From assembly GCA_026991575.1 (NCBI GenBank), contig JALXBF010000151.1:1-42165 (forward strand): a stretch of DNA of 42,165 nucleotides. Direction: 5' to 3'. The notes below the pieces were generated by a model that was not told where the DNA came from, ran no database searches, and saw nothing but the letters and a program-made list of their open reading frames with translations. The translations under genes were made by a program, and so were the position numbers. Source of the stretch: Planctomycetota bacterium (GTDB taxonomy: Bacteria; Planctomycetota; Planctomycetia; JALXBF01). Position 1 is the stretch's first letter; every line of letters begins with the position of its first letter. Positions 1-42,165 of this stretch are shown one piece after another.

Positions 1-2
1 GG

Positions 3-341
3 CTGCCTGGGCTAGAGGGGTACGAGTGTCTGTGCGTGGTGGCGTTGTTGCCTGGTCGTGATCCGCTGTATGTGCTGGTTTCTCCGGCGGCGCGTGGTAG
101 GGGTCGTACACCGCAGTGGTGGGTGAACCGCTACAGGAAGCGTTGGGTGGCGGAGCAGTTGAATCGCGGTCTGAAGCAGCTGTTCGATTTGGAGAAGTTT
201 CTGGTCCGCACGTGGGTGGCGATTGAGCGGCTGATCTGGCTGTGTGCGATGGTGTTGTTCTGGATCAGTTGGTTCGCGGCCGAGCACAAGGCGGTCGTGA
301 TGTCGGAGCTGCGAAAGAAGGGGTACCTGAGCGAGGCCTGA
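3..341 (+). mobile_element. IS4-family DDE transposase, C-terminal part (5' end outside window; possibly frameshifted at the 3' end)
   Basis: Frame is open from the window edge (LPGLEGYECLCVVALLPG...). YRKRWVAEQLNRGLKQ fits the Y-x2-R-x3-E-x6-K (YREK) signature of IS4-type transposases. Confidence 0.8.
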
Positions 342-704
342 GTGCCTGTTCTACGCGTTCTGCCAGTCGATTCTGCGTGAGGATCGACCGTCGGCGGGGT
401 ACATGCCAGGGGGGCCCTGAGGGGGCGCCCGCGGAAACTCACCTCTGTCTGCTCACGGACCAGGTGCACACTGGCCGTAGGACGTGGTCGCGACGCACCG
501 TGTGCACGCCAGGGGGCTATCGCGCGCCGGTGTCGCCCACGGTCCGAGAGTGTCCCCTTCGGCACCGGAGCCTACGGAGCGCACCCCGCCTACACGCTGG
601 CATCCCGATGAGCGCTGTCTCGCGCGTACTCGCTCCCCGCGTCGCCGGGTCCAAGCTCGCTCCTGCCGCCTCCGTCAGCGACAAGCTCCAGCAGGGAAAA
701 ACGC

Positions 705-735
705 TTGACAGTCTCTCTCTCTCTTTCTCTAGACT
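705..735 (+). promoter_or_regulatory. sigma70-type promoter, TTGACA-N19-TAGACT, upstream of the 792-4807 operon
   Basis: Perfect -35 TTGACA at 705-710, TAGACT at 730-735, A-tract at 697-701; GGAGG RBS and ATG follow at 792. Spacer is 19 nt rather than the optimal 17. Confidence 0.6.
712..724. repeat. (TC)6T dinucleotide microsatellite inside the promoter spacer
   Basis: tctctctctctct read directly, followed by ttctct; I noticed no comparable tract elsewhere in the window. Confidence 0.9.
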
Positions 736-791
736 ATGCGCAAACGCTGGCTCTGTCGTTCAGAAGCGCAAGCGGGCGCGGAGGACCCCAC

Positions 792-1772
792 ATGTGGCGT
801 GAGGGGCGTTTGAGCCGGCAGGCTAGCCGTAATTGGGTACGAGCGCGGCTGCCCGGTGTGCTAGTCGGAGTCGTCCTCGCAACGGCCGCAGCCGGCAAGC
901 TCGGAGCCCTTGTCCGCGAGCCCGTGGCTGCCTGGGCATTCGTCTTGGGACCGGTGGGCTACATCGCTTTATGCGCGTGGGAGGGCTTCCTGGGAACCCA
1001 GCTAGTGCTTCATCCCACTCGCTATGCCGTCGCAGCGGCTGTCGCCACTTTCGGTCTCTTTGTTGGATACCACATATGGGTTCGCGCCGGCGGTGGCGCA
1101 GCGTGCGGCTGTTTTGGCATATTGGAGGTCAGCGACGACTGGGCTCTCGCGGTCGCCGTGCTCAGCCTAGGTGCTTCGTGCGCGGCCTGGATTGGCCTCA
1201 GCCCGCATGCTAGCTACCGTCAACAACGCCTCTATTGGCCGTTGGCCATCGGCGCTGGCATTGGTTGCGCGCTGCTACTTGCGGCTAGCGTTGTCGTAGC
1301 TCAGCAGGGTGCGACAGACGGCATCCGCGTTGGCAAGAGAATCATCTGGGTCGAACCCCAGCAGTGGCTCGGTCGCCCCTTTCCGCTAAGGAGGTTCGTG
1401 ACGAGCTGGCGTCTAGAGGAGAAGGACTACGTCGCCGCGGTGATCCGCGAGGGGTGTTCGCGCTGCGACCAATTCTTGGAGCACCTAAACTCCCTACGCT
1501 GGTCCGGTAGTCCCCGGTTGGTTGTGCTGGTGGCCGACGCCAGAGATAGCTCGCCGGGCCGCATCGACTTACCAGGACCGGTATACGTCTGGAACTTGGA
1601 TTCCCGTTGGCAGTGGAGCATACCAACGCCTTCGGTGGTTCTGATTCGCGATGGCCTCGTGGTGAAGGTAGGTGATGAAAACCTGCTTCTGCAGCTTGCG
1701 CGCTGGTTTGGCATTCGTAACAGGGCAGCGGAGCCACGGGGCAGCGCTGCCGCGGTCGTCGAGGCACGGTGA
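792..1772 (+). CDS. MauE/DoxX-family membrane protein fused to a C-terminal thioredoxin-like CxxC domain
   Basis: About 5 hydrophobic helices with ACGCFG (MauE-family CGCFG motif), then a soluble domain with REGCSRC and a later PTP (cis-Pro-like). Start at ATG 792 behind GGAGG. Confidence 0.75.
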   Translation: MWREGRLSRQASRNWVRARLPGVLVGVVLATAAAGKLGALVREPVAAWAFVLGPVGYIALCAWEGFLGTQLVLHPTRYAVAAAVATFGLFVGYHIWVRAGGGAACGCFGILEVSDDWALAVAVLSLGASCAAWIGLSPHASYRQQRLYWPLAIGAGIGCALLLAASVVVAQQGATDGIRVGKRIIWVEPQQWLGRPFPLRRFVTSWRLEEKDYVAAVIREGCSRCDQFLEHLNSLRWSGSPRLVVLVADARDSSPGRIDLPGPVYVWNLDSRWQWSIPTPSVVLIRDGLVVKVGDENLLLQLARWFGIRNRAAEPRGSAAAVVEAR

Positions 1773-1811
1773 CGTGGCGCGCAACACGCCACCAGTTCCT
1801 GGAGGCAGCAG

Positions 1812-2822
1812 ATGCGCGCGTGGCTGGTGATTGCTAACGCGGCCGCCTTTGTTACACTCACCATCGGCTGCGCTCCGCGACGGGACGCGGTGGTCGTTGC
1901 AGAAACCGGACCGGTTTTCGTTAACATAGATTCCCCGAAACCGATCCGCCACACGTTCCGAGTTAAGAATGACAGCGATCACGCCGTAGCAGTGGTTAGG
2001 CTACGGACCTCTTGCAATTGCGCCCAGGCGCGCTTGACGACACACCGCCTGCCACCTGACAGCGCGACCGATCTAACCTTGTCGTACATACCCGATGGAG
2101 CATGGGGTGTGGACTCCGTCCACGCGGACGTGTTCTTCAGCGACGGAACCGTTACGCGCTATGTCTTGCGCGTGGCCTGGTTCCCCCGCCTGTACTTGTC
2201 GCCGCGACCGGTTCAGCTTTCGGTACCGCTTGGCCAACCAAAGTGGACATCGATCCGCTGCCAGCTGTTTGCACCGTCACGGCAGGCTCTTCCCGTGTAT
2301 GAGTCGCTTAACTGCACTGATGGTTTGACCTGCGAGCTAACCTCCCAGGAGGAGCAGCAGATTGGACCGCGCGTGTGGGAGAGGGCTTACGTATTTCGTG
2401 TGACCGCCGAGCCCACGGCTTCGCCAGGCCGCTATCGCGGCAGGGTACTGATGACGTTTCGTACTAACGATGGGCAAGTCCTCAATGCCTCGGCAGATGT
2501 CCACTGGACAGTGCTCCCGGTCCTGCGCTGCCGTCCACCCGTGGCAAGCCTCGGCCTAGAGGGTACCGCCACGGTCCAAGTGGTTGCGGAGGACGGCGCC
2601 GCGTTCGAAATCGTTGATGTGGCTCTTGATCCCCCCGAAGCTGCTCGGTGGCTGGCAGCAGACATCAACCCAGATGGCCGGTCCATTCGGCTGACCGCCA
2701 CTACCGCCTCCGAGCCTCAAGACACGCCCATGACCCGGCGGTGCACGGTGCGTATTCGGACAACGCATCGCAAACAGGCTGAGGTAACCTTGACGGTGCT
2801 GTCTTACGTGGTGCCCCGCTAA
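1812..2822 (+). CDS. DUF1573-domain (Ig-like) putative lipoprotein
   Basis: Signal peptide ending TIGC (lipobox-like); HTFRVKNDSDHAVAVVRLRTSCNCAQA...LPP fits the DUF1573 pattern (F.+.N....+.+..+..SCxC); further beta-rich domains follow; CTGGAGG RBS. Confidence 0.75.
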   Translation: MRAWLVIANAAAFVTLTIGCAPRRDAVVVAETGPVFVNIDSPKPIRHTFRVKNDSDHAVAVVRLRTSCNCAQARLTTHRLPPDSATDLTLSYIPDGAWGVDSVHADVFFSDGTVTRYVLRVAWFPRLYLSPRPVQLSVPLGQPKWTSIRCQLFAPSRQALPVYESLNCTDGLTCELTSQEEQQIGPRVWERAYVFRVTAEPTASPGRYRGRVLMTFRTNDGQVLNASADVHWTVLPVLRCRPPVASLGLEGTATVQVVAEDGAAFEIVDVALDPPEAARWLAADINPDGRSIRLTATTASEPQDTPMTRRCTVRIRTTHRKQAEVTLTVLSYVVPR

Positions 2823-2836
2823 CCTGGAGGTATGCC

Positions 2837-3295
2837 ATGCGCACGAGTACTTCCGTGACCACATTCGCCACGGTAGCGGTCTTGATCGCAGGTCTAGCTC
2901 CTGGCCTAGTTTTGGGGGTGGGTGACGACCAATTGTGCTACCCGGGACCACCCGTTGTAGGGGACTGCGTCACGGAGGAAGGCGACGACGAGTTTTGCCA
3001 TCTACATTTCCTCTTGGTCAGCGACACCGAGTGCGACCGGTCGCGACCCGTTCGTATGTGCACGTACAAATGGACGTGCCGGTGGGACTCAAAACGGAAG
3101 CTCTGGAGGAAAACCGAAGCCACCCTCAAAGTCTACGCTCAATGCAAGGATCCCCAAGACGTTGACGAGCCTCAAGGTTGCTGGCATTGCCCCGCGTCCC
3201 TGATTTGTAGAGTGGATCGTTTTTACCAGGATCCGTACTGCACGCGTCAGACTTCGCTGTACCGATGGTTCCGAATGCGCGAGGCCTGCTACTGA
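2837..3295 (+). CDS. Secreted cysteine-rich small protein (12 Cys in the mature region)
   Basis: Hydrophobic N-terminal signal (TFATVAVLIAGLAPGLVLG), 12 Cys counted after it, CTGGAGG RBS, 14 nt after the previous stop. Confidence 0.75.
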   Translation: MRTSTSVTTFATVAVLIAGLAPGLVLGVGDDQLCYPGPPVVGDCVTEEGDDEFCHLHFLLVSDTECDRSRPVRMCTYKWTCRWDSKRKLWRKTEATLKVYAQCKDPQDVDEPQGCWHCPASLICRVDRFYQDPYCTRQTSLYRWFRMREACY

Positions 3296-3403
3296 CGCAG
3301 GGCTCGGGCCGCCCTGCATACCGCATCCTTGCCTACTCGCCGAACGCAGCGGGCGAATGGGTCAGCGGTGAAAGGCGCAGCACATCCCTTCTGGAGGTTG
3401 GAA

Positions 3404-4807
3404 ATGCTCGGGCGAATTGCAGTCGCCGCATGTATCGCCGCACTGGGCGCTTCTGGCGGGGCCGGACTGGACCAGTCTGGGCCAGAAGCGCCACAGACAG
3501 GAGCGTTGGGCAGGGAGGAAGTGCGTGCTCTGATGGAAGCTGTGCGTGCGAATGCTGAGTCGGTCACGTCGTACTACATCCGCTATGAGAACCGTGCTTA
3601 CGCCGTGGAAGGAGAGCACGATCTCGGGCAAGCACCAGCTGAAGAGAATCTCGAATACGTAGAAACGTTCGAATGGTGGCGGTCAGACCGTCTGTGGTGC
3701 TTGCGGCACGTTCATCGCACGGTTCGTACAAGACCGTTCCGGATCGTGGATAAGGAACGTGTGAGGGATGAGGGAGAGGATCGGGAATCAGAGTTACTGG
3801 TTGAAACGGGCACAGGGGGCCCGCCGCACACAACGATCAGTGAGTGTATCGGGTACATTGGTGGAGAACTGTTCTGGTGGAGCCGACAAGGCGGTCGTGG
3901 AAACCGGATTCTACAGGGGGATATGTGGTTCACGTCAAAGAGCGACGCATGGAAATTCATCCCGTCGGGCGGAGATACTCCGGTCGTGCTCTTGCCAGGA
4001 GGAAGCCAGCCGAGCGGTCCGTACGCAGCGGTGGAGCACGCCCTCCAGGAAGGAACCGCGTTGTGGCGCCGGGGTGTCGAGCTGCTAGGCCACGAATGCG
4101 TTGTCGTTGAGGGTCCATGGCGGGAAGTTGCAGGGCAAGTGGAAGCTGGAATCGGTAACGATCAGCGCCAAACGGACAACGATGGCGCAAGCCCGCCCGA
4201 TGTCGAGATGCGCGGGTCGTGCCGCGTCTATCTCGACGTATGTTGCCCCGGACTCATTCGCGGCGCCGACGTCGTGCTGTCGGTCACCGACGAAACTGGA
4301 AACTCCGTACTCTTCGAGTCCTTTGTGCGGACAGCAGAGGCACGCAAGGTCGACGGACGGGCGTGGGTTGCTTGGGAGCTCCGGACCTGGCAAAGATTGC
4401 AAAGCACGGACGAGTCGCAGGACGCTGGTCGCGCTACTGTGATCATCGGCCGCGTGAAGAGTTGCGAGTTCAGAGAGCTACGAGACGACGAGCCGGGTAT
4501 CGAGCTTCCTGCACGCACACGTGTTTATTCGTACGACCGAGAGGATGCCGTGTACGAGCAGCTACGGCCCATCCGCCTGACCACTACAAACTTCGCCTCC
4601 TGGCACAAGCGTGTGCTGAACAGGCTCGGACCGCCCGAGCTCGTGCTGGGTGGTGTCCCTCCGGGAGCAGCATACCGCGACAAGACCGGGGCGCTCGACG
4701 TGCCGGGCTTCGTGCTCGTGGCCCTGCTTCTGGCAGCTCCAGCTGCACTGTTGCTCCTGGTGCACTGGTGGCGCCGCCGTAGCGACACGGCACCTGGAGA
4801 GAATTGA
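3404..4807 (+). CDS. Exported protein with C-terminal membrane anchor (unknown function; beta-rich, possibly LolA-like fold)
   Basis: ATG 3404 behind CTGGAGG; signal peptide MLGRIAVAACIAALGASGGA; C-terminal VPGF + hydrophobic helix + WWRRR. The fold call is inference only. Confidence 0.7.
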   Translation: MLGRIAVAACIAALGASGGAGLDQSGPEAPQTGALGREEVRALMEAVRANAESVTSYYIRYENRAYAVEGEHDLGQAPAEENLEYVETFEWWRSDRLWCLRHVHRTVRTRPFRIVDKERVRDEGEDRESELLVETGTGGPPHTTISECIGYIGGELFWWSRQGGRGNRILQGDMWFTSKSDAWKFIPSGGDTPVVLLPGGSQPSGPYAAVEHALQEGTALWRRGVELLGHECVVVEGPWREVAGQVEAGIGNDQRQTDNDGASPPDVEMRGSCRVYLDVCCPGLIRGADVVLSVTDETGNSVLFESFVRTAEARKVDGRAWVAWELRTWQRLQSTDESQDAGRATVIIGRVKSCEFRELRDDEPGIELPARTRVYSYDREDAVYEQLRPIRLTTTNFASWHKRVLNRLGPPELVLGGVPPGAAYRDKTGALDVPGFVLVALLLAAPAALLLLVHWWRRRSDTAPGEN

Positions 4808-5736
4808 ACACCGGCACTGCACCCGGGCGCTGGCGGATAGGTCCGTGTCGCGAGACAGATGGTTCGCCTCCAACCGCGGAACAAAACAGGCCAAATAGTG
4901 CGCCGAAGGTCCTCTGTGGCCGGTCACAGTGCAGGCGTACGTCTGCAATCGGCATGGTCATCAATACGCGCATTGGCCAGGAGGAGCGGGGCTCAGCCGA
5001 AGGGGGAGCCTGTGGCAAAGCCGGGACGGCCGCTGACCTGGGTTCATGATGTTGTTACACCAGTTCGTACTCTATCGGGCAGACCGATGCTCATCGGCGG
5101 GCTCGACATAGCAGAGGCTTCGGCAATTGACCGCGACCTGTCCGAGGAACTCCCGCGGGCCCACCCGCTGCACAGGCGAGGGCTGCAGCGTGCGCCTCGC
5201 TCCCCGGATGTCCGGTCCCGCAGCAGGTGCGGCCAGTATGTCTACCGGCTACAACCAAGGAGCTGCGTCACCGGCTCATCGACAGTCGGCACGGGACTAA
5301 CACTGGCAATACAGCGATATTCGGAGGCACCGCCGGTTGCATCACACGGTGCGCGTCGTATGATTGCGACGCACTGTCCGGCTAGAGCACACCGGCCCGT
5401 CGCAGCCCCTACCGGGCTTTGGCGCGGGGGCCTTGCCAGCTCATGGTCGGCGCATGCAACCACGGGCTGCGAGTCACAATCCGCGGCACCGTCGCTTCGG
5501 CAAGCGGAGCACGGAACGCATGAGTGGTTCCAGCCGTCCCGGAGCGCAACGCTTGGCCTGCTCGCAACGACAGCATGCATCTGGAAGCACCTGGATACGG
5601 CGGAGCCAGTCGAGGATGCCGGCATCGTTCAGATCCCCGGTGTGAGCAGCGCGATACGGATAGGGTGCAGACTTTCGGATTGCCTCAGCCGCAACTGGCT
5701 GACACCGAGCTGTCCATAACGCGGTGAGCACTTGCC

Positions 5737-7563
5737 ATGGATCGTACAACCTGGCGCTGGGTGTTCGTCACGGCCGTTACGCTGGTGACCGCTGCCTGTG
5801 CCGGCGCGCAGCTTATCAGGCAAGATTCGTACTTCTCAATGGAGCTGCGACTGTTCCTGGCAGGATTGCACCGATGGTGTGGTGACGCAGAGGATCCCGT
5901 GATCCTTCCCCAAGGGATACGGCTGGCTCCAATGGCCGTCGCTGCTCCCGCGGTATTCGGCGCGCTTCCTGCATGGACGCTGGATCGACGGAACTTATCG
6001 GGGCAAGCCGCCGGCCCGCCCCCGTGGCTGACAATGGACACACTGGTCGACACCGCTGGCCCAGGCCCGGTGCTAGCTGCGCTGCGTCTGGGAAGAATCG
6101 TCGTCTTAAGTCTCTGGATTGCAAGCATCTGGCTACTCTGGTTGGTCCTGCGGCGATACGGGCACGCCGCAGCCACCACCGCTATCGTCTTCTATGCTTT
6201 CAGCCCTAGTTTCTTGTCGTTTGGCCACTTGTTATCTAGCGACACACTGGCCTGTGTCGCTGCCATTGCGGCGTGCGCTGCAATGAGCTGGTACGTTGTT
6301 CGTCCGGGACCAGCGCGGGCCGGAGTCGCTGGCGCAGCTATCGCCGCCGGAATCAGTACAAAACTCTCGCTGATTGTCCTGGTCCCGTCATGGGTATTCG
6401 CCACCTATGCAGCGGGAGCGACGCTGTATCAGGGATCAGCAGCTAGGGTGCTGGGTAGACTGCTGTGGCATACCGTGGTCGCGCTCGTAGTTGCCTGGGC
6501 GGTGCTAGGGGCCATTCACGGCTTCTCGTACGGGTATCCGCCCCCGTACGAACGCCCGATGAGCGCTACCGTTGCCCGATACTTGTCGGGCCAATCAGCC
6601 TTGGGCATGTGGGGACCGACGATTGCACGGATCATCCCGGCAGAACTTCTCCGCGCGGTAGACGCACAGTGCCGCTCTCACGAGACGTACATCGCTCCCG
6701 TGCGCGTGCTCGGGCAGTGGTTCACAACAGGCACGCCGCTGTATTACATCGGAACAGCAGTTGCCAAAGAACCGGTCGGCTTTGTGGTGGTCCTTGCGGC
6801 AGCATTGCTCGTTGCGGTGTGCATCGTCTGTTGGCCGTTCTCCCAGGAGGCTCGATATGTGGTCCCATTTGCAGCCTTCAGCCTGCTCTTGCTTGTGGTA
6901 GCGTCAACGATGCCAGGTTACCAGGACTACCGCTACGTCCTCCCCGCGCTTGCAGTGTTGCCGGCCTGTACAGCGTACTGCCTGAGCACTGCGCCGCGAC
7001 CCGTGTGCACAGTACTGTACCTCGCCACCTGGCTCGGCGCCATAGAGGGGCTGGGTGCCTGGCCGCATTACACGGCGTTCGTAAACGTGGTGGGCCACTA
7101 TGCTGCCGGGGATGGGCACCGATTGGTGGATCCCAAAACCGTGTACCGGACACAGGACCTATTCCGTCTGCGTGAATGGCTGAGCAGACATCCGCAGGTG
7201 GAGATTGTCGCCTTAGACATCGATACAGGAGAAGCACCGCTGGCCCTTTATGGCCTGCCCAAGCCACCTGCTGCAGCGCGACTGGCCCATTCGCAAGGGA
7301 CCGTCAGCTCCAACAGCACCCATCGGTTCGTGCAACCCGGCTGGTACGTCATGCACAAGAGCCTTGTGGCTGACGATCCGCTCGCAGTTGTGACCACGGA
7401 CGGTGGGTGGCCTGGCTCGAGATCCGTGTATGACTACCTCCGGGGAAAGCGCCCTGACATCACTGTGGGTACCACCATCTACGCCTATCAGCTGACACGT
7501 GACGATTGTCGACGTATCACCCAGACGGTTCCCGCCGCTCTGAGCTATCCACGCCAGCAGTGA
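5737..7563 (+). CDS. GT-C fold polytopic glycosyltransferase (PMT/GT39-ArnT-like), divergent
   Basis: 608 aa, many TM helices; motifs FSPSFLSFGHLLSSD, TKLS, YYIGTAVAKEP, RYVLPA, QDLFRLREWL, PGWY resemble planctomycete GT39-like proteins. Confidence 0.7.
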   Translation: MDRTTWRWVFVTAVTLVTAACAGAQLIRQDSYFSMELRLFLAGLHRWCGDAEDPVILPQGIRLAPMAVAAPAVFGALPAWTLDRRNLSGQAAGPPPWLTMDTLVDTAGPGPVLAALRLGRIVVLSLWIASIWLLWLVLRRYGHAAATTAIVFYAFSPSFLSFGHLLSSDTLACVAAIAACAAMSWYVVRPGPARAGVAGAAIAAGISTKLSLIVLVPSWVFATYAAGATLYQGSAARVLGRLLWHTVVALVVAWAVLGAIHGFSYGYPPPYERPMSATVARYLSGQSALGMWGPTIARIIPAELLRAVDAQCRSHETYIAPVRVLGQWFTTGTPLYYIGTAVAKEPVGFVVVLAAALLVAVCIVCWPFSQEARYVVPFAAFSLLLLVVASTMPGYQDYRYVLPALAVLPACTAYCLSTAPRPVCTVLYLATWLGAIEGLGAWPHYTAFVNVVGHYAAGDGHRLVDPKTVYRTQDLFRLREWLSRHPQVEIVALDIDTGEAPLALYGLPKPPAAARLAHSQGTVSSNSTHRFVQPGWYVMHKSLVADDPLAVVTTDGGWPGSRSVYDYLRGKRPDITVGTTIYAYQLTRDDCRRITQTVPAALSYPRQQ

Positions 7564-7903
7564 AGAAGCTCAGGTTCGTACCTGGATGGTCGGGTTTCCT
7601 GAGGAGGACATCCCCGGGTTGCGACCAGGAACCCTGGGCTTGCAAGTTGATGGCAGACTAGCCGTGACACCTGGTCGAAACAGGCTCATCAGCACGCACA
7701 TCGCCCGCTCGCCTACAGTTCCTTTTTCCCATTAGGCACACAGTCTTCTCGGCAAGAGCGGGCTTGCACGGGCGATCGTGTCCATCGGCCAATGGCATCT
7801 TCGCGACGGTCCTGCACGCACCGATCGTCCCAGTGGGGCGTGCGGCCGCGTGATCTGTGTTGCAAAAAGGGCGACGGCACGTTGTCCGAGCGCATCGGCG
7901 GTC

Positions 7904-7912
7904 TGCTACACT
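7904..7912 (+). promoter_or_regulatory. Extended -10 element (TGcTACACT) upstream of the Gfo/Idh/MocA gene
   Basis: tgctacact about 45 nt before the ATG at 7956; TTGTCC at 7882-7887 is a weak -35. Confidence 0.35.
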
Positions 7913-7955
7913 AGTGGGGCGCGCGGTGTCCGTGCCGGTCTGGAGGTCGAGAACG

Positions 7956-9149
7956 ATGGGCGCAACCGTCAACCGCCGCGAATTCCTGGAAGCATTCGCC
8001 GTCACTGCCGGCCTCGCCGCCAACAACGCAGGCGCGCAGCAGCGGCCGCGGATCCCGGGATTCGAAGAAGAAAAGCCAAATCCTGAAGACGCTCAACGCT
8101 ATGTCCCCATCTCCGACAGGAAACTGCGCGTTGGCATCGTCGGCTACGGCTTCTGCCGCTTCGGCGCCGCCTTCGGCTTCCAAGACCACCCAAACGTCGA
8201 AGTGGTCGCCGTCAGCGACCTGTTCCCCGACCGCTGCGCCGCGCTGGCCCGAGCATGCCGCTGCGAGAAGACCTACCCGTCGCTTGAGGAACTGGTAAGA
8301 GACGACTCCATCGAGGCCGTTTTCGTTGCCACCGACGCACCCAGCCACGCGCAACACGCCATCGAAGTGCTCCGGCACGGCAAGCACGTGGCCGTCGCCG
8401 TCCCGGCCGTATGGGGAAGCCTTGAGGACGCCGAAAGGCTGCTGGAGACGGTCAAACGAACCGGTCTCAAGTACGCGATGTTCGAGACCTCGACCTTCCG
8501 CGCCGATTGCTACGCGATGCGCAAGATCTACGAAGCCGGTGGCTTCGGCCGCATCGTCTACGCCGAAGGCGAGTACTTCCACCACGTGCCCAAGCCCCTG
8601 CCTTCCTACAAAGGCTGGCGGATCGGCTGCCCACCGCTGTGGTACCCGACCCACTCAACGGCCTACTACGTCAGCGTCACAGGTGGCTCCTTCACGTCAG
8701 TCTCCTGCATCGGGTTCAAGGCCGGTTTCCCTGCCTACCGGCCCGGGGCCAACCGGTACGGCAACGAGTTCACGGATGAGATCGGGCTGTTCGAGACCAG
8801 CGAAGGTGGCACCGCCCGAATGCTGATGTGCAAGGGCGTGGTGGGTTACCATGCCGAGACGGGCCGCGTCTACGGCGAAAAGGGCAGTTTCTACAACGGC
8901 AAATACCACGGCACGCTGAAGAAGCTGCCCGACACGCGCCGTCCTCCTCTTCCGCCAGGCGTTCGTCCCGGTGGCCACGGTGGTTCCCACGGCCACCTGA
9001 CACACGACTTCGTAGCCGCCGTGCTGCTGGATCGCAAACCGGCCGTCGACATCATCGCAGCGCTGAACATGACCGTGCCGGGCATCGTTGCGCACGAGTC
9101 GGCGCTGCGCGACGGCGAGCGACTACCGATCCCTCAGTACTCGATGTAG
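7956..9149 (+). CDS. Tat-exported Gfo/Idh/MocA-family NAD(P)-dependent oxidoreductase
   Basis: NRREFL twin-arginine motif; LRVGIVGYG Rossmann start; EAVFVATDAPSHA..A..VL.HGKHV family motif; CTGGAGG RBS before ATG 7956. Confidence 0.9.
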   Translation: MGATVNRREFLEAFAVTAGLAANNAGAQQRPRIPGFEEEKPNPEDAQRYVPISDRKLRVGIVGYGFCRFGAAFGFQDHPNVEVVAVSDLFPDRCAALARACRCEKTYPSLEELVRDDSIEAVFVATDAPSHAQHAIEVLRHGKHVAVAVPAVWGSLEDAERLLETVKRTGLKYAMFETSTFRADCYAMRKIYEAGGFGRIVYAEGEYFHHVPKPLPSYKGWRIGCPPLWYPTHSTAYYVSVTGGSFTSVSCIGFKAGFPAYRPGANRYGNEFTDEIGLFETSEGGTARMLMCKGVVGYHAETGRVYGEKGSFYNGKYHGTLKKLPDTRRPPLPPGVRPGGHGGSHGHLTHDFVAAVLLDRKPAVDIIAALNMTVPGIVAHESALRDGERLPIPQYSM

Positions 9150-9283
9150 CCGCTCCCTCCGATCCGGCGCCCGTGGCATCAGCAGCGGCCACGTTCGAAA
9201 AGATTGCACCACCAGCGACTGCAACGGTCGCACGTACGTGATGCCCACCGCAGCCGTTCCACAGGCGAAAGGACAGTTGCACG

Positions 9284-12200
9284 ATGGTCCGAACCGCTAC
9301 ACTCTGTGCCCTGCTGTTGACGTTGCCGCTGAGAACACCGGCCGATAGCCGTGGTCAGCCGCCGTCGTTCACGATCCAAGACGTCCCGCAGGCGGCAAAC
9401 CGCTACGGCCGTCACGCTCCCCCGCCGACACTAACCCCCGACGCCGCCACTGTCCTTGAGGCCGAGGAGTTCCAGCCTCAGCAAGGCGCATGGCGACCAG
9501 AAGCCTACGGCAGCAACTACTACGTCTCCACCTTTGCCAACACCTTTCTGAGTCGCTGGGCATACCTGAGTGCCGACGCCGGGCAGAACGGCGTCGCACG
9601 CCGTCAGGTCCGCATTGCTGCCGCAGGCCGCTATCTTGTGCTTGCCCGCTACGAGGCCGCCTACCGGTTCCACACCCCGTTTGAGATCCGCATTCGGCAG
9701 CGGGGCAAACTCGTCTTCCGCCGCATCTACGGCCGCCGCGACCAACGGCGCATCTGGCCGTTCCGCCGCGGACTGGCAACGGACATCGCATGGCCCTGGG
9801 GAGCAAACGAGCAGATCGTCTGGGAAGGCCACGACGCCATCGCCACACTGGCTGAGGGTGACGCAATCTTCGAACTGGTTGCCGTTGGGGAGCCAACGCC
9901 TCAAGCCGACCGCCACGTCGACTGCATCCTGGTCACCACCGATGAACGGGACGTTCAGGACCGGATCAAGCGGGCCTTCTACCTGCCACTGGACGGACTG
10001 CTTACCCAGGCCGGTGACCTCTGGTGTCAGGTCATCAATCACAGCATCGGCGCCCTGCAAGTTACCCTGCCACCGTGCATCGAGCACTCCCCCTACTGGG
10101 TCCACCCGCGCCGCTGGAAAGCCAAGGGCTTCACGCTCAAAGCCGGCGAGCGCTCCGAGTGGATCGAGGTCGGCAGCTTGCTGGATACGCTGAACCATTC
10201 TGTCTGGCGTCCCCGGTTCCGAGCGGTGAACGGTCCGCGAGACTACACACTTCGGCTGGCTGTGCCGGCAGGCAGTGAGAAGCGTGTCGTCTATGAGCTG
10301 CGGACCAACCGCGACCAGCTCGCACTCTACATGAGCCCGGCCTTTCGCTACGTGCCTATGGTCTATCCATGCGAACGTGCCTTACCCGATCTGCTTGGCT
10401 ACCTGCAACGTCGCATGCAACGCGAACCGCTTCCGAAGGGCCGACCGCAGCGGTTCGTGCTGTACGCACTGAGCTTTGCCGAGCTGGAACACCGGCCTGC
10501 GTACAACGAGATGGTCCGCCGCTGGCACCGGCTATTCCCGATTGTCCCGCCTCGTGCGGATGCCCCCGCCGGCTACATCGACGTCCGACACGTGCGAACC
10601 GACCGGCTCGCGGCATACTGCGAACAGCTAGCCAAAGACGGACTGGCCGAACGGATCCGCGTCGTCAGCCTGGGCGACGAGATCAGTCTACCGGCGCCGT
10701 CGGGTGACCACGACGACTCGTTTCGCCAGTGGCTACGACGCCAGGGACTGAGGCCCGCCGACGTGGTCCCCGGGGCGTCCGACTGGCAGGCCATACGGTA
10801 CTTGCCTTCGCCTGACCCGAAGCAGGAACCACGTCGCTACTACTACGTGCAGCGCTACCGTCAGCGGTACGGCATCCGGACTATCAAGCAGCGGACTGAC
10901 ATTCTGCGCCGCCACCTACCGAAGGCACTGATCGGTGCTAACTACTCACCGCATCAGGGGGCGCCGTACCTGGGTGAAGTCTACAAGTGGATCGAAGTGT
11001 TTCGGGAAGAGGGAATGACGCTGCCGTGGAGTGAGGACTATATCTGGCAGATACCGGTCGTTTCTCCGCAGGTCAACGAGTTGTGCCTGGCCATGTTCCG
11101 GGCGGCGCTACGCGGCAAGCCGCAACGCGACATCCACTACTACGTCATGCCTCATTGGCCGGGGAACTCCCCCAGAATGTGGCGCCGGCTGTTCTACTCC
11201 TCGCTTGGCCACGGCATGACCATCGGCAACCTGTTCGAGTTCCGCCCGCTGCCGGTAGCCTACACGGAGAACTACTGCAACCTGCCGGAGACCTACTGGC
11301 AGGTGCTGCGGGCGTGCCGTGAGCTGAGCCGTTTCGAAGACATCATCCTGGACGGCCACCCCGTGCCCGGCGACGTCGGGCTCTGGTTCAGTACGACGGC
11401 TGACATCTGGCATGACGCCGCGCCGCCCTACGCTGCAGAGAAGCGCAGCCTGTACGTCGCCCTCCGCCACCTGCAAGTCCCCGTGGAGGTCTTCACCGAC
11501 CTGGACAGTCGCGCGCAGTTGCAGCAATGCCGTGTGCTGTTCGTGGTCGACCGCCACGTGCACAGGCAAGATGCCGAACGGCTGCTGGACTGGGTCCGCG
11601 AAGGAGGTACGCTGGTGCTTGGCGCCGGCGCGGCGATGCGCGACCAGTTTGACCGCCCCTTGGACCTCCTGTACCGGCCCCTGGGGCAACTCCCGAAGCT
11701 AACCGTGGACGACAGCGTGCCAATTCGGTACGTGAAGCAGGACCTGGCGTGGGCTCGGCCAGTCGCCACGGTGCAGCCCCAGGGCCAAGGACGCTCGTTC
11801 CCGGTTTACGGTGTGGTGGCCGAGCTGCCGGCAGGGGACGCGGGGCAAACGGCAGCAACTTTCGTCGATCGCCGCGACCACGCCGCCGTCTGTAACGTGC
11901 CGCTTGGCAAGGGCGAGATCTGGTACTTCGGCTTTTTGCCCGGCCTGGCCTCCGTACGACCGTCGGCTCGCCGCGAGCCGCTGACCCGGGGAGGCGATGA
12001 GCACAGTGTCGCGCACCGGATGCCAACCGCCTATCAGGCATCGGCTCTCCAGCTCCTAGCGGCCCCCCTGAAAAACGTCCGCCGCCTGGTCGAAGTCGAC
12101 CCGCCCGTCGTCGAGCCTTGCCTGGTCCGTTCCAAGAACGGCGCGGTCCTGATCCTCATCGCCTGGCAGCCCGACCCGGCCGACGCCGTCGTGACCGTGC

Positions 12201-12331
12201 GGATGCCGCTGCCGCGCGGGCGAGTTGAAACGGCCACCGGGCAGCGCGTCGAACTCCACCAAAAGGGAAGCAATGCGCTTGAACTCCGCCTGACCGTGGA
12301 CGCAGCCGACGCGATCATCTTCCGTCCGTAG
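9284..12331 (+). CDS. Large secreted protein, putative glycoside hydrolase (GH-A/GH42-like core plus beta-galactosidase trimerisation-like domain)
   Basis: 1015 aa, signal peptide; N-terminal VLEAEEF CBM-like start; SLGDEI and WSEDY candidate catalytic Glu motifs; C-terminal LLDWVREGGTLVL and LGKGEIWYFG typical of GATase-like trimerisation domains. Confidence 0.55.
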   Translation: MVRTATLCALLLTLPLRTPADSRGQPPSFTIQDVPQAANRYGRHAPPPTLTPDAATVLEAEEFQPQQGAWRPEAYGSNYYVSTFANTFLSRWAYLSADAGQNGVARRQVRIAAAGRYLVLARYEAAYRFHTPFEIRIRQRGKLVFRRIYGRRDQRRIWPFRRGLATDIAWPWGANEQIVWEGHDAIATLAEGDAIFELVAVGEPTPQADRHVDCILVTTDERDVQDRIKRAFYLPLDGLLTQAGDLWCQVINHSIGALQVTLPPCIEHSPYWVHPRRWKAKGFTLKAGERSEWIEVGSLLDTLNHSVWRPRFRAVNGPRDYTLRLAVPAGSEKRVVYELRTNRDQLALYMSPAFRYVPMVYPCERALPDLLGYLQRRMQREPLPKGRPQRFVLYALSFAELEHRPAYNEMVRRWHRLFPIVPPRADAPAGYIDVRHVRTDRLAAYCEQLAKDGLAERIRVVSLGDEISLPAPSGDHDDSFRQWLRRQGLRPADVVPGASDWQAIRYLPSPDPKQEPRRYYYVQRYRQRYGIRTIKQRTDILRRHLPKALIGANYSPHQGAPYLGEVYKWIEVFREEGMTLPWSEDYIWQIPVVSPQVNELCLAMFRAALRGKPQRDIHYYVMPHWPGNSPRMWRRLFYSSLGHGMTIGNLFEFRPLPVAYTENYCNLPETYWQVLRACRELSRFEDIILDGHPVPGDVGLWFSTTADIWHDAAPPYAAEKRSLYVALRHLQVPVEVFTDLDSRAQLQQCRVLFVVDRHVHRQDAERLLDWVREGGTLVLGAGAAMRDQFDRPLDLLYRPLGQLPKLTVDDSVPIRYVKQDLAWARPVATVQPQGQGRSFPVYGVVAELPAGDAGQTAATFVDRRDHAAVCNVPLGKGEIWYFGFLPGLASVRPSARREPLTRGGDEHSVAHRMPTAYQASALQLLAAPLKNVRRLVEVDPPVVEPCLVRSKNGAVLILIAWQPDPADAVVTVRMPLPRGRVETATGQRVELHQKGSNALELRLTVDAADAIIFRP

Positions 12332-12855
12332 CAGGCGGCACCAACGCTCCCTCAGCGGTCCGCTCGGCCGTCAGCGGCCGGGATCATCCAGATTCAGTGG
12401 CAGCAGGCCGCGTGCGTCGTGGCACCCAAAGGGGGCAAGCCACCCTGACCGGACTCTGGATGGCCTACCGCAGCAGCGTAAGCGCTTGGCCGCTATCGAA
12501 ACATGCACATCCGGTCGTCGTGGTGATCGGTCAAACGCTGTACCTCCTCGAGCACTCGCCCCCCATCGATCCGTGGCACGTGCCGCCCAGCTTCGTGCAC
12601 TGACCGGTTCTGGGAGCCGGCATGCGGCCCGTGGCCGGCTTTGACTGAAGCCCTGCCGGGCGACGGCTCTGTCCGGTCAGGATGACCGACGGAACCGATG
12701 GGGCGCGAGCGGGACTATGGACCGAATTGAACGGCCGCTAGTGGTGAACTGCCCCCCATTGGTCTGGCACGGTCCCAGGCTGCGGCACAATCTGCTAAGC
12801 TGTCTACTCACCGCCAGGCGATGGTAGGCGGACCGAGGACCGTGCGGAGGTAGCG

Positions 12856-13848
12856 ATGGCAAAGCCGAAAGTGTTTGTCACACGACCGTTCCCGGACGTG
12901 GGGCTCAAGCGCGTGCTTGCTGAGTGTGATGCGGAGGTATGGCCCGGGCCGTTGCCGCCGCCACGCGAGGTGTTGCTGGAGAAGGTGCGCGACATCGAAG
13001 GCCTGCTGAGCATGCTGACCGAGCAGATCGACGCGGAGCTGATGGACGCGGCCCCTCGGCTAAAGGTGATCAGCAACTACGCCGTTGGCTTCAACAACAT
13101 TGACGTGGCAGCGGCTACAGAACGTGGCATCGCGGTGGGCAACACCCCGGGGGTTCTGACCGACGCTACCGCGGACATGGCATTCTGCCTGTTGATTGCG
13201 GCAGCACGCCGACTCCTGGAGTCGTACCATGACATCCTGGCCGGAAAGTGGCGGACCTGGGAACCGATGGGCTGGATCGGTCAGGACCTGGTTGGCCGGA
13301 CGCTTGGCGTTGTGGGGATGGGGCGTATCGGAACTGCTCTTGCCCGCCGCTGTCATGGTGGCTGGGGGATGCGGGTGCTCTACTACGATGTGCGCGCGAA
13401 CGAAGAAGCGGAACGCACGCTGGGAGCCCAGCGTGTGGATTTCGACACGCTGCTGGCCGAGAGCGATTTCGTCAGCATCCACACCGTGCTAAACGAGGAA
13501 ACGCGGGGCATGTTTGGCCGCGACGCGTTCCGCAAGATGAAGCGTACGGCGGTGCTGGTGAACACGGCGCGCGGCCCGATCGTCGATACGGACGCTCTGG
13601 TCGAGGCGCTCCGCTCCGGTGAGATCTTCGCCGCCGGACTGGACGTCACCGACCCGGAGCCGCTGCCACCGGACCATCCGCTGCTTGAACTACCCAACGC
13701 CGTTGTCGCCCCCCATATTGCCAGCGCCACGGTGACGTCGCGAAACGCGATGGCTGAGATCGCTGCGGACAACCTGCTTCTGGGGCTGCAGAACAAGCCC
13801 CTGCGTGCCTGGGTCAATCCCGAGGTGGAACCACGATGGCGACGGTGA
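12856..13848 (+). CDS. gyaR: D-isomer-specific 2-hydroxyacid dehydrogenase (glyoxylate reductase / D-glycerate dehydrogenase)
   Basis: NYAVGFNNID, NTPGVLTDATAD, GMGRIG, NTARGPIVD, AGLDVTDPEP, PHIAS; GGAGG RBS. Confidence 0.9.
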   Translation: MAKPKVFVTRPFPDVGLKRVLAECDAEVWPGPLPPPREVLLEKVRDIEGLLSMLTEQIDAELMDAAPRLKVISNYAVGFNNIDVAAATERGIAVGNTPGVLTDATADMAFCLLIAAARRLLESYHDILAGKWRTWEPMGWIGQDLVGRTLGVVGMGRIGTALARRCHGGWGMRVLYYDVRANEEAERTLGAQRVDFDTLLAESDFVSIHTVLNEETRGMFGRDAFRKMKRTAVLVNTARGPIVDTDALVEALRSGEIFAAGLDVTDPEPLPPDHPLLELPNAVVAPHIASATVTSRNAMAEIAADNLLLGLQNKPLRAWVNPEVEPRWRR

Positions 13849-13874
13849 CCGAACCAGCCGTAGCACCAGTGAGG

Positions 13875-15275
13875 ATGACAACAATGTGGCGGGTGCCGAC
13901 GAGCATTCTTGCCGGGCTGTTGCTTCTGCTGACTGTCCCAGCATGGCCCCGAGTTCACGGGGAAGATCATCCGGCACCACGTGCGACGGACTACTTGATC
14001 CTGGTCTCGGTGGACGGCTTCGCCAACAGCATGTTGTGGGACACACGCGCGCCGATGCCCTTCCTGCGCGACCAGCTGAAGCAGGGAGCGTACGCACGGG
14101 ATGGCCAGGTCTGCACGTTTCCCACCGTCACGTGGCCGAACCACACGACCCTGGTCACAGGCGTTTCGCCGGCAAAGCACGGCGTACTGGCAAACAACGT
14201 CTACGACCGCAAACAGAAGAAGCGGCTCCAGCTGATCATCGACCCGCTCTTTGACAAGGATGAGCTCGTCCGGACCCCGACGCTGTACGACGTGGCCCAC
14301 GAAGCAGGGCTGAGCACGGCGGCTCTGGCCTGGCCGGCGACCCGACGCGCAGCCAGCCTGGACTGGACTGTCCCTGACATGCATGTGCGCGACGGGTTCG
14401 CTCGCTATGCGACCCCTGGGTTGCTTGAGCGGTTCCGGCGGCTCGGTCTCCCGGTGGACCGGTACGGGCCGTGGCTGAGCGACCCGACTGGGGGGGCGAA
14501 ACGCGACTGGCTCTGGATCGAGGCGGCCATCGCGCTGTATCGGACGGAAAAACCGAATCTGCTGCTAATCCACTTCGTCGAAATGGACCATGTACTCCAT
14601 CGCTACGGCCCCGGCAGCGGCGACGACCTCTGGGTCGCCACCTACACCGACCACTGCCTCCGACGCCTCTGGTACGGTGCCCGCCAAGCGCTTGGCCCGG
14701 ACGCCCGCGTGACGATGATCGTCTCCAGCGACCATGGTTTCTTCGCCGTGGATCGCTCGATTCACCTGGGCGTCTTCTTCAAGCAGCAGTTCGGCGGCAA
14801 GCTACGGCCGGTGATCGTCCCTCAGGGCGGGTCGGCCGCCGTGTATCTGCCGGAGGGGACGTCGCCGCAGACGCGCCGGGAAGTGGCCGAGGCACTGCGG
14901 CGCGTGGAGGGGGTGCAGCGAGTGTTTGAACCGGAGCAGTTCGCGCAACTCGGGCAGCCGACGCCGGCCGAAAGCCCCTGGGCACCGGACCTATGGCTTG
15001 CCGCCGAAGAGGGCTACAGTTTCTCCGCAAGCGGCACCGCAGCCCAGCTGATCACGACCGGCAAGCGGCGTGGGACACACGGCTTCCTGCCCGACCAGGA
15101 TCGGATGCGCGGCGTGTTCGTCGCGTTCGGCGCGGGAGTTGCAAGGGACGTAAATTTGGGTAAGGTAGATAACAGGCAGGTTGCGCCCACGGCGGCAGCC
15201 CTGCTGGGTTTGTCCCTCGAACACGCCGAACTTCCCCCCCTGAATCGGGCGCTGGCGCCCGTGCCTGCCCGGTAA
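13875..15275 (+). CDS. Alkaline-phosphatase superfamily nucleotide pyrophosphatase/phosphodiesterase, secreted
   Basis: LVSVDG, FPTVTWPNHTTLVTG (catalytic Thr), DHVLH, SDHG, GTHG. Start uncertain (13836/13875/13884). Confidence 0.88.
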   Translation: MTTMWRVPTSILAGLLLLLTVPAWPRVHGEDHPAPRATDYLILVSVDGFANSMLWDTRAPMPFLRDQLKQGAYARDGQVCTFPTVTWPNHTTLVTGVSPAKHGVLANNVYDRKQKKRLQLIIDPLFDKDELVRTPTLYDVAHEAGLSTAALAWPATRRAASLDWTVPDMHVRDGFARYATPGLLERFRRLGLPVDRYGPWLSDPTGGAKRDWLWIEAAIALYRTEKPNLLLIHFVEMDHVLHRYGPGSGDDLWVATYTDHCLRRLWYGARQALGPDARVTMIVSSDHGFFAVDRSIHLGVFFKQQFGGKLRPVIVPQGGSAAVYLPEGTSPQTRREVAEALRRVEGVQRVFEPEQFAQLGQPTPAESPWAPDLWLAAEEGYSFSASGTAAQLITTGKRRGTHGFLPDQDRMRGVFVAFGAGVARDVNLGKVDNRQVAPTAAALLGLSLEHAELPPLNRALAPVPAR

Positions 15276-15309
15276 ACGATCAACCACCCAGGAGAAAGGA
15301 CCGTCTGCC

Positions 15310-15984
15310 ATGAACCTACTGCTCGCATGCCTGCTACTGCTGTGCGGTCCGCCCGCCGATGAGAAAGCTCTGCCCGGAGACAACGTCCCACCTCCAGGTT
15401 TTCGGGCCCTGTTCAACGGCCGCGACCTCAGCGGCTGGCAGGGTGTGGTGCCGCTGCCGGTGCGTGAGAAGCTGAAGAACGATCCGCAACGGCTGGCGCA
15501 GGTGCAGAAGGAGGCCAACCGCAGGGTGCTGCCACACTGGAACGTGCGAAATGGCATCCTGTGCTATGACGGAAAGGGAAACAGCCTCCAGACCATCGAG
15601 GAGTTCGGCGACTTTGAGCTGCGTGTCGACTACAAGATCCTCCCCGGTGGTGACAGCGGCATCTACATCCGCGGCGTACCCCAGGTTCAGATCTGGGATC
15701 CGGCTCAGCACCCGGAAGGCTCCGGCGGGCTGTTCAACAACAAGAAGTACCCAAGCAAACCGTTGAAGCGAGCGGACAAGCCGGCAGGCCAGTGGAACCG
15801 GCTGCGGATCATTGTGCGTGGTGATCGAGTTACCGTGTACCTGAACGGCGTGCTGGTGGTCGACAACACGCCGCTAGAAAACTACTGGGACCGCTCCAAG
15901 CCATTGCCCAGGCGCGGTCCAATCGAATTGCAGCACCACGGTAACCCGCTGTTCTTCAAGAACATCTTCATCAAAGAGCTCTAG
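15310..15984 (+). CDS. DUF1080 family protein (3-keto-glycoside hydrolase/hydratase-like)
   Basis: LFNGRDLSGW, FGDFELRVDY, GDSGIY, GQWNRLRI, GPIELQHHG, FKNIFIKEL. Confidence 0.92.
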   Translation: MNLLLACLLLLCGPPADEKALPGDNVPPPGFRALFNGRDLSGWQGVVPLPVREKLKNDPQRLAQVQKEANRRVLPHWNVRNGILCYDGKGNSLQTIEEFGDFELRVDYKILPGGDSGIYIRGVPQVQIWDPAQHPEGSGGLFNNKKYPSKPLKRADKPAGQWNRLRIIVRGDRVTVYLNGVLVVDNTPLENYWDRSKPLPRRGPIELQHHGNPLFFKNIFIKEL

Positions 15985-16044
15985 GAACAGGCCGCTTTAG
16001 CGTGCCATCCGGTAGTGACGCAGTGCAGCCAGAGGAGGAGCAAC

Positions 16045-16734
16045 ATGAGCTTGCAGCGTACTGTGCTGAGTGCCCTGGTCAGCGTGGTCGTGTTTGCAGC
16101 CCTGGTCGCCGTGCTCGGCCAACGCCATCCTGGCGTGGCAGACGAAGAGAAGTGGATCCCATTGTTCAATGGCAAGGACCTCAGCGGCTGGGACACCTTC
16201 ATCGATCCCCGCGCCGAGGGCGTGAAACCCGAGGACATCTGGTCTGTGAAGGACGGCGTGATCATCTGCCAGGGACAGGTGAACGGCTACTTGATCACGC
16301 AGAAGGAGTACGACAACTATGTTCTGAAGCTGCAGTGGCGCTGGGGTGAGAAGATCCACCGCGGCCGCAACAGTGGTGTGTTCGTACACGTGGTGGGGCC
16401 GAACCGGATCTGGCCGAAAGGGATTGAGGCGCAGCTCATGTCGGGCCATGCCGGAGACTTCTGGCTGGTCGGCGGAGCCACGCTGAAGATCGATCCTCGT
16501 CGCCGGGATCCGCGCATCTCGCGACACTATTTCCGGATCAAGGACGGCGTGGAGAAGCCGATCGGGCACTGGAACCAGTACGAGATCATCTGCAAGGGCG
16601 ACACGATCCGGTTGATCATTAACGGCCAGCTCGTCAACGAAGGGACCGATGCCGATCCTTGCCGCGGCAAGATTCTGCTGCAGTCGGAAGGGGCCGAGAT
16701 TCACTTTCGCGATATCAAGCTGAAGAAGCTCTAG
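16045..16734 (+). CDS. DUF1080 family protein (second paralog)
   Basis: LFNGKDLSGW, YDNYVLKLQWRW, NSGVF, GHWNQYEI, GKILLQSEG, FRDIKLK; GAGGAGG RBS before ATG 16045. Confidence 0.92.
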   Translation: MSLQRTVLSALVSVVVFAALVAVLGQRHPGVADEEKWIPLFNGKDLSGWDTFIDPRAEGVKPEDIWSVKDGVIICQGQVNGYLITQKEYDNYVLKLQWRWGEKIHRGRNSGVFVHVVGPNRIWPKGIEAQLMSGHAGDFWLVGGATLKIDPRRRDPRISRHYFRIKDGVEKPIGHWNQYEIICKGDTIRLIINGQLVNEGTDADPCRGKILLQSEGAEIHFRDIKLKKL

Positions 16735-16780
16735 CAGCCGGCCCCTACGCTAGTTGGTCGGCAATGATCCCGACAGGACA

Positions 16781-16814
16781 GCGTCCCGACTGCTGAGCAC
16801 GGCGGTCGGGACGC
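16781..16814. terminator. GC-rich hairpin between convergent genes (possible bidirectional terminator)
   Basis: GCGTCCCGACTGCTG-agca-CGGCGGTCGGGACGC, 15-bp stem with two G-U pairs; no clear U-tract. Confidence 0.5.
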
Positions 16815-16862
16815 ATACTTCTGCCCGAGTTTCGTTGCCGGGCGGCAGAGGCACGAACGGCT

Positions 16863-19118
16863 TCACTTCTTTTCGGCCTGTTCCAGGATTTCGATGAGCT
16901 TGCGGCCCAGCGAGCTTTGCTTCAACTTGTCCATCAGGCCGGTCGTTTCGGCCGGCTCGGCGGCTCGGCCCCGCGCCCTGCCCCTGCGCCGGCGACGCTT
17001 TGCAGGCTCCGAACCAACCGCTTGCTTCTGCTCGGCCGCCGACTCGTCGATATGCTCGATCTTTGGGATCAGCTTCCGCTCGGCAAGCCCCCACGCCGTG
17101 GAGGCCAGGAAATACAGGCAGAGGCCGGAGGGGAGCTTGTAGAAGATGAGCAGCGTGAAGATGGTCATCATGACCATGGTCATTCGCTGTTGTGCCTGGA
17201 TCTCGGGATCCGGCGATGGTGGCGTCAGCCATTTCTGCTGATAGTACATCAGAACCAGCGACAGGACAGGCAGCAGATTGAAGTATGGGCCAAGGATCGG
17301 CAACGAGACCCCGAACGGGAAGAGCATGTCGGGGGCGGCAAGGTTATCGATCCAGAGCACGAACGGAGCCTGTCTGAGTTCGACGGCGCTGGACAAAGCA
17401 CGCCAGAGGCCGACGAAGATAGGCATTTGGACCAGCAGTGGCAAGCAGCCCTGAAGGGGAGCCAGGGGGTTCACGCCATGCTTGCGGTACAGCTCCAGTG
17501 TGGCCCGGCCGAGTGCTTCGCGGTCGCCCTTGTACTTCTCCTTTAGCTTGTCCAGTTCCGGCTTCAGCGCCGCCATCTTCTTCTGCATCCGCTGGCTCAT
17601 GATGATCTGCCGCCTCGTCAGCGGGTGCATGGCCAGCCGGACGACCACCGTTAGCAGGATGATTGCCACGCCCCAGTTGGGAACGATCCGATGGAAGAGC
17701 TTCAGAATGCTCAGCATCAGCCGGGCAATGCCGCTGAACATGCCGTAGTTCGTAACGTAGCCGGCCAGATCGCTCCGCCCCACTGCGGCAACGAACGTGG
17801 CTTCATCCCTGGGACCAACATACAGTCGGTACCGATGGCTGACGCGTGCTCCCGGCTTCAGCTCCACCGGCTTGCTGCGGATCAATACACCCGGATCGCT
17901 CAGGTCGGGATGGTCCACGTAGATCGTGTTCAGCACCGGCCAGACCTCTGCGATGGCCGATGCAGCCTGCTTCCCGGGCAACAACAACGCACAGAAGTAC
18001 TGATTCTCGGTACCGGCAAAGTCGACTCGATCCAGAAGGTCCCAGCGGTCGTCACGGCCCGCGGTCACGTGCACATAAAGTAGTGCCTCGGAGGGTGACA
18101 GCTTGTTGTCTCCGTTGAGATCGAACTCGTCAGGCCAGGGCTCAACGGTTGCCTCCGTCCACTCTGACCGCTCGATCGTGCCGTCTCTGTTGCCGTCCAG
18201 CTCCCCGAGCCTTTCGGCAAGCCGCCGGCAGGACTTCGCCAGCGACGCGGCATAGTGCGTTCCCCGCTTCGCAGCCCCGTCGCGGACCAGCGCCAGAGCC
18301 ACCTCGCGCTTGGTCCAGGCATACCACCAGCCCTCCAACACCGTGCCACGCGGTCCGTAGAGCCAGTACGCAAGGCTCTGCTCCTGTTGACCCGGGTTCT
18401 CCAGGGCAATCTCCACGTCGATCGCGTACTTACCCTTCCACACCGTGTACGTCTTGGTGACCTTGATCCCTGAGCGAGGCAGCGACCGCCAGAAACGGAC
18501 ACGTACGCCGGCTTCGCTTCCATCCTTGCCGGTCACGGGCGTCGGCCCCTCCACGTGCCAGGGCCGTCGGGCAAGATCGGCATGTTCGGACGGCACATCC
18601 AGTGCTGCAGTACCGAACGGAATGCCGTTCACCGTACGCCACGGGCCGGACGGCTCGGTCATCGCCAACAGGGTCAATGGCCCGGTCTGCTGCTCGTTCT
18701 TGAACCGGTTCAGCACGACCTCTTCAATGCATGCTCCAACGTTCCGGAAGCGAACCTGAATGAGGTAATCCGAATCGGGCCGATCGGATCCAACGGTCAC
18801 AGGGGGCTGGACGGCGACCCGTTCCACGGCCTCGTTCTCGTTCTGGCCGTCACCGTCGCGCTGCTTGGCTCCTACGTCCGGCTTGCCAGCATCCCCCGCA
18901 GCCACTGCAGGCGGTTCAGCCGTGTTGCTCCCGGCTGCCGGTTTCTCTTCAGCCAGATCTGTTCGTCGTTCTTGGCGTTGCTCTTCCTGCTTGTCGCGGG
19001 CAACCTGTTTGCGGGCTGGTTGCGGTGGCACAGGCCAGATCCAGCGCACGACGGTCGGCGTGACCAAGATGATGGCCGTGGACAGGATTAGGAAAAGGAA
19101 GTACCGCCTCTCGATCAT
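16863..19118 (-). CDS. yidC: Membrane protein insertase YidC (with EF-hand pair insertion)
   Basis: N-terminal TM; NWGVAIILLTVVVRLAMHPL, ELYRKHGVNP, GCLPLLVQMPIF, ELRQAPFVLWIDNLAAPD, PSGLCLY. Start at MIERRY (19118). Confidence 0.95.
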   Translation of the reverse strand: MIERRYFLFLILSTAIILVTPTVVRWIWPVPPQPARKQVARDKQEEQRQERRTDLAEEKPAAGSNTAEPPAVAAGDAGKPDVGAKQRDGDGQNENEAVERVAVQPPVTVGSDRPDSDYLIQVRFRNVGACIEEVVLNRFKNEQQTGPLTLLAMTEPSGPWRTVNGIPFGTAALDVPSEHADLARRPWHVEGPTPVTGKDGSEAGVRVRFWRSLPRSGIKVTKTYTVWKGKYAIDVEIALENPGQQEQSLAYWLYGPRGTVLEGWWYAWTKREVALALVRDGAAKRGTHYAASLAKSCRRLAERLGELDGNRDGTIERSEWTEATVEPWPDEFDLNGDNKLSPSEALLYVHVTAGRDDRWDLLDRVDFAGTENQYFCALLLPGKQAASAIAEVWPVLNTIYVDHPDLSDPGVLIRSKPVELKPGARVSHRYRLYVGPRDEATFVAAVGRSDLAGYVTNYGMFSGIARLMLSILKLFHRIVPNWGVAIILLTVVVRLAMHPLTRRQIIMSQRMQKKMAALKPELDKLKEKYKGDREALGRATLELYRKHGVNPLAPLQGCLPLLVQMPIFVGLWRALSSAVELRQAPFVLWIDNLAAPDMLFPFGVSLPILGPYFNLLPVLSLVLMYYQQKWLTPPSPDPEIQAQQRMTMVMMTIFTLLIFYKLPSGLCLYFLASTAWGLAERKLIPKIEHIDESAAEQKQAVGSEPAKRRRRRGRARGRAAEPAETTGLMDKLKQSSLGRKLIEILEQAEKK

Positions 19119-19358
19119 GTCCCTGGTTCCCGGAGGACGAAGCGCACGCCGTGCGGAAAGTTGCTCAATTCTATCCGGTGGCTCACGCGCAACCGCTTCG
19201 ATGGCCGAATGCGACGTCGGGAGCGGGTCCCAACAGGCGCCTCCGGAGCTTCGGGCTAGCTTGGCTGGAGCGGGCCGTGGCACGAGCGAGCCGTGGGCGG
19301 CGCGTCGTTGCCGTGATCGAGACCGTGGTTGGGTGTTGTTTCAGGCTGCTGCCCAGGG

Positions 19359-20774
19359 CTACTTGCCAATGCAGAATCGCCGGAATATTGCGTCGAGGAT
19401 TTCCTCGACATGGACCTCGCCGGTGACGAGCCCGATTTCGTGTAACGCCGCGCGCAGGGCGCTGGCGACCAGCTCATCCGGCAGCCCTTCGGCCGCGGCA
19501 CGTCGTGCGTGCCGGAGTTCGGTGAGGGCAGTGGCAATGGAGCGGCGGCACCTGGCCGCCGTTTCCGGGACGACGCCCGCAGCAGCCTGAGCTGCCGTGC
19601 TTCCGGCCCAGCTGCTCAGCGCGGCCAAGAGCGCGTCGATGCCGGGAGGGCCGACCGTGCTGACGGCCACGACCGGTCGTCCGGGCCGACAGGCCCGCAG
19701 CTGCTCGCACAGCCCGGCAAGCACCTCAGGACTGACCAGATCCGCCTTCGTAACGACCAGCCACTCCCTGGGGTCGTCGGGCGGAAGTGGCAGCCCGGTA
19801 GCTGGGGCTGCCGTGTTGTCGCTAGCGGCTAGCCGGTCACAGGGCAAGCACCAGAGTCGGACGGCGGCTTCGCTGTGCAACGTGCGGGCCAGCTGCTGAG
19901 CCTGGCGGTCGGCCGTCGTCGCCGGTTGCTCGTCAATCCCCGGGGTATCCACGAGGCGGATGGTCACCGCGCTATCGAGACTTAGCCGTGCCGACAGGTA
20001 GTCTCGGGTGGTGCCGGCCAGGGGGGCCACGATTGCCAGCTCGCCCTGGCACAGCGCGTTAAACAAGCTGCTCTTGCCGGCGTTCGGCTCGCCGGCAAGC
20101 ACCACCACCGGCTCGACCGGCGCCTGCTCCCGTTCGTGCATCTGACGTTGAACCTCTTCGAGCAAGGCAATGCCACGGTCGATGCCCTCGATCAGCTGCT
20201 CCGGCGTGATGAACTGGATGTCTTCCTCGGCGAAATCCAACGCTGCTTCCAGCTCGACCAGGAGGTCCACCAGCAGTGCGCGCAGTCGTGTCAGCGGCTC
20301 GGCCAGGCCACCGTCCAGTTGCTTGAGTGCGGTGCGTAGCGTGGCTACATCGCCAGCCTGCGTTACGGCAAGCACTGCTTCCGCTTCGGTCAGATCCAGT
20401 TTGCCGTGCAGGAAGGCGCGCAGCGTGAACTCGCCAGGCTCGGCCGCTCTGGCGCCAGCCAGCAGGCACCGCTCCAGCACCCATCGGGCCAGAGCAGGGG
20501 GGCCGGGCAGGTGAATCTCGGCCATCGATTCGCCGGTGTATGAGGCGGGTCGCTGCCAGAGCCAGAGGTCGGCCGGCACTGAGGCCGTCCCCGCGCCGGT
20601 GAGGTGACCGTCGACGGCCGCCGGAAACGTCTCGGGCCATCGTGGTACGGCCACCAGAATGCGAGCGATCCGGTGGGCATCGGGACCACTGATCCGCACG
20701 ATGGCCCGATGCGCCGGTTGCAACCCGGTGGCAATCGCGGCGATTGTGTCGTCGGTTGCGTAACGGAGAGGCAT
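19359..20774 (-). CDS. mnmE: tRNA modification GTPase MnmE (TrmE)
   Basis: DTIAAIAT, AEPGEFTLRAFLHGKLDLTEAE, GEPNAGKSS, GTTRD, DTPG, C-terminal FCIGK. Confidence 0.97.
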   Translation of the reverse strand: MPLRYATDDTIAAIATGLQPAHRAIVRISGPDAHRIARILVAVPRWPETFPAAVDGHLTGAGTASVPADLWLWQRPASYTGESMAEIHLPGPPALARWVLERCLLAGARAAEPGEFTLRAFLHGKLDLTEAEAVLAVTQAGDVATLRTALKQLDGGLAEPLTRLRALLVDLLVELEAALDFAEEDIQFITPEQLIEGIDRGIALLEEVQRQMHEREQAPVEPVVVLAGEPNAGKSSLFNALCQGELAIVAPLAGTTRDYLSARLSLDSAVTIRLVDTPGIDEQPATTADRQAQQLARTLHSEAAVRLWCLPCDRLAASDNTAAPATGLPLPPDDPREWLVVTKADLVSPEVLAGLCEQLRACRPGRPVVAVSTVGPPGIDALLAALSSWAGSTAAQAAAGVVPETAARCRRSIATALTELRHARRAAAEGLPDELVASALRAALHEIGLVTGEVHVEEILDAIFRRFCIGK

Positions 20775-20795
20775 GGTGGCGAAAAGCCGCGCCGG

Positions 20796-23045
20796 CTAGC
20801 GCTTCTTTTTCTTGCCCCGGCTCGACGAAGCCTCGTATCGCTGCGCCCGCTTGGTAGCGCTTGCGCCTGCAACGGGCCTTCCGGCCTCCATGTCCGGCTT
20901 GTCGTCGACGACGCGCAGGTCAACCTCCCGCTTGTCCATGTCCACGTGCACGACCTGCACGGTCAGCCGATCGCCCAGCCGGAAGACACGGCCGGTGCGG
21001 ACACCGGTCAGCGTGCGTGACTTATGATCGTAGCGGTAATAATCGTCCGCCAGAGAGCTGATGTGCACGAAGCCGTCGACCGGGATCTCTTCCGTCTCCA
21101 CAAAGAAGCCCACCTCCTCGATCGCACGGATGTAGGCATGGAGTATCATGCCGAGGTTCTCGTTCAGATGGCGGAGGATCTTCAACTTCACAAGCTCCCG
21201 TTCAGCCGACTCCGCACGTCGCTCGGTGAACGTGGAGTGTTCACCGATGGTTCTCAGCTCAGCGACGTCCGGATGCCAGTTCGGTCGCCGCCAGATTCGA
21301 TCAAGGATGCGGTGGATGACCAGGTCCGGGTAGCGGCGAATGGGCGAGGTGAAATGGCAGTAGGCATCGGAGGCAATCCCATAGTGCCCCTCGTCCTCTG
21401 GGCTGTAGACGGCTTGCTTCATGCTTCGCAGCAACATGTAATGCACGGGTCGTTCGAACGGGGTACCGCGCGTCCTGTCCAGCAGTCTCTGAAGCTCGAA
21501 GCGATCCTGTGGGTTGCGGATCTTGAAGCCCAGGGCGCGGACGAAGGTGGCGAACTGCCGAAGCTTGTACTCGTCCGGGTTCGGGTGGATCCGGCGCAGG
21601 AAGACGACGCCGCGGTCGTCCAGATAGCGGGCCACCGCCTCATTGGCCGACAGCATGAACTCCTCAATGCACTGGTGGCTCTCGTCCTGCCGGCGGACGT
21701 GGGCGGCCACGAACTGTCCGTGCTCGTCCAGTTCCAGCTCGATCTCGGGCAGCTCTAGCTCCAGGAATCCTCTCTCCCGCCGCCGCTTCCGCAGCAGCGC
21801 GGCCAGTTCACGCATGTCCATCAGCATCTTGCGCACCTCGGGCGGGATCGTCTCTTCGTACCGTTCCGGATGGTGCCAGAAGTCGAGGACAGTGTCGTAG
21901 TCGAGCCGTTTGGTGACCTTGATCAGTCCGGGCGTGATTTCGGTCTCCAGTGGCGTACCGGTCTTGCTGAACCTCATGATCACGCTCTTCGTGTAGCGGA
22001 GCACGCCCTCCTGAAGACTGGCTACGCCGTTGGAGATGACCTCCGGCAGCATCGGCAGCACGGTACCGGGCAGGTACACGGACGTGCCGCGCTTGCGTGC
22101 CTCGCGGTCCAGCGGCGAGCCCTCCTTGACGAAGTAGGCTACGTCGGCAATGTGTACTTGAAGGATCCAACTGCCGTCTGGCTCGCGATGCACATGCACA
22201 GCATCGTCGAAGTCCTTGGCATCGCGGGGATCGATCGTGACGATCACCTCGTTGGTAAAGTCGCGTCGTTTACCCCGGCGCGATGGTCGGTACGATTGGG
22301 CCACCGCGCGTGCTGCCTCCAGCGCGTCCTCCGGAAACTCCTCGTCCAACTCGAACTCACGGATCACGGTCTTCAGATCGACATCCGGATCACTCTTACG
22401 GCCGAGTACCTCCAGGATGACGCCTTCGCCTTCGACCCCGGGCTGCGGGAAGCGGACCAGTTCGACGACGACTTTATCATCAGGTTTGGCTCCTTTTACA
22501 CCCGGATCACCCACGTAGACCGGCTCACCGAAGACCGTGCCGTCGATGCGTACGTAGCCGACGCCATCGACTTCGAAATACGTGCCCACGAACTGGGTCC
22601 TGGCCCGCTCGATGACATCGACAATCCGACCCTCCGGGTACTTGCCCGGTCGGTGCGGAATGCGCGTGATCTGGACCAGGACCTCGTCACCGCGATTAGC
22701 GTCTTTGACGAATTGTGCCGGGATGAAGATCTCCTCCCAGGGCACCTCCTCGCTCGGGTTCGGCTTGACGAAGCCGTAGCCGGCGCGGGCGGGCCGGAAG
22801 ACACCGACCACGAGCCGTTTGACATCTGGCGGGCGGATCTTGCCGCCCTTGCCCAACTTGAGCCTGCCCTGGCTGATAAGCATCTTCACCATGTTGCGAA
22901 AATCGGCGTACTGCTCGTCCGGAACGCGCAGCTTGCGAGCAAGTGCCCGGACGGTCAACGGTGTGTACTCGGGCGACTTGACAAACTTGACGACTTCCGA
23001 CGCGCTGACTGGCATATGTAGCTCGTGATCCTGCTTTGGGTTCAT
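20796..23045 (-). CDS. rnr: Ribonuclease R
   Basis: N-terminal HTH/CSD region, TIDPRDAKDFDDA, VHIADVA, RGTSVY, HFTSPIRRYPDL, C-terminal S1 domain and basic tail. Confidence 0.96.
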   Translation of the reverse strand: MNPKQDHELHMPVSASEVVKFVKSPEYTPLTVRALARKLRVPDEQYADFRNMVKMLISQGRLKLGKGGKIRPPDVKRLVVGVFRPARAGYGFVKPNPSEEVPWEEIFIPAQFVKDANRGDEVLVQITRIPHRPGKYPEGRIVDVIERARTQFVGTYFEVDGVGYVRIDGTVFGEPVYVGDPGVKGAKPDDKVVVELVRFPQPGVEGEGVILEVLGRKSDPDVDLKTVIREFELDEEFPEDALEAARAVAQSYRPSRRGKRRDFTNEVIVTIDPRDAKDFDDAVHVHREPDGSWILQVHIADVAYFVKEGSPLDREARKRGTSVYLPGTVLPMLPEVISNGVASLQEGVLRYTKSVIMRFSKTGTPLETEITPGLIKVTKRLDYDTVLDFWHHPERYEETIPPEVRKMLMDMRELAALLRKRRRERGFLELELPEIELELDEHGQFVAAHVRRQDESHQCIEEFMLSANEAVARYLDDRGVVFLRRIHPNPDEYKLRQFATFVRALGFKIRNPQDRFELQRLLDRTRGTPFERPVHYMLLRSMKQAVYSPEDEGHYGIASDAYCHFTSPIRRYPDLVIHRILDRIWRRPNWHPDVAELRTIGEHSTFTERRAESAERELVKLKILRHLNENLGMILHAYIRAIEEVGFFVETEEIPVDGFVHISSLADDYYRYDHKSRTLTGVRTGRVFRLGDRLTVQVVHVDMDKREVDLRVVDDKPDMEAGRPVAGASATKRAQRYEASSSRGKKKKR

Positions 23046-23209
23046 GGCCGGGCGTTGGTTCTCCGGCGATCGATGCCACTACTCACCCTGGTGCACATCC
23101 CACACGGAAAAACCGTCGACCCAACGCGGGAAGCGGAAATGCGCCCGGCCGGGGGCAAAGAGGCCTGCGGGTGGAGGTGCCGAGTCCGTGGTCTACTAGT
23201 GTATACGTG

Positions 23210-24244
23210 CTATTCCTCCTTGGGACGACCGCGATACAGACGCCGCCGGAACATGGCACTTGGCTCCGTCCAACTGCCCCGGCCCTCGCCGCGAAGCTCT
23301 TCCTGGAACGCAGCCAGCTTGGCATCCAGGTTGTCGATCAAGTGTAGCGCGAGCGCTTCCATCGTACGCGGCACCTTCGGACTGCCGAACTCCAGCGATC
23401 CATGGTGGCTGATGATCATGTGCTTCAGCCTCATGGCCAGTTCCTTGGGAAACGTCCGCCTTGTTTGCTCCTCCACCTCACGAATCTTCTCGTTCAGCAA
23501 CTCTACCCCCTGGACCAGGTGCCCGACCAGCTCCCCTTCGTCTGTGTACTGAAAGGCACCATGATAACTCAATTCGTCCAACTTGCCAATATCATGCAAG
23601 AGGATACCGGCAAAGAGCAGGTCGGCGTCAAGCTGGGGGTACAGTGGCGCGATCCGCTCGGCGATCTCCAGCATGGTGACGATATGCTCGAGCAGCCCGC
23701 CGCGGTAGGCATGGTGGTACCGAACGGCTGCAGGTGCGGCGGCCAACTTGGCCATCAACGTCTCATCCACCAGGATCGCCTCAACCAGATGCGCCAGGTC
23801 CTGGTCCTCGATCCGGCTCATCAGCTCACGGAGCCGCAGCATGAGCCGGTCGATCGACTGGGTGGTCTGTGGCAGGAAGTCGGCCAGGTCGACCTGTTCT
23901 TGAGGGACTCGCTGGATCTCTGAGACAATCAGCTGCAGCTCGCCCTGGTAGATCTGCGTACGGCCGCGCACGCGGAGGAAGTCATTAACGTCGAACGAAT
24001 CAAATAGCCGCTCGGTGGCATTCCACATTCGGGAGCTGATCACGCCGGTGCGATCGCGTAGCTCGATCTGCAGGTAGAGCCCTCCCGAGCGGTTCGCTCT
24101 CAAGTGCTTCTCCGCCACCATGTACACCTCGTCCACCGTCTCGCCACTCGACAGGTCGCGCACGTAGCGACGACGTGCGGCGGGTTGAGGCTCGGATTGT
24201 GTGGCCTTCTCGCGGGCGGGTTCACTCACAGCTTCCGGCTCCAT
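23210..24244 (-). CDS. yhaM: YhaM/Cbf1-family 3'-5' exoribonuclease (OB fold + HD domain)
   Basis: LRDRTG OB fold, PAAVRYHHAYRGGLLEH, LHDIGK, SHHGSLEFGSP, IDNLDAK. Start uncertain. Confidence 0.9.
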   Translation of the reverse strand: MEPEAVSEPAREKATQSEPQPAARRRYVRDLSSGETVDEVYMVAEKHLRANRSGGLYLQIELRDRTGVISSRMWNATERLFDSFDVNDFLRVRGRTQIYQGELQLIVSEIQRVPQEQVDLADFLPQTTQSIDRLMLRLRELMSRIEDQDLAHLVEAILVDETLMAKLAAAPAAVRYHHAYRGGLLEHIVTMLEIAERIAPLYPQLDADLLFAGILLHDIGKLDELSYHGAFQYTDEGELVGHLVQGVELLNEKIREVEEQTRRTFPKELAMRLKHMIISHHGSLEFGSPKVPRTMEALALHLIDNLDAKLAAFQEELRGEGRGSWTEPSAMFRRRLYRGRPKEE

Positions 24245-24339
24245 GTGTGGGGTGCAGCCCGAGCCGTGCGCGGGCAGGACCACGTTCAGGACCAGGACGG
24301 GCAGGCACGTGAAGCCCGATCAGGGGTGGCACGCAGCCA

Positions 24340-25092
24340 CTAGCGTCCCTGTCGGAGTCGATCCCCCAGGAAGTTATCCAGTGCTGGTACGCGGTAGATC
24401 TTCTCGATCGTCTTCTCTACATCGTACGGCACCCGGCAAAACGTGATCGCACTGTCGTCCAGGATGACGTAGCACGCCCGCGGATCCCCGTCGCGGGGCT
24501 GACCGACCGACCCGACATTCACCACCACCTTCTGATCCGGCAACTGGTACGCGCCTCCCGACAGATCCGCCGGCTCAATAAACTCACCGCTCTCCAAGAA
24601 AATCCCGGGCACATGCGTATGCCCGACGAAACAGTAGCGGTCCACCAGCTGGAAGATCCGTTCCATCTTGCGGCGGTTGTAGATGTCCTCAGGGAAGATG
24701 TACTCGTTCAGCGGGATTCGCGGCGAGCCGTGCACGAAGAGAAACTCTCCCTCCTGGTGCCTTCGGGGCAGCTCTCCGAGGAACTCCCACCGCTTTTCGT
24801 TCTGGCGCGGATTGCCCCGCGATTCCAACTGCTCCCTGGTCCAGAAAATCGCCGACTCGGCGCTTGAGTTGAATCCCTCCGGGTCAAACAAGGCCGCCTG
24901 ATCATGGTTTCCCATGATCGTGACTTTGAAGTGCCTCATCGCCAGGTCAATGCATTCCCGAGGGTTAGGGCCGTAACCGATCAGGTCGCCCAGGCAGTAA
25001 ATCTCCCGGATACCCCGATTGCGGATGTCTTCCAGAACTGCTTCGAGCGCTTCCAGGTTGGCGTGGATGTCACTTACAATGGCGCAGCGCAA
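24340..25092 (-). CDS. Calcineurin-like metallophosphoesterase
   Basis: [42 protein letters not shown]. Confidence 0.93.
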
Positions 25093-25313
25093 CGATACTC
25101 CTCGGCCTTCGCTCGGGGCAGCCCAACTGCGACAGCAACCTGGCCGCTGCTAGAGAGCCGCTGCCAGGCAACGCCCGCCGAGGAGCCGCGTGGGGCTACC
25201 GTCCGTAACAACCGGTCCGGTACCGCGTTCCGGACACGATGCGATGAGCTCACTTGTCCGGCCCACTCCGCGCGCGCCAACCCGGCGAACGAATCACCGG
25301 CAGCGCCCGTACA

Positions 25314-25343
25314 AGTGTAGTTTTGCGAGGAACACTCCGTCAA
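25314..25343 (-). promoter_or_regulatory. sigma70-type promoter TTGACG-N18-TACACT for the metallophosphoesterase-yhaM genes
   Basis: Minus-strand TTGACG (25338-25343) and TACACT (25314-25319) in the divergent intergenic region. Confidence 0.5.
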
Positions 25344-25425
25344 CAGAGCGGCTCACGCCAGCATCACGGCTGTCGGACGCGCACGAGAGCCGCTTGCCGA
25401 AGACGCCGCACCATTGGGTAAGCCC

Positions 25426-26142
25426 GTGCGACTGATCGCGTTGGAAACTGCCACACGCCGCGCTGAACTGGCCGCAGCCGACGCCGACCGGCTGCTACAG
25501 CGGCTGACCGTCCGTCCGGACCTCCGGCTGACCTCAGCGCTGGTACCCGCTCTGGACGAACTGCTCCGCAGCCTCTCCTGGCAACGCGGTGACATCGAGC
25601 TGGTCGCCATCGACCTCGGCCCGGGATCCTTCACCGGCACCCGCATCGGGCTCACCTGCGCCAAGACACTGGCCTACGCCTGCTCCGCCGAGCTGGTCGG
25701 CATCTGCTCGGTGGACATCGTCGCGGAGGCGGTGCCGACGGCAGCAGCCCGGAAGCTGGCGGTCGGTTTCGATGCGGCCCGCAGAGAAGTCTTCTGCGGG
25801 CGGTTCGAACGCGGCCCCAACGGCTGGCACCGGACTACCCTTTCCATCGAACCGTATCGCCGCTGGCTTGCCCTCGGCACGGAAGGCTACCTCCTGGTAG
25901 GCCCGGCACTGGAACGATACGCTCAGGAGTTGCCCCCCGGAGCAGCCGTGGCGGACCGGGAGCTGTGGTTCCCTTCCGCCGCCGCGCTGGCAAGACTGGC
26001 TCTTCGGAAGGCGAACGCCGGGGAAACGATTGCTGATTTCTGGACCGTAGAACCGATCTACATGCGACCAAGTGCTGCGGAGGAAAAGGCTGCTCTGCGC
26101 ACCCGCGCCTCCAACCCGCCGCCGTCGTCGTCGGCCTGCTGA
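25426..26142 (+). CDS. tsaB: tRNA threonylcarbamoyladenosine biosynthesis protein TsaB
   Basis: LIALETAT, GPGSFTGTRIG, DAARREVF, C-terminal EPIYMRPSAAE; GTG start at 25426 (TTG 25414 alternative). Confidence 0.95.
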   Translation: MRLIALETATRRAELAAADADRLLQRLTVRPDLRLTSALVPALDELLRSLSWQRGDIELVAIDLGPGSFTGTRIGLTCAKTLAYACSAELVGICSVDIVAEAVPTAAARKLAVGFDAARREVFCGRFERGPNGWHRTTLSIEPYRRWLALGTEGYLLVGPALERYAQELPPGAAVADRELWFPSAAALARLALRKANAGETIADFWTVEPIYMRPSAAEEKAALRTRASNPPPSSSAC

Positions 26143-26200
26143 GTGCAACCACGACCGCCCCTGAAATGACTCGGCGTCGCAAATGCAACCGAGCTGAGCG

Positions 26201-27646
26201 TCACTTCAAGAGCCGGCTCTGACTGGAGCCACCGTGCCACAGGTCGTACCGCGGTTCGGCGTACCGGGCGAAGAACCGTAGCAGTTGCTCGTGCAACGCC
26301 TGCCGTTTCTTCGGCAGGCGGTCCCAGAGGTTTTGCGACTCGTCCGGATCGCGGCTCACGTCATACAGCTCATGTGGTCCGGAAGGGTACCGGTAGACGT
26401 ACTTCCACCGCCTGGTCCGCACCGCCCGCACGTGCTGGTACTCCATATAGACTGCGTCGTGACCTCCCGCATCGGCTCGCCCCTCCAGTAGCGACCGCAG
26501 GCTCCGGCCCGGACGAGCCCGGTTGTCGCGCCAGGCCTGCCCCAGCCCGCAGTAGTCCAGGATCGTGACCGGCACGTCGTAAATCGAGACCAGCTCGCCG
26601 CAGCGGCGTGCAGGCGGGATCCTGCCGGGCTGCGACCAGATCATAGGAATGCGCAACATGCCATCGCGCAGCGTGAACGGCCGGGTGTGGTCGCCCATCC
26701 CCCAAAACCCCCCTTGCCCTCCGACCCAACCCTGGTCCGCCAGATAGACAACAACCGTCCGGTCGCGCAGACGGAGCTCCTCAAGCGTCGCCAGCACCCG
26801 CCCCACGCCATCATCCACACCGCTGGTCTCGGCAGCCACCCGCCGGATTGCCTGGATGTTGTTCAAGTACTCGCGGTTGTTGTAGAGCCACGGATGCGGC
26901 GGGCGCCTGGGAAACGACAGCAGCCGTTTGTCCGCGTAGTAGCGGGCATGGCGGTTTCGTGCGGGGCGCAAAAGATGACGGCCCAGACCATACGGACCGT
27001 TGTACGCCAGCAGCAAGAAGAACGGGCGGCCCCCGCCTGCAACTTGCTTCAGGAACCGCACCGCGTGATCCGTCCAGAAGTCGGTCAGATAACCGGGCTC
27101 ACGCCGGATCTTGCCCCCTTCGATGACCTCCGCCCCGTAAAAGGTCGACGTGTGGCCGTGCGGCATCGTCACCCAGTAGTCGTCGAAGCCTTCCTGGGGC
27201 GTCAGGTTCGCACCCAGGTGCCATTTTCCCACCAGGCCACAGACGTAGCCGTGCTCCTTGAGGATTTCGCCCAGTGAGCGGAACGCCGCCAACGTGCTCC
27301 TGGCCTGGGGCCCGATCTGAAGCCTGCCGCTGACCAGGTAGGAGTGCACGCCGTGCTGGGACGGCATCAGCCCGGTCAGGAGCGTTGCTCGGTTGGGCGA
27401 GCAGACGGGGTTACAGGCGTAGGCCTGCTCGAAGAGGATCCCTTCGGCCGCCAGCCGATCGATGTTCGGGGTGCGAATGTCAGGATTGCCGTAACAGCCC
27501 AGTGTCCAAGCCCCCTGGTTATCGGTGAGGATGACCAGCACGTTGGGCATTCGCTGCAAGCGGTCCGCCGCCTGGGCCAGACCGCCGAGGACCAGTAGCG
27601 TAAGCGCCCCCAGGAGGCGGGCAGCAACGAGGCGAACGGCACACAA
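26201..27646 (-). CDS. Formylglycine-dependent sulfatase (S1), secreted
   Basis: PNVLVILTD, TPNIDRLA, CSPNRATLLTG (CxPxR), GKWHLG, ELYD..DP.E..NL. Start uncertain; TTG 27646 gives a plausible signal peptide and avoids overlap with hemL. Confidence 0.92.
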   Translation of the reverse strand: MCAVRLVAARLLGALTLLVLGGLAQAADRLQRMPNVLVILTDNQGAWTLGCYGNPDIRTPNIDRLAAEGILFEQAYACNPVCSPNRATLLTGLMPSQHGVHSYLVSGRLQIGPQARSTLAAFRSLGEILKEHGYVCGLVGKWHLGANLTPQEGFDDYWVTMPHGHTSTFYGAEVIEGGKIRREPGYLTDFWTDHAVRFLKQVAGGGRPFFLLLAYNGPYGLGRHLLRPARNRHARYYADKRLLSFPRRPPHPWLYNNREYLNNIQAIRRVAAETSGVDDGVGRVLATLEELRLRDRTVVVYLADQGWVGGQGGFWGMGDHTRPFTLRDGMLRIPMIWSQPGRIPPARRCGELVSIYDVPVTILDYCGLGQAWRDNRARPGRSLRSLLEGRADAGGHDAVYMEYQHVRAVRTRRWKYVYRYPSGPHELYDVSRDPDESQNLWDRLPKKRQALHEQLLRFFARYAEPRYDLWHGGSSQSRLLK

Positions 27647-27719
27647 GCTGAGCGTCGATCGGCCATGGAATACGGCTGCGGCAACAGCGGCGGTGGCGTC
27701 AGCTACTGGATGGGCCGGC

Positions 27720-29018
27720 TCACGGCAGTGCGGCAAACACAGCGCGGGCCGCCTCGATGGTGGCGTCGATGTCTGCATCCTCGTGCGCCGTGCTCACGAA
27801 GTTCGCCTCAAACTGGCTGCAGGGCAGGTAGACGCCGCGCTCGAGCATCCCCCGGAAATACGCGGCAAACCGGTCCGTGTTCGCTTCGAGCGCATCGGCG
27901 TAGTTGCGTACGGGTCCGGAGCGGAAAAAGAGGGTGAACATGCTGCCGACTCGCTGGATCACGTGTTCCACGCCTGCTTCTTCAGCGGCGGCCTGCAGCC
28001 CGGCGCAGAGCCGTTCGGTCTTGCGGTCCAGGGCTGCGTAGGGGTTTGTGTCGCGCAGGACACGCAGGGTCGCGGCCCCGGCAGCCATCGCGAGCGGATT
28101 GCCCGACAGGGTGCCGGCCTGGAAGACCTTTCCTTCCGGCAGCAGCTTGCTCATGATTTCGCGTCGACCACCGAACGCGCCGACCGGAAGCCCACCTCCG
28201 ACGATCTTGCCCAGCACGGTCAGATCGGGCTGGATGCCGAGCAGGCTCTGAGCACCACCATAGGCCACTCGAAAACCGGTGATCACCTCATCAAAGATCA
28301 GGACCGAGCCGTATTGGGCAGTCAGGGAACGGACCGCCTGGAGGAACTCCCGGTCGGCCGGGACCACGCCCATGTTGCCCGCAATCGGCTCCAGAATCAC
28401 CGCAGCGATCTGGCTGCCGTACTGCTTGAACGCTTGGCGTAACGCGTCGCTGTCGTTGTACGGTAGCAGAAGCGTGTCGCGTGTGCAGCCCTCGGGCACC
28501 CCCGGACTGGAAGGGGCACCGAGCGTCGTGGCGCTGGAACCGGCCTGAACCAGCAGCGCGTCCACGTGACCGTGGTAGCACCCGGCGAACTTCACGATCT
28601 TGTCCCGGCCCGTGTAGCCGCGGGCCAGGCGGATCGCGCTCATCGAGGCTTCGGTCCCGGAGTTCACAAACCGGACCTGTTCGATCGAAGGCACGGCCTC
28701 GACCACCAGCTCGGCCAGCTCGTTCTCCCATCGGGTCGGAGCCCCGAAGGTGGTGCCGTGCCGGAGCACTTCCTCGATGGCAGCGATGACGGCAGGATGA
28801 CGGTGGCCGAGGATAAGTGGTCCCCACGAGGCAACGTAGTCGATGTACCGGTTGCCGTCGACGTCCCACAGGTAGCAACCGTCGCCGCGGTCCACCACCA
28901 CGGGCTGGCCACCGACCGCACCGAAGGCCCGGGCGGGGCTGTTGACCCCCCCAGGCATCAGGGTGCATGCACGAGCAAAGATCCGCCGGCTGCCCTCACG
29001 GCTACGCTCTGGCATCAC
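27720..29018 (-). CDS. hemL: Glutamate-1-semialdehyde 2,1-aminomutase
   Basis: PGGVNSPARAF, SWGPLILGH, RFVNSGTEA, FAGCYHGHVD, FDEVITGFR, GKIVGGGLP, QAGTLSGNP, SQFEA. Confidence 0.97.
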   Translation of the reverse strand: MMPERSREGSRRIFARACTLMPGGVNSPARAFGAVGGQPVVVDRGDGCYLWDVDGNRYIDYVASWGPLILGHRHPAVIAAIEEVLRHGTTFGAPTRWENELAELVVEAVPSIEQVRFVNSGTEASMSAIRLARGYTGRDKIVKFAGCYHGHVDALLVQAGSSATTLGAPSSPGVPEGCTRDTLLLPYNDSDALRQAFKQYGSQIAAVILEPIAGNMGVVPADREFLQAVRSLTAQYGSVLIFDEVITGFRVAYGGAQSLLGIQPDLTVLGKIVGGGLPVGAFGGRREIMSKLLPEGKVFQAGTLSGNPLAMAAGAATLRVLRDTNPYAALDRKTERLCAGLQAAAEEAGVEHVIQRVGSMFTLFFRSGPVRNYADALEANTDRFAAYFRGMLERGVYLPCSQFEANFVSTAHEDADIDATIEAARAVFAALP

Positions 29019-29057
29019 TTGCCGCTCACCTCCGTACCACGACTAGCCCCCCGGATC

Positions 29058-30644
29058 CTACCGCTTGGCCACCTGCGGGCCGTTCTCCGGCGGCAGCTCT
29101 TCGGAGAGCGGATCGAACCACTCCTTCTTGAACTCGATCCGCGACTCGGTGTCCATTGCCAGGTTCCCCACCAGAGCAATCACGGCATCGGCCAGGCCGA
29201 CGTCCCCGTTGCAGCGGTGGGCACGGTAGAGCTCATCGAAGCTGGCATCGTTGTAGGAACGAATGAGGTAAGCGAGGTGCTCGAGTTCTTCGCGGTAGCC
29301 CCGGCTGAGCCGGCCCTGGGCCACGGCAGCCCGAGCCGCGGCGACGTCGACCGTGCCGGGCTGAGTGGCGGTCGAATCGAGTACCGGCTCATTGGCCGGC
29401 CCTCGGCTGACCGTCACGTACGTACTCCGCGGCGGTGTGCCGCCGGGACGTCGTTCAGGGAACAGGTAGACCTCTTGCTCCTGGGCCAGGATCAGCGTGC
29501 CGCGCGTGCCGTAGATCGTCTCACCATAAGGCTCGAACGCGTTGGTGTTGATGGACGAGTAGGTGACGACGCGCACGTCATCGCGATTGCGGACGGAGCC
29601 GTCTTCGCCGAAATACTCTTCGCCCGGGAACTCATAGATCAAGAACACATGGTCGTCCACTTCGCGGTCGTCCTTGTAGAACGACTTCACCCCCACACCA
29701 CTGACGGCCACCGGGTGCACGCCGCCCAGGAAGATGCTGCAGGCGTCCAGCTGATGGCTGCCCAGCTCCACCAGCAGGCCACCGCCCGTACGGCGGTATA
29801 GCCGCCATCGAACCAGCTCCTCTAAGCTGCGGTAGCCCCACTTCTTGGGATCGATCTGGCGGTCCTCTTCCGGAATCGGCCGCCGCCAGCTGTCGCGCAG
29901 CACCGGAATGCCGTTCTCCATCTTCGGAACCAGCTTGCCCGTCTTTGGATCCTTCACGTAGACGGGCCATGTGTTGTTGCGGTGCCAGAGCGCGCGGATG
30001 TGCCGGATGTCGCCGAGCACGCCGCTGCGTAGCACGCTGACCGCGTGGTCGTACAACAAGCTGTAATGGCGCTGGTGTCCGACGGCCAACAACCGCTTCT
30101 CCTGCCGGGCAACACGGCACATCTCCTTGGCCTGGCTGACCCGACGGGCCATCAGTTTCTCGGTGAAGACATGCTTGCCGGCCTTCATCGCGTCGATGGC
30201 CACCGGGGCGTGCAGGTGGAGCGGCAGCGCGATGACGACCAACTCAATGTCCGGATCGGCCAGCAGCCGGCGGTAGTCTTCGTGGTAGTCCTTGGAGCGT
30301 TCCTCGATCTTCTTAGCGGTTTCAACCCCGTACTTTCGCTTGAAACCGATCCTGGCGTTGTTCCCCTCGCCCTCCATCGTGCGGCGTCGGTTGGACGGGC
30401 GGATATCACAGTAGGCGATGAATTCCAGGTACTCAGGGTTACTTTCCGTGATCAGGATGTTGCCCTGGTCGCCCGTGCCGATGATGCCTGCCCGTACCGG
30501 CCGGTTCGGTTTCTCATAGCCAAAGTAAAATGCCCCGGCTGCGGGCAAGGCGAGCGCAGCCTTGAGGAAGTCGCGTCGGGTAAAGCCGACGACAGTTTCA
30601 AAGTTGCGCTGACCACGGAGTTTTTCTTCAGGCGTCAATACCAT
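29058..30644 (-). CDS. Tat-exported Gfo/Idh/MocA-family oxidoreductase
   Basis: TRRDFLK, GIIGTGDQG, GKHVFTEK, VGHQRH, WRLY...GGGLLVELGSHQLD; GAGGTG RBS before ATG 30644. Confidence 0.92.
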   Translation of the reverse strand: MVLTPEEKLRGQRNFETVVGFTRRDFLKAALALPAAGAFYFGYEKPNRPVRAGIIGTGDQGNILITESNPEYLEFIAYCDIRPSNRRRTMEGEGNNARIGFKRKYGVETAKKIEERSKDYHEDYRRLLADPDIELVVIALPLHLHAPVAIDAMKAGKHVFTEKLMARRVSQAKEMCRVARQEKRLLAVGHQRHYSLLYDHAVSVLRSGVLGDIRHIRALWHRNNTWPVYVKDPKTGKLVPKMENGIPVLRDSWRRPIPEEDRQIDPKKWGYRSLEELVRWRLYRRTGGGLLVELGSHQLDACSIFLGGVHPVAVSGVGVKSFYKDDREVDDHVFLIYEFPGEEYFGEDGSVRNRDDVRVVTYSSINTNAFEPYGETIYGTRGTLILAQEQEVYLFPERRPGGTPPRSTYVTVSRGPANEPVLDSTATQPGTVDVAAARAAVAQGRLSRGYREELEHLAYLIRSYNDASFDELYRAHRCNGDVGLADAVIALVGNLAMDTESRIEFKKEWFDPLSEELPPENGPQVAKR

Positions 30645-30765
30645 CGCGATCACCTCTTTGCGTGCCAGAGCCTTGCTCACTCACCCTCGCGGCGCACTTG
30701 GGCGCCGCCCGCATCGGGCCGGGGAACTAACCCATCCATGGCATTCTAGTTGCGATTGTCGATCG

Positions 30766-31800
30766 CTACCCGGGCCGCCTCACCGGCTCCGGCCTCGGAC
30801 GCACGACCGCATCGTCCACTTTGCCGAAGATCCGATAGGCCAGCCGGCGCGTGATCAGACCACGGATGAGGGCATCGAGTCCGATCCAGCGGCCCGTGGG
30901 GGTTGTGGCCAGGACCAGTGCCGCCAGGGCCTCGATCAGCTCTTTGTTCACGATCATGTAGCTGCCGCCGTCTGGCGAAATCACCGGCAGGCCAGGCCAG
31001 GGCGGATGCGCCAGGTAGACGCTCAACAGAAACGCCGCCGCCCCCAGCGACGCCAGCCGACTGAACAAACCGACCAGCATGCATGCGCCGATGACGGTCA
31101 GCCCGTACATGACGGCGAGGTTGATGCGGCCAAGGGGATCGTCCGGCAGCGGCCAGACCACCAGCCAGAACGCCCACCAGGGCTTCTGCTGAGCCGCCTG
31201 CCGCTGCTGGTCCGTGACCAGGCTCTCCAGATGCCGCTCCAGCTGCTCTGTCCAACCGTCCACCCACTTGAACAGCTGCTCCCCTTTCTCGCGCGCCGCC
31301 TGTCGCAGCTGCTGCAGCTGCGTAGCGCCCCATTCGACCCACTTCCCCTGCTCCAGCTGGCGCTGCTCGTGTTCACGGATCCGGTCCACCAGCGCGCGGT
31401 AGTCCTCAATTTCCTGTTGCACCGCCTCGTCCGCAAAGAACTCCTCGACCTTCGCACGCAACTGCTCAAGCTTTGCCTCTGCCTGCCCGACCTGTTCGGG
31501 CGAGAACCCGTACCGGCGGGCATAGCGGTCGATCATCTCCCGCCAGGATGCCAGCAGCGACTCCTTCTCCAGCTTTCTCAGACCATATGGGTCAGGCACA
31601 AACTGCACGTAGTACTGACGGAACGGGCCGGTGGCAGAAGCCAGGAACGGTTCGGCGGTGAATGGCCGGCGGGCATCGGACGGGTTGCGGTACGAGTCGA
31701 GCTTGGTGAGGCCTTCATAGAGGAAATGCCAGCCAATCGCAACGCGCAGCAGGATCAGGAAGAACGCAGCCAGAATCCCAATCCGAATGCCCTTGGTCAC
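30766..31800 (-). CDS. DoxX/DoxD-family membrane protein with large extracytoplasmic helical insertion
   Basis: LRVAIGWHFLYEGLTK, GACMLVGLFSRLA, YLAHPPWPG, VNKELIE, GLD; long charged helical loop between TM1 and TM2; GTG start at 31800. Confidence 0.85.
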   Translation of the reverse strand: MTKGIRIGILAAFFLILLRVAIGWHFLYEGLTKLDSYRNPSDARRPFTAEPFLASATGPFRQYYVQFVPDPYGLRKLEKESLLASWREMIDRYARRYGFSPEQVGQAEAKLEQLRAKVEEFFADEAVQQEIEDYRALVDRIREHEQRQLEQGKWVEWGATQLQQLRQAAREKGEQLFKWVDGWTEQLERHLESLVTDQQRQAAQQKPWWAFWLVVWPLPDDPLGRINLAVMYGLTVIGACMLVGLFSRLASLGAAAFLLSVYLAHPPWPGLPVISPDGGSYMIVNKELIEALAALVLATTPTGRWIGLDALIRGLITRRLAYRIFGKVDDAVVRPRPEPVRRPG

Positions 31801-31879
31801 GGAAGCAACCCTCCGAGGAGCGTTCGCCAGGCCGGGTGGGATGTCGGCGGGCACGAGGCGGACTGGCCCAAACCACGAT

Positions 31880-32968
31880 TCAACAGTTAAAGTCTAACGA
31901 CTCGCGGCTGACTGGGCCAAGAGCGCATAGCTCCAGCCGCTCACTCCCAGTGGTGACCTCGCCGTCGGACCAGACCAGAATAGCACTCAGCTCAGGATGC
32001 CGGGCGCAGAAAGCCTCAGCAGCTTCACGTCCCATGACCAGCAAGGCCGTCGCCAGAGCATCCGCCGTAGCGGCATCCGGCGCGATAACCGACGCCTGCA
32101 ACAGCCCTTCGGCGGGCCAGCCCGTTCGCGGGTCAAGCACGTGCCCGTACCGCCGACCGCGATCGTCGACGAAACGGATCAGGTTGGAAGCGGTTCCGAG
32201 CGCCTCGTTGCGGAGCGACACAGTGACCAACCGACGCTTCGGGTCAAGCGGGTTGGCAATCCCGACACGCCAGCCGTCCGCAGCAGGGCTGCCAACGGCC
32301 AACACGCTGCTGGCACCACCTTGAAGCAACACCGGCAACTCTCCCGCCAGGGTCCGTATTCGCCACGCCGCCCGGTCCAGTGCGTAGCCCTTCCCGATGC
32401 TGCCAAAGTTCAACTGGACCCCGTCCTTAAGGAAACGCACCGTGCGCCGCTCTCGGTCCAACGCCACCCAGCGGCTGCCCGATCGGCTCATGGCATCGGC
32501 AAGCTCCCCGGCATCGGGCACACGGCGCGGCCCGTGCACGAAGCCCCAGGCGTGGATTACGCTGCCGATTGCCACGTCAAACGCCCCATCCGTCTGTCGG
32601 TAAAGCGCCAAGCTCTGCTCCAGCAGCTCGTACAATTCGGCTGACACGGGCACAGCCTGCCCTGCAGCCGCTCGATTCACGCGGGCAACCTCGCTGCGAT
32701 CGTGGTAGACCGTGAGGCGGTTTTCCAGTTCTTCGATCAGGTCCAGTGCCGCGGTGGCTACGTCGACGGCGCCGCCGGCGGCCGCGGGCATACAGATACT
32801 GAATGTCGTTCCCATTGCGTACCGGCTGACGCGCAGCAATTCCAGTTCGGGCTCTGCTCCAGTTGCTCCCGAACCGATTGCCTCGTTCACTGCACCGCGT
32901 ACGGCTTCGAGCAGAGCCTTGCCGCGGAGAAAGTCCCGCCGGGTTGGTCGACGTGTCGAGTCGCTCAT
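31880..32968 (-). CDS. apbE: FAD:protein FMN transferase ApbE
   Basis: AMGT, SEVARVN, TDGAFDV, LNFGSIGKGYALD, WRVGIANP, YGHVLDPRTGWP, ADALATA; N-terminal TRRDFL. Confidence 0.95.
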   Translation of the reverse strand: MSDSTRRPTRRDFLRGKALLEAVRGAVNEAIGSGATGAEPELELLRVSRYAMGTTFSICMPAAAGGAVDVATAALDLIEELENRLTVYHDRSEVARVNRAAAGQAVPVSAELYELLEQSLALYRQTDGAFDVAIGSVIHAWGFVHGPRRVPDAGELADAMSRSGSRWVALDRERRTVRFLKDGVQLNFGSIGKGYALDRAAWRIRTLAGELPVLLQGGASSVLAVGSPAADGWRVGIANPLDPKRRLVTVSLRNEALGTASNLIRFVDDRGRRYGHVLDPRTGWPAEGLLQASVIAPDAATADALATALLVMGREAAEAFCARHPELSAILVWSDGEVTTGSERLELCALGPVSRESLDFNC

Positions 32969-33250
32969 CGGACCTGCCACATTCAAGTTGTCCCTATTGC
33001 CAAATTATCCGATCCACCTCCGCAGCAGGTCCTCCCCGCAATCCTCGCACGGCACGGCCCACCGCCGCGTTCGGCCGAGCCGCGCCGGCTTTCGGTCCAG
33101 TCCCACCGCCGACGTCGAGGTCCGGAAGCAACGGGCTGCAGCTCGCCATGCCAGAGGCTGCCTCGCCGGCGGTCGAACGCTCGCAAGTGGCAGGGGCTGG
33201 CAAGGTGCGTCCTTCGGTCGCGCAAGGGCCGAATCTGACACTGGTTGACA

Positions 33251-33278
33251 TTGACAGGGACGGCCCGTGGAGTAAGAT
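33251..33278 (+). promoter_or_regulatory. sigma70-type promoter TTGACA-N16-TAAGAT for the Cys-rich ORF/cusBA unit
   Basis: Tandem TTGACATTGACA at 33245-33256 and TAAGAT at 33273-33278, about 30 nt before the GTG at 33307. Confidence 0.6.
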
Positions 33279-33306
33279 TCAGTGAACGCTACGAGAGGTT
33301 CCGCTC

Positions 33307-33708
33307 GTGATACGCACCTGGCTGCGTTGTGCACTGGTTGCTCTGTTGGCCTTCGCGCCGGTCCCCTGCAGTGGGGAGTGCAGCTGCTGTGCGCAGCGCG
33401 ATCCGGGAGCCGGCCTTCCCGAACTGTCCGGCACGTCTGGTTGTTGCCGCCCCGACTATGGCGTCCAGCTCCAGCGGCAGCATTGCGAATGCGACAACTT
33501 CAGGGTGCGTGACCGTGCCCGCGTTGAGCGGAATGACACGCTGACCATTTGCCACCAGCTCTCTGCGATGACGGCTGTGTGGTCTTGCTCTACGCCTGGC
33601 GCGTGCACCGAAGATGGCTGCGGCCAAGCCAGGCATGATGGCCCGAACCAACTCGCGCAGCTCGGTCACACTGAGATCCGCTTGGTCATCTCCTCGCTAC
33701 TGCTCTAA
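33307..33708 (+). CDS. Small Cys-rich exported protein upstream of metal efflux genes (possible metal-binding or leader protein)
   Basis: GAGAGG RBS, hydrophobic N-terminus, 13 Cys including CSCC, CC and CEC, hydrophobic C-terminal end IRLVISSLLL. Confidence 0.65.
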   Translation: MIRTWLRCALVALLAFAPVPCSGECSCCAQRDPGAGLPELSGTSGCCRPDYGVQLQRQHCECDNFRVRDRARVERNDTLTICHQLSAMTAVWSCSTPGACTEDGCGQARHDGPNQLAQLGHTEIRLVISSLLL

Positions 33709-33812
33709 CCTTCTCCTGCGCACTGTCGGCACGACGGTCGGTGCCCCTGCGCACCGTAGCATGGTTCGTTGAGCATTTCGCTAGCCGGTCATCGATACCC
33801 CGGAGCAGCGCC

Positions 33813-36296
33813 ATGCCGTGGGCAAAGCGACTTGTGTCATCCTCAGCCATCTGGATCATCCTCGTTCTGGTTGCCCTCTATAGCGGCTACAAGTTGGGCA
33901 GCGGCAGGCAAGCTACGTCACCGGAGCCATCGGCAACCCCTGCTGCGGCGACGAAAAAAGAGGGGGCCGAAGGGCAGGGCAGCCAGATCTGGTCGTGCTC
34001 GATGCATCCCAATGTGCAGCTGCCGGGTCCGGGCAAGTGTCCCATCTGCGGCATGGACCTGATCCCGGTTACAACCGAAGCCCATCCATGGCGGATCACG
34101 TTTTCGGTGGAGCAGGCTGCTCTTGCCGGCATCGAGGTCAGCCCTGCGGTGCGTATGCCCGTTTACCACACGGTGTTTATGACTGGCAAGATTGTGCCTG
34201 ACGAGCGCAAGATCGCCTACGTGACCGCCTGGATTCCAGGTCGACTGGACCGACTGTACGTTGACTTCACTGGTACGCAGGTTCGAAAGGGCGATCACCT
34301 GGTTTACATCTACAGCCCGGAGTTGGTCCAGGCACAGCAGCAGTATCTCTCGGCGCTGCGGTCGCTGCGGGCGAACATTCCCGGGGCACGGGAGACGTAC
34401 GAAGCGGTGCGCGATCAGCTGTTGCTGCTCGGCTTGACAGAGCAACAGATCGAAGAACTTGAGAAAACCGGCAAGCCGAGTGACCATGTGACGATCTATT
34501 CGCCGATTGGTGGCGTCGTGCTTGAGAAACTGGCCAATGAAGGCGAGTACGTACAGGAAGGCTCCAAGATCTACACGATTGCCGATCTGTCGACCGTATG
34601 GGTCATCTTGGACGCCTACGAGAGCGACCTACCGTGGGTACACCTGTGGCAGACGGTTGAGTTCACCACGGAGGCTTTTCCGGGGGAGGTTTTTGAAGGG
34701 CAAGTGGCATTTGTTGACCCGGTGCTGACCGAGCGGACGCGCACCGTACGGGTTCGGTTGAACGTGCCCAATGAGTCGGGGCGCCTGCGGCCGGGGATGT
34801 TCGTGCGTGCGTTGCTGAAGGTTCGGTTGGACAAGCGTGGCTGGGCCGTTCGCCCTGACCTGTCCGGCAAGTGGATGTGTCCGATGCATCCGGAGGTGGT
34901 CGAGGCGAAGCCAGGGCGGTGCTCGATCTGTGACATGGAGCTGGTGCGTGCCGAGGAACTCGGCTACCGACGGCCCAAGGAAATCGAGGATCCGTTGGTC
35001 ATCCCCGCCTCGGCCGTGCTCTGGACCGGTCGCCGTGCTGTGGTCTACGTGCAGGTGGCCAGCAAACCGAGTCCGGTGTTCGAGGGCCGTGAGGTCATCC
35101 TGGGACCGCAGGCCGGGGACTATTGGGTTGTGCTCTACGGGCTGAAAGAAGGGGATCTCGTGGTGACCGAGGGGAACTTCAAGATCGACGCGAGCCTGCA
35201 AATCAAGGCAAAGCGGAGCATGATGACTCCTGAGGGAGGGACGGCACCAGCGGGTCACGCACACGGCCACGGTGGCGGTGAGCAGGCCGGCAGCAGCACC
35301 GCACCGGCCGGCGAGCACCCGTCGATCGAGCCGGCCCAGGTACCTGACCGGTTTCGCCTGGCTCTGACGCCACTGTACCAGCAGTACCTGCAGGCAGCTC
35401 GTGCGCTGGCCGACGATCGGCTCGGTGCCGCCTTCAGTGCGCTGCGCAATCTGGAACGGGCCATGCAGCGCCTGCCGCTGGCGGAGATGCCTGAACAGGT
35501 ACGTGACGCGTGGGGGCCGATCCAGGATAAGCTTTACCCCGCTCTGGTCGAAGCCCTGGACGCCAAGACCCTGAACCATGTCCGCGTGCCGTTCCGGCAG
35601 ATCAGCGCGGCCATGGTGCAGGTGGTCAAGTCCTTCGGCCACGCTCTTTCGAGCAAGCTGTACCAGTTCCACTGCCCCATGGTCGAGGGCGGCGGCGCAG
35701 TGTGGCTTCAAACAGACCGAGAGGTGCGCAACCCGTACTTCGGCGCACGCATGCTCCGTTGCGGCGAACTGCGTGCCACGTACGAACCGATCGTGCCGCT
35801 GATCGTCTCCGACGAGTTCCGCCAGCAGCTTTCGACCGTGTATACCACATACCTGAAACTGACCGACGCCATGCGGGCTGAGGACCTGAAGACGGCCCAA
35901 CGTCTTGCGCAACAGCTTGCAACTGCGGTCCGCCAGATCGATGCGCAGGCGCTGAACGAACCGGCGGCCATGCGCTGGAGCGTGGTTGTGCAGAAGGTTG
36001 TCGACGCTGCACAAGAAGGCAGCAAAGCCAAGGACATCCGCTCGTTTCGCAGCGCCTTCCGCGAAATCTCGGCAGCCATGGTCGAGCTGGCAACACGCTT
36101 CGGACACGCCCTGGATCAGCCGCTCTACGTCGACCATTGCCCGATGGTCTTCCGGGGCAAAGGGGCTTTCTGGCTGCAAACCGAACGAAAGATCTTCAAC
36201 CCGTATGCCCCCAAGACCATGGACACCTGTGGCACGATCACGCAGGTTGTCCCGCCAACACGTACTGGTAGGCAACCGGACAACGGCCAGAAGTAG
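33813..36296 (+). CDS. cusB: CusB-type heavy-metal RND periplasmic adaptor with two heavy-metal-binding domains and tandem DUF3347-like modules
   Basis: CSMHP...CPICGMDL and CPMHP...CSICDMEL; YSPELVQAQQ, RTRTVRVR, LRPGMF; GHAHGH linker; two HCPM...WLQ...NPY...CG modules. Confidence 0.9.
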   Translation: MPWAKRLVSSSAIWIILVLVALYSGYKLGSGRQATSPEPSATPAAATKKEGAEGQGSQIWSCSMHPNVQLPGPGKCPICGMDLIPVTTEAHPWRITFSVEQAALAGIEVSPAVRMPVYHTVFMTGKIVPDERKIAYVTAWIPGRLDRLYVDFTGTQVRKGDHLVYIYSPELVQAQQQYLSALRSLRANIPGARETYEAVRDQLLLLGLTEQQIEELEKTGKPSDHVTIYSPIGGVVLEKLANEGEYVQEGSKIYTIADLSTVWVILDAYESDLPWVHLWQTVEFTTEAFPGEVFEGQVAFVDPVLTERTRTVRVRLNVPNESGRLRPGMFVRALLKVRLDKRGWAVRPDLSGKWMCPMHPEVVEAKPGRCSICDMELVRAEELGYRRPKEIEDPLVIPASAVLWTGRRAVVYVQVASKPSPVFEGREVILGPQAGDYWVVLYGLKEGDLVVTEGNFKIDASLQIKAKRSMMTPEGGTAPAGHAHGHGGGEQAGSSTAPAGEHPSIEPAQVPDRFRLALTPLYQQYLQAARALADDRLGAAFSALRNLERAMQRLPLAEMPEQVRDAWGPIQDKLYPALVEALDAKTLNHVRVPFRQISAAMVQVVKSFGHALSSKLYQFHCPMVEGGGAVWLQTDREVRNPYFGARMLRCGELRATYEPIVPLIVSDEFRQQLSTVYTTYLKLTDAMRAEDLKTAQRLAQQLATAVRQIDAQALNEPAAMRWSVVVQKVVDAAQEGSKAKDIRSFRSAFREISAAMVELATRFGHALDQPLYVDHCPMVFRGKGAFWLQTERKIFNPYAPKTMDTCGTITQVVPPTRTGRQPDNGQK

Positions 36297-36349
36297 CGCC
36301 CAGCGATCACGACCGCAGACGACCTTATGCAACCGATCGGACAAGAGCC

Positions 36350-39300
36350 ATGGACCGCGACGCCGGCTTCCTTGCCAAGCTCATACGTGCTTGCCTTGAA
36401 AACAAACTGATTGTCTGGATCCTTGTGCTGGTTTTCCTGGGCTGGGGCATCATCGTCAGTCCATTCGACTGGCAGATCGAGTGGCTGCCGCGCTACCCCG
36501 TCCCCGTAGATGCAATCCCGGACATCGGAGAGAACCAGCAGATCGTGTTCACCGAGTGGCCCGGGCGGTCGCCTCAAGACGTCGAGGACCAGGTAACGTA
36601 CCCCCTCACCGTCTCATTGCTTGGCGTCCCGGGGGTGAAGACAATCCGCAGCCTGTCGATGTTCGGGTATTCGTTCATTTACATCATCTTCGACGAGGAC
36701 GTTGAGTTTTACTGGTCGCGTAGCCGGATTCTGGAGAAGCTGAACAGCCTGCCACCCGGCACGTTGCCAGAAGACGCCCAGCCAGCCCTGGGACCGGACG
36801 CCACCGGGTTGGGTCAGGTCTACTGGTACACGCTGGAGGGGCGTGATCCGGATGGCCGGCCGGTTGGCGGCTGGGATCTCGATGAACTGCGCACCATCCA
36901 GGACTGGTACGTCCGCTACGCGCTGATGTCAGCCGAAGGGGTCTCCGAGGTCGCTTCTGTGGGCGGATTTGTCCGCGAGTACCAGGTTGACGTGGACCCG
37001 GCCGCACTCTGGGGTCACGGAGTCACGATCAACGATGTCTTCGAGGCAGTCCGCCGCTCGAACATCGACGTCGGTGCGGCGAACATCGAGCTGAACAGCG
37101 TCGAGTATCTCGTGCGGAGCCTGGGATTCATTCGAAGGCTCGAGGATCTGAAGAACACCGTCGTACGCGTCGTCGATGGGGTACCGCTGTTGATCAAGGA
37201 CGTGGCGCACGTGACGTTGGGCCCGGCGCTCCGCCGCGGAGCATTGGACAAGGACGGGGCCGAGGCAGTTGGCGGATGCGTCGTCGTTCGCTATGGCTAT
37301 AACCCCCTTCAGGCCATCAACAACGTGAAGGAAAAGATCGCGGAGATTGCGCCGGGGCTCCCAGAAAAGGTCTGGATCGACTACAGCAAAGTTACCCGCG
37401 AGGAGGTGGAGAAGTTCGCCGCCGAGCATGGCTTCGTGGCTTATGTTGGCGGTAGGCTGAACCATGAAAGCTGGCTCGAATGGATGCGCCGCGTCGGTCG
37501 GGAAAACTGGCCAGAGTGGGCCACGATCAGCAAGGTCACGATCGTCCCGTTCTACGACCGGACCAAGCTGATCTACGAAACCCTCGGCACGCTCAACCGG
37601 GCCCTCGTGCAAGAGATTCTGGTCACCAGCATCGTGATCCTCGTAATGGTCGGCCATCTGCGCAGCTCAATCCTCATCAGCCTTACACTGCCGCTGGCCG
37701 TCCTGATGTGCTTCATATCGATGAAGATCTTCGGCGTCGACGCCAACATCGTGGCCTTGTCCGGTATTGCGATCGCCATCGGCACCATGGTCGACATGGG
37801 AATCGTGCTGTCGGAGAACATCCTCAACTACCTGGAGCGGCGCAAGGAAGGCGAATCGAGCCTGGACGCCGTGTACAAGGCCACCACCGAAGTGGCCAGC
37901 GCGGTGCTCACCGCGGTGGCCACAACCGTGATCAGCTTCCTGCCCGTCTTCACGATGATCGGCCCCGAAGGAAAGCTGTTTCGGCCACTGGCGTTTACCA
38001 AGACGTTTGCTCTCATCGCGTCCGTAATCGTCGCCGTGATGATCCTGCCGGCTGCCGCCCATATGCTGTTCCCCGTCACCGTGCGCGGCAAGCTGCGTCT
38101 GTTCCTGTACCTGCTCTTCGCAACGCTAGCCTTTCCTGCGTGGAAGTTCCTCGGCTGGTGGGCGGCAGCCATTGTGCTGGTAGTCGCGGCGGCACGTTGT
38201 GCCGAGCAGCTGGTGCCCGGCTTCGCCCGCAAGCTTGCCCCGATCGTGGCCAACGGTGCCGCCGTGCTCTTCGTCGCCGTGCTGCTGACCCAAGACTGGC
38301 TACCGCTTGGCCCTGAGCTGGGACTAGCGCGTAACCTGCTCTTTGTCATAGGCGTCCTCGGAGCGCTGCTGCTGTCGTTCACGGTCTTCCGGTTGTACCT
38401 GTACGAGCCGATGCTGCGGTGGGCACTGCGCCACAAGCTCATCTTCCTGAGCATCCCGACGGCAATCGCTCTGGCCGGTTTCTCCGTGTGGCTTGGCTTT
38501 GAGACCATGTTCGGCTTCATACCCAGGCTGCTGGCTGCGGCCGGAGGCAAAGCGGAGTGGATCACAGAGAATACCGTCTGGTCCACCCTGGCCCAGGCGT
38601 TCCCGGGACTGGGCCGCGAATTCATGCCATCGCTGGACGAAGGATCTTTCCTTTACATGCCCACCACCATGCCTCACGCTTCGATCGGCGAGGCGATGGA
38701 CGCGCTGCGGAAAGAAGACCTCGCCATCCGCTCCATTCCCGAAATCGAAACCGTGGTCGGGAAGATCGGTCGAGTCGAGAGTGCGCTCGATCCGGCACCA
38801 ATCGGCATGGTTGAAACGATCATCCAGTATCGCCCCGAGTACATCGTGGACAAGAACGGCCGGCTGAAGCTATTCAAGTACGATGAGGAAAAGGGGGAGT
38901 TCGTCCGGGACGAGAACGGCCAGCTCATCGAAGACCCCAACGGACGTCCCTATCGGCAATGGCGGCCGCATATCAAGTCCCCCCAGGACATCTGGCAGGA
39001 AATTGTCAAGGTAGCAGAAATCCCCGGCTCGACCTCAGCCCCCCCGCTCCAGCCCATTGAAACCCGACTCGTCATGCTCCAGACCGGCATGCGAGCAGCC
39101 ATGGGCGTGAAGGTACTCGGACCAGATCTGGAATCGATCGAAAAAGCTGGCATCGCCATCGAACGGTTCTTGAAAGAGGTTCCGTCCGTTGAGCCAGCCA
39201 CGGTCGTGGCCGACCGCGTGATTGGCAAGCCGTACATCGAAATCAAATTGGACCGCGGCGCTATCGCCCGTTACGGGCTCACGGTCGAAGAGGTCCAACG

Positions 39301-40306
39301 CATCATTGAGGTCGCCATCGGAGGACGGCGCCTGACAATGACCGTCGAGGGACGGGAACGCTACCCGGTGCGGGTGCGCTATGTGCGTGAACTGCGCGAC
39401 AACCCGGAAGCACTAAAGAGGATCCTGGTCCCGACCAAAGAGGGCACCCAGGTGCCTCTGGGACTGCTGGCCGACATACAGTTCGTGCGCGGTCCGCAGG
39501 TCATCAAGAGCGAAGACACCTTCCTGGTTAGCTACGTCACGTTCGGCAAGAAGCCGGGCTACGCTGAGGTGGACGTCATCGAGGAATGTCGCCGCTATCT
39601 GGAGCAGAAGCGCGCGAGCGGCGAGTTCGTGCTTCCACCCGGTGTCTCATACCGGTTCGCCGGCACGTACGAGAACCAGATTCGCGCCCAGAAGACACTG
39701 GCCGTCGTGCTGCCCCTGGCACTGCTGCTCATCTTCCTGATCCTCTACCTCCAATTCCGCTCCGTCATCACCAGCTCACTCGTGTTCAGCGGAATCATCG
39801 TCGCCTGGTCTGGCGGGTTCCTGATGATCTGGCTCTACGGTCAGGAGTGGTTCATGGATTTCGAACTTTGGGGCAAGAACTTCCGTGAGCTGTTCCAGGT
39901 CCATCCGATCAACCTGAGCGTGGCCATCTGGGTGGGCTTCCTGGCCCTGTTCGGAATAGCCACCGATGACGGCGTCGTGATCGCAACGTATCTCGACCAG
40001 AGTTTCGCCGAAGCCAAGATCGATACGGTCGAGGCGGCACGGGAAGCCACGGTGAAAGCCGGCCTACGCCGTGTTCGCCCCTGCTTGATGACGACAGCAA
40101 CCACGGTCCTTGCGCTTCTGCCCGTGTTGACCTCGACCGGCCGAGGCTCGGACATCATGGTGCCCATGGCGATTCCAAGCTTTGGCGGGATGGTGATCGA
40201 AGTAATGACGATGTTGGTGGTGCCGGTTCTCTACTGCGCGATCAAAGAGTTCAAGATCCGGCACGGCATCGCAGATCGTCTGTTTGCCGAAGGTGCCCGC
40301 CGGTAG
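36350..40306 (+). CDS. cusA: CusA/SilA-type heavy-metal efflux RND permease
   Basis: VDAIPDIGENQQIVFTEWPGRSP, LGPDATGLGQVYWY, GIAIAIGTMVD, EFMPSLDEGSFLYMP, RVRPCLMT, MAIPSFGGM. Confidence 0.95.
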   Translation: MDRDAGFLAKLIRACLENKLIVWILVLVFLGWGIIVSPFDWQIEWLPRYPVPVDAIPDIGENQQIVFTEWPGRSPQDVEDQVTYPLTVSLLGVPGVKTIRSLSMFGYSFIYIIFDEDVEFYWSRSRILEKLNSLPPGTLPEDAQPALGPDATGLGQVYWYTLEGRDPDGRPVGGWDLDELRTIQDWYVRYALMSAEGVSEVASVGGFVREYQVDVDPAALWGHGVTINDVFEAVRRSNIDVGAANIELNSVEYLVRSLGFIRRLEDLKNTVVRVVDGVPLLIKDVAHVTLGPALRRGALDKDGAEAVGGCVVVRYGYNPLQAINNVKEKIAEIAPGLPEKVWIDYSKVTREEVEKFAAEHGFVAYVGGRLNHESWLEWMRRVGRENWPEWATISKVTIVPFYDRTKLIYETLGTLNRALVQEILVTSIVILVMVGHLRSSILISLTLPLAVLMCFISMKIFGVDANIVALSGIAIAIGTMVDMGIVLSENILNYLERRKEGESSLDAVYKATTEVASAVLTAVATTVISFLPVFTMIGPEGKLFRPLAFTKTFALIASVIVAVMILPAAAHMLFPVTVRGKLRLFLYLLFATLAFPAWKFLGWWAAAIVLVVAAARCAEQLVPGFARKLAPIVANGAAVLFVAVLLTQDWLPLGPELGLARNLLFVIGVLGALLLSFTVFRLYLYEPMLRWALRHKLIFLSIPTAIALAGFSVWLGFETMFGFIPRLLAAAGGKAEWITENTVWSTLAQAFPGLGREFMPSLDEGSFLYMPTTMPHASIGEAMDALRKEDLAIRSIPEIETVVGKIGRVESALDPAPIGMVETIIQYRPEYIVDKNGRLKLFKYDEEKGEFVRDENGQLIEDPNGRPYRQWRPHIKSPQDIWQEIVKVAEIPGSTSAPPLQPIETRLVMLQTGMRAAMGVKVLGPDLESIEKAGIAIERFLKEVPSVEPATVVADRVIGKPYIEIKLDRGAIARYGLTVEEVQRIIEVAIGGRRLTMTVEGRERYPVRVRYVRELRDNPEALKRILVPTKEGTQVPLGLLADIQFVRGPQVIKSEDTFLVSYVTFGKKPGYAEVDVIEECRRYLEQKRASGEFVLPPGVSYRFAGTYENQIRAQKTLAVVLPLALLLIFLILYLQFRSVITSSLVFSGIIVAWSGGFLMIWLYGQEWFMDFELWGKNFRELFQVHPINLSVAIWVGFLALFGIATDDGVVIATYLDQSFAEAKIDTVEAAREATVKAGLRRVRPCLMTTATTVLALLPVLTSTGRGSDIMVPMAIPSFGGMVIEVMTMLVVPVLYCAIKEFKIRHGIADRLFAEGARR

Positions 40307-40459
40307 TCGGACGGTTGCGCAGGAATCGACTGGGTAGCGTCCCGAGCGGCACATTTGAGGTCGGGCGGCGCGGCTAGCGCGCTCCGGTCTGGTCGTCGCG
40401 ATCCCTTCCGCGTAAGCCATTTGCAACCGTGGCTCCGCTGTGCGTGCCCGCGGTCGGAC

Positions 40460-40487
40460 TTGCCGCTGAGCCGGGCCGTGCTATGTT
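40460..40487 (+). promoter_or_regulatory. Possible promoter TTGCCG-N16-TATGTT with extended -10 TG
   Basis: Seen 150 nt upstream of the chemoreceptor ATG; pattern match only. Confidence 0.3.
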
Positions 40488-40636
40488 GCAGTGGATGCCC
40501 GCATGAAGTGCTCGGACGTCTCACCTACCAGGACGTGCACCCCTGCACGGCCTTCCAACCGTTGAATAGGGTCCGTCATTCCGCCGTCACGAAGCATCAG
40601 GATTTGTTCCGCTTGGTCGAACAGCGAGGTGTCAGT

Positions 40637-42165
40637 ATGTCTACCGGACTCGAAGCTACTAGCTACGCTCCGGCCGCCTCAATGGCAGCTGGTGCTCAGC
40701 CCGGCGACACCATTAACGCTCATCGTGAACCGCCCTCTACCAGCGGACCGCCTGCCGGGCGTGGCGGGGAAGGTACACGGCGTGCCGAGGCCTACGGTGC
40801 CGTCAGATCTGGCTGGTCGTTGAGCACTAAGCTGTTGTTACTTCTCTGTCCACTGTGCCTCTGTGGCGCCGGCGTGCTCGCCCTGACACTCATCAGCCAT
40901 CGCTCCTCTGCGGAGGCGAGCGCTCGCATTGAGCTCGCCGCACGCCAGCAGACCTTATTGGAGCGGTTCCGGGGCGCTTGTTTGGCTCATGAGAACCTGC
41001 GGCAGATTCTGTCTTCGACCGAGGAGTTTTGCCGGGCCGTATCGACTTACGCCGCCGCCATGCGGAAGTATTACACCGAGCACACCGTGATGAAGCTGCG
41101 CAATGACGGGGTCGACATCCAGGCGATTCAGGACTATCGCACCACGAAACGCGCGATTCCGAACCCGGCAACGTTTCTACGTGAGGTAAACAAGCTCGCG
41201 GCAGCCAATTCGAGCACCGTGGTGGATCTTCTCAGCAAGTGGCCGGTGAACCCCGAGGCCGGTCTTACGAAGCCGGTGCTTCGCAAAGCGTGGGAGCGGC
41301 TCAGCGCAGACCCGAGCAAGCCCGTCCGGGACATCGTGAGAGAAGAGGACGGCTATCGGTACTACTACATCACCGCAGACGTCGCGACCAAGAAGGGCTG
41401 CGTGGACTGTCACAATTCGTTGCCCAACAGTCCACGCACGGACTGGAAGGTGGGCGACCTGATGGGGATCCTTGTCGTATCCGCTCCGATGCGGATCGAC
41501 GACGTCGAGGAGACCCGAGAGCTCCTGGAAGACCAGACGGCATGGAGCGCGGAAATGAGGAAGGCGGCCGAGCGGTTCGAGCAGATTCTTAACGCACTGC
41601 AGCATGGTGGCACGGTCGCACTGAGGGACGGCGCAAGCGATACGGTGCGGCTAGCGCCCGAGAAGGACGACGCGTTACAGGCTCAATGGGCTGAGATCCG
41701 GCGCGCGTGGGATGCCGTCAAGCAGGCAGCAAACCAGCTGATCCAAACGCCGATTACGGCCAAGGATTACAACCAAAAGCTCGCTGCGTTCGATCAGGCC
41801 GTTAACGCATGTCGTGAGCGTACGCTTACCGGAGTCGCGCTCACGAAGGCCGAGGCTGCGGGCATCACTGCCGGACTCACCAAGTGGCAGCTGGCAACCA
41901 CGTTCCTGGGCGCGATTGTCATCGTAGGGTTGATCGGCTACATGAGGCGTCGCGTCACGGCGCCGTTGCAGGCGGCAGCCATGTTCGCACGTGGTGTCGC
42001 GGACGGTGATCTTACCGGCGACCTGGAGGTCGGCAGTCGCGACGAAGTCGGACAATTGGCCGCGGCCTTGAGCAACATGGGCCATCAGCTTCGCTCGATC
42101 GTGGGACGCATCCACGAATTAGCCGACGAGGTCACCGCGTCGGTTGACCTGCTGGCCGGCACGGC
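40637..42165 (+). CDS. Methyl-accepting chemotaxis protein with c-heme DUF3365(Tll0287)-like sensor and HAMP domain; 3' truncated
   Basis: Absent from the ORF track (no stop in window); read manually from ATG 40637 (GAGGT RBS). TM1 LLLLLCPLCLCGAGVLAL; IPNPATF, SKWPVNP, GCVDCHN, WKVGDLMG; TM2; HAMP PLQAAAMFARGVADGDL...RDEVGQLAAALSNM; MCP-like helix begins. Confidence 0.88.
   Translation, partial: MSTGLEATSYAPAASMAAGAQPGDTINAHREPPSTSGPPAGRGGEGTRRAEAYGAVRSGWSLSTKLLLLLCPLCLCGAGVLALTLISHRSSAEASARIELAARQQTLLERFRGACLAHENLRQILSSTEEFCRAVSTYAAAMRKYYTEHTVMKLRNDGVDIQAIQDYRTTKRAIPNPATFLREVNKLAAANSSTVVDLLSKWPVNPEAGLTKPVLRKAWERLSADPSKPVRDIVREEDGYRYYYITADVATKKGCVDCHNSLPNSPRTDWKVGDLMGILVVSAPMRIDDVEETRELLEDQTAWSAEMRKAAERFEQILNALQHGGTVALRDGASDTVRLAPEKDDALQAQWAEIRRAWDAVKQAANQLIQTPITAKDYNQKLAAFDQAVNACRERTLTGVALTKAEAAGITAGLTKWQLATTFLGAIVIVGLIGYMRRRVTAPLQAAAMFARGVADGDLTGDLEVGSRDEVGQLAAALSNMGHQLRSIVGRIHELADEVTASVDLLAGT

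Follow-up and report, generated by a model that had tools for sequence, protein, structure and literature searches.

Comparison with described systems

Several described systems share parts with the locus considered here, which lies in a window of 42,165 nucleotides (the whole stretch of DNA analyzed) from a Planctomycetota bacterium. The mau cluster combines MauE, with its CXC-FG motif and conserved Lys and Glu, with a thioredoxin partner and a client containing six disulfides. All three have counterparts in the planctomycete locus, the six disulfides there being possible ones, but the clients are hypervariable across the cassettes, and a LolA-fold partner, a DUF1573 protein, a GT-C glycosyltransferase, a C39 peptidase and a repeat-containing promoter are added; none of mauA, mauB, mauG or the methylamine dehydrogenase families was found among the 27 window ORFs scanned. 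The available part of a recent preprint presents MauE as a DsbB-like oxidase and a generalist, recognized by CXC-FG and the conserved Lys and Glu, with thioredoxin fused in 8.2% of MauE entries; in a term search of its text, neither Planctomycetes nor operons nor neighboring genes came up (bioRxiv 10.64898/2026.03.05.709764).

Bufferins likewise pair a Sec-exported, Cys-rich precursor of ~80–150 aa with an adjacent gene for a DoxX-type membrane oxidoreductase, and they need MNIO (DUF692) and DUF2063 for their thiooxazoles; an anchored partner, a GT-C and C39 are not among the components described in the available part of that paper (PMC11626156). This likeness, together with a Cus-type efflux pair that also lies in the window, could suggest that the cassette products are metal-binding or redox-buffering periplasmic peptides of the bufferin type. 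We regard this as the least probable of the readings considered here, as no MNIO, DUF2063, DUF2282 or BUF_6/12Cys precursor was detected in the scan of window genes or among 60 proteins of related loci, the cysteine count is even in 32 of 44 cassette peptides, and the extreme diversity, cognate partner and repeat promoters are ill suited to a stress-induced metallophore.

Double-glycine bacteriocins and microcins are processed by C39-ABC transporters. The cassette family resembles them in a leader that tracks C39, an adjacent candidate immunity gene and disulfides. It differs in that a Sec signal precedes the leader and in that its C39 peptidases are exported rather than fused to an ABC transporter, while the copy described here has no double-glycine leader on its mini-protein and no C39 in the window. 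At the level of expression, the counterparts are contingency loci such as Haemophilus hif and Neisseria porA, which carry repeats in the spacer between the −35 and −10 boxes. The simple repeat between the promoter hexamers and the spacers lying whole units off the optimum are common to both, but here 15 such predicted promoters would serve one planctomycete gene family.

Polymorphic toxins, for which polyimmunity loci have been described, share with the cassettes the placing of a partner gene after a variable one, cassette-like arrays whose flanks stay constant and a surplus of orphan partners; the words LolA and disulfide do not occur in the available text of that paper (PMC3482391). The cassettes differ in having no large delivery domain and no known toxin or immunity domain. 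No description of the cassette system, and no publication joining DUF1573 and MauE, was found in the openly accessible literature searched, which agrees with the earlier note in recognizing no characterized locus of this make-up. NVEALA loci belong to Bacteroidota, and a literature search on NVEALA returned nothing.

Organization of the locus

The block at positions 792–7563 is one copy of a widespread, apparently undescribed planctomycete cassette. To judge from its genes, the cassette exports a disulfide-rich mini-protein of high variability along with a membrane-anchored partner that matches it, and it brings its own enzymes for folding and for adding sugars. All genes lie on the forward strand, in the order MauE fused to a thioredoxin-fold domain (792–1772, 326 aa), an exported Ig-like DUF1573 protein that is probably a lipoprotein (1812–2822, 336 aa), the secreted 12-Cys mini-protein as variable cargo (2837–3295, 152 aa), an exported protein of predicted LolA/LolB/RseB-type fold with a C-terminal TM segment and basic tail (3404–4807, 467 aa) and a PMT_2-like GT-C membrane glycosyltransferase (5737–7563, 608 aa). 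The five reading frames lie where the earlier note had placed them; the first four are separated by 39, 14 and 108 nt and are each preceded by GGAGG, extended to CTGGAGG before genes 2–4, these motifs again being as it had reported. Its gene identities (MauE-like, DUF1573 with SCNC, 12 Cys, C-terminal anchor) are confirmed.

The GT-C does follow this group, but only after a gap of 929 nt in which no gene was called (4808–5736), and it has no GGAGG upstream. The gap is unique in the source genome and non-coding by a codon model, and its equivalent measures ~210 nt in the orthologous locus G001 and ~300 nt in the paralog C104. A 286-aa ORF within it (4859–5719) was considered as a gene and rejected for want of family, paralog or codon support. 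Upstream of the cassette, and outside it, are the 3′ end and element tail of an IS4/IS701-like DDE transposase (3–690, forward strand), the tail stopping ~15 bp before the −35 box. The fragment at the contig edge (3–341) is multicopy; a transposase neighbor is indeed present, as had been claimed, but its assignment to IS4 is weak, with the best NCBIfam match, IS4_2, reaching 28 of 152 bits and IS701 a close second.

Genes predicted to act in folding and glycosylation

The 792–1772 product scores 24 bits against the cut-off of 27 for Pfam MauE (PF07291) in the window scan and 27.1 in the genome search. It has the CXC followed by FG (C105-G-C107-FG) and the conserved Lys and Glu of helices 1 and 2 (K36, E64), while its C-terminal domain is a true thioredoxin fold with C222-x-x-C225. 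All 17 aligned relatives match Pfam MauE, and E64 and the four cysteines of the CXC and CxxC motifs are invariant in all of them. The fusion is predicted to be a self-contained disulfide generator. The adjacent DUF1573 protein (36.6 bits, Pfam) carries the SCNC motif and a lipobox-like TIGC, and its relatives also match HYDIN/VesB-like Ig and PapD-like models.

The pathway had been proposed to be a dedicated one, which for MauE and this peptide does not hold: the source genome has ~5 MauE genes for ~20 peptides, G001 retains the DUF1573-Cys-anchored-GT-C order without MauE in cis, and the preprint describes MauE as a generalist. Generalist behavior, in a genome (97.8% complete) in which neither DsbB nor VKOR was found, could also mean that the block is a loose island, where MauE does housekeeping work, the GT-C is an envelope enzyme of ArnT-like or S-layer type, and both happen to lie beside an unrelated secreted pair; the IS element just upstream and the 33 of 80 related GT-C loci with no other cassette gene would fit. 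This is highly improbable in our judgment, as all four MauE matches of the genome search and the C63 copy sit inside cassettes, domain fusions recur in related loci (MauE-DUF1573 six times, C39-DUF1573 six times and one clear partner-C39, in L119), one promoter type is common to the cassettes and gene order is conserved across families. The block is very likely a maturation cassette.

The GT-C, a membrane protein, scores 25 bits against the PMT_2 cut-off of 26.1. Of the acidic D/N-E motif that GT-C enzymes carry in the first external loop, it has E36, kept in 100 of 111 relatives, but position 35 is Met, whereas 85 of the 111 have Asp (68) or Asn (17) there; it retains R120, P157, D169, Q311, K344, R399-Y400 and D474. 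This Met, like the 33 of 80 related GT-C loci that lack any other cassette gene, calls for caution over the peptide glycosylation that the earlier note had suggested as possible. As to likeness to characterized members of the ArnT, PMT and DPY19 subfamilies, GPI mannosyltransferase 1 was the only match of profile A4, and a weak one (E 0.011), profile A8 matched nothing in the PDB, and a weak Agl23 model was matched by 9 of 42 members. The subfamily is largely planctomycete, with 468 matching stretches in a species-level genome collection; a first alignment of 16 sequences was rejected as too diverse for the locus search.

The mini-protein and its anchored partner

The mini-protein has 12 cysteines, allowing six disulfides, behind a predicted Sec signal, and it matches no Pfam or NCBIfam family; neither it nor 14 related peptides matched any family, and thus no recognized toxin or delivery domain. 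N-x-S/T sequons and WxxW/C motifs are likewise absent from it. The only homologs found were four proteins and one metagenome locus, the G001 copy, which is 48% identical. Eleven cysteines are invariant in the alignment, the twelfth being one column off in the C104 copy. Between the block and G001 copies pN is 0.40, below a saturated pS of 0.74, which supports 2837–3295 as a real gene. The structure predicted from a 5-sequence alignment reached a pLDDT of 41.9, and the ESM Atlas held no usable match. Cassette peptides are mostly acidic, with a median net charge of −5 (−2 for this copy).

The protein encoded at 3404–4807, which the earlier note had listed as an accessory, is instead a protein of predicted LolA/RseB fold that constantly accompanies the peptide and varies along with it. 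It matches no Pfam family, and its C-terminal TM segment is followed by RRRS. The predicted model (pLDDT 71.8, pTM 0.70) matches PDB entries 4z48 (DUF1329), 9tp6 (LolA3), 3bk5 and 2p4b (RseB) with Z 12.1–12.7 over 211–216 residues at an rmsd of 3.9–4.4, its five best VIA rows are DUF1329, LolA or LolB-type chains (Z 11.1–12.7), and Foldseek gave E 8e-7 with RseB among the top matches. The structural match extends across most of the domain, and the open beta-sheet fold predicted for the partner is common to the LolA/LolB/RseB superfamily; it differs in sequence (~8% identity) and in its C-terminal membrane anchor, and lipoprotein transport is not implied. The partner family comprises 40 or more fast-evolving paralogs in the source genome, to which the partner in the block has a weak sequence link (E 0.0036; hhalign 20%); searches for relatives of the latter gave five representatives and, in another search, three matches.

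Anchored proteins abut 34 of the 44 cassette peptides, 27 in the order peptide then partner, and tandem peptide-partner arrays occur on C63 and C74. In these arrays the signal peptides are encoded by near-identical DNA (dS 0–0.23), as are the partner anchor segments on C63 (dS 0.07–0.09); dS is 0.65–2.6 in four of five comparisons of the peptide cores, the fifth being 0.20, and 0.7 to saturated for the partner ectodomains. Pairing departs from one to one, with two peptides per partner at L066, L190 and L236, and two C63 peptides (0 and 1) are 92% identical with partners that are 64% identical. Partner genes outnumber peptide genes, and there are peptide-less arrays of five on C63 and of three after one peptide on C150. 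The anchored LolA-fold protein is, on this genomic evidence, probably the cognate partner of the adjacent mini-protein.

The joint divergence of peptide cores and partner ectodomains, with RseB among the top Foldseek matches, would also fit ligand–receptor signaling or kin recognition, the mini-protein acting as a pheromone and the anchored protein as a receptor like the RseB/MucB-type periplasmic sensors. We consider signaling improbable, given that the cytoplasmic tail of the partner is merely a short one and that an unsystematic look at the cassettes noticed no recurring kinase, sigma or anti-sigma gene.

Recurrence and variants of the cassette

The block recurs ~20 times in the source genome, with the same five-gene order in C104. 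The comparison covered 80 related GT-C loci, all but one with Planctomycetota in the title (79). In 33 of the 80 the GT-C is accompanied by both a mini-protein and an anchored partner; a co-oriented secreted Cys-rich ORF is present in 36 and the exact five-gene set in 8, so the recurrence of accessory genes around variable Cys-rich ORFs that had been put forward for checking is found in related loci. On either strand, a secreted Cys-rich ORF is present in 41 of the 80 GT-C loci against 4 of the 60 top-scoring DUF1573 loci; three of these four are cassette-like, the contexts are otherwise mostly conserved and non-cassette, and DUF1573 alone is therefore no cassette marker. Judged by neighborhoods, the constant core is the mini-protein and its partner, while the presence of MauE, of DUF1573 and of a C39 peptidase in the periplasm is optional.

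A variant with C39, overlooked previously along with the repeat promoter, carries a double-glycine-type leader in 11 of 12 cases, against 1 of 32 without C39, a rule that is weaker outside the tuning set (3/4 vs 2/19; 3/4 vs 3/12 in the source genome). The C39 has a hydrophobic N-terminus in 18 of 24 proteins as called and stands alone or is fused to DUF1573, rhodanese or the partner. DUF1559 genes occur in 47 of the 80 GT-C loci, against 10/60 and 8/60 other loci.

A repeat-containing promoter

A sigma-70-like promoter lies at 705–735 on the forward strand (TTGACA, 19-nt spacer, TAGACT), with (TC)6 at 712–723 inside the spacer, so that loss of one TC unit would give the canonical 17 nt. A stock promoter scan found nothing at the locus because it allowed spacers of only 16–18 nt. 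As in contingency loci, a simple repeat occupies the spacer and lengths are off the optimum by whole units. In a strict scan of the source genome for TTGAC[AT] plus a repeat, 15 of 16 sites (among 1606) precede cassettes, the same design being found upstream of 14 other cassette starts, with repeat units of one, two or three nucleotides. Across the class, cassettes follow 8 of 15 poly-G promoters, and of these 15 class-wide repeat promoters two precede DUF1559 prepilin-type genes and two precede ORFs of 2,300–2,450 aa. These proportions before cassettes suggest phase variation, and unit numbers vary among duplicated promoters (12/4/4 on C63, 10/5 on C74). The promoter is likely to be a phase-variation switch of the random on/off kind. 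Applied more widely, a strict scan detected such promoters at 5 of the 80 GT-C loci and at 0 of 120 other loci, which makes the design near-general only in this family; the G001 ortholog has none directly upstream. A looser TTG[ACT]C search was noisy (79 sites) and was replaced by the strict one. An AGG/GAA promoter pattern gave five matches in G000 and occurred in two other genomes of 201. The one match inspected precedes a rhodanese-like gene.

Both the DUF1559 enrichment and the repeat promoters before prepilin-type genes and very long ORFs speak for the main rival reading, variable surface display, in which the mini-protein is an adhesin, pilus tip or decoy, the LolA-fold protein its cognate carrier or anchor and DUF1573 a PapD-like chaperone; the GT-C would glycosylate the displayed product and phase variation would serve evasion of phage or predators or substrate choice. 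LolA is a carrier fold, and the partner-C39 fusion and the acidic peptides would also suit display. The window, however, has no DUF1559 gene, pro-leaders of double-glycine type that can be cut off are typically found on bioactive peptides destined for release, and peptide-less arrays and orphan partners are hard to reconcile with a chaperone. We see display as a serious but rather unlikely alternative.

Proposed function

We lean, tentatively and from genome comparison, toward reading the block as one of many exported effector/partner pairs that together form a phase-variable repertoire for cell–cell interaction, resembling toxin and immunity. The operon would be transcribed from the 705–735 promoter, where slipped-strand changes in the TC tract may shift the promoter between a weak form with a 19-nt spacer and a strong one with 17 nt, giving, we propose, expression in only some cells. 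The mini-protein would leave by Sec; in C39-containing cassettes, unlike this one, a periplasmic C39 would cut the double-glycine-type pro-leader. MauE, as established for this family, would pass oxidizing equivalents via its fused thioredoxin, here into six disulfides and with putative help from the DUF1573 protein and its CxC; that neither DsbB nor VKOR was found in the genome fits such a role. The anchored protein would be specific in binding the mini-protein of its own pair, most likely to neutralize it or to provide immunity, and the effector may be directed against, or recognize, neighboring cells. The weakest step is the possible periplasmic transfer, by the GT-C, of sugar from a lipid-linked donor to one of the cassette products.

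The surplus of partners and their peptide-less arrays can be likened to the polyimmunity loci described for polymorphic toxins (PMC3482391). Against the effector reading, an on/off promoter shared by effector and immunity would leave OFF cells exposed to ON siblings, and the partner-C39 fusion in L119 suggests a processing role. The departures from one-to-one pairing, the weak sequence link of the block's partner to its wider family, the G001 ortholog with neither MauE nor a repeat promoter directly upstream, and the weaker leader rule outside the tuning set also count against it. Membrane-lytic bacteriocins are unlike the acidic cassette peptides. No outer-membrane exporter was identified in the cassettes, where many neighbors are unannotated.

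Implications

More tentatively still, the cassettes may represent an undescribed class of polymorphic interaction system, in which disulfide-knotted mini-proteins are exported by Sec in dozens of forms and undergo all of their maturation (by MauE-thioredoxin, periplasmic C39 and GT-C glycosylation) beyond the cytoplasm. Each would have a membrane-anchored LolA-fold receptor or immunity protein, and the cassettes would be reshuffled between conserved flanks and expressed a few at a time from repeat-tuned promoters as a stochastic code for self/non-self or antagonism. The cassette provides a testable context for unexplained planctomycete families (DUF1573, the LolA-fold family and the GT-C subfamily) and suggests possible clients for many MauE-thioredoxin fusions. 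It also draws attention to disulfide-rich mini-proteins of bacteria as a large pool with hardly any annotation, to an entirely periplasmic maturation route, and to candidate genome-wide phase variation in a planctomycete. If that phase variation is real, most cassettes would appear silent in bulk cultures, and the promoter allele needed to switch each of them on would be predictable.

A recurrent cassette in Planctomycetota

The block encoding a MauE-thioredoxin fusion (792-1772), a DUF1573 protein (1812-2822), a secreted Cys-rich mini-protein (2837-3295), an anchored partner (3404-4807) and a GT-C protein (5737-7563) is a repeated cassette. In the genome to which the window belongs as contig C151 (G000; 4.96 Mb, 97.8% complete), mapping with our own gene caller and HMMs placed about 20 related loci, with some 20 ORFs for secreted Cys-rich proteins. 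When the whole genome was scanned for such ORFs without bias, 28 candidates emerged, 15 of them assigned to cassettes by eye; among 50 signal-to-anchor-shaped proteins 37 were judged partner-like, and some ten further partner-like proteins lay outside the filter. Secreted Cys-rich ORFs also occur outside the cassettes of this genome (C8 26023-26547; C20 20812-21444; C122 14628-15089; C175 9807-10196), the last an orphan resembling the peptide family of C16, C139 and C33.

For other genomes, a six-sequence GT-C alignment led to 468 confirmed stretches, 80 of which were analyzed, 79 under Planctomycetota titles. Co-oriented with GT-C in these 80 of 468 loci are a Cys ORF (36), an anchored protein (41), DUF1573 (29), MauE (18) and C39 (11); peptide and partner occur together in 33, the exact gene set of the window in eight, and no other cassette gene in 33, some on short contigs. 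The same Cys-ORF detector was positive in 4/60 top DUF1573 loci and 16/60 MauE loci, these 120 regions being hand-picked from longer match lists by contig position and score range. The neighborhood analysis proposed in the earlier note had a positive outcome, with accessory genes recurring around variable Cys-rich ORFs both within G000 and at GT-C loci elsewhere. At MauE and Cys peptide loci of distant planctomycetes, CarboxypepD_reg proteins or paired exported family-less proteins of about 320 aa replace the LolA-fold partner (L083, L085, L090, L092, L115, L119, L126; L093, L094, L118), and CHAT-TPR genes adjoin such loci in L085 and L130.

The mini-protein gene and its surroundings

The first description of the locus is confirmed for its five ORFs, for the ribosome-binding sites and for the count of 12 cysteines. 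The Cys ORF can be taken as a genuine gene, because it has a paralog on C104 (31-34% identity) and an ortholog in the relative G001 (48% identity, the sole match among 60 relatives), its cysteines are kept across homologs and pN is well under pS. A family assignment, a usable Atlas match and a confident predicted fold were all sought for it and none was found. The GT-C gene does follow the block as first reported, but across a 929-nt gap unique in the genome and with GGAGG absent; the adjoining transposase is likewise present, but what remains is a fragment; the IS it comes from is multicopy, and its tail ends near 690. Such tails end directly upstream of a cassette in three of seven placeable copies (window 3-690, C6 ~89944, C92 ~10955), and for two of these the −35 box is no more than 15 bp away; the element may prefer such targets, or insertions that alter expression may have been selected.

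Elsewhere in the window, an ORF encoding 13 Cys and a signal-like N-terminus (33307-33708, minus) diverges from a CusB/CusA-type efflux pair (33741-40306, plus), with similar ORFs at C183 and L227. Genes for an ApbE flavin transferase, a DoxX/DoxD membrane protein and a Tat-exported Gfo/Idh/MocA oxidoreductase are consecutive at 29058-32986 (minus), and a long YidC (16863-19283, minus) has weak EF-hand matches in its periplasmic part.

Peptide and partner

The 467-aa partner has a predicted fold (pLDDT 71.8) that matches LolA/LolB/RseB-type structures. Partners elsewhere belong to a single, highly divergent family; the window copy joins it at E 0.0036 and no better, and the 30 nearest Atlas matches of this copy are unnamed clusters, the best three mostly of Planctomycetota. 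The 80 GT-C loci (of 468) hold 47 Cys ORFs, of which three were dropped as non-cassette; a partner directly adjoins 34 of the 44 peptides kept, in the order peptide then partner in 27. Contig C63 carries four tandem peptide-partner units, and on C74 two peptides lie among three partners, a single enzyme set serving each array. Signal peptides in both arrays, and the C63 anchors, are near-identical even at synonymous sites, whereas peptide cores (except one pair) and ectodomains are far diverged, with dN < dS throughout; for this reason the arrays are read as probable variable cassettes between homogenized flanks. Partner-only arrays also occur and pairing is not strictly 1:1. Peptide and partner together form the core of the cassette.

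On C63, 1-7471 (minus) comprises a repeat promoter, a MauE-like ORF that lacks the CGC motif and five tandem partners, with no peptide found, and is a candidate poly-immunity array. C129 8028-9375 has a repeat promoter before an ORF, possibly degenerate, that encodes a CxxC domain but not the CGC motif of MauE; genes for an 8-Cys peptide and for a partner follow. A partner-like domain is fused to C39 in L119 (12071-13738, minus), and C39 to rhodanese in L081 (9466-10506, minus).

Cassette enzymes

The window MauE has K36, E64 and CGCFG; the C-terminal CxxC of MauE fusions is invariant (17/17), and their profile matches thioredoxins and PDIs in the PDB. Neither DsbB nor VKOR was found in G000 (97.8% complete), whose MauE genes are located in cassettes. 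In the accessible portion of a 2026 preprint (bioRxiv 10.64898/2026.03.05.709764), two MauE proteins substitute for DsbB, with CXC required. The proposal that MauE is dedicated to this peptide has to be given up: the ortholog locus in G001 has no MauE in cis while that genome has two elsewhere, so the enzyme is shared rather than private.

DUF1573 is Ig-like, and its relatives match HYDIN/VesB and PapD-like models. Its CxC is a family-wide trait (44/52 non-cassette members, 20/29 in the 80 of 468 GT-C loci) which, together with the selenocysteine UGC form tabulated in the accessible part of PMC9312934, suggests redox activity. Residues invariant in the GT-C subfamily are present in the window protein, but Met takes the place of the first acidic residue in the D/N-E motif, and the same holds for the G001 ortholog; comparison with characterized GT-C subfamilies left none assignable. 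In L111 a secreted 19-Cys CKG-repeat precursor (9572-10048), presumably bufferin or oxazolin-like, diverges from a MauE/DoxX match.

Repeat promoters

The window promoter (705-735) consists of TTGACA, a 19-nt spacer containing (TC)6, and TAGACT. Among 1606 TTGAC[AT] sites in G000, a perfect repeat of at least 10 nt follows 16, and 15 of those lie upstream of cassette genes; ten control hexamers gave 11/12,105 sites. Spacers to the best −10 box measure 15, 15, 27, 23, 17 and 19 for dinucleotide units and 19, 35, 11, 11, 14, 14, 20, 11 and 29 for trinucleotide units (29 being a weaker box read by eye); all but one could reach 17 in whole units and just one sits there, a comparison given no p-value because several promoters are paralogous and the −10 boxes were author-chosen. 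Unit numbers vary between duplicated promoters (C63 12/4/4, C74 10/5). In G001, four of five pattern matches are true tracts, each upstream of a DUF1573 gene with spacers of 19-23; directly upstream of its ortholog of the window locus no repeat promoter was found. A poly-G promoter pattern served as an independent test; among 201 class genomes it matched 13, at 15 sites in all (control 1). Eight of these sites stand immediately before this type of cassette, and the rest precede DUF1559 prepilin-type genes (two), very long ORFs (two) or other genes (three). In other bacteria, repeats in promoter spacers lead to phase variation, and here too expression of the window cassette is probably switched on and off.

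The two very long ORFs behind poly-G spacer promoters (14 nt for one, 11 nt for the other) are homologs of 2,300-2,450 aa from two genomes (L277 777-7778, L283 505-7857 (minus)), candidates for phase-variable large proteins. A DUF1559 prepilin-type gene in G000 is preceded, at a distance of ~500 bp, by an (AC)6 tract without TTGAC (C153 16411-16422).

C39 peptidase and leader

The idea that a bacteriocin-type leader goes with C39 was drawn first from G000 and two MauE loci, and the exact pattern was set only after the 80 GT-C loci had been viewed; in these (80 of 468) it occurs in 11/12 peptides with C39 within 6 kb against 1/32 without (Fisher p 2e-8, kin not being independent), or 1/35 with the three dropped non-cassette rows restored. 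The corresponding figures are 3/4 vs 2/19 in other sets and 3/4 vs 3/12 within G000, the latter three being C63 paralogs. The window cassette was found to have neither leader nor C39.

Known systems and possible function

The window locus falls outside the mau clusters, the C39-ABC bacteriocins and the bufferins, the last as defined in the accessible text of PMC11626156. A literature search, with subscription journals and supplements outside its coverage, found no account of the system, nor is it described in the accessible parts of PMC8567305 and PMC12419801; to that extent the view that no characterized locus has this make-up still holds. The array layout, partner-only arrays included, is like that of polymorphic toxin-immunity and polyimmunity loci in the accessible text of PMC3482391, but the pairing here is not strictly 1:1 and the cassette is without a known toxin domain.

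Beyond the observed gene content, recurrence, motifs, predicted fold and repeat promoters, we envisage that the MauE-thioredoxin would oxidatively fold the mini-protein, which would bind its partner specifically, and that the cassette may include a GT-C-related glycosylation step. The products may serve surface display, a reading that we consider rather unlikely but rank close behind our preferred one; consistent with it are the probable phase variation, the acidic peptides, the carrier fold of the partner, and DUF1559 in 47/80 GT-C loci (80 of 468) against 10/60 and 8/60. We tentatively prefer, at slightly less than even confidence, to see the mini-protein as an effector whose cognate partner is immunity-like, since the order of the genes, the build of the cassettes, the surplus of partners and the bacteriocin-type leader point that way.
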